Notes under the pieces: model-generated
Seen by the model: the letters and a program-made list of their open reading frames with translations, nothing else
Told to the model about the DNA's origin: nothing
The model's database searches: none
Made by a program: the position numbers and the translations under genes
In this document: in pieces, positions 1-64,000 of the stretch
Layout of the letters: each line of letters begins with the position of its first letter
How positions within the stretch are numbered: the stretch's first letter is position 1
DNA from: Mobula hypostoma
Taxonomy: Eukaryota
Length of the DNA stretch: 64,000 bases
Direction of reading: 5' to 3'
Assembly (NCBI RefSeq): GCF_963921235.1
Contig: NC_086097.1
Location: 372,001-436,000 of the forward strand

Positions 1-930
1 GATGATACGAAGATAGGTGGAGGGTCCGGTAAGTGTTGAGGAAACAGGGAGTCGGCAGAGAGACTTGGATAGATTGGAAGAATGGGCAAAGAAGTGATAA
101 ATGAAATACAGTGTTGGAAAGTGTGTGGTTATGCACTTTGGCAGAAGAAATAAATGGGCAGACTGTTATTTAAATGGGGAGAGAATTCAAAGTTCTGAGA
201 TGCAACGGGACTTGGGAGTCCTCGTGCAGGATACCCTTAAGGTTAACCTCCAGGTTGAGTTGTTGGTGAAAAAGGCGAATGCAATGTTGGCATTAATTTC
301 TGGAGGAATAGAGTATAGGAGCAGGGATGTGATGTTGAGGCTCTATAAGGTGCTGGTAAGACCTCACTTGGAGTACTGTGGGCAGTTTGGGTCTCCTTAT
401 TTAAGAAAGGATGTGCTGATATTGGAGAGGGTACAGAGAAGATTCACTAGAATGGTTCCGGGAATGAGAGGGTTAACATATGAGGAACGTTTGTCCACTC
501 TTGAACTGTATTCTTTGGAGTTTAGAAGAATGAAGGGAGACCTCATAGATACATTTCGAATGTTGAAAGGCATGGGCAGAGTGGATGTGGCAAAGTTGTT
601 TCCCATGATGGGGGAGTCTAGTACGAGAGGGCATGACTTAAAGATTGAAGGGCGCCCATTCAGAACAGAGATGCGAAGAAATTTTTTTAGTCAGAGGGTG
701 GTGAATTTATGGAATTTGTGCCACGGGCGGCAGTGGAGGCCAAGTCATTGGGTGTATTTAAGGCAGAGAGTGATAGGTATCTGAGTAGCCAGGGCATCAA
801 AAGTTATGGTGAGAAGGCGGGGGAGTGGGACTAAATGGAAGAATGGATCAGCTCATGATAAAATGGCGGAGCAGACTCAATGGGCCGAATGGCCGATTTC
901 TGCTCCTTTGTCTTATGGTCTTATGGTTAT
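1..930 (+). mobile_element. CR1 LINE 3' portion
   Basis: ORF 101-784 has the CR1 RT C-terminus (LYKVLVRPHLEYC, ERVQRRFTRM, FFSQRVVNLWN). The 3' UTR ends in a tcttatgg-type tail near 912-929. Confidence 0.9.
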
Positions 931-1105
931 GCATCCTAACTATTTGAGGTCTGTTGGTTAGGAAGTCTTATCATACAGTTGCACAGTGGGGTATTCAAAC
1001 TGAAGAGCAGCAGTTTGTTAACCAAGGAGTGTGGGACAGTAGTGTTGAATGCCAAAATGAAATCTGGAGATAGCATGACAGCTCTCCCTTGCACATTTGC
1101 TGCAG

Positions 1106-1215
1106 ATATTGCTTATGGATCAATAATTACAATGAAGAATGTGCAGACTGCAGGGGGATATCTGCACTCTCACTGGCATCTCTATCCAGAAGGGGTTGGA
1201 GCACGACAACAGCAG
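1106..1215 (+). CDS. POMT2: POMT2 internal exon (MIR region), 110 bp
   Basis: tgcag|ATATT...CAGCAG|gtcagt. Encodes [36 protein letters not shown], matching vertebrate POMT2 (LAYGSVITVKN...[20 protein letters not shown], from recall). Confidence 0.97.
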
Positions 1216-1297
1216 GTCAGTTGGCTGCCCTGAGATATTGTGTGGGTTTAGGTGCTGAAATTGTGTTGTGTAAAAAGTTCTGTTGTCCTTTTTTCAG

Positions 1298-1364
1298 GTT
1301 ACAGCATATTTACACAAGGATGATAACAATCTTTGGATTGTCAGGAAACCTGATCACACCACAG
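1298..1364 (+). CDS. POMT2: POMT2 internal exon, 67 bp
   Basis: ttttcag|GTT...ACAG|gttagt. Encodes VTAYLHKDDNNLWIVRKPDHTT, in frame with the previous exon. Confidence 0.96.
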
Positions 1365-1704
1365 GTTAGTGTTCTACTTTGTGTGTTTAATTTCCTAGAG
1401 ATAACAGCTGGATCTAATTCACATACATAGCCTGAATCCCAGGGGTCCTAACCTTTTGGACCAGTCTCCTATATGGAATGTCATGGAAGGCAATTCTGAA
1501 GTCCATGTAAACCACATGTACACTACCCTTATCAGTACACTTTATTACCTCCTCAAAAAAAAAATCAATCCTATTGTTGATCAGGTCCTTTAGGACTTGA
1601 AGACCTGATTTGTCCTTTTCCATAACTAGTTTAAAACTAATAAAGATAAAAAAAGATTAGTGCTATTTGTCACATATACATTGAAACATGCAGTGAAATG
1701 CATT

Positions 1705-1987
1705 GCGACACATTCAAAATGCTGGAGGAAATCAGCAGAACAGGCAGCATCAATGAAAATGAGCAAACAATTGATGGTCTGGGCTGAGACCCTTCAGGAC
1801 TGGAAAGGAAAGGAAGGGAGATAGATGACAGAATAAAGAGGTGGGGGAGGGGAAGGAGGATAGCTAGAATGTGATAGGTGAAGCCAGGTGGCTGGTAAAG
1901 GGAGAGGAAAGGATCTGTCGACAGGACCATGGGAGAAAGGGAAAAGAGAGGGGTCCCAGAGGAATTTATAGGTAGGTGAGAAAAGGT
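1705..1987 (-). mobile_element. Degenerate Penelope pLTR fragment
   Basis: Resembles the terminus at 5585 and 25076 (aaatgctggaggaa...ggcagcatc...gggctgagacccttcaggac) followed by the same purine-rich tract. The ribozyme core is damaged. Confidence 0.65.
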
Positions 1988-3730
1988 AAGACCATAAGAT
2001 AGAGGAGCAGAATTAGGCCATTTGGCCCATTGAGTCTGCTCTGCCATTTTATCATGGCTGATCCATTTTTCCTCTTACCCCCAATCTCCTGCCTTCTCCC
2101 TGTATCCCTTCAGGCCCCGACCAATCAAGAATTTATCAGTCTCTGCCTCCACATAAAGACTTGGCCTCCACAGCTGCCTGTGGCAAAGAATTCCACAAAT
2201 TCACCACTCTCTGGCTGATCCAATTTTTCTCTCAGCTCTAATCTCCTGCCTTCCTGCTGCCCCCCTTCCCCCATATCCCTTCATGCCCTGACCAATCAAG
2301 AATCTCTCAACCTTTGCCTTAAATATACATGAAGACATGGCCTCCACAGCTGCCTCTGGCAAAGAATTCCACAGATTCAGCACTCTCCTGCTAAAGAAAT
2401 TCGTCCTCATCTCCATTCTAAAAGGACACCCCTCTATTCTGAAGCCGAGTCCTCTGGTCTTAGACTCTCCCACCATAGGAAATATCCTCTCCACATTCAC
2501 TCTATCAAGGCCTTACACCATTCAATAGGTTTCAATGAGGTCACCCCCCATTCTTCTGAATTCCAGCAAATACAGTCCCAGAACCATCAAACGCTCTTCA
2601 TATGACAAGCCATTCAATCCTGGAGTAATTTTCGTGAATCTCCTTTGAACCCTCTCCAGTTTCAGCATATCATTAAGGGGCCCAAAACTGTACATACTAC
2701 TCTAATGCTTTATAAAGTCTCAACATTACATCCTTGCTTTTATATTCTAGTCCTCTCGAAATGAATGCTAACATTGCATTTGCCTTCCTCCATAGACTCA
2801 ATCTGCAAGTTAAACTGTAGGGAATCCTACACAAGGACTTCAAAATCCCTTTGCATCTCAGATTTTTGTACTTTCTCTCCATTTGAAAATAGTCAACCCG
2901 TTCCTTTCTTCTACCAAAGTGCATTACCATACACTTCCTGACACTGCATTTCTTTACCCATTCTCCTAATCTGTGTGTCCTTCTGTAGCCTTTCTACTCC
3001 CTCAAAACTATCTGCCCCTCCACCCATCTGCAAACTTTGCAATGAAACCAAGTCCGTCAGCCAAATCATTGACATATAACATAAAAAGAATCGGTCCCAA
3101 CACAGGCCCCTGTGGAACACCACTAGTCATCAGCAACCAATCAGAAAAGGCTCCCTTTATTCCTACTCTTTGTCTCCTGCCATTGATTTATCCATCTTTC
3201 CTGTAATACCATGGGCTTGTAACTTGTTAAGCAGCCTCATGTGTGGCCCTTGTCCAAGGCCTGAAAATCCAAGTACTCAACATCAACTGATCCTCCTTTC
3301 TCTATCCTGCTTGTTATTTCTTCAAAGTCCAACAGATTTGTCAGGCAAGAGTTTCGTTTGAGGAAACCATACTAACTACGCCCTAAAGCCACATCCTTAA
3401 TAATCAACTCCAACATCTTCCCAACCATTGAGTTCAGACTAACTGGGCTGTAATTTCCTTTCTTCTAGCTCTCTCTTTTCTTGAAGAATGGTGTGAAATT
3501 TGCTCATCCTTGCCCTTAAGAATGCCATGTACCTGATCCAATACAACCCTGATCCTTGCACCAGTGAGGCAACATACTATCTGGATGTCTCCATTGCGCT
3601 CAGAGAACCTCATCTCTGTTCCTCTGACAATGGAATCTCCTATCAACACTGCAGTCCTCTTCACCTCTCTGCTCTTCTGAGCCACAGCACCAGATTCAGT
3701 GCTGGAGACCAGGTCACTGAGGCTCCTGCT
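1988..3730 (-). mobile_element. CR1 fragments (two tandem 3' ends, RT, ORF1 esterase piece)
   Basis: Minus-strand ORFs 2201-2500, 2697-2930 and 3434-3802 (LIGDSIVRGT). CR1 tail at about 1988-2000. Confidence 0.85.
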
Positions 3731-3880
3731 TAGGGAGAGTGCAACCTCAGAATGGAAGAATGTCCATTTAGAACAGATATGAGAAGGAATTTCTTTAATC
3801 AAAGGGTGGTGAAACTGTGGAATTCATTGCCATGGAAGACAAATTTAAAGCAGAAGTTGATAGTTTCTTGTCTAGTTAGG

Positions 3881-5560
3881 TTACAGATAGATAGATACAT
3901 TATTGATGCCAAAGGAAATTACAATGCCACAGTAGCATTCTAAGTGCACAGATTTACAATTATTAGAAGAGAAATAAGGAAGAGTAAACAGAAAGGGAGC
4001 CAATGCAGTCCCCAGTGCTGCTTATAGCCATATCTGACACACAGCCCTGAAGCTGCACAAACTGTGGTATGCAGGATTCAATGGAAGTGCCTACCTGCAT
4101 TGATCAGAGCTTTTTCCCCAGCAATGAGGGCTGTGTGGTATTGAAGGCATTTGAGAAATTTAAAAAAAAGATCCTCACAGTGCTGCCCCGCTTATCCAAA
4201 TGGGAGTAGGCTCTGTTCAGCAGGTAGATGACAGTATCATCAACCCCAGTGTGCTCTTTATAGGCAAGACTTCAAGGGATGGAGGGCTGATCTGACCAGG
4301 GGTTGGAACTGAGCCAGGACCAGCCTCTCTAGGGTAATTATGATGTATGAGGTTCGGGCCACTGGACAGTAGTCATTCAAGGGTTTGCCCTTCTTGGGTA
4401 CTGGGACCATACATGATGTTTTCCACACAGTCGGGACCCTTTCCAGACTGAGACTCAGAGTAAAAATGTGCTGGAGAACTTCACGCAGCCGCTCAATACA
4501 CTCCATCAGGACTTTGGGATTCACACCATCTGGCTCCAATGCTTTGCCATGTCTGAGTTTCTTCAGAGCCTTTCTCACCTGCTCAGTAGTGAAAATGAGT
4601 CTCTGTGGACTTGGGAGTTGGAAGGTGAGAGCTGGGGGAGGTGAAAGTAGCATTTGGGATGTAGAGGTGTGGATGGTTGGTGCAAGGCAAGGAGGGGATG
4701 TAGACAATGGTGTTCATGTGCTGAACTGGATGAGGGAGGAGAAGAGGCATTGTACTGAGGGAGCATTGAGTGCCTCGGCACCTGAACTGGTGTGCTGAGG
4801 GGGTGTGAACAGGAGGGCAGATGTCAAACCTGTAGAAGAATTGGTTGACCTTATTAGCCCACTCATGGCGGCATTACGACGCTCTACAGCTAGGCTGATT
4901 GAAGCCCGTGGTGTTCTTCACGCCTCTCCACACCTCCTGTATGCTACTCTGCTCAAGCTTGTCCTCCAGCTCTCTCCTGTATTCCTCCTTAGCCACCTTG
5001 ATCTTCTCCTTTAGCTCCCTCTGCACGTTTCAATTCCTTCCTGCTTCCTGATCTAAAGGCTCTCTTTTTGTGATTCAAAAGAGCCCTTAGATCACTGGTG
5101 GCCCATGTTTTGTTGTTGGGGAAGCAACGAACAGTCCTTGATGGTATTACAGTGTCCACACAGAAGTTGATGTAGCCAATGATGCAATCAGTAAGCCCGT
5201 TAATGTCCTCCCCATATGGTTCACAAAGCACATTCCAGTTAGTAACCTCAAAGCAGCTCTTCAAGGCCTCAATGGCCTCTAGAGACCATTTCTTTACTAT
5301 CACAGTGGTAGCAGGCTGTTGCTGTACTTTGGGCTTATACAAGAGCATGAGCTGAACCAGGTTGTGATCTGATCTTCCAAGTGGGGTGTTTTATTTTTTC
5401 TTGTATAACACTTGACAAACTGATTGAAGGTGGTTAGGATTGTCAAGGCAGAAACATGGTTGAAGTCTCCCGATACTGCAATGAACGTATCGGGAAGGCA
5501 GAATGTAGACAACGAGCAACATGGCATGGCTGAACTCAGAGTAGATAAAACTGGCGCAAA
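3881..5560 (-). mobile_element. Rex1/Babar-like LINE fragment with (TATC)n tail
   Basis: ORFs 4258-4707 (PDGV...WKTSCMVPVPKK...NDYCPVA), 4989-5348 and 5300-5527 (GDFNH). gatagatagatac tail at about 3886. Confidence 0.8.
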
Positions 5561-5584
5561 CTCACAGCAACTAGTTCAATTTAA

Positions 5585-6390
5585 AAACACAAGCACGAGG
5601 AAATCTGCAGATGCTGGAAATTCAAGCAACACACACAAAATGCTGGTGGAACGCAACAGAACAGGCAGCATCTATAGGAAGAGGTACAGTCGATGTTTCG
5701 GGCCGAGACCCCTCGTCAGGACGAACTGAAAGAAGAGATAGTAAGAGATTTGAAAGTAGGAGGGGGAGGGGATGATCCGAAATGATAGGAGAAGACAGGA
5801 GGGGGAGGGATGGAGCTAAGAGCTGGAAAATTAATTGGCAAAAGGGATACAAGGCTGGAGAAGGGAGAGGATCATGGGATGGGAGGCCTAGGGAGAAAGA
5901 AAGGGGGAGGGGAGCACCAGAGGAAGATATAGTGAGAGGGACAGAGGGAGAAAAAAGAGAGAGAAAGAAAGGGGGGTTAAATAAATAAATAAGGGATGGG
6001 GTAAGAAGGGGAGGAGAAGCATTAACAGAAGTTACAGAAGTCAATGTTCATGCCATTTGGTTGGAGGCTACCCAGATGGAATATAAGGTGTTGTTCCTCC
6101 AGTCTGGGTGTGGCTTCATCTTGACAGCAGAGGAGGCTGTGGATGGACGTATCAGAATGGGAATGGGACGTGGAATTAAAATGTGTGACCACTGGGAGAT
6201 CCTGCTTTCTCGGGCGGACAAAGCGTAGGTGTTCAGTGAAACGGTCTCTCAGTCTGCGTTGGGTCTCGCCAATATATAGAAGGCCGCATCGGGAGCACCG
6301 AATGCAATATATCACACCAGCCGACTCACAGGTGAAGTGTTGCCTCACCTGGAAGGACTGTCTGGAGCCCTGAATGGTGGTGAGGGAGGC
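5585..6390 (-). mobile_element. Penelope-like (Neptune-type) 3' fragment: GIY-YIG endonuclease plus pLTR
   Basis: ORF 6022-6480 contains FTCESAGVIYCIRCSRCGLLYIGETQRRLRDRFTEH. Same terminus as the 25076 element. Confidence 0.9.
5688..5723 (-). ncRNA. Minimal hammerhead ribozyme motif (stem III variant)
   Basis: Minus strand reads cgtc-CTGACGA-ggggtctcggccc-GAAA-catc-gact. Confidence 0.7.
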
Positions 6391-6579
6391 TTCCTGAATC
6401 AAACTCTTGATTAAATAGATCAGAGAAGAGTTGAGTAAGAGTCTTGTGTGCCTTTGCTTCTCTGAGAGACAAAGATGCATCTAATCATAAGTAGCATGTA
6501 GAGAAGTGTGAACTTGTATGTGAATTGATCTTTAGAAATACGCATTATTTAATTAGTTGTTGCTTTTGCTTCCTTACAG

Positions 6580-6640
6580 ATCCAGATGGCCCTGCCCAGT
6601 ATGTACGACATGGAGATGTAGTCAAGCTTGAACACAAAGA
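6580..6640 (+). CDS. POMT2: POMT2 internal exon, 61 bp
   Basis: ccttacag|AT...AAAGA|gtaagt. Encodes DPDGPAQYVRHGDVVKLEHK(E); phases are consistent with both neighbours. Confidence 0.95.
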
Positions 6641-6674
6641 GTAAGTTTTAAAGATGGGTTCTTTAACATGTAAT

Positions 6675-7797
6675 GTCACAGCTATATACGACCCGAGTTA
6701 GACCCCGCTTGTGGTACTGTGTTCAGTTCTGGTCACCTCACTACAAGAAGGATATGGATACTATAGTCATAGTCATACTTTATTGATCCCGAGGGAAATT
6801 GGTTTTCGTTACAGTTGCACCATAAATAATTAAATAGTAATAAAACCATAAATAATTAAATAGTAATATATAAATTATGCCAGGAAATAAGTCCATGACC
6901 AGCCTATTGGCTCAGGGTACCTGACCCTCCAAGGGAGGAGTTGTAAAGTTTGATGGCCACAGGCAGGAATGACTTCCTATGACGCTCTGTTTTGCATCTC
7001 GGTGGAATGAGTTTCTGGCTGAATGTACTCCTGTGCCCAGCCAGTACATTATGTAGTGGATAGGAGACATTGTCCAAGATGGCATGCAACTTGGACAGCA
7101 TCCTCTTTTCAGACACCACCGTGAGAGAGTCCAGTTCCATCCCCACAACATCACTGACCTTACGAATGAGCTTGTTGATTCTGTTGGTGTCTGCTACCCT
7201 CAGCCTGCTGCCCCAGCATACAACAGCAAACATGATAGCACTGGCCATCACAGACTCGTAGAACATTCTCAGCATCGTCCGACAGATGTTAAAGGACCTC
7301 AGTCCTTTAGACTGAGAGAATGCAGAGGAGATTTACAAGGATGTTGCCTGGATCGGAGAGGTTGCCTTATGAGAATAGGTTGAGTGAACTTGGCCTTTTC
7401 TCCTTGGAGCGACAGAGGATGAAAGGTGACCTGATAGAGGTGTAAAAGATGATGAGAGGCATTGATCATGTGAATAGCCAGAGGCTTTTTCCCAGGGCTG
7501 AAATGGCTATCATGAAGGGGCATAGTTTTAAAGTGCTTGGAAGTAGGTACAGGGAGGATGTCAGAGGTAAGTTTCTCACACAGAGAGTGATGGGTGCGCG
7601 GAATGCACTGTAAGTGACGGTGGTGGAGGTCGATGCAATAGGGTCTTTTAGGAGACTCTTAGGTAGGTACATGAAGCTTAGAAAAATAGAGGGCTATGCG
7701 GTAGAGAAATTCTAGACAGTTTCTAGAGTAGTTTACATGATTGGCACAACTTTGTGGGCTGAAGGGCCTGTAATGTGCTGTAGGTTTCTATGTTCTA
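6675..7797 (+). mobile_element. CR1 3' fragment interrupted by a Rex-like insertion
   Basis: CR1 RT C-terminal sequence stops at about 6763 and resumes at about 7311. ttctatg tail near 7786-7797. Confidence 0.8.
6764..7304 (-). mobile_element. Rex1/Babar-like LINE 3' end, (TATGAC)n tail family
   Basis: ORF 6904-7275 (MFYESVMASAIMFAVVCWG...SFLPVAIKLYN), AATAAA plus tatgac repeats. Nearly identical to copies at 19955 and 60286. Confidence 0.88.
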
Positions 7798-7859
7798 TTT
7801 CTTCTTCTAATATTAGTGATTCATCCTTACAGGCTGACATTTGATTTTATCTTTGCCAG

Positions 7860-7938
7860 GACATCACGGAATATGCACAGTCACCAGCACGAAGCACCTC
7901 TGACTAAGAAGCATTTCCAGGTCACAGGATATGGAATA
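7860..7938 (+). CDS. POMT2: POMT2 internal exon, 79 bp
   Basis: ttgccag|G...GGAATA|gtaagc. Encodes (E)[26 protein letters not shown]. Confidence 0.97.
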
Positions 7939-7965
7939 GTAAGCATCAGTTTAGAGGTATTTCTT

Positions 7966-8245
7966 TTTATTTATTTAGACATACAGTGCCGAACAGGCCC
8001 TTCCTGGCTTACTGAGCCGCACTGCTCAGCAACCCACTGAATTAACCCCAGGACAATTTACAAATGATCAATTAATCTGCTTACTTGTACATCTTTGGAC
8101 TGTGGGAGAAAGCTGGTGTACCCGGACGAAATCCACACATTCAAGGGGAGGAACATAGAAAGCTCCTTACAGACTGCATTGGAATAGATCTCCGAATTCT
8201 AATGCCCTTAGGTGTAATTGCTTCACGCTAACCATTATGCTACAA
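7966..8245 (-). mobile_element. tRNA-derived V-SINE (HE1-like)
   Basis: The minus strand starts with a box A-like tagcataatgg, has a V-domain-like core (ttctcccacagtccaaagatgtac...ttaattg) and ends in a CR1-type 3' end (gggcctgttc). Confidence 0.65.
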
Positions 8246-8439
8246 TGACAGCTGAAGATTGTGTGAAGATTCTTTTTTGGCAGATCATGGAGTGCCTTTA
8301 AAGGAACCCTTGGGTTTCCATGACTTCTCTATGTCGAACCTGGGAGTAGCTCAGTAATAATGTGCGCAGCTTATTGTGGTGCCTAAGCAGGAAAGGCTGC
8401 TTCTGAGCTGGAAAGGACTCTGGTATATTACAGAGTTTT

Positions 8440-10490
8440 AGGAGCAGGGGGAAGTATTGGAAGATCGGTGATTATTGGTGTTCTGCCGGGGTCTGTACTG
8501 GGACCTCTGCTGTTTGTCATGTATATAATTGACCTGGATGTCATAGTCATAGTCATACTTTATTGATCCCAGGATGTTGTGGATAACGTAGATGACTGCA
8601 CAGAATACAGTGGGATATAGATCAGTTGCAATTATGGGTGGGGATAATGGCATAAAGTGAGGACATCGATTTAGGCCATTCAGCCCACCAAGTCTGCTCC
8701 GCCATTTCATCATGGCTGATACCGGATCCCATTCAACCCATACACCTGCCCTCTCAACATATCCATCAATGCCCCGACCAATCAGGAATCCATCAACTTC
8801 CGCTTTGAATATACCCACGGATTTGGCCTGCACCACAACATTTCACAGATTCGCCACGCTTTGGCTGAAAAAAATTCTTCTTTACTTCTGTTCTAAGAGG
8901 TCATCCCTCAGTTTTGAGGTTGTGCCATCTATTTCTGGATATCCCCACCAGAGGAAACATCATCTCCACAGCCACCTTATCCTGTCCTTTCAACATCGGG
9001 AGGTTTCAATGAGATCCCACGCATTTTTCTAAATTCCAGTGAGTACAGGCCCAGAGCTGCCAAACACTCCTTATATGTTAACCCCTTCATTCCTGGAATC
9101 ATGGCAGATGGAATTTAACTTAGCCAAATGTGAAGTGTTGCACCTTGGTAGATCAAATGTAAAGAGACAGTACACTGTTAGAGGCAAGACCCTTAAAAGT
9201 TTTGATGAGTAGAGGGATCTTGAGATCCAAGTTCATAGCTCCTTGAAAATGGCAATGTAGGTTGATAGGGTCGTTAAGAAGGCATATGTATGCTTGCATT
9301 TATTAGTTGAGACATTGAGCTCAAAAGTCAGGAAGTTAAGTTGCAGCTTTATAAAACTCTACTGAGGTGCATCTGGAGTAGTGCATTGTGGATGGATAGA
9401 TAGACATACTTTATTGATCCCAAGGGAAATTGGGTTTCGTTACAGTTGCACCAACTAAGAATAGAGTATAAATATAGCAATATAAAACCATAAATAATTA
9501 AGTAATAATATGTAAATTATGCCAGATGGAAATAAGCCCAGGACCAGCCTATTGGCTCAGGATGTCTGACCCTCCAAGGGAGGAGTTGTAAAGTTTGATA
9601 GCCACAGGCAGGAATGACTTCCTATGACGCTCAGTGTTGCACCTTGGTGGAATGAGTCTCTGGCTGAATGTGCCCAGCCAGTACATTATGTAGTGGATGG
9701 GAGACATTGTCCAAGATGGCAAGATGGAAGGATGTCAAGGCTTTGGGAGTGGACAGAAGAGCTTTATCAGGATTCCACCTGGATTAGATAGCATTTGCAA
9801 AAATGGGAGGTTGGACAAACTTGAATTGTTTTCTCTGGAGCGCAGACTCTGAGGGGAGATCTGATAGAAGTTTATAAGATTGAGAGGCATAGATAAAGTA
9901 GACAGATAAGACCATAAGACGAGGGAGCAGAAGTTGGCCATTCGGCCCATCGAGTCTGCTCCGCCATTTTATCATGAGCTGATCCATTCTCCCATTTAGT
10001 CCCACTCCCCCGCCTTCTCACCATAACCTTTGATGCCCTGGCTACTCAGATACCTATCAATCTCTGCCTTAAATACACCCAATGACTTGGCCTCCACTGC
10101 TGCCCGTGGCAACAAATTCCATAGATTCACCACCTTCTGACTAAAAAAATTTCTTCGCATTTCTGTTCTGAATGGTATCTTTTTTTCTGGGTTGATATAT
10201 AAGTGCATGCATTTAAGATGAGAGGGGGTAATTTTAAAGGAGGTGTGAAAGACAATTTTTTTCACACAGAGTAGTCGGTGCCTTGGGTTACCGTGATGGT
10301 GGAGAGGCAGGTATGTTTGAGACTTTTAGGAGATGTTTAGATGGGTTCATGAATGTGAATAAAATGGAGGGATATGGATATTGTCAAGAAAGGATTAATT
10401 TAACAGGGGATTTCATTACTGATTTATTTGGCTTGGCTGAGCATTGCGGGCTGAAGGGCTTGTTCCTGCGTTGTACTGTTCCACATTCTA
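8440..10490 (+). mobile_element. Old CR1 RT fragment with four nested insertions
   Basis: Host CR1 RT motifs are interrupted by a 30-bp Rex tail (8542-8571), a minus CR1 3' end (about 8653-9100, TSD atggca), a Rex 3' end (about 9393-9722) and a minus CR1 3' end (about 9906-10175). Confidence 0.75.
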
Positions 10491-10504
10491 CCAATGATAT
10501 GGTT

Positions 10505-12395
10505 TGGATGAGTGATGAGGTTCTGCATAGGGAGTTAGGTGCTAAGTTAAGGGCAGGACCTCCAGGACTGTGATCTCAGGATTGCTACTTGTGCCACATG
10601 CTAGTGAGGCCAGATCGAGGAAGATCCTTCAGTTGAAAAGGTATGACGTTGTGACCATCACTGAATCGTGGCTGAAGGACGATTGTACTTGGCAGCTGAA
10701 TGTCCAAGGTTTCATGTTATATCAGAGGGATAGGAAGGTAGGCAGATGTGGTGGTGGTGTGGCTGTCCTGGTAAAGAATGGCATCAAATCTGTAGAAAGA
10801 TGTGACACAGGATCAGAAGATGTTGAATCCTTGTGGATTGAGTTAAGAAACTGCAAGGGTAAAAGGATGTTGATGGCAGTTTTAGATGAATATTTTACGT
10901 CAGTCTTCACTGTGGAAGACTAGCAGTATGCCTGATGTTGTAGTGTGTGAAGGAAGTGGGTGCAGTTACTGTTACAAGAGAGAAGGTGCTCCAAAAGCTG
11001 AAAGACCTAAAAGGACATAAGTCACCTGGACTAGATGAACTGCGTCCTAGGATTCTGATAGAGATAGCATTAGAGATTATGGTGGCATTAGAAATGATCT
11101 TTCAAAAATCATTGGACTCTGGCATGGTGCCAAAGGACTGAAAAATTGCTAACGTTATTCCACTCTTTAAGAAAGGAGGAAGGCAGCAGAAAGGAAATTA
11201 TAGGCCAGTTAGCCGGACCTCAGTGGTAGGGAAGATGTTAGAGTCAATTGTTAAGGATGAGGTGATGGAGTACTTGGTGATACAGGACAAGATGGTACAA
11301 AGTCAGCTTGGTTTCCTTTAGGGAAAATCCTGCTTGATGAACTTGTTGGAATTCTTTGAGGAGATTACAAGTAGGATAGATAAAGAGGATGTAGTGGATG
11401 TTGTATATTTGGACTTTCAGAAGGCATTTGACAAGGTGTCACACATGAAGCTGCTTAATAAGTTATGAGCCCATGGTATTACAGGAAAGTTACTAACATG
11501 GTTAGAGCATTGGCTGATTGGTAGGAGGCAGTGAGTGGGAATAAAAGGATCCTTTTCTGGTTGGCTGCCAGTGACTAGTAGTGTTCCGCAAGGGTCGGTG
11601 TTGGAACCACTTCTTTTTATGCTGTATATAAATGATTTAGATGATGGAATAGATGGCTTTGTTGCCAAGTTTGCAGATGATATGAAGATTGGTGGAGGGG
11701 CAGGTAGTGTTGAGGAAACAGGATGTAGAAGGACTCAGACAGATTAGGAGAATGGACAAGAAAGTGGCAAATGAAACACAAATTTGGAAAATGCATGGCC
11801 ATGCACTTTGGTAGTAGAAATAAATGTGCCGGCTATTTTCTAAACAGGAAGAAAATCCAGGAATCTGAGATACAGAGGGACTTGGGAATCCTTGTGCAGA
11901 ACACCCTGAAGGTTAACTTGCAGGTTGAGTCGGTGGTGAGGAAGGCAAATGCCATGTCAGCAGTCATTTCAAGAGGTCTAGAATACAACACAGCAAGGAT
12001 GTGATGCTGAGGCTTTATAAGGCACTGGTGAGACCTCACCTTGAGTATTGTGGACAGCTTTAGGCCCCTCATCTTAGAAAAGATGTGCTGTGGCATTGGA
12101 AGGAATCCAGAGGAGGTTCACAAGGATGATTCCAGGAATGAAAGGGTTATCATATGACAAACATTTGATGGCTCTGAGTCCATACTCACTGGAATTCAGA
12201 AGGATGAGGGGCAATCTCATTGAAACCTTTTGAATGTTGAAAGGTCTAGACAGGGTAGATGTGAAAAGGATGTTTCCCATGGTTGGAGAGCTGAGGACAA
12301 GAGGGCACAGCCTCAGAATAGAGGGGCACCTTTTTCAAACAGAGATGTGGAGAAATTTCTTTAGCCAAAGGGTAACTGAATTTGTGGAATTTGTT
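10505..12395 (+). mobile_element. Internally deleted CR1 (ORF1 end, EN, RT)
   Basis: ORFs 10570-10923 (ITESW), 10947-11141, 11535-11747 (SVPQGSVL, KFADD), 11771-12004 and 12234-12452. Confidence 0.85.
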
Positions 12396-12849
12396 GGGAA
12401 AATCAGGTTGGTGCTGGATTCCGGCAGTGGGATGGGGGATGGCAATTTCTAGAATGACTTTGAGATGGCTTTTTAGGGCAGCTCGTGGTTGAGGCCAGAA
12501 GGAGATTAGCTATTCAAAGGCACAATATAATGTCAGAGAAGTGTATACAATATACATCCTGAAATGCTGTTTCTTTGCAACCATCCACGAAAACAGAGAA
12601 GTGCCCCAAGAATGAATGTCAGTTAAAAGTTAGAATCCAAAGTCCCCCCCCACAACTCCTGTCCCTCCTGCATGTAAGTGGCAACGAGCAACAATCCCCC
12701 TCCTCCCATTGGCAAAAATAAAGCGCACCTGCTACCAGCACTCAAGCGTGAGCAAAGCAGTAGCAAAGACACAGACTTGCAGTTACCCCAAGACTACATT
12801 GATCACCTGATTCTAGATTGGGTGTTGTGCAATGAACCACAATTGTTTA

Positions 12850-13810
12850 GAATATATTTAAATCTTACATCCATTCCACAATGTGAGGGAGTAAAAATCT
12901 TTGTGTTATGACTCTGTCGCAATGTACAGACATGTGAATTTAAAAGTCTAATGGCTTGTAGAAAGAAGCCTGTTGGTCCTGGCTTTAATGCTGCGGTAGC
13001 ATTTGCCAGATGGAAGTAGCTGAAACAGTTTATGGTTGGGGTGACCAGTGTCCCCGATGATCTTCCAGGCCTCCTTTCTGCACCTGCTGCTGTAAATGTC
13101 CTCAGTGGAGGGAAATTCATGTGCACAGATGCGCTGGGCTGTCCGTACCACTCTCTGCGTGCCCAGCAATCAAGGTTGGTGCAGTTTCCGTATCAGGCAG
13201 TGATACAGTCAGTCTGTATATCTTAATGGGGCCCCTGTAGAAGGTCCTGAGGATTTGGGAGCCCATGCCGAACCTCTTCAGACGCCTGAAGTGAAAGAGG
13301 CACTGTTGCGCTTTTTTTTGCTACAAAGCCGGTGTGTACAGTCCAGGTGAGATCATCAGTGATGTGCATACCGAGGAACTTGAAACTACTCACCCTCTCA
13401 ACTACAGACCCATTAATGTTGGTCGGGCCCAGCCTGTCTCTGTTCCTCCTGTAATTCACAATCAGCTCTTTTGTTTTTCGGACATTGAGGAAGGTTATTA
13501 TCCTGGCACCACTGTGTTAGGGTGTCAACCTGTCCTCTAGGCTGTCTCATCACCACCAGAAATAAGGCCGATCAAAGTCGTGTCATCTGCGAGTTTGATC
13601 AGCAGATTGGAGCTGTGTCTGGCAGTACAGTCGTGGGTGTAAAAGGAGTAGAGAAGGGTACTCAGAACACAAACCCGGGGGGCACCTCTGTTGAGGATCA
13701 GAGGGACAGAGGTGAGGAAGCCTATCCTTACTACTTGTTGGTGATCTGGATTCAGCTGCACAAGATGGGGTGCAGGCCGTGGTCTCTGAGCTTCCTATCG
13801 AGCCAGGAGG
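12850..13810 (-). mobile_element. Rex1/Babar-like RT fragment
   Basis: ORFs 13537-13761 (YTHDC...KLADDTT), 13223-13459 (VSSFKFLG) and 12803-13126 (FFLQAIRLLN). Confidence 0.85.
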
Positions 13811-15570
13811 GAATTACGGGCTATAACTGGCACACCAATCGTGAGGCGAAGAGCTAGGAGAGAGGAGACGACACACAGGTCCGGGAACGATGTTTAAAAG
13901 GGGAAGGCTTCGCGGGAATTTGGCTATAACTAGAACACAAATCTTGTGTTGAAGAGCAGGGAAGGTTCAGGCATAAAAGGGAAACACTGCCTAGCGGAGC
14001 AGTCATTGATAAAGTGGTCTGAGTCAAAGTGGTAGGGCGTTGGCTTCTTCAGACTTTGGCAAGGTAAGTGCACTACATTTTTTTCCTTGTATTTTTTGAG
14101 GAACAGAGAGTATGTCTGTAGGGTTCGTACTTTGCTCCTGGCGTCAGATGTGGGAATCCTGGGAATCTTCCAGTCTCCCAGATGGCCACATCTGCACCAG
14201 GTGCACTGAGATGCAGCTCCTGAGAGACCGTGTTAGGGATCTGGAGCTGCAGCTTCATGACCTACAGCTTATTAGGGAGAGTGAACAGGAGATAGAGAGG
14301 AGCTACAGGGAATTAGTTACCCCGAGGCTGCAGGAGTTAGACAAGTGAGTGACTGTCAGAGAAGGGAAGGGAAGAGAAGAGCTCAGATAGTAATGAGCAC
14401 CCCTGTGGCCATCCGCCTTGTTTTGGATGCTGTTGAGAGGGATGACCTGACAGAGGATGACCACGGTGATCGGGTCTCTGGCACTGAGCCTGGTTTCGTG
14501 GTGCAGAAGAGAGAAAAGAAGATGAGGAATGTGGTAGTCATAGGGGATTCCATAGTGAGGGGAACAGACAGGAGGTTCTGTGAGTCTGATACAGATACCC
14601 ACATGGTGTGTTGCCTCCCAGGTGCCAGGGTAGGCACAGGATGTCTCGGATTGGGTGCAGAGTATTCTGAAGAGAGAGGGTGAACAGCCAGATGTCTTGG
14701 TACACATTGGGTCCAATAACATAGGTAGAAAAGGGAGGAGGTCCTGAAGAGAGAATTCAGGGAGTTGGGTAGGAAGCTGAAAAGTGGGACCTCCAGGGTA
14801 GTAATTTTAGGATTACTGCCTGCTAACGAGCACAAGAATAGCATGATAAGGCATATTAAGGTGTGGCTGAGAGACTGGTGCAAGGGGCAGGGCTTCAGGT
14901 TCCAGGATCATTGGGGCCTCTTCTGGGGGAAGTGTGACCTGTACAAAAAGCACGGGTTACACCTGAACCTAAAGGGGTCCAATATCCTCGCAGGCAAGTT
15001 TAATAGAACTGTTAGGGAGGGGTTAAACTAATTTGGCAGGGGGATGGGAACTGGAGTGATAGGGCTGAGGAGGGGGAGAAAAGAAATAAATCAAAGATAG
15101 CGTGCAACAGGGATGATTGAAAGGACAGGCAGGAGATGAGGCATAATCACAACCAGTGGGATGATTTACAGAGCAATGGAGGCGTGGTAAAGTTAAAACA
15201 GAGAGCAACAAATACAGACTGTAGGTGTTATATTTGAATGCACGCAGCATGAGAAACAAAATTGAAGATCTTGAAATTCAGTTACAGATTGGCAAGTATG
15301 ATGTTGTGTCCATCTCTGAAATTTGGCTAAAGGATGGCTGACATTGGGAGCTGAACGTCCAAGGATATGTGTATCAGAAAGATAGGTTAATAGGCAGAGT
15401 GGGTGGTGTGGCCCTGTGTATAAGAAATAATATTAAATCATTAGAAAGGGATGATATAGGATCGGAAGATGTGAAGTCTCTATGGGTTAAGAAATGGCAA
15501 GGGTAAAAGGAACCTAATGGCAGTTGTAGGCAGACCTCCAAACAGCAGCTGGGATGTGGATTAGAGATTA
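13810..15570 (+). mobile_element. CR1 5' portion: 5' UTR, ORF1 (Cys finger, coiled coil, SGNH esterase), start of EN
   Basis: ORFs 14112-14348 (CxxxxMWE...HICTRC), 14345-14683 (VIGDSIVRGTD, CLPGA) and 14765-15031 (GLHLN). EN start YLNARS near 15230. Confidence 0.88.
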
Positions 15571-16906
15571 GAAATATATATGGCTATATAACCATGTTTA
15601 ACAATTACAGCACGGAAATAGGCTATCTCGACCCTTCTAGTCCGTGCCAAACTCTTACTCTCACCTAGTCCCACCCACCTGCACTCAGCCCATAACCCTC
15701 CATTCCTTTCCTGTCCATATAGCTGTCCAATTTAACTTTAAACAACAACTTCAAACCTGCCTCAACCACTTCTGCTGGAAGCTCGTTCCACACAGCTACC
15801 ACTCTCTGAGTAAAGAAGTTCCCCCTCATGTTACCCCTAAACTTTTGCCCTTTAACTCTCAACTCATGTCCTCTTGTTTGAATCTGCCACATTCTCAATG
15901 GAAAAAGCCTATCCATGTCAACTCCATCTATGGCCCTCATAATTTTAAATACCTCTATCAAGTCCCCCCTCAACCTTCTATGCTCCAAAGAATAAAGTCC
16001 CAACTTGTTCAACCTTTCTCTGTAACTTCGGAGATGAAACCCAGGCAACATTCTAGTAAATCTCCTCTGTACTCTCTCAATTTTGTTGACATCTTTCCTA
16101 TAATTCGGTGACCAGAACTGTACACAATACTCCAAATTTGGCCTTACCAATGCCTTGTATAATTTCAACATTACATCCCAACTCCAATATTCAATGCTGA
16201 TTTATAAAAGCCAGCATACCAAAAGCTTTCTTCACCACCCTATCCACATGACATTCCACCTTCAGGGAACTATGCACCATTTTTTCCTAGATCCCTCTGT
16301 TCTACTGCATTCTTCAATGCCCTACCATTTACCATGTATATCCTATTTTAAATAGCCCTACCAAAATGTAGCACTTCACATTTATCAGCATTAAACTCCA
16401 TCTGCCATCTTTCAGCCCACTCTTCTAACTGGACTAAATCTCTCTGTAAGCTTTGAAAACCTACTTCATTATCCGCAACTCCCCCTATCTTAGTATCATC
16501 TGCATACTACTAATCCAATTTACCACCCCATCATCCAGATCATTAATATATATGACAAACAACATTGGACCCAGTACATATCCCTGAGGCACACCACTAG
16601 TCACTGGCCTCCAATCTGACAAACAGTTATCCACCACTACTCTCTGGCGTCTCCCATCCAGCCACTGCTGAATCTATTTTACTACTTCAATATTAATACC
16701 TAACGATTGAACCTTCCTAACTAACCTCCCATGTGGAAACCTGTCAAAGGCCTTACTGAAGTCCATATAGACAACATCCACTACTTTACCCTCGTCAACT
16801 TTCCTAGTAACCTCTTCAAAAAATTCAATAAGATTTGTCAAACATGACCTTCCATGCACAAATCCATGTTGACTGTTCCTCATCAGACCCTGTCTATCCA
16901 GATAAT

Positions 16907-16949
<43 letters not shown>

Positions 16950-16964
16950 ATATATGTATGTATA
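16907..16964. repeat. Compound (TA)n/(TG)n/(TATG)n microsatellite inside the CR1 RT region
   Basis: Read directly from the sequence. Confidence 0.95.
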
Positions 16965-18344
16965 CCATCTCTAAGAATACTTTCCATCAATTCACCCACC
17001 AGTGACATCAAACTCACAGGCCGATAATTGCTAGGTTTACTCTTAGAACCCTTTTTAAATAATGGAACAACATGAGCAATACGCCAGTCATCCCCATTTC
17101 TAATGACATTTGAAATATTTTTGTCAGAGCCCCTGCTATTTCCACACTAACTTCCTTCAAGGTCCAAGGGAATATCCTGTCAGGACCCGGAAACTTATCC
17201 ACTTTTATATTCCTTAAAAACGCCAGTAGTTCCTCTTCTTTAATCATCATAGTTTCCATAACTACCCTACTTGTTTCCCTTACCTTACACAATTCCATAT
17301 CCTTCTCCTTAGTGAATACCGAAGAAAAAATTGTTCAAAATCTCCCCCATCTCTTTTGGCTCCACGCATAGCCGTCCACTCTGATTCTCAAAGGGACCAA
17401 TTTTATCCCTCACTATCCTTTTGCTAGTAATATAACTGTGGAAACCCTTTGGATTTATTTTCACCTTATTTGCCAAAGCAACCTCATATCTTCTTTCAGC
17501 TTTTCTAATTTCTTTCTTAAGATTCTTTTTACATCCTTTACATTCCTCAAGCACCTCATTTACTCCATGCTGCCTATATTTATTGTAGATCACTCTCTTT
17601 TTCTGAATCAAGTTTCCAATGTCCCTTGAAAAACATCCCTCAAACTTTTAACCTTTCCTTTCAACCTAACAAGAACGTAAAGATTCTGTACCCTCAAAAT
17701 TTCACCTTTAAATGACCTGCATTTCTCTATTACATCCTTCCCATAAAACAAATTATCCCAATCCACTCCTTCTAAATCCTTTCGTATCTCCTCAAAGTTA
17801 TCCTTTCTCCAATCAAAAACCTCAACCCTGGGTCCAGTACTATCCTTCTCCATAATTATATTGAAACTAATGGCATTGTGATTACTGGACCCAAAGTGCT
17901 CCCCAACACTTACCTCTGTCACCTGACCTATCTCATTCCCTCGCAGGAGATCCAACACTGCCCCTTCTCTAGTTGGTACCTCTATGTATTGCTGCAAAAA
18001 AATATCTTGTACACATTTTACAAACTCCAAACCATCCAGCCCTTTTACAGAATGGGCTTCCCTGTCTATGTGTGGAAAATTAAAATCTCTCACAATCACA
18101 ACCTTGTGCTTACTACAAATATCTGCTATCTCCTTACAGATTTGCTCCTCCAATTCTCGCTCCCCATTAGGTGGTCTATAATACACCCCTATAAGCGTTA
18201 CTACACCTTTCCCATTCCTCAATTCCACCCAAATAGCCTCCCTGGACGAGTCCTCTAATCCAGGGGTCCCCAACCTTTTTGCACCACAGACCAGTTTAAT
18301 ATTGACAGTATTCTTGTAGACCGGCCGACCGGGTGGTGTTCAAG

Positions 18345-19144
18345 TAGGGTTAAACTCACATCAACATGTCTTTTACAGCTAGGGTTGCCAACTTTCTCAC
18401 TCCCAAATAAGGGACAAAAGTAGCAGTCAATTCCTGACGAAGGGTCCCGGCCCGAAACATCGACTGTACCTCTTCCTATAGATGCTCCCTGACCTCCTGC
18501 GTTCACCAGCATTTTTTGTGTGTGTTATGGTCATAGTCATAGTCATACTTTATTAATCCCGGGGGAAATTGGTTTTCGTTACAGCTGCTCCATAAATAAT
18601 AACTAGTAATAGAACCATAAATAGTTAAATAGTAATATGTAAATTATGCCAGTTGACGAGACTCTTATGTTTACCCCGAGAAAAAGTACCATGACCATGA
18701 AGCCTTGTGCGGGCACCTGTGTGCATGTGCGTGACGTTCGCATGTGTGACGTGTGCATGCGCGTATGTACCGATTTTTTTTCCCACAAATTGTTTTTGGC
18801 TTAATCTTCCCGACTACACTGTACATTCATTATTTCAACTTTATATAGGCTGTGTATTTATCATATCATTAATGCTTTTACTACATGTTAGTTATTTTAG
18901 GTTTTATGTGTTATTTGGTATGATTTGGTAGGTTATTTTATGGGTCTGGGAACGCTCAAAATTTTTTCCCATATAAATTAATGGTAATTGCTTCTTCGCT
19001 TTGAGCCATATCGGCACGAAAGGTTTCATAGGAACGCTCTACCTTAGTGGGGGAAATACACGACAAGGGCAGTCCCGTATGGGACAAACCAATTTAGCCC
19101 TGTATACGGGATGACCGGCAAATACAGGACTGTTAGCAACCCTA
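18345..19144. mobile_element. Non-autonomous hAT DNA transposon (inner)
   Basis: Ends tagggtt / aacccta. 8-bp TSD tgttcaag at 18337-18344 and 19145-19152. A longer TIR copy tagggttgccaac at 18380 matches gttagcaacccta. Confidence 0.85.
18432..18466 (+). ncRNA. Hammerhead motif at the 5' edge of a ~95-bp Penelope fragment
   Basis: tc-CTGACGA-agggtcccggccc-GAAA-catc-gactg. Stem I is mostly lost by truncation. Confidence 0.6.
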
Positions 19145-19954
19145 TGTTCAAGTTCAACAGTACGTGGCAGGCAATGAGGAAAGGTGCAGCTGACTCATAT
19201 CGTTTCCTCGCGGCCCGGAAGCACATGCTTTGCGGCCCCGTACCGGTCTGTGGCTCAGTGTTTGGGGACCGCTGCTCTAATCTATCCTGGCAGAGCACCG
19301 CTGTAATATTTTCTCTGACAAGCAATGCAACACCTCCCCCTCTTGCCCCTCCGATTCTATCACACCTGAAGCAACGAAATCCAGGAGTATTTAGTTGCCA
19401 ATCACACCCGTCCTGCAACCATGTTTCACTAATAGCTACATCATATTTCCAGGTATCAATCCATGCTCTAAGCTCATCCACCTTTCTTACAATGCTCCTA
19501 GCATTAAAATAGATGCATTGAAGAAGCTCTCCACCTCTTACTCTCTGTTTATCCCTAATGGTGCAAGCAACTTTGTGATCTTTTTCTTCCTTCTCCCCTA
19601 CATCTTTGGTCTGAGTGCTCCCGTTCTCTGTCTCCTGCCTATCCTCCCTCATACACTGTCTACTAGCTTTCTCTATTTGTGAACTAACCTCCTCTCTCCT
19701 TGGCCCTTCAATTTGATTCCCACCCCCCAACCATTCTAGTTTAAAGTCTCCCCAGTAGCCTTCGCAAATCTTCCCGCCAGGATATTGGTCCCCCTGGGAT
19801 TCAAGTGCAACCCTTCCTTTTTGTACAGGTCCAAAAGAGGCCCCAATGATCCAGAAACTTGAATCCCTGCCCCCTGCTCCAATCCCTCAGCCACACGTTT
19901 ATCCTCCACCTCATTCCATTCCGACTCTCACTGTCACATGGCACAGGCAGTAAT

Positions 19955-20635
19955 AGTCATAGTCATACTTTATTGATCCTGGGGGAAATTGGTTTTCGTT
20001 ACAGTTGCACCATAAATGAAAAATAGTAATAAAATCATAAATAGTTAAATAGTAATATGTAAATTATGCCAGTAAATTATGAAATAAGTCCAGGACCAGC
20101 CTATTGGCTCGGGGTGTCTGACCCTCCAAGGGAGGAGTTGTAAAGTTTGATGGCCACAGGCAGGAATGACTTCCTATGACGCTCTGTGCTGCATCTCGGT
20201 GGAATGAGTCTCTGGCTGAATGTACTCCTGTGCCCACCCAGTATGTTATGCAGTGGATGAGAGACATTGTCCAAGATGGCATGCAACTTAGACAGCATCC
20301 TCTTTTCAGACACCACCGTGAGAGTGTCCAGTTCCATCTCCACAACATCACTAGCCTTATGAATGAGTTTGTTGATTCTGTTGGTGTCTGCTACCCTCAG
20401 CCTGCTGCCCCAGCACACCACAGCAAACATGATAGCACTGGCCACCACAGACTCGTAGAACATCCTCGGCATCGTCCGGCAGATGTTAAAGGACCTCAGT
20501 CTCCTCAGGAAATAGAGACTGCTCTGACCCTTCTTGTAGACAGCCTCAGTGTTCTTTGACCAGTCCAGTTTATTGTCAATTCGTATCCCCAGGTATTTGT
20601 AATCCTCCACCATGTCCACACTGACCCTTTGGATT
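19955..20635 (-). mobile_element. Rex1/Babar-like 3' end, (TATGAC)n tail family
   Basis: RT C-terminus (YKYLG...LYFLRRLRSF). TSD agtaat at 19949-19954 and 20636-20641. Confidence 0.9.
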
Positions 20636-20999
20636 AGTAATCCCGAGATTACTACCTTTGCTGTCCTTTTTCTCAACTCCCTATATTCTCCTTTCATGAC
20701 CTCTTCCCTTTTCCTCCCTATGTCATTGGTACCTATATGTACCGCAACCTCTGGCTCCTCACCCTCCCACTTCAGGATATCTTGGACGCAATCAGAAACA
20801 TCCCGGACCCTGGCACCAGGGAAGCAAACTACCATCCATGTCTCCTGACTGCGTCCACAGAATCGCCTATCTGACCCCCTAACTATCGAGTCCCTATTAT
20901 TATGGTTATATGTTATATGTTCCTTTCTGAGGAGTGGGGTACCACCCCACTAACTGAAAGGAACCATCATCATCCTATGGGATCGATAGCCAAAGAGAG

Positions 21000-22040
21000 A
21001 GATGGCTTTGTTGCCAAGTTTGCACATGATACGAAGATTGGTGGGGGGTAAGAAGTGTTGAGGAAACAGGTAGACTGCCGAAGGACTTAGACAGATTAAG
21101 AGAATGGGCAAAAGAGTGGCAAATGAAATACAGTGTTGGAAAATGCACTTTGGTAGGAGAAGTAAATGTGCAGACTATTTTCTAAACGGAGAGAAAAGCC
21201 AAAAATCTGAGATGCAAAAGGACTTCGGAGTCCTTGTGCAGAACACCCTAAAGGTTAACTTGCAGGTAGAGTCTGGTGTGAGGAAGGCAAATGTAAAGTT
21301 AGCATTCATTTCAAGAGGTCTAATATTCAAGAGCAGCGATGTGATGCTGAGGCTTTATAAGGCACAGGTGAGGCCTCACCTTGAGTATCGTGAACAGTTT
21401 TGGGCTCATCATAGAAAAGATGTGTTGGCATTGGAGAGGGTTCAGAGGAGGCTTACAAGGATGATTCCAGGAATGAAAGGGTTATATGAGGAACATTTGA
21501 TAGCTCTTGGTCTGTACTTGCCGGAATTTAGAAGAATGAAGGGGGAATGGAATCTCGTTGAAACCTTTCGAATATTGAAATGCCTAAACAGAGTAGATGT
21601 GGAAAGGATGTTTCCCATGGCGGGGGAGTCTCGGACAGGAAGGCACAACCTCGGGATGGAGGGGTGTCCATTTCAAACAGAGATGTGGAGAAATTTCTTT
21701 AGGCAGAGGGCAGTGACTTTATGCAATTTATTTCCACAGGCAGCTATGGGGGCCAGGTCATTGGGTGTATATAAGGCAGAGTTTGATAGGTTCTTGATTG
21801 GTCATGGCATCAAAAGTTATGAGAAGGCCAGGGAAAGGGGCTGAGGAGGAGAAAAAAGAGTCAGCCATGATTGAATGGTGGAGAAGACTTCATGGGGTAA
21901 ATGGCCTAATTCTGCTCCTATGTCTTTTGGTCTTGTGGTCTTACGGAGATTGGAGCTGAGGGGGAAAAGTGGATCAGCCATGATGAAATGGTGGAGCAGG
22001 CTCTGGGCCAAGCGGCCTAATTTGCTCCTATTCGCTTACG
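21000..22040 (+). mobile_element. CR1 3' fragment followed by a second 3' UTR copy
   Basis: ORF 21104-21844. Two successive cagccatga...ggcctaat...gctccta 3' ends. Confidence 0.85.
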
Positions 22041-22117
22041 GTCGAACTTAGTGTTGCACTGGAATAAAGAATGCGGCTCTGCTTCTGTTGATAGAATTTT
22101 GTTTTCTGTATTTACAG

Positions 22118-22269
22118 AATGGCACAGGGGATGCGAATGATTTCTGGAGAATTGAGGTGATTGGGGGACAGAATGGGGACCTGATTAAAGTCCTCAGGAG
22201 TAAAATTCGATTAATCCACGTGGCGACTGGCTGTGTTCTGTACTCTTCTGGGAAGTCATTGCCCAAGTG
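22118..22269 (+). CDS. POMT2: POMT2 internal exon, 152 bp
   Basis: tttacag|AAT...AAGTG|gtgagt. Encodes [50 protein letters not shown](W). Confidence 0.97.
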
Positions 22270-25173
22270 GTGAGTTTATTATTGGCTGATTAAAATAAGA
22301 GATTCAGCCCACTGGCTGATATCTGAAAAACATATGTGGGTGATGCTTGATATACGCACACTCACGAAGAAAAGCTGCTTGCTATACCTTTCAGAAAAGA
22401 TTGAAGGAGCAATCGTCCATTTTCCTATTTTAATTTTGGTTGTTTGAGTTCGATCACAATGAAGCCATAGAAGCCTTTGAACCCAATTTCCAATTAGTTC
22501 TTCAGTGGGAAAATGTTGTTATTCCTGCACCTAACCCGTCTTCACAGATATTAGAACAGTACAAGTGTTGTGCCGACCCATAAACCCTGCCTCCCATATA
22601 ACCCCCCACCTTAAATTCCTCCATGTACCTGTCTGGTAGTCTCTTAAACTTCACTAGTGTATCTGCCTCCACCACTGACTCAGGCAGTGCATTCCACGCA
22701 ACAACCACTCTCTTGAGTAAAACACTTCCTCTAATATCCCCCTTGAACTTCCCACCCGTTACCTTAAAGCCATGTCCTCTTGTAATAAGCAGTGGTGCCC
22801 TGGGGAAGAGGGGCTGGCTATCCACTCTTATCTATTCCTCTTATTATCTTGTACACCTCTATCATGTCTCCTCTCATCCTCCTTCTCTCCAAGGAGTAAA
22901 GCCCTAGCTCCCTTAATCTCTGATCATAATGCATACTCTCTAAACCAGGCAGCATCCTGGTAAATCTCCTCTGTACCCTTTCCAATACTTCCACATCCTT
23001 CCTATAGTGAGGCGACCAGAACTGGACACAGTACTCCAAGTGTGGCCTAACCAGAGTTTTATAGAGCTGCATCGTTACATCGCGACTCTTAAACTCTATC
23101 CCTCGACTTATGAAAGCTAACAACCCATAAGCTTTCTTAACTACCCTATCCACCTGTCAGGCAACTTTCAGGGATCTGTGGACATGTACTCCGAGATCCC
23201 TCTGCTCCTCCACATGACCAAGTATCCTGCCATTTACTTTGTACTCTGCCTTGGAGTTTGTCCTTCTAAAGTGTACCACCTCACACTTCTCCAGGTTGAA
23301 TCTATCTACCACTTCTCAGCCCACTTCTGCATCCTATCAATGTCTCTATGCAATCTTTGACAATCCTCTACACTATCCACAACACCAGCAACCTTTGTGT
23401 CATTTGCAAACTTGCCAACCCACCCTTCTACCCCCACATCCAGGTCGTTAATAAAAATCATGAAAAGTCGAGGTCCCAGAACAGATCCTTGTGGGACACC
23501 ACTAGTCACAACCCTCCAATCTGAATGTATTCCCTCCACCACGACCCTCGCCTTCTGCAGGCAAGCCAATTCTGAATCCACCTGGCCAAGCTTCCCTGGA
23601 TCCCATGCCTTCTGACTTTCTGAATAAGCCTACTGTGTGGAACCTTGTCAAATGCCTTACTAAAATCCATATAGATCACATCCACTGCACTACCCTCATC
23701 TGTATGCCTGGTCACCTCCTCAAAAAACTCTATCAGGGTTGTTAGACATGATCTGCCCTTCACAAAGCCATGCTGACTGTCCCTGATCAGACTATGGTTC
23801 TCTAAATGCCCATAGATCCTATCTCTAAGAATCTTTTCCAACAGCTTTCCCACCACAGACGTAAGGCTCACTGGTCTATAATTACCCGGACTATCCCTAC
23901 TACCTTTTTTGAACAAGGGGACAACATTCGCCTCCCTCCAATCCAACGGTACCATTCCCATGCACCACGAGGACATAAAGATCCTAGCCAGAGGCTCAGC
24001 AATGTCTTCCCTCGCCTCGTGGAGCAGCCTGGGGAATATTCCATCAGGCCCAGGGGACTTACCCGTCCTAATGTATTTTAACAACTCCAACACCTCCTCT
24101 CCCTTAATATATTTTTTTTAATTTTATTTTTATTTGGATAAGGAATTCACAAATATGTACTTTTTTCACACATATAACCTTTTCCATTTTTTTATATGTA
24201 TAAAACTATAATTATTTATACATTCTTAAGTATACATACAAAAGAAAATTAGACACTTAAATAGATAATTATGTACTGTGGTAATTCTAATCTATTAGGC
24301 TAAGTAATGGTATTAGTTGTTAAGAAAAATGGTAATAATAGTTTCCATATTACTCTCCTGGACCATTTCCACTGGTCCAAAATGTTGTATGTAAGCCTAT
24401 GTAACAACCATTGTAGGTGTTTATATCCTAATTTGTTCATGCTTGCTCCTGCCCGCAGACATAATTATCCAATCCCTATGTACTTATTTACTTAATTTTT
24501 CCATTTTTTATCCCTTTCCCAAATCTTTCCCTTTACTTGTGTTAATTCTCTATTTTCCAAAAGAAAACAAAAAAAAAGACATTTAGACTAGGGGTGCTTA
24601 CGTTAGCAATATGACTGTGTTGATGAGAAGAGCAGTATAAATCATTAGGAGAGTCATCTGAAGTCTGCTCGCATTGGGGTTATATATTCAATCCATTTAT
24701 TCCAGATTTGATAAAATTTTTCTTTTTGAATTCTCAGGGAGTAAGTCAACTTTTCCATTTTAAATATTTCCAAGATAATTTCGTGCCAATCTTCTAATGT
24801 AGATGGTATTGGATTTAGCCACTTTCTAGTGACTGATTTCTTACTTGCCGCTAAGAGGGCCTGCAGCAACTTTATATCTTCCTTCTGTTCAAGAAACAAT
24901 ACATGCCCCAAATAGAGCGTCTCAAAGTTCAGAGGTATCTGGGACCTAAGTACCTTAACTAATGTTCTAGGAATACCTTCCCAATATAGACTTAATTTAG
25001 GGCAATCCCAGAAAATATGAAAATGATTTGCCTCCTTGGAGCCACACCTTCTCCAACGCATCACGTTTGTATCTTAAACAACAGGAATTCTGCAGATGCT
25101 GGAAATTCAAGCAACATACATCAAAGTTGCTGGTGAATGCAGCAGGCCAAGCAGCATCTATAGGAAGAGGTGC

Positions 25174-25209
25174 AGTCGACGTTTCAGGCCGAGACCCTTC
25201 GTCAAGACT
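25174..25209 (-). ncRNA. Minimal hammerhead ribozyme motif (C3U variant)
   Basis: Minus strand reads agtc-TTGACGA-agggtctcggcct-GAAA-cgtc-gact. Confidence 0.75.
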
Positions 25210-28200
25210 AACTGAAGGAAGAGTGAATAAAGGATTTGAAAGTTGGAGGGGGAGGGGGAGATCCAAAATGATAGGAGAAGACAGGAGGGGGAGGGATAGA
25301 GCCGAGAGCTGGACAGGTGATAGGCAAAAGGGGATACGAGAGGATCATGGGACAGGAGGTCCGGGAAGAAAGACAAGGGGCGGGGGGTTGACCCAGAGGA
25401 TGGGCAAGAGGTATATTCAGAGGGACAGAGGGAGAAAAAGGAGAGTGAGAGAAAGAATGTGTGCATAAAAATGAGTAACAGATGGGGTACGAGGGGGAAG
25501 TGGGGCCTTAGTGGAAGTTAGAGAAGTCGATGTTCATGCCATCAGGTTGGAGGCTACCCAGACGGAATATAAGGTGTTGTTCCTCCAACCTGAGTGTGGC
25601 TTCATCTCCACAGTAGAGGAGGCCGTGGACAGACATGTCAGAATGGGAATGAGATGTGGAATTAAAATGTGTGGCCACTGGGAGATCCTGCTTTCTCTGG
25701 CGGACAGAGCGTAGATGTTCAGCAAAGCGGTCTCCCAGTCTGCGTCGGGTCTCACCAATATATAAGAGGCCACATCGGGAGCACCGGACGCAGTATATCA
25801 CCCCAGTCGACTCACAGGTGAAGTGATGCCTCACCTGGAAGGACTGTTTGGGGCCCTGAATGGTGGTAAGGGAGGAAGTGTAAGGGCATGTGTAGCACTT
25901 GTTCCGCTTACACGGATAAGTACCAGGAGGGAGATCAGTGGGGAGGGATGGGGGGGACGAATGGACAAGGGAGTTGTGTAGGGAGCGATCCCTGCGGAAT
26001 GCAAGGGGGGGAGGGAAAGATGTGCTTAGTGGTGGGATCCCGCTGGAGGTGGCGGAAGTTACGGAGAATAATATGTTGGACCCGGAGGCTGGTGGGGTGG
26101 TAGGTGAGGACCAGGGGAACCCTATTCTTAGTGGGGTGGCGGGAGGATGGAGTGAGAGCAGATGTACGTGAAATGGGGGAGATGCGTTTAAGAGCAGAGT
26201 TGATAGTGGAGGAAGGGAAGCCCCTTTCTTTAAAAAAAGAAGACATCTCCCTCGTCCTAGAATGAAAAGCCTCATCCTGAGAGCAGGTGCGGCGGAGACG
26301 GAGGAATTGCGAGAAGGGGATGGCGTTTTTGCAAGAGACGGGGTGAGAAGAGGAATAGTCCAGATAGCTGTGAGAGTCAGTGGGCTTATAGTAGACATCA
26401 GTGGATAAGCTGTCTCCAGAGACAGAGACAGAAAGATCTAGAAAGGGGAGGGAGGTGTCGGAAATGGACCAGGTAAACTTGAGGGCAGGGTGAAAGTTGG
26501 AGGCAAAGTTAATAAAGTCAACGAGTTCTGCATGCGTGCAGGAAGCAGCGCCAATGCAGTCGTCGATGTAGCGAGGGAAAAGTGGGGGACAGATACCAGA
26601 ATAGGCACGGAACATAGATTGTTCCACAAACCCAACAAAAATGCAGGCATAGCTAGGACCCATACGGGTGCCCATAGCTACACCTTTAGTTTGGAGGAAG
26701 TGGGAGGAGCCAAAGGAGAAATTATTAAGAGTAAGGACTAATTCCGCTAGACGGAACAGAGTGGTGGTAGAGGGGAACTGATTAGGTCAGGAATCCAAAA
26801 AGAAGCGTAGAGCTTTTAGACCTTCCTGATGGGGGATGGAAGTATATTAAGGACTGGACATCCATGGTGAAAATAAAGCGGTGGGGGCCAGGGAACTTAA
26901 AATCATCAAAAAGTTTAAGAGCGTGAGAAGTGTCACGAACATAGGTTGGAAGGGATTGAACAAGGGGTGATAAAACAGTGTCGAGGTATGCAGAAATGAG
27001 TTCGGTGGGGCAGGAGCAAGCTGAGACAATAGGTCGGCCAAGACAGGCAGGTTTGTGGATCTTGGGTAGGAGGTAGAAACGGGAAGTGTGGGGTGTGGGA
27101 ACTATAAGGTTGGTAGCAGTGGATGGGAGATCCCCTGAGCAGATAAAGTCGGTGATGGTGTGGGAGACAATGGCCTGGTGCTCCTTAGTGGGGTCACGAT
27201 CGAGGGGTAAATAAGAGGAGGTATCCGCGAGTTGTCGCTGTGCCTCGGCAAGGTAGAGGTCAGTACGCCAGACTACAACAGCACCCCCCTTATCGGCGGG
27301 TTTAATAATAAGGTTAGGATTAGTGCGGAGGGAGTGGAGAGCAGAGCGTTCCGAAGGAGTGAGGTTGGAATGGGGACAAGGTGCGGTGAAGTCGAGACGG
27401 TTGATGTCCCGTCGGCAGTTAGCAATAAAGAGATCCAGAGCAGGCAGAAGACCAGAGCGGGGTGTCCATGAAGAAGAGGAGGGTTGAAGACGGGAGAAGG
27501 GGTCATCGGTAGGGGTGGAAGAGTCCTTGCCGAAGAAGTAGGCTCGGAGACGGAGACGGCGGAAGAAAAGTTCCGCATCGTGGCGAACACGGGACTCGCT
27601 GAGGTGTGGGCGAAGGGGGACAAACGTGAGGCCCTTACTGAGAACAGAGCGTTCTGCCTCCGACAGTTGAAGGTCGGAGGGGATGGTAAAGGCCCGGCAC
27701 GGATGACAGCTGGGATCAGAGGAGGGAGGGGGGAGGGGGGAGGCTGGTGGTGTCAGTGGAGAGGGGAGGGTTGGGGTGAGAGGAAGATGGAGCCTCTGAG
27801 GGCCCAGGAGTTGACGGTGGGATCTGAGGAAGACTCTGCATTCCGCAGGGATCGCTCCCTACACAACTCCCTTGTCCATTCGTCCCCCCCATCCCTCCCC
27901 ACTGATCTCCCTCCTGGCACTTATCCGTGTAAGCGGAACAAGTGCTACGCATGCCCTTACACTTGCTCCCTTACCACCATTCAGGGCCCCAAACAGTCCT
28001 TCCAGGTGAGGCATCACTTCACCTGTGAGTTGACTGGGGTGATATACTGCGTCCGGTGCTCCCGATGTGGCCTTTTATATATTGGCGAGACCCGACGCAG
28101 ACTGGGAGACCGCTTTGCTGAACATCTACGCTCTGTCCGCCAGAGAAAGCAGGATCTCCCAGTGGCCACACATTTTAATTCCACATCCCATTCCCATTCT

Positions 28201-28626
28201 GACATGTCTATCCACGGCCTCCTCTACTGTAGAGATGAAGTCACACTCAGGTTGGAGGAACAACACCTTATATTCCGTCTGGGTAGCCTCCAATCTGATG
28301 GCATGAACATCAACTTCTCTAACTTCCGCTAAGGCCCCACTTCCCCCTCGTACCCCATCTGTTACTCATTTTTATGCACACATTCTTTCTCTCACTCTCC
28401 TTTTTCTCCCTCTGTCCCTCTGAATATACCTCTTGCCCATCCTCTGGGTCACCCCCCCCTTGTCTTTCTTCCCCGACCTCCTGTCCCATGATCCTCTCGT
28501 ATCCCCTTTTGCCTATCACCTGTCCAGCTCTTGGCTCTATCCCTCCCCCTCCTGTCTTCTCCTATCATTTTGGATCTCCCCCTCCCCCTCCTACTTTAAA
28601 ATCCCTTACTCACTCTTCCTTCAGTT

Positions 28627-28662
28627 AGTCCTGACGAAGGGTCTCGGCCTGAAACGTCGACT
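28627..28662 (+). ncRNA. Minimal type I hammerhead ribozyme motif, intact core
   Basis: agtc-CTGACGA-agg gtctcgg cct-GAAA-cGTC-gact. Stem I is agtc/gact, stem II is agg/cct, the palindrome ACGT replaces stem III, and the cleavage triplet is GUC (28656-28658). Confidence 0.85.
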
Positions 28663-31600
28663 GCACCTCTTCCTACAGATGCTGCTTGGCCTGCTGCGTT
28701 CACCAGCAACTTTGATGTATGTTGCTTGAATTTCCAGCATCTGCAGAATTCCTGTTGTTTTCTGAAAGTACCAACCCCACTTCTTTCTCCCACTTCTCTT
28801 TAATATACAGTGTATTTACATTTTTAGCATGGGAGAGTGCATTATATACTCGAGAAACTGATTTACCAGGTATTGAACTGCAAGCTGAATTCAGAATCTT
28901 GAAAAATTCTAATTCTACTGTTGATAGGTCTGTATATCTACAACTCTGGTTAACATAGTTTCGTACTTGAAGGTACCTGAAAAAGTCATTATGTTCTTGG
29001 CCATGTTTGTCCTGCAGGATTTGGAAACTTTGTAATACTCTTTTATCTATAAATGAGAGGTAGGTTGTAAGACCTTTCTTTATCCATAGCTCAAATCTTT
29101 TATCTCCTCTGTTGGGAAGGAATTCGGTATCATATGCACACCATCTAAAAAGTTTTAACATGTTATTAATTCCACATGAATTAACCACCTTCTGCCATAC
29201 TTTTAATGTAAGATTTATCCAACTGTTTTTAAATTTTTCCAACTGGGCCATCAATCCTTTATCAGCTATTGAGGCCTGTAGAGGAAAACTGTCAACTAAT
29301 CCAAATTCTATTTCCTTCCATCTAGCCTTATATTCCCTATTACACCAATATAACAGAGGGGTTATCTGTGAGGCATAAAAATAATTTCTCAGGCAAGGAA
29401 GAACCATACTCCTCCTTCCTTCCCTAACTGTAAGGTGTTATGTTGAATTCTAGGTTTCTTTCCTTGCCAAATGAAGCGGGAAATCCAATTGTCCCATTCC
29501 CTGAATTGATTATCATCCACCTCTACCGGTAAAGTATGGAAAAGATACAATAACCGAGGAAGAATATTCATTTTTATAGTATTTATCCTTGAATTTAAAC
29601 TTAAAAAGGGGATAAGATTCCATCTATGCATATCTGCTTTTATCTCTGAGATTAATGGCCCATAATTTACCTGTGACAGTGTTGAAAGATCCTTCGGCAG
29701 GGTTATTCCTAAATATTTTAATGATTTAGCTTCCCACTTAAGATCGTATGTATCCTGCAATTTTTTGGATGGTGTATAATTTAGGGACATAAGCTGCGTT
29801 TTCTTTACATTTATTTTATAACCTGATATTTTCCCAAAGTCATCCAACAGTGTAAACGATCCTATAAATGATTTTTCTGGTTCACTCAGATAGACCAAAA
29901 CATCATCTGCGAATAACGCCACTTTCTGTTCAATCCCTGCCACCTTGATACCTTTTACGATTTCGCTCTGTCTTATTAGTTGGGCAAGCAGTTCAATATA
30001 TAGCGCAAAAAGGAGAGGAGAAATTGGGCATCCCTGTCTAGTGCCTCTCTCTAAGATGAAGGAGTCAGAGAGGTCCCCATTTATCTTAATTCGGGCTGTA
30101 GGGCTGTCATATAGAGTCTGAATTACTTTAATAAACTTTTCTTGAAAGCCGAATCTTCCTAACACTCTGTATAGGAATGCCCAACTAACCGAATCAAAAG
30201 CTTTCTCAACGTCCAATCCTACTACCATTGTCTCTGTCTCGTTCTTATTAACCTGTTCTAATATGTGCAGAGTTCTCCTTATGTTGTCCTGTGTTTGTCT
30301 TTGTTGAATAAATCCAGTCTGGTCTAAGTGGATTAGGCCAGGTAAAAGCTTTTCCAATCTACATGCTAATATAGATGTAAATAGTTTGTAATCTAAATTA
30401 AGAACACTAATTGGCCGATAATTGCCACATTCCAGTTTATCTTTACCCTCTTTAGGAATAACTGAAATAATCGCTTCTCTCCAGGAAGGTGGAGTTTCTC
30501 CTCTCTGCAAGATCCAATTAAAGGTGTTAAGTAGTAATGGGGCTAACTGTGTCTTCAGGGACTTAAACCACTTTGAGGTAAACCCATCAGAACCCGGGGA
30601 CTTTCCAGCCTTTAACCTAGAGATGGCCACGTTCAGTTCTTTGACAGTTACTGGTTCTAATAAACTTTCATTTTGTAAATCTGTAAGTTTAGGTAGATCT
30701 AAAAAATTCGATACACTGTCTATATAGGGCTCATTGGGGGCCCGGGGTTGGGAGTACAGCTCTCGATAATATGTTTCAAAACTCTCTTGAATTTTCCCTC
30801 TTGTACTCTCCACAAGCTTTGTCTTTGGATTCTTTATTTTATGAATTGTATTGTCTGCTTGTTGTTTTCGTAATTTATATGCTAATAATCTAGCTGATTT
30901 ACCTCCTACTTCATAATTCTTTTGTCTCAGGTAAAGAAAATTTCTTTGAGTTTCCAACGTATAAATATCATCATTTCACTTTGCAATTTCCTAATTTCCT
31001 GTTTACGATTTGAATTACTTTTGTTGCTATCTCCAACTTGAAGTTGTTTTAATTTTCCTCGAAGGTCTGCTAATTTTTGTGCATTGATTTTTTTCATGTG
31101 AGTGGTAATGGAAATAATTTTCCCTCTCAGTGCAGCTTTCAATGTATCCCATAAGATCACTGGTGATGTTTCTCCCGTGTCATTAAGGTCCAGATATTCT
31201 TTGATTTCTCCCCTTAATCTCTCCATTACTTTCGGGTTATTGAGTATATGAGAGTTTAGCCTCCATAGTGTTTTCCTCATTTTCCTTTCCAGGATTAGAG
31301 ACATAGAGACTGGGCTATGATCCGACAGATCAGTTGTTGCAATATTACAGTTTTTTATCCTGAGTCTATCTGTATTAAAGATAAAGAAATAGTCTATCCT
31401 TGAATAGGCTGAATGAGGGAAAGAGTAATGTGTATAATCTTTACTAGTAGGGTGTAATTCCCTCTAGACATCTATAATTCCCAACTCCCTCATCAATGAA
31501 TTCATTTTCCGAGTCAGAGATTTATTCTGAGTAACTATTCTTGAAGAATCTAATACAGGATTTAATCTAATATTAAAATCCCCTCCACAAATTACTACCC

Positions 31601-32368
31601 CTTGAGAACTGACCATTAGGTCAAAAATGTGTCTATAAAATGACCATTCACAACCTGGAGGAGCATAAACATTCAGCAATGTTATTTCTGTACCTTCTAT
31701 TCTTCCTGTGATTTTTACAAACCGTCCTTCTTTGTCTTTAGTCTCTGAAATATGTTCATAATTAAGAGTACTTGATATTAAAGTAGCTACCCCTCTTTTG
31801 TGACTCAATTTATATGATGAATAAAATACATGCTTAAAGCCCATTCTTTTTAAATTTCTATGTTCAGATTGGCTCATATGTGTTTCCTGGAGGAAAGCTA
31901 TTTGTGCCCTCTCTTTTTTCAATTTAGACATAATCTTATTTCTTTTAATTGGATTCAAAGCCCCATTAACATTATAGGAAATTATTTTTACCAATTCAAT
32001 TTGCATTTTTCTCCAGTAGAAAAAAAGCACTCTCCTTTTCTAACCAAACAGTAAGCAATCCCTTCTCAACAGTAAACCAAGACATATAACCACACCCTAG
32101 ACATTTTTGAACGTGTAACATTTGAAAATTTTTCCCGACTTCCCACAGTGAGGCCTGAGCACCGACCCGCCTCAGTTCAGAGGGATAACCTCTATCTTCA
32201 CCCTGTGTTAGAGGGCTCTCAGCAGTTTGAATAATCATAGAGAATTTTCTCCTATTTATGTCTCGACCATATTGCTGTCATTCAAGTTATTCTGCCTAGT
32301 TTATTTTCAGTTACCAGTTTTCATTTTACCTTTAAATCCGATTTACTCTTTTCAGTCATTTCTCTTAA

Positions 32369-33331
32369 TTAATCTGTATTCTCTGTACATTCGCGTCTGA
32401 ATATTTGCAGCTTTTCCTTGTAGTTTGACACTCTGGTTCGTGTGGAGCGTACTCGCCCCACTAACTGCCACGACTTCTGCCGAATCCTCTCCAGTAGCGA
32501 CTCCGGTTGGGTGATAACTTTAATAGGTAGTCCGCGGTCCGCCAGGTCCAACGTTGCCTCCTCCACCGTAGCGTAAGTTTTTGTCCCTTCGTCATAAAGA
32601 CTCTCAGCCAAGCTGGATACAGGGTCTGGAATCTGATGTTGTTTTCCTTCAGAACTCTCCGTGTTTCCGTGTATTCCTTCTGTCTGGCAAGAATCCCCGG
32701 TGCGTAGTCGTGGTCTAAACTGATTTTACATTTGTTCCACATGAAACCTTTATTTTGCCATGCCCTTTTAAGCACCTCTTCCTTCGTTCTGTAACTGAGA
32801 AATCTGACCAGAATCGATCTGGGCTGGGCGCCTGCCGGTGAGCCCTTTCTATCTGTAGGTCTTTTGCGTCGGTATATCAAGGTTCTCTCTAAGCAGCTTC
32901 TCTATGAAGGGAATCATCAATCCGGGTTTACCTTCGGTTCCTTCGGGAACTCCGTAAATCCTCACATTTTCCCTTCTTGAGCGGCCTTCTTGATCTATTA
33001 GTTTCCACTGGAGCTGGTCTTGCAGCTTCAGCATTTCTGCTATCACTTCCTCGACGTTTTGTAGCTTCTCTTCAATTCCAACAATTCTCGCTTCAGCTTC
33101 ATCTATCCGCGAGTTAGTTTTTACTATTTCTCTTTTAATATCTTCCAGCTGTTTGCTGTTATCTTGTCAGAACTCGCGAATCTCTCCGAGAATCAAAGAC
33201 AGAGTCACCGATTCCCCCTCATTATCTCCGTCCTGGCTTGCCGTGGGGGAGCTAGGCCCGTCACCTTTCTGCGTCTCTTTATGTTTATCAGCCTTCGGAG
33301 CGGACTTTTTAATCTTGTTCTTAGACATCAT
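32369..33331 (-). pseudogene. L1 ORF1 (coiled coil, RRM, CTD), disrupted by a stop and frameshifts
   Basis: DQEGRSRRENVRIYGVPEG, PRSILVRFL and DHDY motifs are spread over ORFs 32849-33046, 32461-32880 and 32369-32611. Confidence 0.9.
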
Positions 33332-36300
33332 CCTTGCCCCTTTTATTAATATAGTTATGCAATATTAAGTATTTGTCTGAATTCGACTTTGGGGCAGTTT
33401 ACCTTCTTTTTTGTCGAGAGACCTTCTCCTTACGTCGCCATTCCCTTAATGACCCGGAAGTCCCCCCTCTCCCTTAATATCAACATGCTCCAGAACATCA
33501 ACCTCACTCATATTGTCTTCACCATCATCAAGTTCCCTCTCATTGGTGAATACCAAAGAGAAGTATTCACTGAGGACCTTGCTCACTTCCACATCCTCCA
33601 GGCACATCTTCCCACCTTTATCTCTAATCGGTCCTACCTACACTCCTGACGTCCTTTTGTTCTTCACATAATTGAAGAATGCCTTGTGGTTTTCCTTTAC
33701 CCTACTCGCCAAGGCCGTCTCATGCCCCCTTCTTGCTCTCCTCAGCCCCTTCTTAAGCTCCTTTCTTGCTACCCTATATTCCTCAATAGACCCATCTGAT
33801 CCTTGCTTCCTAAACCTCATGTATGCTGCCTTCTTCCACCTGACTAAATTCTCCACCTCACTTGTCACCCATGGTTCCTTCATCCTACCATTCTTTACCT
33901 TCCTCACCGCGACAAATTTATCCCTAACATCCTGCAAGAGATCCCTAAACATCGACCACATGTCCATAGTACATTTCCCTGTAAAAACATCATCCCAATT
34001 CACTCTCGCAAGTTCTAGCCTTATAGCCTCATAATTTGCCCTTCCCCAATTAAAAATGTTCCTGTCCTCTCTGATTCTATTCTTTTCCATGATAATGCTA
34101 AAGGCCAGGGAGCAGTGGTCACTGTCCCCCAGATGCTCGCCCATTGAGGGATCTGTGACCTGACTCGGTTCGTTACCTAATACTAGATATAGTATGGCAT
34201 TCCCTCTAGTCGGCTTGTCAACATACTGTGACAGGAATCCGTCCTGGACACAATTAACGAACTCTGCCCCATCTAAAGCATTGGAACTAATCAGGTGCCA
34301 ATCAGTATTAGGGAAGTTAAAGTCACCCGTGATAGCAACCCTGTTATTTTTGCACCTTTTGAAAATCTGCCTCCCAATCTGCTCCTTGGTATCTCTGCTG
34401 CTACCAGGGAGCCTATAGAATACTCCCAATAGAGTAACTGCTCCCTTCCTCTTCCTGACTTCCACCCATACTGACACAAAAGAGGATCCTGCTACATTAC
34501 CCACCCTTTCTGTAGCTGTAATAGTATCCCTGAGCAGCAATGCCACCTCTCCTCCCCTTTTTCCGCCCTCTCTATCCCTTTTAAAGCACTGAAATACCAA
34601 TTTCCAATTTCCCCTGGGATCAATAAAGTATGACTATGACTAAATCCAGGAATATTGAGAATCCAATCCTGCCCTGGTGCCAGCCAAGTCTCTGTAATGG
34701 TCACTACATCATAATTCCATGTATGTATCCAAGCTCTCAGTTCATCACCTTTGTTCATGATGCTTCTTGCATTAAAGTACACGCACTTTAGCCCTTCTAC
34801 CTTACTGCCTTTACACCCTTTAATCTGTTTCTCTTTCCTCAAAGCCTCTTTATATGTTAGATCTGGCTTTTTTAAATACTTTATACTTTATTGTCACCAA
34901 ACAATTGATACTAGAGTGTACAATTATCACAGTGATATTTGATTTGGCGCTTCACGCTCCCTGGAGTACTCCCTGGCTTTACTCCATGCACTATACTTGC
35001 AGTTCTCGCTTGACCTTTATCCTCCTCCACCTCACTATCTGCTCTAACACTCTGGTTCCCCTCACCCTGGAAATCTAGTTTAAACCAACCCCCCCCCACC
35101 CCCCCCAGAGCAGCACTAGCAAACCTTCCCACAAGGATGTTAGTCCCCCTCCAGTTCAGGTGCAACCCGTCCCGTCGGAACAGTTCCCATCTTCCCTGGA
35201 ACAAGGCCCTATTGTCCAGAAACATGAAGCCCTCCCTCCTGCACCAACTCCTTAGCCACGTATTTAGCTTCATTAGCTTCCTATTCCTAGCCTCACTAGC
35301 ACGTGGCACAGGTGGCGATCCTGAGATTGCAACCCTGGAGGTCCTGTCCTTCAACTTTGCAACTAACTCCCTAAATTCTCTTTGTAGGACCTTCTGCTTC
35401 TTCCTATCCACGTCATTGGTCCTTACATGGACCACGACATCTGGCTGCTCACCCTCCCTCGAGAGTACTGAGAACTCGATCCGAGATATCACAGACCCTG
35501 GCACCAGGGAGGCAACAGACCATCCGGGATTCTCGATCTCTTCCACAGAACCTCTTATCTGTCCCCCTAACTATCGAATCCCCTATCACTACTGCTCTCC
35601 TCTTTTCCCTCCTTCCCTTCTGAGCTGAGGGTCCAGTCTCGGTCCCAGAGATGCAACCACTACAACTTGTCCCTGGTAGGTTGTCCCCACCAACAGAATC
35701 CAAAATGGTATACTTATTATTGATGGGAACGGCCACAGGGGTGCTCTGCTCATTCTGTCTATTCCCCTTCCCTCTCCTGACAGTCACCCAGCTACCTGCC
35801 TCCTGACTTTTACGGGTGACTGTCTCCCTGTAACTCCTGTCTATTTCTGCCTCACGAATGATCTGAAGTTCATCCAGCTCCAGCTCCAGTTCCCTAACTC
35901 GGTTTGTCAGGAGCTGCTGCTGGATGCACCTTTTACAGGTGTAGTCATCAGGGACAATTGTGCCCACCCTGAATTCCCACATACTGCAATCGCCTGCCCT
36001 AACTGATGCCTCCATTACCTACTTCTAAGTTAATTAGATTAATTAAAGGAACTTACCCAGTCTTACCTCACTGGGAGCAAGCTCGTCCTCAGTCTCTGCT
36101 CGCCAAAGCCTCTCGAGCCAAAGCCTTCCTACTCTGTCTCCCGTTACTCCGTCACCCGCTCTGTTAATCTGTTCGCTTTTTAAAGTCTCCCACTGTCTCA
36201 CAGGCCAACCTTCATGTGCTTGCTGACCTTCATGGTAATGCAGTTTATGTAAAATATGTACTGAATCAGATTACCTCGCAGAGGTATTGACAATAGAAGT

Positions 36301-37887
36301 CTATTCTGCAGAAAGAGCACCGTCAGCCCTTGTTCATGTTTGTCAAAGTGATAGCTACTCATACAACCCTGAAGAACAGAATCGGGCCTTTTTGGCCCAT
36401 TTCATCCAAACTGATTGTGATGCTTATTTATGCTAATTCCATTTTCGTGCATGAAGCCTGTATCCCTCTATGCCTTATCCAAATGTTTGTTACATGTCAA
36501 TTCTGTACCTGTGTCTTGAAGTCTTATGATAGTTCTAAGTGCTAATACCACTACCTCCTGCAGCATGTTCCAGTTAATGATCACCCACTCTGTGGGGAGA
36601 GAACCTATCCCTCATATCTCTGCTTCTCCCCTCCGACCTTAAACCTTTACCCTTTAGTTCTAGACTCCCTGTGCCTGGAAGAAGAACCTGACTCTACTTT
36701 GCCTTGGCCCCTCATAATTACATAAACCTCCGTGAGGTTGCCCCTTGGTCTCCTATGATGGTTAGAGGAGAGCAAGATCATGACAGGTGTAAAAAAGTTA
36801 AATAAAGAGGTGTTGCTGTTAGATGGTTTAAGACCCAGCAAACACTGAGTGGTGGGCAAAAAAAATACAAGAAGTATACAACAGAAAACAAACACGGAGG
36901 GTGGTTATACTATGGATTAAAACTCAAACAGGGCTTGAAGGAGTTTGATTGGCACTTGAAGTGAAAATGATTTGCAAGTCTGTGGAGAAAGATGAGTGGA
37001 ATGGGATCAATCAAATTGCTGTACAGGGTGTGAAAAGAGCCTCAAGTGACTGCATGGCTGCCTTCTATGTCATGACTCTTGATTCTTTGAACTGTGTCAC
37101 CTATACTGACCTTCCGTTATATTCCAAATTGTTCTATTTTGTCAGATGTAATTTGTCATTAGACCATAAGATTTCAGAGCAAATTAGGCCATTCAGCCCA
37201 TTGAGTCTGCTCCAGCTTTCCATCTTGGCTGATTTATTATCCCTCTCAACTCCATTCTCCTGCCTTCTCCCCATAACCTTTGATATCCTTACTAGTCCTT
37301 ACATTGGGTATATTGTGCAAGTATTAGAAAATGTTCCCACTTCAGCCGTTGTAGAGATAAAGCTAATAAGAAACATGCACAGGCAGATGAGCCCAGCCAC
37401 TGAGGAATGACTGCAGTGAGGACCATAAGACATAGGAGCAGTATTAGGCCATTCAGCCTGTTGAGTCTGGTCCGCCATTGCATCATGGCTGATCCTGGAT
37501 CCTGTCCAACCCATACACCTACCCTCTCACCATATCCCTTGATGTTCTGACCAATCAGGAATCTATCAATTTTTCCTCCTGAGGCTGAGGTAAATAACCT
37601 TCAAAGACAACAATCTTTCCCTTAGCTGGATATCACTTCAACCAGTAGAGAGCTCTACTACTTCCCATGTGTATGTCCTCCTCCTCACCCCTGCCCTTCC
37701 CCTTCACAGCGGGATACCCAGATTCTGACTTTCTGATTTCATTCAAAACCATATTATTTATGTGATTTGTCCATACAAATTTCTAGTCAGAGGCCAATTT
37801 TGGTGTTTTGATAGGAATTGATTCTGGAAATCAGTTGAAAAGTTGACCCGTATTTATGCTTCTTTTGTTGATCTTTGTTGTCTGCAG

Positions 37888-37979
37888 GGGATGGGAGCAG
37901 GTTGAAGTCAGCTGTAGTCCTTACCTTAAAGAAACCCCCAACTCGTTGTGGAACACTGAGGATCATATTAATGCCAAAT
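37888..37979 (+). CDS. POMT2: POMT2 internal exon, 92 bp
   Basis: tctgcag|G...AAAT|gtaagt. Encodes (W)[30 protein letters not shown]. Confidence 0.97.
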
Positions 37980-38563
37980 GTAAGTGGTTGCAAATGTATC
38001 TGCAAAAAATATCTTGTGTCTGTAAAATTTAACATTTCTTGGTTTAGCATTATATTACGTGGGAAGCCCATGTATTTGAATATGAGAAATGCACAAGCTG
38101 GAAATCAGAAATAAAAACAGAAAATGGTGGAAACAGTTGCATCTGGCAACATTGGTGGAAGGAGAAATAGAAAATATTTCAGGCTGAAGACATACAGTAC
38201 TTTAAGAAATAGAGAGAAAATAAGTGAGCTTGAAGTTACTGAGAAGTAGGGGAAGCAAAGGGAATATCTGTGAAAGGGTGAGGCCAGAGTTCCTGTGTGG
38301 TTAAATTGCAGAACTCATCTGGCTGATGAGATCACAGATCAATTAATGAGAGAAAAGGGAACCAAAGCTGTGAGACGAAGACAGTTGGAGATTGAAAACA
38401 CACAAGAAGTTGAAAATGTAGGGCCATGGGACTTGCCCACCAAGTCAGGCTGTACAAATACAGAGATAAGTCAACATCATAGATGGATGACTTACCAGAG
38501 CAATGGCCAGTTCTGGTGATGACAGAGAAAGGGAGTTTTTCAAAATTGGAGACTTCACTATCA

Positions 38564-40990
38564 CTATTTAAGGACGGTGAATGGACACATAGTATTTGTA
38601 CTCCAAGGCCTCTTTGTTCTACTAGTCCAAAGTGCTGTGTCGTTCACTGTGAAAATCCTCCCTAGATTTGACTTTACAAAATGCAACAACCTATCCAGAA
38701 GTTTCTGAAAAGACCCTATCGTTTCCACCTCCACCTCCACCACCACCGCCGCTGGCAGCCCATTCCATGCACTCACCACTCTCTGCATAAAAAAAACACC
38801 CCTGACATCTCTTCTATACCTATTTCCAAGCACCTTAAAATTATCCCCTCTCGTGCCAGCCATTTCAGCCCTGGGAAAAAGTCTCTGACTGCCCACATGA
38901 TCAGTGCCTGTCATTATTTTGTACACCTCTATCAGGTCACCTCTCATCCTCCGTTGCTCCAAGGAGAAAAGGCCAAGTTCACTCAATCTATTCTCATAGG
39001 CATGCTGCCCAATCCAGGCAACATCCTTGTAAATCTCCTCTGCACCCTTTCCATGGTTTCCACATCCTTCCTGTAGTGAGACGACCAGAACTGAGCACAG
39101 TACTCCAAGTGGGGTCTGACCAGGGTCCTATAAAGCTGCAACATTACCTCTCGGCTCTTAAACTCAATCCCACGATTGATGAAGGCCAATGCACCGTATG
39201 CCTTCTTTACTACAGAGCCGACCTGCGTAGCACCTTTGAGGGTCCTATGGACTCAGACCCCAAGATCCCTCTGATCCTCCACACTGCCAAGAGTCTTACC
39301 ATTAATTCTATATTCTGCCATTACTTTGACCTACCAAAATGAACCACCTCACACTTATCTGTGTTGAACTCCATCTGCCGCTTAGCCCAGTTTTGCATCC
39401 TATCAATGTCCTGCTGTAACCTCTGACAGCCCTCCACACTATCCACAACTCCCCCAACCTTTGTGTCATCAGCAAATTTACTAACAAATCCCTCCACTTT
39501 TTCATTCAGGTCATTTATAAAAATCACGAAGAGTAAAGGTCGCAGAACAGACCCCTGAGGCACACCACTGGTCACCAACCTCCATGCAGAATATAACCCT
39601 TCTACAACCACTCTTTGCATTCCGTGGGCAAGCCAGATCTGGATCCACAAAGCAAAGTCCCCTTGGATCCCATGACTCCTTACTTTCACAATATGCCTTG
39701 CATGGGGTAGCTTATCAAACACCTTGCTGAAATCCATATACACTACATCTACAGCTCTACCTTCATCAATGTGTTTAGACACATTCTCAAAAAATTTCAA
39801 TCAGACTCGTAAGGCACGACCTGCCTTTGACATAAGCCATGCTGACTATTCCTAATCATATTATGCCCCTCCAAATGTTCAAAAATCCTGCCTTTCAGGA
39901 TCTTCTCCATCAGCCTACCAACCACTGAAGTAAGACTCACTGGTCTATAATTTCCTGGGCTATCATCTACTCCCTTTCTTGAATAATGGAACAACATCCG
40001 CAACCCTCCAATCCTCCGGAACCTCTCCCGTCCTCATTGATGATGCAAAGATCATCACCAGAGGCTTAGCAATCTCCTCCCTCGCTTCCCACAGTAGCCT
40101 GAGGTACATCCTGTCTGGTCCCGGTGACTTATCCAACTTGATGCTTTCCAAAACCCCGAGCACATCCTTTTCCTTAATATCTACATGCTCAAGCTTTTCA
40201 GTCTGCTGGAAGTCATCCCTACAATCGCCAAGATCCTTTTCTATAGTGAATACTGAAGCAAAGTATTTATTATGTACCTCTGTTATCTCCTCCGGTTCTA
40301 TACACACTTTTCCACTGTCACACTTGATAGGTCCTATTCTCTCACGTCTTATCCTCTTGCTCTTCACATACTTGTTGAATGCCTTAGGGTTTTCCTTAAT
40401 CCTGTTCGCTAAGCCCTTCTCATGACCTCTTCTGGCTCTCCTAATTTCATTCTTAAGCTCCTTCCTGCTAGCCTTATAATCTTCTAGATCGCTATCTTTA
40501 CCTCGTTTTTTTAAACTTTTTGTAAGCTCTTCTTCTTGACTAGATTACCAACAGCCTTTGTACACCACGGTTTCTGTACCCTACCTTCCTTTCCCTATCT
40601 CATTGGAATGTACCTATGCAGAACCCCACTCAAATATTTCTTCTGTGTGTTTCCCTGAGAACATCTGTTTCCAATTTATGCTTTCAAGTTCCTGCCTGAT
40701 AGCCTCAGTTCCCCCTTACTCCAATTAAACGTTTCCCTTACTTGTCTGTTCCTATCCCTCGCCAATGCTATGGTAAAGGAGATAGTGTCGTGACCACTGT
40801 CTCCAAAATGCTCTCCCACTGAGAGATCTGACACCTGACCAGGTTCATTTCCCAATACCAGATCAAGTACAGTCTCTCCTCTTGTAGGCTTATCCACATA
40901 TTGTGTCAAGAAACCTTCCTGAACACACCTAACAAACTCCACCCCATCTAAACCCCTCATTCAAGGGAGATGCCAGTCGATATTTGGGAA
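38564..40990 (-). mobile_element. CR1 ORF2 fragments
   Basis: ORFs 38564-38986, 39321-39800 (GVPQGSVL, KFADDTK), 39963-40367 and 40676-40960. Confidence 0.88.
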
Positions 40991-41084
40991 ATAAATGAAC
41001 TCCAAACCACAAGCCACAGGCTCCAACAATTCCAGAATCATATCCAAGAAAAAAAACAAACATAAAGGACATAAAAGAAGTGAA

Positions 41085-41703
41085 ATCCCTAGGTGTCAAC
41101 ATCTTGGAGGATCGATGCTGGACTCAACATCTTGATACAATTACAAAGAAGGCACAACAGTAGCTATATTTCATTAGGAGCTTGAGGAGAATTGGTATGA
41201 CATCAAAGACGTTTGCAAATTTCTACAGATGTACTGTGCAGAACATTCTAACTGGTTGCATCACTAGTATGGAGAGGTGACTGTTCAGGACTGGAAAAAG
41301 CTGCGCAAAGTTGTTAACTCAGCCACCTCCATCATGGGCACTAGCCTCCCCTGCATCCAGGACACCTTCTTGAGGTGATGCCTCAAAAAATGCAGTATCC
41401 ATCATTAAGGACCCCATCACCCAGGACATGCCCTCGTCTCATTGCTACCATCAGGGAGGAAATACAGCACACTCAACATTTCAGGAGCAGCTTCTTCCCC
41501 TCTGCCATCTGGTTTCTGAATGGTCAATTAACCCATGAACACCATCTCAGTAATTTTTCCTTGCTCTCTTTGTGCTACTTATTTAACTTATTTTTTATAC
41601 ATATATTTATTTTAATCTATGGTTTATTTATTACAATGTACAGCTGCCACAAAACAACACATGTCACAACACATACTGGTGATATTAAACCTGATTCTGA
41701 TTC
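41085..41703 (+). mobile_element. Old Rex1/Babar-like 3' fragment
   Basis: FRSSFFPSAIWFLN in ORF 41375-41809. Ends in attaaacctgattctgattct. Confidence 0.75.
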
Positions 41704-41958
41704 TAAATTGCTGGAGGAACTCAGCAGACCAAACATCATCTATGGAGGTAAAAGGATGGTTAACATTTCATATCAAGAGCCTGTTCCAGCCTGTCTTGTA
41801 TTAGTGTAATTCCTTTCAGTTCTCAGGATAGACAAAAACACTTAATGGCTTTTTTTGTCTGTCCTCAGAAAAAAGGAATTATGTAAGTACAAGTGTTTTA
41901 TTCAGATGTGCATGTTCCAAAAATCTGGATATATGTAACTTTAATATAATCATTTCAG

Positions 41959-42035
41959 TGCCGAATATCAGCCTGGAGGTGTTGAAACCATCATTCTCTG
42001 AGATACTACTGGAATCTCATGTCGTCATGATACGG
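41959..42035 (+). CDS. POMT2: POMT2 internal exon, 77 bp
   Basis: catttcag|TG...ATACGG|gtcagt. Encodes (L)PNISLEVLKPSFSEILLESHVVMIR. Confidence 0.97.
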
Positions 42036-42939
42036 GTCAGTAGTTTTTTTTCTTTACATTATATCCTGACTGAACTTATTTCAGCACATTATGTAGTCCA
42101 CTGAATAATTGTTAATGCTGGACTGCAAGGCACCCAGTCTCCGATTTACTCTTACAGCTAACTACCACATCTATGAGCTTACTAACCCATCCATCCACAT
42201 TGTCAGCTGTGAACTTTTAAACCCAGCCACCCGCATTGTTACTCAATGGAGCATATATGGACATGAAAGTATAAAGGGCAGTGAACTCAGGGAGGAAAAT
42301 GTTTACTGTCCGGACCATGTAGACATAAAAAGGGGGAGATGTTTATGTCTTTGAACACATAATGATGAAGGTGGACTGGATGTGATGGAAATGGAATTTG
42401 GTAAAGCATTTGACAAGGTTCCCCATGGCAGGCTCATTTTGGATACTTGGCTGTGTGGATTTGGAATTGGTTTGCCTGCCAGTAGTAGCAGATGGAACAT
42501 TTTCTAACTGGAGGTCAGTGTCTAGTGTGTTCCACAGGAATCGTTTTGGGACCCCTGCTCTTTGTGATTTCTATACTTGACTTGGATGAGGAAGTGAAAA
42601 GGTGGAACAGTAAGTTTGAAGATGATGCAAAGGTTGGTGGTGCTGTGGAAAGTGTAGAAGGGTAAAAATCACAAAGAGCAGGGGTCCTAGGACAGATCCT
42701 TGTGGCACTCCACCAGTCACCGACCTCCAGGCAGAATACTTTCCTTCCACTACTACCCTCTGCTTTCTTCCTGCAATCCAATTTTTTATCCAAATAGCCA
42801 AGGTTCCACTGATCCCATGCCTCATGACTTTCTGGATGAGTCTCTCCTGGGGGACCTTGTCAAATGCCTTGCTAAAATCCATGTAGATCACATCAACTGC
42901 CCTACCCTCATCAATTTCTTTTGTTACCTCTTCAAAAAA

Positions 42940-43479
42940 GAGGAGGAGAAGATGGCGGCGCGACACAGCTTGCGCGGTCACTATGTGATCCAGAATCTTC
43001 GGAGGGGAAGGCCCAGAATCCTTGGCTTTGCTTGTTGCTCGGCGGCCGGGCCGGGGTCAAAGCACTCGGCAGAGATGGTGCTCGGTATTGAAGGGCTGGT
43101 CAGAGGCTTGAAGTTTTCGGACGGACCCAGAGTCGGCTGTGATCGGGTGCTTTCAATGCATCGACATTTGTCAGTGCCTGGAGGTTTATGGCGGAGAGCG
43201 TTTCTCCCTTCTGCCGCCTGCTATCGGGGACTATCGGGAGTCGATCGGAACTTTGAGACTTTTTTTTAACCGTTCCCATGGTCTGTTCTTTTTCAAATTA
43301 TGGTATTGCTTTGCACTGCTGTCACTATATGTTATAATTATGTGGTCTTGTCAGTGTTAGTCTTTGGCTTGTCCTTTTTTTTTGTGATATCACTCTGGAG
43401 GAACATTGTATCAATTCTTCATGCATGCATTTCTAAATGACAATAAACGAGGCCTGAGTGTCCTCGTAATCTAAAATCT
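42940..43479 (+). mobile_element. Non-coding non-autonomous retroelement (SINE-like)
   Basis: Splits the host ttcaaaaaa|aactcaatt. Starts GAGGAGGAGAAGATGGCGGCG and ends with AATAAA, a hairpin acgagg/cctcgt and an aatcta repeat. Confidence 0.8.
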
Positions 43480-44196
43480 AAACTCAATTAGGCTCTTGAG
43501 GCACGACCTTCCCTTCACAAAGCCATGTTAACTATCCTTGAGTAGATCTCCAAATGCTCGTGGATCCTATCCTTAAGAATCCTTTCCAATAGTTTACAGA
43601 CCACCAACGTAAGACTCACCGGTCTATAGTTTCCAGGATTCTCCCTATTACCTTTTTTAAACAAGGGAACTACATTTGCCATTCTCCAATCCTCTGGCAC
43701 CTCCCCTGCAGTCAAAGAGGATTCAAAGATCACAGCTACTGCTCCAGCAATCTCTTCTCTCACTTCCAACAACAACCTAGGGTATATCACGGCCGGCCCT
43801 GGGGACTTATCAATCTTGATGTTTTTAAGAAGATCCAACACTACTTCTTCCTTAATCTCCACATTGTCCAGCACACAGGCCTGTTCTATTTCGACTTCAC
43901 CCTGATCAAGGTCCTTTTCACTTGTGAATACTGAAGCAAAGTGTTCATTTAGGACCTCCCCAACCTCCTCCGCGTCCAGGCTCATGTTGCCTTTTTTATC
44001 CTTTTGCGGCCCCACCTTCATTCTTGTCATCCTTCTGTTCTTCACATTAGCATAGAACGCCTTTGGGTTCTCCTTAATCCTACATGCCAAAGCCTTCTCG
44101 TGCCCCCTTCGAGCTCTCCTTTCTTAAGCTCCTTCCTGGTTACCCTATATTTCTCATGAGCCCCTCCTGCTTCCTGCTTCTTATATCTAACATATG

Positions 44197-44772
44197 AGAC
44201 CACACCTGGAGTATTGTGTGTGCAGTTTTGGTCCCCTAATCTGAGGAAAGACATCTTTGCCATAGAGGGAGTACAAAGAAGGTTCACCAGATTGATTCCT
44301 GGGATGGCAGGACTTTCATATGAAGAAAGACTGGATGAACTGGGCTTGTACTCGTTGGAATTTAGAAGATTGAGGGGGGATCTGATTGAAACGTATTAAG
44401 ATCCTAAAGGGATTGGACAGGCTAGATGCAGGAAGATTGTTCCCGATGTTGGGGAAGTCCAGGACGAGGGGTCACAGTTTGAGGATAGAAGGGAAGCCTT
44501 TTAGGACCGAGATTGGGAAAAACTTCTTCACACAGAGAGTGGTGAATCTGTGGAATTCTCTGCCACCGCAAACTGTTGAGGCCAGTTCATTGGCTATGTT
44601 TAAGAGGGAGTTAGATATGGCCCTTGTGGCTACAGGGGTCAGGGGGTATGGAGGGAAGGCTGGGGCGGGGTTCTGAGTTGGATGATCAGCCATGATCATA
44701 ATAAATGGCGGTGCAGGCTCAAAGGGCCGAATGGCCTACTCCTGCACCTATTTTCTATGTTTCTATGTTTCT
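44197..44772 (+). mobile_element. Young CR1 3' fragment
   Basis: ORFs 44214-44676, (tttctatg)n tail, TSD atatg at 44192-44196 and 44773-44777. Confidence 0.9.
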
Positions 44773-45027
44773 ATATGCTTTCTCCTTCCTCTTGACAAGT
44801 TGCCTCACGTATTTCCTCAGCCACGGTTCCCTTTTCCTACCATTTTTTCCTTGTCTCAGTGGACCAACCTATCCTGAACCCAGTACAAGTGGTCCCTAAA
44901 CTTCCTCCACATTACTTCTGTGCTTTCACCCTTGAACATCTGTTTCCAATTTACTCTCGCTAGTTCCTGCCTCATCCCTTCATAGTTAGCCCTTCCCCAG
45001 TTAAGCACTTTCCCATTTTGTCTGTTT

Positions 45028-48000
45028 ATACTTTATAGTCGCCAAACAATTGATACTAGAACGTACAATCATCGCAGCGATATTTGATTCTGCGCTTCCC
45101 GCTCCCTGGATTACAAATATTAAATATTAAAAATAGTAAAAATTAGTAAATATTAAAAAGTTAAATTATAAATCATAAATAGAAAATAGAAAAATGGAAA
45201 GTAAGGTAGTGCAAAAAAACCGAGATGCAGGTCTGGATATTTGGATGGTACGGCCCAGATCCAGGTCAGGATCCGTTCAGCAGTCTTATCACAGTCAGAA
45301 AGAAGCTGTTCCCAAATCTGGCTGTACAAATCTTCAAGCTCCTGAGCCTTCTCCCGGAGGGAAGAGGTACGAAAAGTGTGTTGGCTGGGTGGGTCGTGTC
45401 CTTGATTATCCTGGCAGCACTGCTCCGACAGTGTGCGATGTAAAGTGAGTCCAAGGATGGAAGATTGGTTTGTGTGATGTGCTGTACTGTGTTCACGATC
45501 TTCTGCAGCTTCTTTCGGTCTTGGACAGGACAACTTCCATACCAGGTTGTGATGCACCCTAGAAGAATGCTTTCTACGGTGCATCTATAAAAATTAGTGA
45601 GGGTTTTAGGGGACAGGCCAAATTTCTTTTGTTTTCTCAGGAAGTAAAGGCGCTGGTGGGCCTTCTTGGCAGTGAACTGTGCTTGGTTGGACCAAGTCAG
45701 ATCATTTGTGATATTGACCCTGAGGAACTTAAAGCTTTTGACCTGTTCCACTTGCGCGCCGCCAATGTAAATTGGGTCGTGCGGTCCGCTATTCCTTCTG
45801 AAGTCGGCAACCAATTCCTTCGTCTTACTGACATTGAGGGATAGGTTGTTGTCTTCGCACCGTGCCACCAGGTTCTTAATTTCCTCTCTGTACTCAAACT
45901 CATCATTACCCGAGATATGGCCTACAATAGTTGTGTCATCAGCAAACTTATATATTGAGTTTGATGGAAACTTGGCTACACAATCATGGGTGTACAGTGA
46001 GTACAGCAGGGGGCTGAGTACACAGCCTTGTGGGGCACTGGTGCTCAGAGTGATTGTAGAGGAGAGCTTGTCCCCTACTTTTACAGCCTGGGTCTTGTCT
46101 GTGAGGAAGTTGAGGATCCAGCTGCAGATCTGAGTGCTAAGGCCCTGGTTCCGGAGCTTAGGAATCAGTTTATTTGGAATGATGGTATTAAAGGCAGAGC
46201 TGTAGTCAATGAAAAGGAGCCTTACTTATGCGTCTTTATTCTCCAGGTGTTCTAAGGAAGAATGTAGGGCCAGGGAGATGGCATCTGCCGTTGACCTGTT
46301 GCTCCGGTAGGCGAATTGCAAAGCGTCGAGGTTGACTAGTAGGCTGTGGTTGATGTGTGCCATAATCAATCTCTCGAAGCACTTCATAGCAATTGATGTC
46401 AGAGCCACAGGTTAGTCATTCAGGCATGCCACCTTGCTCTTCTTCAGCACTGGGATTATCGTTGCCTTCTTAAAACACAAGGGGATTTTAGACTGAAGCA
46501 AGGAACAGTTGAAGATGTCAGCAAACACCCCAGCTAGCTCGCTTGCACAGGCCCAGAGAACCCATCCTGGGACGCCATCTGGGCCCGTTGCCTTCCTTGG
46601 ATTTATCTTTAGGAAGGCCCTTCTAATGTCCTCCTCGGTGACGATGAATCTCGATGCCACCAGGTTCAGTTCACCCAGAGGGAGCGGGACGCTCCTCTTC
46701 TGTTCGAATCTTGGGTAGAATATATTAAGTTCGTCAGGAAGAGAAGTGCCACAGTTATTGATATTCCCAGCCTTTTCTTTGCGCCCACTGATCTCATTTA
46801 GACACTGCCATAGTCTACTGGCATCCCTCTGGTTAGCCTGGGCTTCCAACTTGGCTCGATATTGCCTCTTGGCACCCTTAATGGCTTTCCGGAGTTCACG
46901 CCTGGATTCCGTGCAGCGACTGGTATCCCCGGACCTAAAAGCCGCAGCTCTAGCCTTTAAAAGGGACTTGACCTCATAATTCATCCAAGGTTTCCCGTTA
47001 GGGAATACCAGATCGTCTTGTGACACACACAGTCCTCCGTGCATTTCCAAATAAAGTCCATGACAGCTGAGGCATACTCATCGAGGTTAGTTGCCGAGTC
47101 CTTGAATACTAACCAGTCCACCGATTCAAAGCAGTCACGGAGGACCTCATCCATTTCCTCCGTCCAACGCGACACTACTTTTGACACCGTGACCTCCCGC
47201 TTCAGTTTCTGTTTGTAAGCCGGGAGAAGGAGTACGGCCTGATGGTCCGATTTTCCGAAGTGAGGTCATGGGACGGAACGGTAGGCATCCTTGACTGCTG
47301 TGTAGCAGTGGTCAAGTATATTCGGGCCTCTAGTGGGGCAGGAGACATGTTGGTATAACTTTGACAGCGCCTTTCTGAGGCTGGCGTGATTAAAGTCCCC
47401 GGCTGTAATGAGCAAGGCCTCCGGATACCTGGTCTCAAGTTCACTGATGTTGGCATACAGTGTGTTAAGAGCACACTCCATGTCCGCCTGGAGGGGAATG
47501 TAGACCACTGTCAGTATGACCGAGGTGAATTCCCGTGGCAGATGGTAGGGACGACACTTCACTGACAGGTGTTCCAGGTCCGGGCTGCAGGAGCTTGTCA
47601 GTGCCACTGTGTCTGAGCACCACTCAGTGTTGATCAGTAGGCAGACACCACCTCCCCTTGTCTTGCCCAAAGACGCCGTGCGGTGAATGGCACAGTCGGG
47701 GGTGGTGGGGAGAGCCAGGTCTCGGTGAAACAAAATACACAGCAGTTCTGCATCTCCCTGCAGTAGATGAGTCTCCCTTTAAGATCATCCACCTTGTTCT
47801 CTATGGCTTGCACATTAGCTAGTAGAATGGTGGGCATAGAGATCCTGAAGCCCTTCAGCTTCAATCTGACCAGCAGCCCAGCTCTTTTCCCACGCTTCCT
47901 CGGTAAGTAGTGCATCTTTCCAGGTTTCCATTGATGCAGTGTGTTGTCGGCAGCGCTTTGATGTTGGTGGACGCAGTCTGCGGGGATCGATTGGCGGGTC

Positions 48001-48641
48001 GCATCGTCGGACGCTCCAGGTAGGGTTGAGTAACGGGGGAGACTCCGCTGCCACTTCCAGCTGCCGGGGGCCCAGGCTGTCGATTGGGTCGGGCCCCAAA
48101 GCTGACACTTAATCCCAGATGTCCGGGCTCCTGGCTGAAACAAGTCCGTAAGCCGAGTCACGGTTGCGGAGGCCTCCGCTCCAGCCGAGCCTCGGGCTTG
48201 ATTTCCAAGGACGGCCGTGGAGGCCTCACTTCCGGCAGCTGTGGTTGGCCACCAACGGGGCTTTACGGTGGTCGCTCTGGGGAAGCGTCTGGGGCACCTT
48301 GAGGTCTCCGTCATCACTTCTGTGTGGTCGTCTGCTCCGGAGAGGTGCTGGTCGGAATGGGCTGTGTCTCCAAGTGCTTTGACGGTAGCAGACCGCAGGT
48401 CTCCGGGAACGTGGTGGGCCTCGCTGGTTGGGTCCAGGTGCGGTCCGGAGTTTAAGAAGCAATTCTGGTGCGGTGGTCTCCAGCTGGGTCAGTAGCTTCG
48501 CCAGGGTGTTATTGATCTTGATCTTGCTAGATTGGAAGTTTAGAAGGGTTTCTCGGGTATAGGATAGTGGAGAGGGCAGTTTGCTCGGGAGAGCATGTGC
48601 AGAGTCACCAGTTACCAGCGCTACCTTGGGGTGATGCAAGA
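45028..48641 (-). mobile_element. Apparently full-length Rex1/Babar-like LINE, frameshifted
   Basis: 9-bp TSD tgtctgttt at 45019-45027 and 48642-48650. N-terminal YTRETLL and RKRGKRAG...ILLANVQAIENK, EN (TETWL, AGDFNH, LDHCY) and RT (GPDGV, QFAYR, KFADD, FKFL). Confidence 0.93.
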
Positions 48642-49730
48642 TGTCTGTTTTTATCCTTTTCCATAGCTATGCTGAAGCTAAGGGAGTTGTGGTCACTCTC
48701 ACCAAAATGCTCCCCCACCAAGAGCTCTGCCACCTGACCAGGTTCATTACTCAAAACTAGATCCAGTATGGCCTCTCCTCTCATCGGCCGGTCCACATAC
48801 TGTGTCAGGAATCCTTCTTGAACACTCCTGACAAATTCAGCCCCATCTATCCCCCTTGCAGTCAGGAGGTGCCAGTCAATATGAAATCACCCATAACTCC
48901 AACCCTGTATTTCCTGCACCATCCTAAAATCTGCCTGCTTATCTGCTCCTCGGTGTTCCGAGGGCTATTTGGGACCTATGGACTATTCCCAACACAGTGA
49001 TTGATCCCTTCCTATTTCTGACTTCCACCCACACTGACTCAGTGGATACTCCCTCTGCAGCATCCTCCCTTTCTATAGCTGTGATACTATCCCTGACCAG
49101 TAATGCTACTCCCCCCATCTTTTCTACCTCCCATCCTATTCCTTTTAAAACACCTAAACCCCGGTACCTGCATCAGCCAATCCTGCCCTTCCTCCAGCCA
49201 AGTTTCAGTAATGGCCACAACGTTGTAGTTCCACTTTCTGATCCATGCTGTAAGTTCATCCCCTTTATTCCTAATACTTCTGGTGCTGAAATAGACACAT
49301 TTCAACCCCTCTAACTGGCTACATTTATTGATCCCGAGGGAAATTGGTTTTTGTTACAGTTACACCAACCAAGAATAGAGTATAAATATATGTTTATATA
49401 TATGTATATATATTTATGTTTGTCCCCCGTCTGTCCTTCCTCACCAACTCAGAACACATAGCTTCATGCCTTTGTCCTTCTACCCTAATCTCTGCACTCA
49501 TATCCTGATTCCCACCCTCCTGCCAAACTAGTTTAAACCCTCCCCAACAGCTCTAGCAAACCTGCCTGCCAGGATATCGGTCCCTTTCCAGTTCAGGTGC
49601 AGCCCATCCTTTTTGTACAGGTCAGATCTTCCCCAGAAGAGATCCCAATGATCCAGAAATCTGAACCCCTGCCCCGTGCACCAACTCTTCAGCCACACAT
49701 TCATCTGCCATAACTTCCTGTTCCTACCCT

Positions 49731-50377
49731 CAACACAAAATAATCTGCAGATGCTGTGATCAAAGCAACACTCCAACAAGTTGGAGAATTCTATGTTCAT
49801 ACCAAGGGGCTGGAGACTACCTAGACGGTAGGTGTTGCTCCTCCAACCTGAGTTTAGCCTCATCATCGCAGTAGAGAAGGCCACGTATGGACATATCTGA
49901 ATGGGAGTGGGAAGCAGAGTTGAAGTGGGTGGCTGCTGGGGGATCCTGTCTGTTTTGGCGGACAGAGCGGAGGTGCTCAACGAAGCAGTCCCCCAATCTG
50001 CATCTGGTTTCACCGACGTAGAGGAGGCCGCACCGGGAGCACCGGATGCAACAGATGACCCCAACAGACTCACAAGTGAAGTGTTGTCTCACCTGGAAGG
50101 ACTGTTTGGGGCCCAAGAGATGAGGTGTGGGGACAGGTGTAGCACTTACGCTTACAGGGATAAGTGCCAGGTGGGAGATCAGTGGGGATGGACGTGCGGA
50201 TAAGGGAGTCGCGGAGGGACCGATCCCTGCGGAAAGCGGAGAGGGGTGGAGAGGGAAAGATGTGCTTAGTGGTGGGGTCCTTTTGAAGGTGGCAGAAGTT
50301 GTGGAGGATAATGTGCTGGATCCGGAGGCTAGTGGGGTGGTAGGTAAGGACAAGGGGAACTCTGTCCCTGTTGTGGT
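49731..50377 (-). mobile_element. Penelope-like fragment of a second subfamily, internally deleted
   Basis: GIY-YIG in ORF 49817-50353 (CIRCSRCGLLYVGET). The terminus aatctgcagatgctg joins the ORF end directly, so the ribozyme region is missing. Confidence 0.85.
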
Positions 50378-50689
50378 TTGATTTGACAGTGTTGCGTTTT
50401 ATACAAAAGATGAGGAGAAATTTCTTTAGCTGGAGAGTGGTGAATCTATGGAATTGGTTGGCACAGGCAGCTATGTAGGCGAAGTTTTAAGGCAGAGGTT
50501 GGTAGATTCTTGTTTGTTCAGGGCATGACGGGATATGGGGGGGTGGGGCGGGAAGGCAGGACATTGGGGCTGAGAGGAAAAATGTATCAGCCATGATGAA
50601 ATGGCAGAGCAGACTCAATGGGCCAAATGGCCTCATTCTGCTCCTATATCTTTCTGGTCTTATGGAAAGGATGTTCAATGGGTAAGAAT

Positions 50690-52180
50690 GAGAGTCCCAG
50701 ATAGTATGTTACCTCCCTGGTGCCGGAGTCTGGGACAACTTGGATTGAGTCCTCGGCATTCTTATGTGTGTAACCCTTCTGTCAGTTGCTTAAGTCTGGG
50801 AAAGACAATTCTGTGGCCCTGCCAAACGGGGGAGAGGCGAGTCCACCCCCAAACCCCCTGCTTTGTGTGGATGCTGTGTGATTTGTTACCCTGTTACAAA
50901 TCAGTACCATGGAGAAACAGACAGTACACTGCATACAATTAACCGATTTAGCTCTATAATTCTTAATTTTACTGCAGGGTTAGTGAAGAAAAAGCAAAAA
51001 AAGAAAAGGGCCTGTTTTAATGAAACAATCAAATTGGAACTCACAGTTTCCCCTTCGTTGATCCTCCTTTGATCTCCCTATCTTTCGTGGGATCATGGCT
51101 CCGCTCCAAATCAAGCTCTACGACCTCTTTCCTCTGGCGTCTTCTCTCCTCATCTCCCACTGAACAAAAGATCCAGATCACCCTGGTGTCAGGCACACAG
51201 CATGAAAACACCCTCCCATAATGGGACAGCTCATATTCCAAAGTATTCATTATCTCTAACCATAACCCAAACACTGCTTCTACAGAAAGACCAATACATT
51301 AGCAGTGAGACCTTTCCCAGGGTGTTACAAGTGGGAGGGTGACCAATTAGAGGTGGTGGTCCATATCAACACCAATGACATGAGTTGGCTGCGTGACAAG
51401 GTTCTGCGGAGGGAGATCAGAGAGTTGGGTGCTCAGTTAAAGGGCAGAACCTCCAGGGTTGTGATCTCAGGATTGCTACCCATGCCACACATGGCTAAGG
51501 AGTTGGTGTAGGAGGAAGGGCATAAGATTTTTGGATCATCAGGCTTTCTTCCAGGAAAGGTGGGACCTATACAGAAAAGACAGTTTGCACCTGAATTGGA
51601 AGGAAAACTAATATCCTAAGAGGAAGGTTTGCTAATGCTGCAGAGTGGAGTTTAAACTAGTTACAAGGAGATAGGAACCAGTGTGCCGGAATAGTTAGTG
51701 GATAGGTTGTGGAGTCAGATGTCAGTAAGACTTCAGACAAAGTCAGGAATCAGAAGGTTGAGTATGGTGTGACTTGTGTCCTGAACTGCATATATTTCAA
51801 TGCAAGAAGTATTGTAGGAAAGGCAGGTGAGCTCAGGACATGGAGCAACATCAGGAATTATGATATTTTAGTTATTAGTGAGACTTGGTTGCAGGAGGGG
51901 CAGGACTGGCAGCTGGATATACCAGAGTTCTTGTGTTCTCGAAGTGTCAGTGTGGGAGGGATGAAAGGAGGCAGTGTGGTGTTGCTAGTGAGGGAAAATA
52001 TCATGGCAGTACTCAGGAAGGACAGATGGAGATCTCGTCAAGTGACGCATTTTGTGTAGAACTGAGAAGTAAGGAAAGTTAACTGAGCTATATTGCAGTC
52101 TACCCAAAAGTCCGAGGGATGTAGAGGAACAAATTTGCGGAGAGATCATGGACAGTTGCAAGAAACATAAGGCTGTTATA
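50690..52180 (+). mobile_element. CR1 ORF1 esterase and EN fragment, host of the solo LTR
   Basis: ORFs 51305-51511 (VVVHINTND...RVVISGLLP) and 51709-52059 (YFNARS, SETW). Confidence 0.8.
50769..51329. mobile_element. Solo LTR (Ty3/gypsy-like)
   Basis: Starts TGTAACCCT and ends AGGGTGTTACA. 4-bp flanks tgtg/agtg (one mismatch). Interrupts a CR1 ORF1 (cattctta|agtgggagggtg). Confidence 0.75.
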
Positions 52181-54820
52181 AGACCATAAGACATAAGCCA
52201 TTCAGCCCATCAAGTCTGCTCCGCCATTCAAGATTCAGATTCAAGATTCAAAAAACTTTATTGTCATTCTAACCATACATCAGCTCTGCAGGGCAGAATG
52301 AGACAGCGTTCCTCAGGGGCAGTACAATCATACATAACAAACGCAACACTAGATAATAAACATAACAATAAATGGTAAAACACAACAGCCACATGTCAGT
52401 TAAATCAGTTATAAGTGTCCAGTGCAAGTTAAAAGTGTCCAAAGCAGAGTCAGGTGGAGCAGCTATTTAGCAGTCTGACTGCCTGTTGGAGGAAGCTGTT
52501 TAGTAGCCTTGTGGTTTTAGTTTTGATGCTCTTGTAACGTTTGCCTGATGGCAGAAGAACAAACAGTTCATGGAGAGGGTGTGAGGGGTCTTTAATGATG
52601 TACCGTGTCTTCTGGAGGCATCGACTCTGAAAGAGATCTTGGATAGAAGGTAGGGAGACCCCAATAACCTTTTCTGCTCCCCAACCACCCTCTGCAAGGC
52701 TTTTTTGCACTGCAGCTGGAGTACCAGGTTGTGATGCAAAAGGTCAGCACACTCTCAACCACGCTTCTGTAGAATGTAGTTAAGATGTTAGTGGGGAGTG
52801 ATGCTTGTTTAAGCTTCCTCAGAAAGTGCAATCTCTGCTGGGGCCAGTTTCACAATCCCAGTGGTGTTCCTGGACCAGATGAGATTGTCCGAGATCTGCA
52901 CCCCAAGGAACTTGATGTTTTCCACTCTCTCCACTGTGGAGCCGCTGATGCTGAGGGCTGTGTGCTCAGGCTGAGACCGTCTGAAATCGACGATCATCTC
53001 CTTGGTTTTAGTGACATTAAGCATCAAGTTGTTATCCCTGCACCAGCTCTGTAGGTGTTTGACCTCCTACCTGTACATAGTTTCATCATTTTTGCTGATG
53101 AGCCCCACCACTGTGGTATCGTCTGCAAATTTAATGATCAGGTTCTCCTTGAATCTGGCTGCACAGTCATGTGTTAGCAGTGTAAACAGCAATGGGCTAA
53201 GCACACAGCCTTGTGGGAATCCAGTGCTCAGTGTGATGGAGTCAGAGATGTTCCTGCCAACACGGACTGACTGTGGTCTCTCTGTCAAGAAATCCAGAAT
53301 CCAGCGACACATGGTAGTGCTAAGGCCAAGCAGCGACAGTTTCTCCACTAGTCTCTGCGGGATGATGGTATTGAACGCTGAACTGAAATCAATTCATGGC
53401 TGATTCCAGAATCCCACTCAACCCTATACACCTACCTTCTTGCCATATCCTTTAATGCCCTGACCAATCAGGAAGCTCTCAACTTCTGCTTTAAATAGCT
53501 GTGGACTTAGCCTCCACCAGTATCTGTGGCAGAGCATTCCACAGATTCACTATTCTCTGGCTAAAAAAGTTCCTCCTTACTTCTGTTCTAAAAGGTCGCC
53601 CCCAATTTTGAGGCTGTGCCCTCTAGTTTGGATAACCCCTTCATAACAAACATCCTCTCCATATCCACCTTATCTACTCCTTTCAACATTTGGTAGATTT
53701 CAATGAGATTCCCCCATATTCCAGTGAGAGCTGCCAAATGTTTCTTCAAACCCACAATCATCCTTGTGAACCTCTTCTGGACTCTCCAATGACAATATAT
53801 CCTTTCTGAGATATGTGGCCCAAAACTGTTAACAATACTTCAAGAGCGACCTGACGAGTGTCTTCTGCCTCAGCATGATCTCCTTGCTTTTATATTCTAT
53901 TCTCCTTTAAATAAATGCCAACATTGCATTTGCGTTTTCTACCACAGACTCAACCTGTAAATGAACCTTCTGGGGGTCATTTACGAGGACCCCTAAGTCC
54001 CTCTGCATTTCTGATGTTTCGATAATGGTCTGCACTATTGTTCCTTTTTCCAAAATGCATTATCATAATTACCCAACACAATATTCCATCTGCCACATTT
54101 TTGCCCATTCTTCCGATTTGTCTAAGTCCTGCTGCAATCATATTGCTCCCTCAGCACTATCTACCCCTCCACCTATCTTCGTATCATCTGCAAACTTTGC
54201 CACAAATTCATCAATTCCATTATCTAAATCAGTGACAAACAATGTGAAAAGTAGTGATCCCAATACTGACCCCTAAGAAACACCACTGGTCACTGGCAGC
54301 CAATTAGAAAAGGGCCCCTTTGTTCCCACTCGCTGCTGCCTCCTGCCTGTCAGCCATTTCTCCATCCATCCCAGTATCTTTCCTGTAACGCCATAGGATT
54401 TTTATTTTGTTAAGCAGTCTTGTGTGTCACCTTATCAAAGTCAAAATAAATGACATCCACTCCCTCTCCTTTGTCCACCCTGCTGGTTACTTCGTCAAAA
54501 AGCAGATTGGTCAGGCGATATTTCCCTTTACAGAAACCATGCTGACTTTGACTTATTTTATCATTAGTCTCCAAGTACCCCAAAACCTCATCCTTAATAG
54601 TAGACTCCAACACTTTCCCAACCACTGCAGTTAGGCTAACTGGCCTATAATTTCCTTTCTTTTGCCTTCCTCCCTTCTTAAAGAATGGAGTGACATTCGC
54701 TATTTTCCAGTCCTCTGGGAGCATGCCAATGATTCTGGAAATATCATGACCAATACATCCATTAATTTTTCGGCAGCCTCCCTCAGGACTCTGGGATGTA
54801 GTCTATCTGGTCCAGATGAC
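52180..54820 (-). mobile_element. CR1 3' portion with a nested Rex-like fragment at about 52231-53390
   Basis: CR1 tail at about 52180 and RT ORF 54410-54724. The nested ORFs 52450-53348 ([20 protein letters not shown]) end in a gaatct-type tail. Confidence 0.85.
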
Positions 54821-55057
54821 TTTTGTAGTAGATGATTTTATCTTTCCACATATTGACTTGGAATCGTATACAGTAAAAGGACTAGATGGGGTAGCATTTG
54901 TCAAATGTGTTTCGGAAAGTTTCCTTCATCAATTGGTAGAAGTCCCAATGAGAGTGCGTGCGATCCTCGATCTGTAGTTAGGAAGTGAGACAGGGCAGGT
55001 GACAAATGTTTGTGCAGGGGAACATTGCATCTAGTGACCACAATGCCACGAGTTTCA

Positions 55058-56176
55058 GGTACGTTATGTAGGACTAGATGTTAATATCCCTTATTTGCAC
55101 TCCTGAGACATGCTGCCTGGACTCTGTGGGGTGGCCAAGTGGTGGTGGCATCCTCTGGGGTTATCAAGTGGGCGCCCTCTTTCCCTCTTTCCTCAGTGTT
55201 TCGCAGATAGGCTCACGACACCTCTGGAGGGTTCAGCAGTGAATCCCGGTGTCCCGGGCTCGCCCCCTAGATGCCTTTCACTCACTTGGGGGCCCAGATG
55301 GAATCCTTTCTCTTCATCCAGAGCCACTGACAACCTTTTTCAGTAGCTCTGGTGAGGTCTTTGACTACTTGTTGGTGTGTCTTCCCTTGCACTCCCAACT
55401 CCCGGAGTAGCCTTGATGTTGATATGGCTACAAATCCTCTGCAGCCTACTTCGACCGGTCGGACCCTTGCTTTCCAACCACATTGTTGCGCATCGGCTGC
55501 CAGCTCAGCATACCTCAGCTTCTTGCACTCGTAGGCCTCCTCCGCTGCATCCTCCCAGGGCACTGTAAGTTCGATGATGTAAACGAGATGGAGTGAGGCC
55601 GACCACAGCACAAGGTCTGGTCTGAGGTTGGTTTCCACAATTTCAGCTGGGAAGCAAGGTATCTGGCCTAAGTCATTATGATCAGAGATTAAGGGAGCTA
55701 GGGCTTTACTCTTTGGAGAGGAGGAGGATGAGAGGAGACATGATAGAGGTGTACAAGATAATAAGAGGAATAGATAAGAGTGGATAGCCAGCGCCTCTTT
55801 CCCAGGGCACCACTGCTCAATACAAGAGGACATGGCTTTAAGGTAAGGGGTGGGAAGTTCAAGGGGGATATTAGAGGAAGGTTTTTTACTCAGAGAGTGG
55901 TTTGTGCGTGGAATGCACTGCCTGAGTCAGTGGTGGAGGCAGATACACTAGTGAAGTTTAAGAGACTACTAGACAGGTATATGGAGGAATTTAAGTTGGG
56001 GGCTTATATGGGAGGCAGGGTTTGAGGGTCAGCACATTGTGGGCCGAAGGGCCTGTACTGTGCTGTACTATTCTATGTTCTGTGTTAAGTCTGCCACCAT
56101 CTTCCAATCATGTGCCCCACCTAGCCACCTAGTGTCTGGTCTCGATGTATCGAGTCTGGCTTGACCATCACCTTCA
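55058..56176 (-). mobile_element. HERO-like (R2-group, REL endonuclease) non-LTR 3' fragment, split by a CR1
   Basis: LRPDLVLWS...IIELTVPWE...KKLRY...VEVGCRGF...WLW. The frame continues beyond the CR1 as EGDGQ...HDWKMVADL. Confidence 0.85.
55675..56085 (+). mobile_element. CR1 3' fragment inserted in the HERO-like element
   Basis: TSD taagtc at 55669-55674 and 56086-56091. Nearly identical to the 3' end of the CR1 at 22551. Confidence 0.9.
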
Positions 56177-59110
56177 AAGTAAATATGCAAAAACATAGCT
56201 CTGGTCTGTGGATTGAAATTCTAAACTAGAGAAGGACCATTTGTAATGGTATTAGAAATGATTTGGCAAGTGTGGATTGGGACAGGCTGTTTTCTGGCTA
56301 AGGTATACTTGGAAGGTGGGAGGCCTTCAAAAGCGAAATCTTGAGAGTACAAAGCTTGTATATGCCTCTCAGAATAAAAGTTAAAGATAAAAATGTTAAG
56401 ACTCTTGGCAATCTGGAGAATCAGAGGGATCTTGAGTCTGAGTCCATAGGACACTCAAAGCTGCTGCGCAGGTTGACTCTTGGGTAAGAAAGCACACGGT
56501 GTATTGGCCTTCATCAATTGTGGGATTGAGTTTAGGAGCTGAGAGGTAATGTTGCAGCTATATAGGTCCCTGGTCAGACCCCACTTGGAGGACTGTGCTC
56601 AGTTCTGGTCACCTCACTACAGGAAGAATGTGAAAACTATAAGAAGAGATTGAGTGAACTCGGCCTTTTTTCCTTGGAGTGATGGAGGATGAGAGGTGAC
56701 CTTATAGAGGTGTATAATGAGAGGCATTGATCGTGTGGATAGTCAGAGGCTTTTTGCCAGGGCTGAAATGGCTATCACAGGAGGGCACAGTGTTAAGGTG
56801 CTTGGAAGCAGGTATAGAGGAGATGTCAGGGGTAAGTTTTTTACGCAGAGAGTGGTGAGTGCATGGAATGGGCTGCCGGCGACGGCGGTGGAGGTGGATA
56901 CAATTAGGTCTTTTAAGAGACTCCTGGACAGTTACATGGAGCTCAGAAAAATAGAGGGCTATGGGTAACCCTAGGTTAATTTCTCAGGTAAGGACATGTT
57001 TGGTACAGCTTTGTGGGCCAACAGACCTGTATTGTACTGTAGGTTTTCTATGTTTCTAAGTTTCTACAAGTGTAGGGGACCTTGATTTACAAGAGATATT
57101 GAGGCTCTGGTTCAGAGAAAAAAGGAGGTATGTAGCAGATATAGGCAGGTAGGAACAAATGATGTGCTTTTGGAGTATTCGAAATGCAAGAGAACACTAA
57201 GAAGTCTAAAAGAAGGCATAAAGTTGCTCCAGCAGACAAGGTGAAGGAGAATCCTAAGAGATTCTACAGATATGTTAAGAGATAAGGATTTGCAGGGTAC
57301 AAAATTGGTCCCGTGCAGAGACCGTGAACTCATCCTTAGTGACAGGAGCGGTTCTAGAATATTGGGGGGTGGCCAATGTTGTTCTGCTGTTTAAAGAAGG
57401 CTGTGAACATGAACCAGAAAATTATAGGCTGGTGAGTCTGACATCAGTCGTGGAAAAGTTATTGGAATGTCTTCGAATTGACCTGATATTTAAGTATTTG
57501 AATAGAACATAGATATTTACAGCACATTACAGGCCCTTCAGCCCACAATGTTGTGCTGACCATGTAACCTACTCTAGAAACTGCCTCGAATTTCCCTAAT
57601 GCATAGCCCTCTATTTTTCTAAGCTCTTATGTACCTATCTAAGTGGCTGTTAAAAGACCCTATTGTATCCGCTTTCACTACTGCCACCGCCAGTGCAATC
57701 CACACATCTACCACTCTCTGTGTAAAAAAAACTTACCCCTGACATCCCCTCGGTACTTATTTCCAAGTATCTTAAAACTATGCCTGTCATGTTAGCCATT
57801 TCAGTTCTGGGAAAAAGCCATCCACGTGATCACTGCCCATCATCATCATCATCTTATACACCTCTATCAGATCACCTGTCATCCTCCATTGCTCCAAGGA
57901 GCCAAGAACATTCAACTTATTCTCATAAGGCATGCCCTCCAATCCAGGCAATATCCTTGTAAATCTCCTCTGCACTTTCTCTATAGTATCCACATCCTTC
58001 CTGTAGTGAGGTGACCAGAACTGAGCACAGTACTCCAAGGGGTCTGACCAAGGTCTTGTACAGCAGTAACATTACCTCACTGCTCTTGAACTCAATCCCA
58101 CGGTTAATGAATGCCAACACACCATATGCCTTCTTAACAACACTGTCAACCTGCGCAGCAGCTTTGAGTGTCCTATTGACACGGACCCCAAGATATCTCA
58201 GATCCTCCACACTGTCTAGAGTCTTACCATTTATATTATATTCTGTCTTCAAATTGGCCTACCAAAATGAACCACTTCACATTTATCTGGGCTGAAGTCC
58301 ATCTGCCACTTCTCAGCCCAGTTCTGCATTTTATTGATGTCCAGCTGTAACCTCTGACAACCCTCCAGACTATCCACAACACCAACCAACGGACGTTGGC
58401 TGATTAAGGATATTCAGCATGGTTCATGCATGTTAGGTCATGTCCAACCAATATTGTAGAATTTTTCAAGGAAGTTGCCAGGAAAGTGGATGCGTGGTAG
58501 TGGATGTTGTCTACTTTAGCAAGGTATTTGACCTGTCTCCTGGGAGTCAGTACACCAAACTGGCTTCTCTTTCACGGCCACAGAATGCGCTGTCCATCGA
58601 CCTAATTATTGAGTCTCCTATCACTACCTGACTTTCGCCTTCCCTGCTGAGCCTCAGAGCCACTGGCCTGGCTTGTACTGCTGCTGTGCCCTGATAGGTC
58701 ATCCCCCCAGCACTATTCAAAGGGGTATACCTGTTGCTGGAGGGAGAAGGGTAATGGACACAGAGGCACCCCGCACTGAATGCTTACTCCCATTATTTCT
58801 CCTGGTGGTCATCCATCTCCTATCTGAAGCTTCCATCTTAGTATAAGTTTCACCTGTGATGTTTTCAGCCTCCCTGATGATTATGAATACATCCAGCTGC
58901 AGCTCCTTGACCTTGTCAGTCAGGAGCAGTAGTTGGCTGCACTTCTCGCATATATGGTCATCGGGGATGTTGTCAGCTACCCTGAAATCCCATATCTCAA
59001 AGGAAGAGCATTCCATTGCCTTAACTACTAACCTGCCTGCACTTGTTATAACTCTAACTTCTCAAGGTTAAGTTCGAGCTTGCGCCTGCTCTTGCCTGTT
59101 GAGCCAAAGC
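56177..59110. mobile_element. Cluster of CR1 fragments in both orientations
   Basis: Plus-strand pieces at about 56400-57066 and 57324-57500. Minus-strand RT at about 57505-58390 and ORF1 at 58717-59016 (HICEKC). Confidence 0.8.
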
Positions 59111-59732
59111 CTGGCCATTGTAACGCTGTCTTCTCTGACATTGGCTGCATCATTTGTACCTCATTTCTTTATATTGGCCTCTGTTGTGTGCATAAGAGAT
59201 CGTTATGATTGCACCCTGCTGCAAAGTTCTGAAAGACCCTGAGCTCTTTTTAAACCTTGTGCTGCCTCACCAACCAACGACTTTTCGCAATGATTGCAGC
59301 CCTTGCCCAGTGAAGGGAAGGACCATGGGCGTACTAGTACAATGTTCCCTGAAAACAGTGACTCTGGTAGACAGGGTGATGAAGGATGCTTATCACACCC
59401 TTGCCTTCACTGGTCACAGCATTGATCCAGTTGAAACTGTCTATCCAGGCAACATCCTGGGGAATCTACTCTGCACCCTGTCCAGTGCTGTCACACCCTA
59501 CCAAAGCATACAAACCTGTCACAGCGTGGCATATCGTCAGAGAAATGATAGATAGCTTGACCTCAGAACCATACATCAAAACTTCATCTTCTCAGTATAT
59601 GTAAATATGACATGAACAGATCGCCAGATTGAAAACTGTTCAGAATATCACCAGATACAAATATGTTCTTTAAACATTTTTTTGCTACCTTTTATTCTTA
59701 TTCCCCATTTGTGCTTTTTTTTTTCTCTACAG

Positions 59733-59804
59733 GGTAACAGTGGCCTAAAACCCAAAGACAATGAGCTCACTTCAAAACCCTGGCACTGGCCAATCAATTA
59801 TCAG
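59733..59804 (+). CDS. POMT2: POMT2 internal exon, 72 bp
   Basis: ctctacag|GGT...TATCAG|gtaaag. Encodes [24 protein letters not shown]. Confidence 0.97.
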
Positions 59805-60285
59805 GTAAAGCTGCCTATCCCTAAGTTCCCAATAACAATAACCTGGGGGAGGGGTTATGGAAATCAGAATCACTGCTATATGACGTGACATTCGTTTTCC
59901 TTCAGCACTACAGTGCAAAGACATAAAGGTCTATGTTGCAAAAATGAATAGTACACAAGAGGAATAATGAGGTCATGCTCATGGTCTGTTCAGAAATCTG
60001 ACAGTGGAGTGAAAAACCTGTATCTGATTTGTTGAGTATGGGTCTTCAGATTCCTGTATCTCCACTCTGACCATGTCACTTTTTTGAGATATCACCTTTT
60101 GAAATGTCCTCGATGCTGTGGAGGCTCCTGTCCAATGATGGAACCTACAAACCTGTGCAAGCTGCTTGCTTTGGATCACATGTGTTTTAACCAACTGGGC
60201 CAACCAGCCACGTTGGACCATAGGGACACAGTACCAGCGACCCTCACCTCCGGGCTCACTCCCCACCTCCGGTGCTGTCTATAGG

Positions 60286-60819
60286 CATAGTCATTGTCAT
60301 AGTCATACTTTATTGATCCCGGGGGAAATTGGTTTTCGTTACAGTTGCACCATAAATAATTAAATAGTAATAAAACCATAAATAGTTAAATAGTAATATG
60401 TAAATTATGCCAGGAAATAAGTCCAGGACCAGCCTATTGGCTCAGTGTGTCTGACCCTCCTAGGGAGGAGTTGTAAAGTTTGATGGCCACAGGCAGGAAT
60501 GACTTCCTATGACGCTCTGTGTTGCATCTCAGTGGAATGAGTCTCTGGCTGAATGTACTCCTGTGCCCAACCAGTACTTTATGTAGTGGATGGGAGACAT
60601 TGTCCAAGATGGCATGCAACTTAGACAGCATCCTCTTTTCAGACACCACCGTCAGAGAGTCCAGTTCCATCCCCACAACATCACTGGCCTTATGAATAAG
60701 TTTGCTGATTCTGTTGGTGTCTGCTACCCTCAGCCTGCTGCCCCAGCACACCACAGCAAACATGGTAGCACTGGCCACCACAGACTCGTAGAACATCCTC
60801 AGCATCGTCCGACAGATGT
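60286..60819 (-). mobile_element. Rex1/Babar-like 3' end, (TATGAC)n tail family
   Basis: ORF 60434-60832, nearly identical to the 6764 and 19955 copies. Confidence 0.9.
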
Positions 60820-61005
60820 GAGGGGTTTTCACTTTCTTCCTGTGACTACATAGGTTTCATATGTGCGCTCCAGCTTCCACCCACATCTCAAACATGTGTA
60901 GGTTTGTAGGTTAATTGAACGCTGTCAAATTGCTCAAGCTGGTGATTCTGGGAAAATTAGTGTAAATAGGGGATTGATGATTGGTGTGGATCAATGGGCC
61001 GATGA
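60820..61005 (+). mobile_element. Degenerate V-SINE fragment
   Basis: V-domain-like gctccagcttccacccacatctcaaacatgtg...ggttaattg followed by a CR1-type atgggccga end. Confidence 0.6.
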
Positions 61006-61135
61006 TGCTTAGAGTGGGCAATAAGATTTGACCAGGTCAGTTCATAATGCCCTTCACTATGAACGAAAATAAACATTGCTGTTATCATTTGTTTGTCTGT
61101 CTTCTGAACTTCACCATGGTATCTTGTTTACACAG

Positions 61136-61195
61136 GGTCTTCGTTTTTCTGGCACAAATGAGACTGAATATCGAGTTTATTTATTAGGAAACCCC
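61136..61195 (+). CDS. POMT2: POMT2 internal exon, 60 bp (last exon seen in the window)
   Basis: acacag|GGT...AACCCC|gtaagt. Encodes GLRFSGTNETEYRVYLLGNP. Confidence 0.96.
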
Positions 61196-61344
61196 GTAAG
61201 TTGATAGCAATAGTCACTAAAATTCAATTATGATGCTTAATATCCTGAAAATGTTATGTTGATGGTGAAACAACCAGTGCAGAGATCTCTTGAGTGGCAA
61301 TAGGTTCTTCTGATAACTTCACTCACCATGTTTGATGTTCATTT

Positions 61345-63370
61345 AGACATAGGAGCAGAATTAGACCCATCGAGTCTATTCCGCCATTCATTCATGGCTG
61401 ATCCTTTTTTATTTCCCCTCTTCAGCCCCACTCCCTGGTCTACTCACCGTAAGTTTTGACGCCATGGCCAATCAAGAACCTATTAATCTCCACCTTGAAT
61501 ACACCCAACTGCCTAGCCTCCACAGCTGCCTGTGGTAACAAATCCCACAAATTTACCACTCTCTGGCTAATGAAATTTCTCCACATCTGTTTTAAATAGA
61601 TGCCCCTCTGTCCCGAGTCTGTGCTCTCTTGTCCTAGACTCCCCCACCACGGGAAACGTCCTTTTCACACCTATTCTGTCTGAGCTTGTCAACATTTGAA
61701 AGGTTTCAATGAGATCCCCCTGATCTTACTACATTCCAGTAAGTACAGGCCCAGAGTTATCCAGTGTTCCTTATATGATAACCCTTTCATTCCTGGAATC
61801 ATCCTTGTGGACCTCCTCTGAACCCTCTCCAATGCCAGCACATCTTTTCTTAGTTGAGGAGCTTAAAACTGTTCACAATACACAAAGTGAGGCCTCACCA
61901 GTGCCTTATAAAGCCTCAGCATCACATCCCTGCTCTTGTACTCTAGACCTCTTGAAATGAATATTAACATTGCGTTTGCCTTCTTCACCACTGACCCTAC
62001 CGGCAAGTTGACTTTTAGGGTGTTTTGCGCATGGACTCCCAAATAAATGAGCATCTCAGACTTTTGGATTTTCTCTACATTTAGAAAATATTCTGCAAAT
62101 TTATTTTTTCTATCAAGTTGCATGACCATGGATTTACCAACATTGCATTTCTTGTTCAGGGAGATGATATTAAGGGACTCATCCATGATGTGAACTCCTG
62201 GCAACTTGGTGCACTTAATTTTCTCTATGGAGGAGCCATGTATTTGCAGAGGGGGATGGTTTGTCTGCACCTTCCTGAATCCACAATGATTTTCTTTGTC
62301 TTCTCCACGTTCAGGCTTAGGCTGTTTCCTCACGCCAATCCACCAGCTGCTCCACTTATTCTGTATACTCCGTCTTGTTGAGGTTCTTGATAAGGCCAAC
62401 CACTGTTGTGTCATCCACAAACTTGATGACATGGTCTGAGCTGGATTCTGCAACACAGTCATACGTCAGCAGTGGGCTGAGCACATAGCCTTGGCGTAAT
62501 GGAACAAGAGATGTTGCTGCCAACATGGACTGACTGTGGCCCTGCTGTTAGGTCCAGTATCCAATTGTAGAGGGAAGTGTTGAGACCCGCTGAGGACAGG
62601 TTCCCCATCAGTTTCTGGGGTATGATGTTGTTGAATGCTGAACCGAAGTCTATTAACAGCAGTCTGGCATATGAGATTCCATTTTCCAAGTGGGACAGGA
62701 CAGAGTGGGTCGCAGAAGCTATTGCATCATCCCTGGATTGATTTGAGTGATAAGTGAACTGGAAAGGGTCCAGTGTAACTGGGAGAAAGGCTTTAATGTG
62801 CTCCATGTGCAGCCACTCAAAGCATTTCACAATGGTTGATGCTAATGCCACTGGTTACTGTTGCCTTGAAAACTGAGGGGACAATGGATTGTTCCAGAGA
62901 TGTGGAATATAATGATCAGCTGGGCTGTGCGGTCTTTCAGAACCCAAGCTGGTATATTATCAGGCCCCGCAGCTTTGCGTGGGTTGACTCTGGCCTGGGA
63001 CTTCCTCACCTCAGCTGCAGCCAGATGGAGTGTTTGCTGCCATGGGGGGAGGGGTACCTTCCTCATGAGCACTTTCTTCTGGACATCAGACTGAGCACAG
63101 AAGATATTTAGCCTCTCAGGGAGTCAAGCATGCTGGTCACTGACACGTAGGGTAGACTTGTAGTCTGTAATTCTCTGAATTCCCTGCCATATTTGCCTTG
63201 AGTCTCTGGTATCTCAGAAGTGACTGTAAATTCTCTGAGAATGCTCTCATTTCCCCTTTTTAACAGAGTAGGGAAGCTTTCCTGAGAGCTGTAACATCTC
63301 CTGATCTAAAGGCAGCATCATAATCCCTTAGGCGTCTACGCATCTCTACAGTAAGCCATGGCTTCTGATT
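61345..63370 (-). mobile_element. CR1 3' fragment (about 61345-62145) abutting a Rex-like RT fragment (about 62145-63370)
   Basis: ORFs 61863-62462 (chimeric), 62459-62851 (LDPFQF...IDFGSAFN) and 62842-63072 (AAGPDNI). Confidence 0.8.
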
Positions 63371-63385
63371 TTTTCTTTTAATTTA

Positions 63386-64000
63386 TTCATTTACAAGATG
63401 TGGTGTCGCCAGCTAAGCCCACGTTTTTTAGCCCATCCCTAGTTGCCCTTGAGAAGGTGGTGATGAACTGCCTTCTTGAACCGCTGCAGTCCCCGAGGTG
63501 TAGGTACACCCACAGTGCTCTTAGGGAGGGAATTCGATGATTTTGACCCGGCGACAATGAAGGACGGTGATATGTTTCCAAGTCAGATGGTGGGTGACTT
63601 GGAGGGAGATTTCCAAGTGGTGGTATTCCCAGGTATCTGCTGTTCTCGTCCTTCTAGATGGTAGTGGCTGTGGGTCTGGAAGCTGCTGCCTTAGGAACTT
63701 TGGTATGTTGTTGCAGTGCATCTTATAGATAGTACACACTGCTGCAACTGTTTGTCGATGGTGGGGGGATTGGATGCTTATGAAAGGGGTACCAATCAAG
63801 TGGGCTGCCTTGTACTGGATGGTGTCAAGCTTCTTGATTGTTGATGGAGCTGCACTCATCCAGATGAGTGGCGAGAATTCCATTACACTCCTGATCTGAG
63901 CCTTCTAGATGGTGGACAAGCTTTGGGGAGTCAGGAGGTGAGTTATACGCCACAAGATTCCTAGCTTTTGATCTGCTCTGGTAGCCGGTGTTTATATGGC
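63386..64000 (-). mobile_element. 3' end of a distinct CR1/L2-group LINE family, running off the window
   Basis: ORF 63521-63883 (MEFSPLIW...LDTIQYKAAHLI...IYKMH) is an RT C-terminus unlike the other families here. Confidence 0.7.

What the first reader, a model, noticed from the sequence alone, without database searches (positions are those of the whole stretch)
25076..28760. Penelope element with about 925-bp inverted arms forming a giant hairpin in POMT2 pre-mRNA
Seen: 25076-26003 and 27837-28760 are near-perfect reverse complements around a 1.8-kb RT-coding spacer. Each arm holds the Cys linker, the GIY-YIG domain, the 3' UTR and a hammerhead. Established: Penelope-like elements can carry inverted pLTRs. 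Inference: host transcription yields long dsRNA, a possible ADAR or Dicer substrate and a silencing trigger for the family, and pairing of the arms would mask the sense ribozyme.
Basis: partly seen in the sequence, partly recalled or inferred. Interest (0 to 1): 0.7.

Follow-up and report, generated by a model that had tools for sequence, protein, structure and literature searches.

The report
Head-to-head dead Penelope-like retroelement pair
Two broken copies of a very abundant jumping gene lie head to head inside an intron of a ray's POMT2 gene, an arrangement that is typical of this kind of jumping gene and has no shown effect on the host.

Summary
The inverted repeat is real. 25076-26003 and 27837-28760 are 97.1% complementary (23 mismatches, one 4-nt indel). 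They lie in a 15.6-kb POMT2 intron, with the gene on the + strand. It is not one element with inverted LTRs. It is two 5'-truncated copies of a young Penelope-like element (PLE) family, joined head to head with 3' ends outward. The family gave 6023 first-look candidates, about 98% alike. Its CX4CxxC linker points to the Neptune/Nematis type, not Penelope proper. An inverted 5'-truncated partner is a published PLE hallmark, and 8 of 20 sampled family copies here have one. This pair is atypical for its family. Ten of 10 other pairs have a 10-15-nt target duplication and one 37-nt tail. This pair has two tails, no duplication and 119 nt of the target LINE missing, and its arms carry different subfamily markers. 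Arm divergence therefore cannot date the insertion. A minimal hammerhead core is intact in the right arm and mutated (C3 to U) in the left; Rfam finds neither. The arms could form about 910 bp of RNA duplex, but editing and small RNAs could not be tested. The idea that inverted Penelope repeats yield siRNAs is already in print for Drosophila. Verdict: ordinary, with a small mechanistic curiosity.

The parts
25076..27834 (-). Longer PLE copy (2759 nt), 5'-truncated and dead. It encodes part of the N-terminal region, RT, Cys linker and GIY-YIG EN, then an about 430-nt 3' UTR with a mutated minimal hammerhead and a 37-nt tail.
   Evidence: ORF fragments lie in three frames. Motifs read from the translation are DKG (KPADKGGAVVV), YIDD, CKRNKCYTC and VIYCVRCSRCGLLYIGET. 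Indels private to this copy against 5 other near-full copies are 7 nt at 27723-27729, 1 nt at 26848, and a shortened C/TC tract at 26004. Other copies extend at least 192 nt, and one ORF extends about 0.67 kb further 5'.
27834..28760 (+). Short inverted PLE copy (about 925 nt), 5'-truncated within the RT-EN junction. It holds the Cys linker, GIY-YIG EN, 3' UTR, an intact minimal hammerhead core and a 37-nt tail.
   Evidence: The family alignment at the junction shows the copy starting at CTCTGCATTCC, with 1 nt (27834) shared with the other copy.
25076..26003 (.). Left arm of the inverted repeat (antisense to POMT2).
27837..28760 (.). Right arm of the inverted repeat (sense to POMT2).
28626..28663 (+). 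Minimal type-I hammerhead motif. As read here it has helix I TAGTC/GACTG, core CTGACGA, helix II GGGT-CTCG-GCCT, GAAA, the palindrome ACGT, and cleavage triplet GTC.
   Evidence: The pattern matches once in the window. The structure was read by eye against the features listed by Cervera & De la Pena 2014. Diverged copies keep the core, and one helix II pair changes on both sides in two of them. There is no Rfam match.
25173..25210 (-). The same hammerhead motif in the left arm, with core C3 changed to U (A at 25205 on the + strand, where the right arm's copy has G in the same orientation).
   Evidence: At this site 30 of 31 other copies have C.
25076..25112 (-). 37-nt 'tail' at the 3' end of the longer copy.
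   Evidence: Tail-less partners in other loci end at about 33-41 nt before this end.
28724..28760 (+). 37-nt 'tail' at the 3' end of the short copy. A second tail is unusual: 0 of 10 other pairs have two.
24654..25075 (-). Downstream part of the target, a young L1-like LINE (C-terminal ORF2 region).
28761..31463 (-). Upstream part of the same LINE (RVT_1 E 1.1e-44). 119 nt of the LINE are missing between the two parts.
22118..22270 (+). POMT2 exon upstream of the intron that holds the pair.
   Evidence: tblastn with ray POMT2 proteins, 94-100% identity.
37889..37978 (+). Next POMT2 exon downstream.

Best explanation
The structure is a dead, head-to-head pair of two 5'-truncated copies of a young, very abundant endonuclease-bearing Penelope-like retroelement of Neptune/Nematis linker type. 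It sits in an L1-like LINE inside a 15.6-kb intron of POMT2. The most likely origin is one integration event in which both DNA ends at a break in the target primed reverse transcription from the 3' region of two separate element RNAs. The two incomplete cDNAs were then joined at their inner ends with 1 nt of overlap, and 119 nt of target were lost (inferred). The inverted arms are a by-product of how these elements integrate, not a host device. When the intron is transcribed, the arms can pair into a long imperfect RNA duplex. That duplex would be an ordinary candidate substrate for dsRNA-binding enzymes, like any inverted repeat pair in an intron. No effect on POMT2 or on the element family is shown.
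For: PLE identity. The longest sampled family ORF has RT then GIY-YIG in that order (RVT_1 E 1.3e-4, GIY-YIG E 1e-3, both below their cut-offs). 650 homologues at E<=1e-10 were found; nearly all of the 120 listed are annotated with PF00078 and about a quarter also with PF01541. The DKG, YIDD, CX4CxxC and Cys-between-GIY-and-YIG motifs were read against the definitions in Craig et al. 2021.

Family abundance and youth. The first look gave 6023 candidates, and the 40 scored matches to the whole arm were 97-100% identical, the window's own arm included.

The head-to-head partner is a family habit. 8 of 20 sampled copies have an abutting inverted 5'-truncated partner. 10 of 10 other pairs (the 8 plus 2 incidental short pairs) carry a 10-15-nt target duplication at both outer borders, so each is one event; the random control had mean 4.8 and maximum 9. 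Craig et al. 2021 describe the inverted 5'-truncated copy and the 30-40-bp tail.

Two-strand priming. Frangieh et al. [quoted passage not shown]

Two RNAs. The right arm carries the linked markers 374A/395A, found in 10 of 33 copies, while the left arm has G/G.

One locus. Both flanks belong to one LINE copy, and 119 nt are absent compared with 7 of 7 intact LINE copies.

Duplex potential: RNAduplex gives -1943.7 kcal/mol and 910 pairs.
Against: This pair departs from the family's own rule in three ways: it has two tails, no target duplication, and a 119-nt target loss. A single canonical event is therefore excluded, and the 'one event at a break' reading is inference. The arms are less alike (97.2%) than 88% of 514 between-locus pairs, which would also fit two separate insertions. 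Pfam scores for RT and EN are below the curated cut-offs, and the homologues found are unnamed or 'uncharacterized', so PLE membership rests on motifs and architecture. No Rfam hammerhead family matches. The sample of 20 loci is the top of a score-ranked list and requires a full 928-nt 3' end with tail, so the 8-of-20 figure is not an unbiased genome rate.
Confidence: 0.8

Rival explanations
1. Two independent insertions of the family, in opposite orientation and about 119 bp apart in the LINE, were followed by a deletion. The deletion removed the inner parts of both copies, their inner target duplications and the 119 nt between them.
For: Both arms have the tail that normally marks one end per event (0 of 10 other pairs have two). 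There is no target duplication. The arms carry different subfamily markers and show below-average identity. 119 nt of target are missing.
Against: This needs three events, including two hits within 119 bp in a 3.48-Gb genome (size). At least one other pair with a normal target duplication (L012) also has arms of different subfamilies, so mixed arms do not require two events. The junction is clean, with 1 nt of overlap and no leftover target sequence.
Confidence: 0.15
2. One reading: the intronic hairpin is a working source of long dsRNA that is edited by ADAR or diced into small RNAs and so triggers silencing of the family, and arm pairing hides the sense ribozyme.
For: The arms could form about 910 bp of RNA duplex with perfect runs up to 123 bp, on the transcribed strand of an intron. 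For Penelope introduced into D. melanogaster, siRNAs were reported to map precisely to inverted regions of rearranged copies (Evgen'ev 2013, PMC3681739, passages read).
Against: Nothing was measured at this locus. With thousands of copies about 98% alike, the contigs laid could not be assigned to it. The 33 aligned copies show no excess of A>G over T>C among private changes (11 against 11) and no copy with a cluster of them, so there is no footprint of edited templates. The pair is one of many: 8 of 20 sampled copies are paired, so this locus has no special standing. Minimal PLE hammerheads are described as dimer-dependent and weakly active, so masking one copy would change little.
Confidence: 0.1
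3. Assembly artefact: a false fold-back, or a mis-join between two repeat copies.
For: Craig et al. 2021 note that complex PLE insertions cause assembly problems, especially in short-read assemblies. No laid record spans the stretch.
Against: The arms differ at 23 sites plus an indel and carry different subfamily markers, unlike a fold-back chimera. Both outer flanks are the same LINE copy in the same orientation, 119 nt apart in LINE coordinates. The same architecture recurs at 8 of 20 other loci with target duplications.
Confidence: 0.03

Closest known systems
Canonical endonuclease-bearing Penelope-like element insertion units (pLTR, adjacent inverted 5'-truncated copy, 30-40-bp tail), as described by Craig et al. 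2021 (PMC8557442; passages read) citing Evgen'ev & Arkhipova 2005 and Arkhipova 2006
   Same: There is an inverted 5'-truncated copy directly at the 5' end of a longer copy, with 3' ends outward. [quoted passage not shown]
   Different: There is no direct pLTR at this locus (0 direct repeat families). Both ends carry the tail, and 119 nt of target are deleted instead of duplicated. The family's other pairs follow the described pattern.
Neptune / Nematis clades of EN+ PLEs (CX2-5CxxC linker upstream of GIY-YIG)
   Same: The linker CKRNKCYTC fits CX2-5CxxC, and the CCHH-type cysteines lie between GIY and YIG.
   Different: No phylogeny was built, so clade membership rests on the linker alone.
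PAc (Poseidon of Anolis carolinensis) in vitro system, Frangieh et al. 2024 (PMC11167929; main text read)
   Same: Cleavage and extension of both target strands, and internal initiation at two adjacent sites whose spacing equals the tail, would give head-to-head copies with or without tails.
   Different: That work is in vitro and on another clade. In vitro, no difference in start site between the strands was seen. Here 10 of 10 ordinary pairs have exactly one tail.
Minimal hammerhead ribozymes of metazoan PLEs, Cervera & De la Pena 2014 (PMC4209133; text read)
   Same: The core boxes, short helix I (5 bp), absence of helix III with palindromic 15.2-16.2 (ACGU), location in the terminal repeat, and occurrence on opposite strands close together all match.
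   Different: As read here the 10.1-11.1 pair is G-U rather than the highly conserved G-C. Activity is untested. The left-arm copy has C3 changed to U.
Inverted Penelope repeats as siRNA sources in transformed Drosophila melanogaster, Evgen'ev 2013 (PMC3681739; passages read)
   Different: That case is an insect with a Dicer-2 pathway and had measured small RNAs. Here the host is a cartilaginous fish and nothing was measured.
L1 twin priming / 5' inversions, and inverted Alu pairs as ADAR substrates
   Same: Both DNA ends at the target serve as primers, and intronic inverted repeats form edited duplexes.
   Different: Twin priming inverts a different part of one RNA. Here both arms copy the same 3' region, and in this pair they come from different subfamilies.

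Membership tests
EN+ Penelope-like elements (canonical, C-terminal EN) | A single ORF with RT followed by a C-terminal GIY-YIG endonuclease | tested here: met
   The longest sampled family ORF (1027 aa stop to stop) has RVT_1 at residues 512-650 (E 1.3e-4) and GIY-YIG at 900-974 (E 1e-3), both below Pfam cut-offs. YIDD and the GIY...YIG core were read. The window's copy shows the same order in three broken frames.
EN+ Penelope-like elements (canonical, C-terminal EN) | CCHH motif with two cysteines between GIY and YIG (Craig et al. 2021) | tested here: met
   VIYCVRCSRCGLLYIGET, followed by AEH, THF and SHSH, in both arms. This was read by eye, not scored.
EN+ Penelope-like elements (canonical, C-terminal EN) | DKG motif N-terminal of the RT core | tested here: met
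   KPADKGGAVVVW in the minus copy and in L019.
EN+ Penelope-like elements (canonical, C-terminal EN) | RT clade sister to telomerase RT (phylogeny) | not tested
   No tree was built. phmmer of two ORF fragments against PDB chains gave no RT match.
EN+ Penelope-like elements (canonical, C-terminal EN) | Partial tandem forming a direct pseudo-LTR | tested here: not met
   No direct repeat families were found in 23000-31000. Among the 20 sampled loci, one (L023) shows a partial direct copy next to the seed. This feature is frequent in PLEs but not obligatory for a single insertion.
EN+ Penelope-like elements (canonical, C-terminal EN) | Inverted 5'-truncated copy adjacent to the 5' end | tested here: met
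   for the window; 8 of 20 sampled copies.
EN+ Penelope-like elements (canonical, C-terminal EN) | Optional 30-40-bp tail, often at one end only | tested here: met
   A 37-nt tail is present at both ends here. It is at exactly one end in 10 of 10 other pairs.
EN+ Penelope-like elements (canonical, C-terminal EN) | Variable-length target-site duplication | tested here: not met
   The window pair has no duplication (6-nt chance word away from the borders) and lacks 119 nt of target compared with 7 of 7 intact LINE copies. The 10 other pairs have 10-15 nt.
Neptune / Nematis clades | CX2-5CxxC Zn-finger-like linker between RT and EN | tested here: met
   CKRNKCYTC (left arm) and CKRNKCYAC (right arm).
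Penelope/Poseidon clade | Absence of the CX2-5CxxC linker | tested here: not met
   The linker is present, so the element is not filed under Penelope/Poseidon.
Hammerhead ribozyme (Rfam families) | Match to a curated covariance model | tested here: not met
   No match at gathering scores over the window, and none among the 5 matches at E<=10 over 24800-29000.
Minimal hammerhead of metazoan PLEs (Cervera & De la Pena 2014) | Core boxes CUGANGA, GAAA and a UH cleavage site in type-I order | tested here: met
   Right arm 28631-28658 is the one match in the window, with 0.00 expected. The left arm has U at C3.
Minimal hammerhead of metazoan PLEs (Cervera & De la Pena 2014) | [quoted passage not shown] | tested here: inconclusive
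   The extra A and the palindrome ACGU are present. As read by eye, 10.1-11.1 is G-U rather than G-C. In 8 diverged copies, one helix II pair changes on both sides in two of them and two wobble pairs become Watson-Crick in others. That is too few sequences for a formal test.
Minimal hammerhead of metazoan PLEs (Cervera & De la Pena 2014) | Self-cleavage | not testable with these tools
   This needs an in vitro or in vivo cleavage assay.
dsRNA substrates of ADAR / Dicer | Long intramolecular duplex in a transcribed RNA | tested here: inconclusive
   The duplex potential was computed (910 pairs) and the position in an intron of an annotated gene was shown. Transcription and folding in vivo were not shown.
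dsRNA substrates of ADAR / Dicer | A-to-G clusters against matched DNA, or 21-30-nt small RNAs over the arms | not testable with these tools
   Only multi-copy contigs were available, and none could be assigned to the locus.

The most novel reading that the evidence does not exclude
The window's pair may be a genomic footprint of a second, non-canonical integration route for Penelope-like elements. In this route two element RNPs, or one dimer carrying two different RNAs, each start first-strand synthesis at the tail site on opposite ends of a double-strand break. That gives two tails, loss of target sequence and arms of mixed subfamily. Separately, about 40% of the sampled copies of a family with thousands of members are head-to-head pairs. 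Ray introns may therefore hold thousands of hairpins of several hundred to about 2000 bp per arm, a large and unexplored pool of endogenous dsRNA in a cartilaginous fish.
Probability: 0.3. Interest if true: 0.45.

Novelty: new member of a known kind. Interest (0 to 1): 0.2.

Why it matters
As an object it is ordinary: a dead retroelement pair in an intron, of a kind already described for Penelope-like elements. Its modest value is mechanistic. Within one very young family the ordinary pairs follow a strict pattern of one tail and a 10-15-nt duplication. Some pairs have arms from different subfamilies, which argues that the two arms are copied from two RNA molecules rather than by fold-back copying of one cDNA. 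The window's pair breaks the pattern in a way that points to priming at both ends of a break. A genome-wide census in this ray could turn these hints into in vivo support for the two-strand priming seen in vitro. For POMT2 itself, nothing suggests an effect.

Tried and rejected
Rfam gave no hammerhead at gathering scores or at E<=10; the five weak matches (MIR2118, PrrB_RsmZ twice, sR40, CRISPR-DR36) are chance-level.

Sequencing runs: no listed holder is on record as RNA. Four runs served as contigs were laid. They are swamped by other copies of the two repeat families, no listed piece spans the stretch, and the joints and 'other letters' reflect family variation. Nothing could be said on expression, editing, small RNAs or long-read support at this locus. 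The loose ends agree only that 25076 and 28760 are family termini, and that intact LINE copies continue at 28761.

Arm divergence as a clock was rejected, because the arms carry different subfamily markers and are no closer than random copy pairs.

An ADAR footprint in copies was looked for: private A>G equals T>C (11 each) and no copy has a cluster.

A sense-strand excess of non-CpG C>T (41 against 8 G>A) shrinks to p=0.04 after correcting for base composition, so it was not pursued.

Terminal redundancy: the 5' 192 nt of a longer copy has no match in the 3' region.

POMT1 versus POMT2 by PDB matches: the C1 exons match yeast Pmt2 better than Pmt4 (47.3 against 25.3 bits), but the paralogue's short exon gave no clear preference. 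The question was settled by source names instead.

PDB sequence searches with two RT-region fragments found nothing useful.

The homologue search gave only unnamed or 'uncharacterized' proteins, so it could not name the clade.

A second batch of 19 family loci could not be fetched, so the survey rests on 20 loci.

Near-place notes of this scan: none.

Full report
OBSERVATION. The inverted repeat is real and lies at the stated coordinates. The repeat finder reports arms 25382-26003/27837-28458 (622 nt, 98% complementary) and 25076-25384/28452-28760 (309 nt, 97%), which are one repeat split by an indel. A global alignment gives 928 columns with 23 mismatches (18 transitions, 5 transversions) and one 4-nt indel in a C/G run, or 97.1% identity. 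The longest perfect runs are 123, 101 and 81 nt. The 1833-nt spacer is coding sequence of the minus-strand copy.

WHAT IT IS. On the minus strand, three overlapping open-frame fragments (26782-27858, 25935-26786, 25508-26437) read in turn through several motifs: an N-terminal region with KPADKGG (the DKG motif), an RT core with YIDD, a cysteine linker CKRNKCYTC, and a GIY-YIG core VIYCVRCSRCGLLYIGET. On the plus strand, 27472-28332 repeats the linker and the GIY-YIG part. Pfam sees GIY-YIG in both arms only below its cut-off (E 9e-4 and 6e-4).

The longest open frame among sampled family copies is 1027 aa stop to stop. It has RVT_1 (E 1.3e-4) followed by GIY-YIG (E 1e-3), again below cut-offs. 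It has 650 homologues at E<=1e-10. Nearly all of the 120 listed are annotated with PF00078 and about a quarter also with PF01541, but all are unnamed or 'uncharacterized'.

Measured against the definitions in Craig et al. 2021 (PMC8557442, passages read), the architecture is that of a canonical endonuclease-bearing Penelope-like element. The CX2-5CxxC linker is stated there to be present in Neptune and Nematis and absent in Penelope/Poseidon. The element is therefore 'Penelope-like' in the broad sense, not Penelope proper. No tree was built.

TWO COPIES, NOT ONE ELEMENT. Alignment with other family copies shows that the plus-strand copy starts at CTCTGCATTCC (27834-27837 onward). The minus-strand copy starts at GTCTTCC (27834 downward). 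The two are therefore joined with a single shared nucleotide and no filler.

Other copies continue at least 192 nt further 5' than the minus copy. One has an open frame reaching about 0.67 kb further. Both copies in the window are thus 5'-truncated, with 3' ends pointing outward.

The minus copy also has indels private to it against 5 other near-full copies: 7 nt at 27723-27729, 1 nt at 26848, and a shortened, family-variable C/TC tract at 26004. The contigs laid also show that many family members lack one letter at 26847. It is a dead copy. Among the 5 other near-full copies the longest frames as cut were 413, 559, 710, 731 and 867 aa.

THE FAMILY. The host genome has 3.48 Gb in 200 contigs, and the window is C1:372001-436000. 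A search with the left arm gave 6023 first-look candidates. The 40 scored matches to the whole arm (the window's own arm among them) are 97-100% identical, and two shorter matches are 98%. The window's own right arm was not among the listed matches.

I fetched the first 20 other places with 10 kb each. A second batch of 19 could not be fetched. In 8 of the 20 (L005, L012, L013, L014, L017, L018, L020, L022) the seed copy has an inverted 5'-truncated partner abutting its 5' end. For L014 the apparent 169-nt gap is filled by the seed's own 5' extension. One locus (L023) shows a partial direct copy, and the other 11 have no abutting partner. Two further short head-to-head pairs turned up incidentally in L005 and L012.

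The sample is the top of a score-ranked list and requires a complete tailed 3' end, so 8 of 20 is not an unbiased rate. Craig et al. [quoted passage not shown] They also state that a 30-40-bp tail is often present at only one end. The observed architecture is therefore a published hallmark of these elements.

HOW THIS PAIR DIFFERS FROM ITS OWN FAMILY. In all 10 other pairs the two outer flanks share a 10-15-nt word right at both borders, which is a target-site duplication. Random 38-mers gave a mean of 4.8 and a maximum of 9 in 500 trials. In all 10, one arm ends with the 37-nt tail and the other ends about 33-41 nt earlier. An eleventh pair seen only in the hit table, on contig C71, also has one arm ending 33 nt short.

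The window's pair has the tail at both ends and no duplication; its best shared word is 6 nt and lies away from the borders. Its two flanks are parts of one young L1-like LINE on the minus strand, whose ORF2 matches RVT_1 at E 1.1e-44. That LINE family gave 1275 first-look candidates at about 98% identity. In 7 of 7 intact LINE copies, 119 nt lie between the two flank ends. The insertion therefore went with a 119-nt target loss.

ARM RELATEDNESS. I polarised the 23 substitutions between the arms against 31 other copies. Nine are changes of the left arm and 14 of the right arm. Two of the right arm's states (374A and 395A) are perfectly linked markers, carried by 10 of 33 aligned copies.

Over the shared region the arms are 97.2% identical. 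That is lower than 88% of 514 between-locus pairs, whose mean is 98.07%. Among the 8 other pairs, three (L005, L013, L014) are much more alike than background (99.1-99.6%) and share rare markers. One (L012) has clearly different subfamily arms despite a normal target duplication. The rest are near background.

Two conclusions follow. First, arm divergence cannot date this insertion. Second, at least some pairs are copied from two different RNA molecules, which argues against fold-back copying of a single cDNA as the general route.

MECHANISM (inferred). Frangieh et al. 2024 (PMC11167929, main text read) report three things about a purified PLE protein. [quoted passage not shown] It initiates reverse transcription internally at two adjacent sites, and the sequence between those sites corresponds to the genomic tail. 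It is predicted to be a dimer.

Ordinary pairs here fit priming on both strands at staggered nicks, which gives a 10-15-nt duplication. For the window's pair I infer that both ends of a break primed tail-site initiation on two RNAs of different subfamily. I infer that 119 nt of target were lost and the cDNAs were joined at 1 nt of overlap.

The rival reading is two independent insertions 119 bp apart followed by an internal deletion. It explains the same features but needs three events. I rate it at about 0.15.

HAMMERHEAD. No Rfam family matches. Read against the features listed by Cervera & De la Pena 2014 (PMC4209133, text read), the right arm has a minimal type-I motif. It reads: helix I TAGTC/GACTG, core CTGACGA, an extra A, helix II GGGT/GCCT closed by CTCG, GAAA, the palindrome ACGT, and the triplet GTC. 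The core pattern occurs once in the 64-kb window, with 0.00 expected.

The 10.1-11.1 pair is G-U rather than the usual G-C. In the left arm the core C3 is U, whereas 30 of 31 other copies have C. Frangieh et al. report that a change at C3 (C3G) abolishes cleavage in their element; the effect of C3U here is untested.

Eight diverged copies (76-94% identical) mostly keep the core. One helix II pair changes on both sides in two of them. That is suggestive but too few for a test. The paper describes these motifs as probably dimer-dependent and weakly active in vitro.

HOST GENE. PMT-domain exons lie on the + strand of contig C1 at 260.7, 300.8 and 329.0 kb, and a PMT_4TMC exon lies at 453.8 kb. 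The window therefore lies inside the gene. The exon at 329 kb is 96-98% identical to proteins that NCBI names protein O-mannosyl-transferase 2 in rays (Mobula, Hemitrygon, Hypanus) and 72-84% identical to those of other rays, a skate and sharks.

tblastn of three of these proteins places exons in the window at about 1093-1363, 6576-6641, 7858-7938, 22118-22270, 37889-37978, 41955-42044, 59727-59804 and 61097-61198, all on the + strand. The pair lies in the 15.6-kb intron between 22270 and 37889. It is 2.8 kb from the upstream exon and 9.1 kb from the downstream one. Both arms are in the same intron, so they do not bracket an exon.

dsRNA. In the + strand transcript the arms can form 910 pairs (RNAduplex -1943.7 kcal/mol), and 8 of the 23 mismatches become G-U wobbles. 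This is potential only. Runs holding the stretch were found, but none is on record as RNA. The four runs laid are contigs dominated by other family copies. Transcription, editing, small RNAs and long-read support therefore remain untested.

Private changes in 33 aligned copies show A>G equal to T>C (11 each) and no hyper-edited copy. The idea that inverted Penelope repeats give dsRNA and siRNAs is in print for transformed D. melanogaster (Evgen'ev 2013, PMC3681739, passages read).

VERDICT. This is a new member of a known kind and of low interest. A modest mechanistic curiosity remains in the two-tailed, duplication-less, mixed-subfamily nature of this particular pair.

Noticed in passing
window 5598-6389 (-), 49778-50363 (-), 18432-18526 (+): Older fragments related to the same PLE (82%, 76.5% and 84% identity to the young copy). 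The first keeps a hammerhead core with CTGACGA, and its helix II closing pair is changed to G-C.
   Followed up: partly
window 24654-25075 and 28761-31463 (-): The target is itself a young L1-like LINE. Its ORF2 matches RVT_1 at E 1.1e-44, the family gave 1275 first-look candidates, and the 40 scored were about 98% identical. Two young retroelement families have therefore been active in this genome at similar times.
   Followed up: partly
window 22818-24117 (-): Another LINE-type RT remnant (ORFs with YRPVSLTSVVGKLLE and FADDTK-like motifs) lies directly downstream of the POMT2 exon at 22118-22270. It was not classified.
   Followed up: no
L005 1369-1557, L012 6008-6326, L013 2787-2918, L016 6166-6287, L021 330-458, L023 4418-4554; window 18432-18526: Many short (about 95-170 nt) copies or conserved blocks begin between query positions 2593 and 2633, six of the nine right at the hammerhead (2628-2633), and run to the 3' end. 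Some are 75-78% identical, so only this 3' module is conserved across diverged families, or a short non-autonomous derivative exists. A 2026 preprint titled 'Animal retrozymes are non-autonomous sequences of Penelope-like elements' appeared in the search listing only and was not read.
   Followed up: no
33 aligned copies of the 928-nt 3' region (window arms plus L005-L024): Private substitutions on the element's sense strand are skewed to C>T (51, of which 41 are non-CpG) over G>A (17, of which 8 are non-CpG). After allowing for the C-rich strand, the skew is weak (binomial p=0.04). If real, part of the between-copy divergence would arise during copying rather than after insertion.
   Followed up: partly
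window 554-652, 2429-2527, 8904-8996, 12234-12326, 21566-21664, 44398-44493, 53618-53698, 61603-61701: The last about 30 residues of one annotated ray POMT2 isoform (P0007, residues 735-768) match eight scattered places on both strands of the window at 45-68% identity. That annotated C-terminus looks repeat-derived.
   Followed up: no
contig C1 260.6-454 kb (window = 372-436 kb): POMT2 spans at least 193 kb here, with exons tens of kb apart and introns filled with young retroelements.
   Followed up: partly
L019 ORF: The closest named relatives of the PLE protein, after a shark (68-71% identity), are in marine invertebrates (a crinoid, a sea urchin and gastropods, 45-51% identity). Many environmental and transcriptome entries lie at 43-56%.
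   Followed up: no

Follow-up and report, generated by a model that had tools for sequence, protein, structure and literature searches.

Does a hammerhead motif that lies on the sense strand of an intron of the ray Mobula hypostoma act on the pre-mRNA of the host gene, POMT2, or is it the inert remnant of a mobile element? This question arose from a stretch of 64,000 nucleotides (NCBI RefSeq assembly GCF_963921235.1, contig NC_086097.1, here C1, positions 372,001 to 436,000 of the forward strand; hereafter the window), in which a first-pass annotation made from the letters alone had singled out positions 28627-28662. The reading that we favor, at a probability of roughly 0.85, is that the motif is the minimal hammerhead (min-HHR) module of the 3' tail of a Penelope-like element (PLE), that it reached the POMT2 intron through a single retrotransposition, and that it is essentially inert in the pre-mRNA. 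This kind of motif is already known as the PLE min-HHR (Cervera and De la Pena 2014, PMC4209133). Our literature search found no papers on this family in cartilaginous fishes; a preprint survey of retrozymes (10.64898/2026.07.22.740005) includes a single chondrichthyan genome.

The motif and its place in POMT2

In whole-genome Pfam searches, the window was flanked on either side by plus-strand exons for PMT and PMT_4TMC; a POMT2 relative (P0005) used as tblastn query aligned collinearly to the same strand in 20 segments, each an exon or part of one, between C1:260,684 and 467,078. Two Mobula species have a POMT2 that matches the MIR-domain exon at 22118-22270 at 100% identity, and the named relatives of this exon are all POMT2. 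The element that carries the motif lies between 22270 and 37889, inside a 15.6-kb intron, and the plus-strand exons that flank it bear out the earlier placement of the motif on the sense strand of a POMT2 intron. As a separate observation, the last 33 residues of the POMT2 isoform P0005 (736-768) match 19 places on both strands of C1:250001-476000, and the terminal exon of this predicted isoform therefore looks repeat-derived. The features of the window that are used below are as follows.

5692..5719, minus strand: antisense copy of the motif, core intact, ACAU, G-C at 10.1-11.1
18434..18461, plus strand: sense copy in the preceding intron, core intact, ACAU (non-palindromic)
22118..22270, plus strand: POMT2 exon upstream of the insertion, residues 467-517 of P0005 (tblastn, 100% identity)
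25077..27836, minus strand (antisense to POMT2): main PLE copy (ORF list, GIY-YIG match, relatives of the reverse transcriptase, RT)
25174..25209, minus strand: opposite-arm hammerhead with C3 changed to U (TTGACGA), 1 mismatch (arm comparison, C vs T at position 28631)
27837..28760, plus strand: inverted 5'-truncated PLE copy, GIY-YIG coding end and 3' untranslated tail with the hammerhead (inverted repeat, ORF 27472-28332)
28627..28662, plus strand: minimal type I hammerhead motif (sequence read, pairing letters checked, pattern match with 0 mismatches)
28639..28650, plus strand: helix II in the family-supported register, GGGU/GCCU with loop CUCG, 28639-28642 pairing with 28647-28650 and A28638 unpaired
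37889..37978, plus strand: next POMT2 exon, residues 518-547 of P0005 (tblastn)

The motif runs in the order helix I 5' strand, CUGACGA, unpaired A, helix II, GAAA, C-G, U16.1, C17, and helix I 3' strand. Helix I comprises 4 bp, AGUC (28627-28630) with GACU (28659-28662), and U28626.G28663 is a possible extra pair that would bring it to 5 bp; it is thus open and of the length (about 4-6 bp) that defines type I PLE min-HHRs. The core letters are CUGACGA at 28631-28637, A28638, and GAAA at 28651-28654, after which come C28655, G28656, U28657, and C28658, giving ACGU at 28654-28657 (A15.1 included) and then C17; the cut site predicted from the sequence falls after C17, between 28658 and 28659. 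All conserved core positions (C3 U4 G5 A6 N7 G8 A9, G12 A13 A14, A15.1-U16.1, and H17) are present with 0 mismatches. Helix III is absent beyond the self-complementary ACGU, a palindromic 15.2-16.2 that would allow a dimer. The earlier description of helix I, CUGACGA, GAAA, ACGU, C17, and a predicted cut at 28658/28659 was thus confirmed letter by letter, and the core of the opposite arm likewise reads UUGACGA, as had been stated, through a C3-to-U change (25178-25205, minus strand).

The one part of this anatomy that needed revision is helix II, which had been drawn as AGG/CCU (3 bp with a 7-nt loop). While this register is possible in the window copy, the family favors GGGU/GCCY with an unpaired A; among 26 distinct family copies, 99% of cells are paired in the latter register vs 85.9%, with 10 A-C mismatches, in the former (helix I, 82.3%). 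The 10.1-11.1 pair is G.U in the window copy and in 15 of the 26 distinct copies and G-C in 10 of 26; G-C is found in older copies, and in the young subfamily the pair is G.U, or A-U if the other register is used. A search with hammerhead models, which the first-pass annotation had proposed as a check, gave no match: Rfam at gathering thresholds was negative over the whole window, and at E <= 10 no hammerhead family (Hammerhead_1, HH9, HH10, type II, or type III) was matched in the 501 nt or 71 nt around the motif, as expected of a motif without helix III. The permissive search gave four weak matches (UnaL2, PrrB/RsmZ, MIR5148, and SNORD65; E 0.5-9), all at chance level.

The carrier element

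The motif is part of a large inverted repeat (25077-28760) with arms at 25077-26003 (927 nt) and 27837-28760 (924 nt), which are 97-98% alike and differ by 23 substitutions, 18 of them transitions, over 923 aligned positions. The reading frame of the main copy is split in three (26782-27858, 25935-26786, and 25508-26437, minus strand), is broken at least twice, and lacks a start codon where it begins; this copy is thus 5'-truncated and broken, and its protein therefore cannot be made. The plus-strand arm is more severely 5'-truncated than the main copy, whose 5' end it abuts, and has its stop codon at about 28330. The hammerhead follows about 330 nt past this stop and 102 nt before the end of the element at 28760, beyond which many assembled contigs of other runs (of uncertain kind) diverge.

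With regard to coding content, Pfam found GIY-YIG at the C-terminal end of both arms (E 5.9e-4 on the plus strand and 9.4e-4 on the minus strand, both below Pfam's own cut-off), and the middle ORF piece has a YIDD polymerase motif. At E <= 1e-10, 191 relatives of the RT piece were found (best E 7e-155); among the 120 of these that were listed, which come from sharks, corals, molluscs, and echinoderms, RVT_1 is found in 86 and GIY-YIG in 22. A Pfam search of the RT pieces, even at E <= 10, and a PDB sequence search returned nothing. Judging from its family relatives, the YIDD motif, and one further lead, the middle piece is a predicted reverse transcriptase. An RT with GIY-YIG after it is what defines the endonuclease-bearing PLEs, and by this architecture the carrier is classed as a canonical endonuclease-bearing PLE with its frame broken here. 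As to pseudo-LTRs, the inverted arms represent the inverted partner, and no direct upstream pseudo-LTR is present. Anatomy and carrier element together support the earlier assignment of the motif to the minimal type I hammerheads of PLEs.

According to a study of PLEs (PMC8557442), an inverted 5'-truncated copy that adjoins the main copy is typical of PLE insertions; since such a partner is routine, the separate inversion event that the first-pass annotation had invoked to place the motif is not needed. A single retrotransposition event would instead have produced both a frame-broken 5'-truncated copy on the minus strand and an adjoining, inverted, shorter 5'-truncated copy on the plus strand, with a LINE-like repeat inside the intron as insertion target, and the plus-strand arm would thereby present the min-HHR module of the 3' tail (pseudo-LTR region) in the sense of the POMT2 pre-mRNA. 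Any catalytic role would belong to the retroelement's own RNA, for which the literature proposes processing of multimeric PLE transcripts, either as a dimer via the ACGU palindrome or with the element's protein.

Three further observations concern the element and its surroundings. First, an older reading frame of LINE-like character is split by the PLE unit and resumes on its far side (minus strand, 28700-29437 and 24654-25073); it was labeled LINE by eye, Pfam having returned no match for it. Second, base pairing of the two arms would give the POMT2 pre-mRNA a nearly perfect double-stranded hairpin of about 920 bp, a plausible substrate for RNA editing or small-RNA pathways. Third, the 102 nt past the predicted cut (28659-28760) fold as a long imperfect hairpin (-24.6 kcal/mol, z = -1.1) and match the UnaL2 LINE 3' element at chance level (E 4.8); by analogy with the Anolis element, this segment may hold the start site of reverse transcription.

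A uniform hammerhead family in the ray genome

A search of the 3.48-Gb genome with the pattern CTGANGA-N13-GAAANNTH (28 places) gave 158,103 core-intact matches, as compared to 1,588 for the reversed pattern used as control; when up to 2 mismatches are allowed, 103,657 matches are found to the 31-mer that surrounds the core. Among 100 listed genomic rows, counted by eye, 35 are identical to the window copy over 28 nt, 72 keep ACGT, and 28 have lost the palindrome; by eye, 25 of these 28 read ACAT or ATGT, the products of CpG transitions. Such losses are expected in a CpG-poor genome (observed/expected CpG in the window, 0.33), and the loss of the palindrome in other copies is neutral decay. 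Patterns with other lengths of helix II exceeded their controls by little, with 17,638 matches vs 12,424 in the control for 8-12 nt and 18,389 vs 13,222 for 14-18 nt; in the listed rows, examined by eye, the family-like matches were mostly indel variants of the same family, and these other lengths yielded no well-populated second hammerhead family that could serve for cross-family covariation.

Covariation of stems I and II across copies, the lack of which the first-pass annotation had named as one half of what would refute its reading, was not seen in stems that are near-invariant and hence of low power. In a set of 30 copies (26 distinct) that represent the first core-pattern matches on C1 and in which helix I is readable, the 26 distinct copies showed 0-1 two-sided changes in helices I and II, no more than shuffles and in both registers alike; helix I varies by disruptive single changes only, and helix II by G-C/G.U and U.G/U-A. 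Covariation is missing because the family hardly varies, not because its variation opposes the fold, and the structural argument draws on conservation and on published families without support from covariation.

The hammerhead also stands out as a unit within the tail. Of 30 matches to the tail in an unbiased 226 kb (C1:250001-476000), 12 have their first position within 28627-28646; of 73 matches to the arm, 17 have it within 28625-28636. Coverage of the tail rises from about 20 copies upstream to about 50 over the hammerhead and the next 70 nt, in a sample that is partly core-selected. The hundred-fold excess of intact cores, the start sites in the 226 kb, and the coverage profile support the view that the hammerhead is a selected module. 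In many short copies of the family, the shared sequence starts where the hammerhead does and extends only about 70 nt beyond it; these copies could represent a non-autonomous (retrozyme-like or SINE-like) family or other PLE subfamilies. Short diverging inverted tail pairs (fold-back copies), which have the layout of the window element with very short arms, are also common, e.g., C1:109236(-)/109307(+), 301107(-)/301198(+), 354225(-)/354346(+), 444645(-)/444756(+), and 470495(-)/470610(+).

In most respects, this family resembles the metazoan PLE min-HHRs described in PMC4209133, including type I topology with a helix I of 4-5 bp, no helix III other than the palindromic 15.2-16.2 pair (ACGU), a place in a repeat downstream of an RT and GIY-YIG frame, and massive dispersal in which truncated single motifs predominate and paired motifs lie on opposite strands. 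It differs in that helix II comprises 4 bp with two wobble pairs as compared to 6-8 bp in several published families, in that the young ray subfamily has U rather than C at 11.1 where G10.1-C11.1 is usual, and in that the ray family is very uniform while the published families are highly variable. It is also more than ten times as large, with about 158,000 core-intact copies vs the 4,000-9,000 reported for coelacanth and Xenopus (PMC4209133). A study of animal non-LTR retrozymes (bioRxiv 10.64898/2026.07.22.740005) describes non-autonomous hammerhead repeats derived from PLE pseudo-LTRs, which, like the short ray copies, are non-coding repeats that share the PLE hammerhead module; by contrast, retrozymes are defined there by tandem arrays, and the ray copies seen are dispersed singles or inverted pairs.

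Copies of the motif are found throughout POMT2 as well. The four homologous copies in the window start at 5692 (minus), 18434 (plus), 25178 (minus), and 28631 (plus), all in copies of one repeat. Across the gene, seven core-intact motifs are present, of which three are antisense and four are sense, the latter in four different introns (C1:321180, 366539, 390434, and 400631, the last being the window motif). By BLAST and pairwise alignment, 8 sense and 12 antisense copies in the POMT2 span include the hammerhead-homologous part, and their cores are intact in 4 of 8 and 3 of 12, respectively, a very small sample. The pattern search of the window found no second sense copy in the motif's own intron; the nearest sense copy, which belongs to the preceding intron, is 10 kb upstream and no longer palindromic.

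Fate in the POMT2 pre-mRNA and other readings

Several properties of the motif suggest that it would have essentially no effect in the POMT2 pre-mRNA, namely the missing helix III, the lack of a sense partner in the intron, a competing fold, and a complementary arm. As an isolated 47-mer, it has a minimum-energy fold of -12.2 kcal/mol vs -7.7 kcal/mol for the hammerhead-compatible fold, and in the preferred hairpin the core is buried through pairing of its GACG with the CGUC of the cut site; the stability of the 61-mer does not exceed that of shuffled sequence (z = -0.18). The opposite arm, a near-perfect complement that is transcribed 3.4 kb earlier in the same pre-mRNA, forms a duplex with the 61-mer at -123.7 kcal/mol. 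Hammerheads fold rapidly on a local scale and might do so before the distant arm can pair; sequestration by that arm is thus not absolute, since local folding may win the kinetic race. The double hammerhead of a dimer is non-nested, and the ViennaRNA cofold minimum is a different pairing; trans-dimerization with the many other transcribed copies may occur. On these models, the motif is probably inert for POMT2.

The intactness of the motif can be explained by its age. The arms are 2.5% different, which corresponds to about 1.25% change per arm, and a 36-nt motif would stay untouched with a probability of about 0.64; its intactness thus needs no selection, and the sole arm difference inside the motif hit the opposite arm. 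We infer that the motif is intact because the insertion is young rather than through selection in the host. The claim that this motif is the best candidate for a functional RNA in the window did not survive, given that its 28-nt core recurs unchanged in 35 of 100 listed copies, that it is one of four sense copies in POMT2 with no sense partner in its intron, that the z-score is at the level of shuffled sequence, and that the opposite arm is complementary.

Published data on related hammerheads point in the same direction. When assayed as single motifs, PLE min-HHRs did not detectably cleave, and their dimers were of low activity (PMC4209133); the view of the first-pass annotation that they probably act as dimers agrees with the literature (PMC4209133, PMC6765202). 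As reported in PMC11167929, the hammerhead of the Anolis Poseidon element PAc, which like the window motif belongs to a vertebrate PLE and has stems I and II only, cleaved only when the element protein was added, and no RNA-seq reads described there ended at its site; unlike the window motif, it overlaps the start of the reading frame rather than following the stop codon and preceding the element end by about 100 nt. By analogy, the window motif would be expected to behave as the PAc hammerhead does, i.e., to show no cleavage without the element protein.

Among the alternatives, a role other than cleavage fares best, although we consider it unlikely. The motif might be conserved as a structure that the element protein recognizes near the start of reverse transcription, or as a passenger on PLEs. 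This would fit with reports that hammerhead core mutants left insertion of the Anolis PLE in vitro unaffected (PMC11167929) and that hammerhead-less PLE clades proliferate well, the authors themselves raising the possibility that HHRs "simply parasitize PLEs" (PMC8557442). It would also fit with the wide sharing of the hammerhead and the 70 nt downstream, in the partly core-selected sample, and with the clustering of start sites at its 5' edge in the unbiased 226 kb. Against it, at least 158,103 copies retain the catalytic core at each of its positions; retention at a hundred-fold over control is most simply explained by selection for catalysis in active elements, and cleavage by PLE hammerheads has been seen in vitro, as dimers or with protein (PMC4209133, PMC11167929).

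We regard it as very unlikely that the motif is a working intronic ribozyme that cuts the POMT2 pre-mRNA, whether alone, with protein in trans, or with another copy, and thereby affects POMT2 expression. The intron's sense strand does carry the core, helix I, palindromic ACGU, and C17 in intact form, and intronic hammerheads with conserved roles exist in amniotes (PMC6155905). Like the window motif, those of RECK and CTCL (Rfam HH9/HH10) are of type I and lie on the sense strand in an intron of a conserved gene, and they are thought to have descended from retroelement hammerheads (PMC6155905); they are single-copy, orthologous across classes, and endowed with loop-loop contacts and Rfam matches, whereas the window motif is a young repeat copy that matches no Rfam hammerhead model, and with 158,103 copies it is far from single-copy. 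A depletion of hammerhead-bearing retrozymes from Xenopus introns, reported in preprint 10.64898/2026.07.22.740005, hints at a cost of such motifs. Sense copies in POMT2 are, however, not poorer in intact cores than antisense copies in the very small sample given above, about a third of the listed genomic copies are identical to the window motif, POMT2 has three other core-intact sense copies, published single PLE min-HHRs did not cleave (PMC4209133), and the motif lacks helix III and a sense partner in its intron while a competing fold and the complementary arm oppose the active fold.

We thus retain the reading of an inert PLE tail module, which for POMT2 is probably of no consequence and a by-product of ordinary retroelement insertion. 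Of wider, if modest, interest is the family behind it, about 158,000 core-intact minimal hammerheads in one uniform family, far above the thousands reported for coelacanth or Xenopus. The ray genome is hence a good natural data set for asking whether selection removes intact sense-strand intronic hammerheads, and an answer would tell whether weak ribozymes of this kind ever act on host transcripts. A broader proposal, that sense intronic PLE hammerheads cut in vivo when the element protein or other transcribed copies are present, such that PLE bursts nick host pre-mRNAs genome-wide and impose a selectable cost on sense insertions, appears highly improbable; hammerheads of this kind number four in POMT2 and are of order 10^5 across the genome.

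Finally, chance resemblance to the hammerhead consensus, which might be suspected from the missing Rfam hammerhead match and from a window-only pattern search in which 3 mismatches gave 5 matches vs 4.7 expected, is rejected as next to impossible by the 158,103 exact-core matches in the genome vs 1,588 for the reversed pattern, by the homology of the four good window matches as copies of one repeat, and by the position of the motif at the place expected of a PLE hammerhead, downstream of the RT and GIY-YIG frame.

As a minor observation from the genome search, a repeat at C1:1324881(+), 1718145(-), and 8065132(+) has an intact core, a 6-bp helix II (AUGAGG/CCUCAU), and a non-palindromic helix III; this repeat may represent a second hammerhead family or a chance match inside another repeat.
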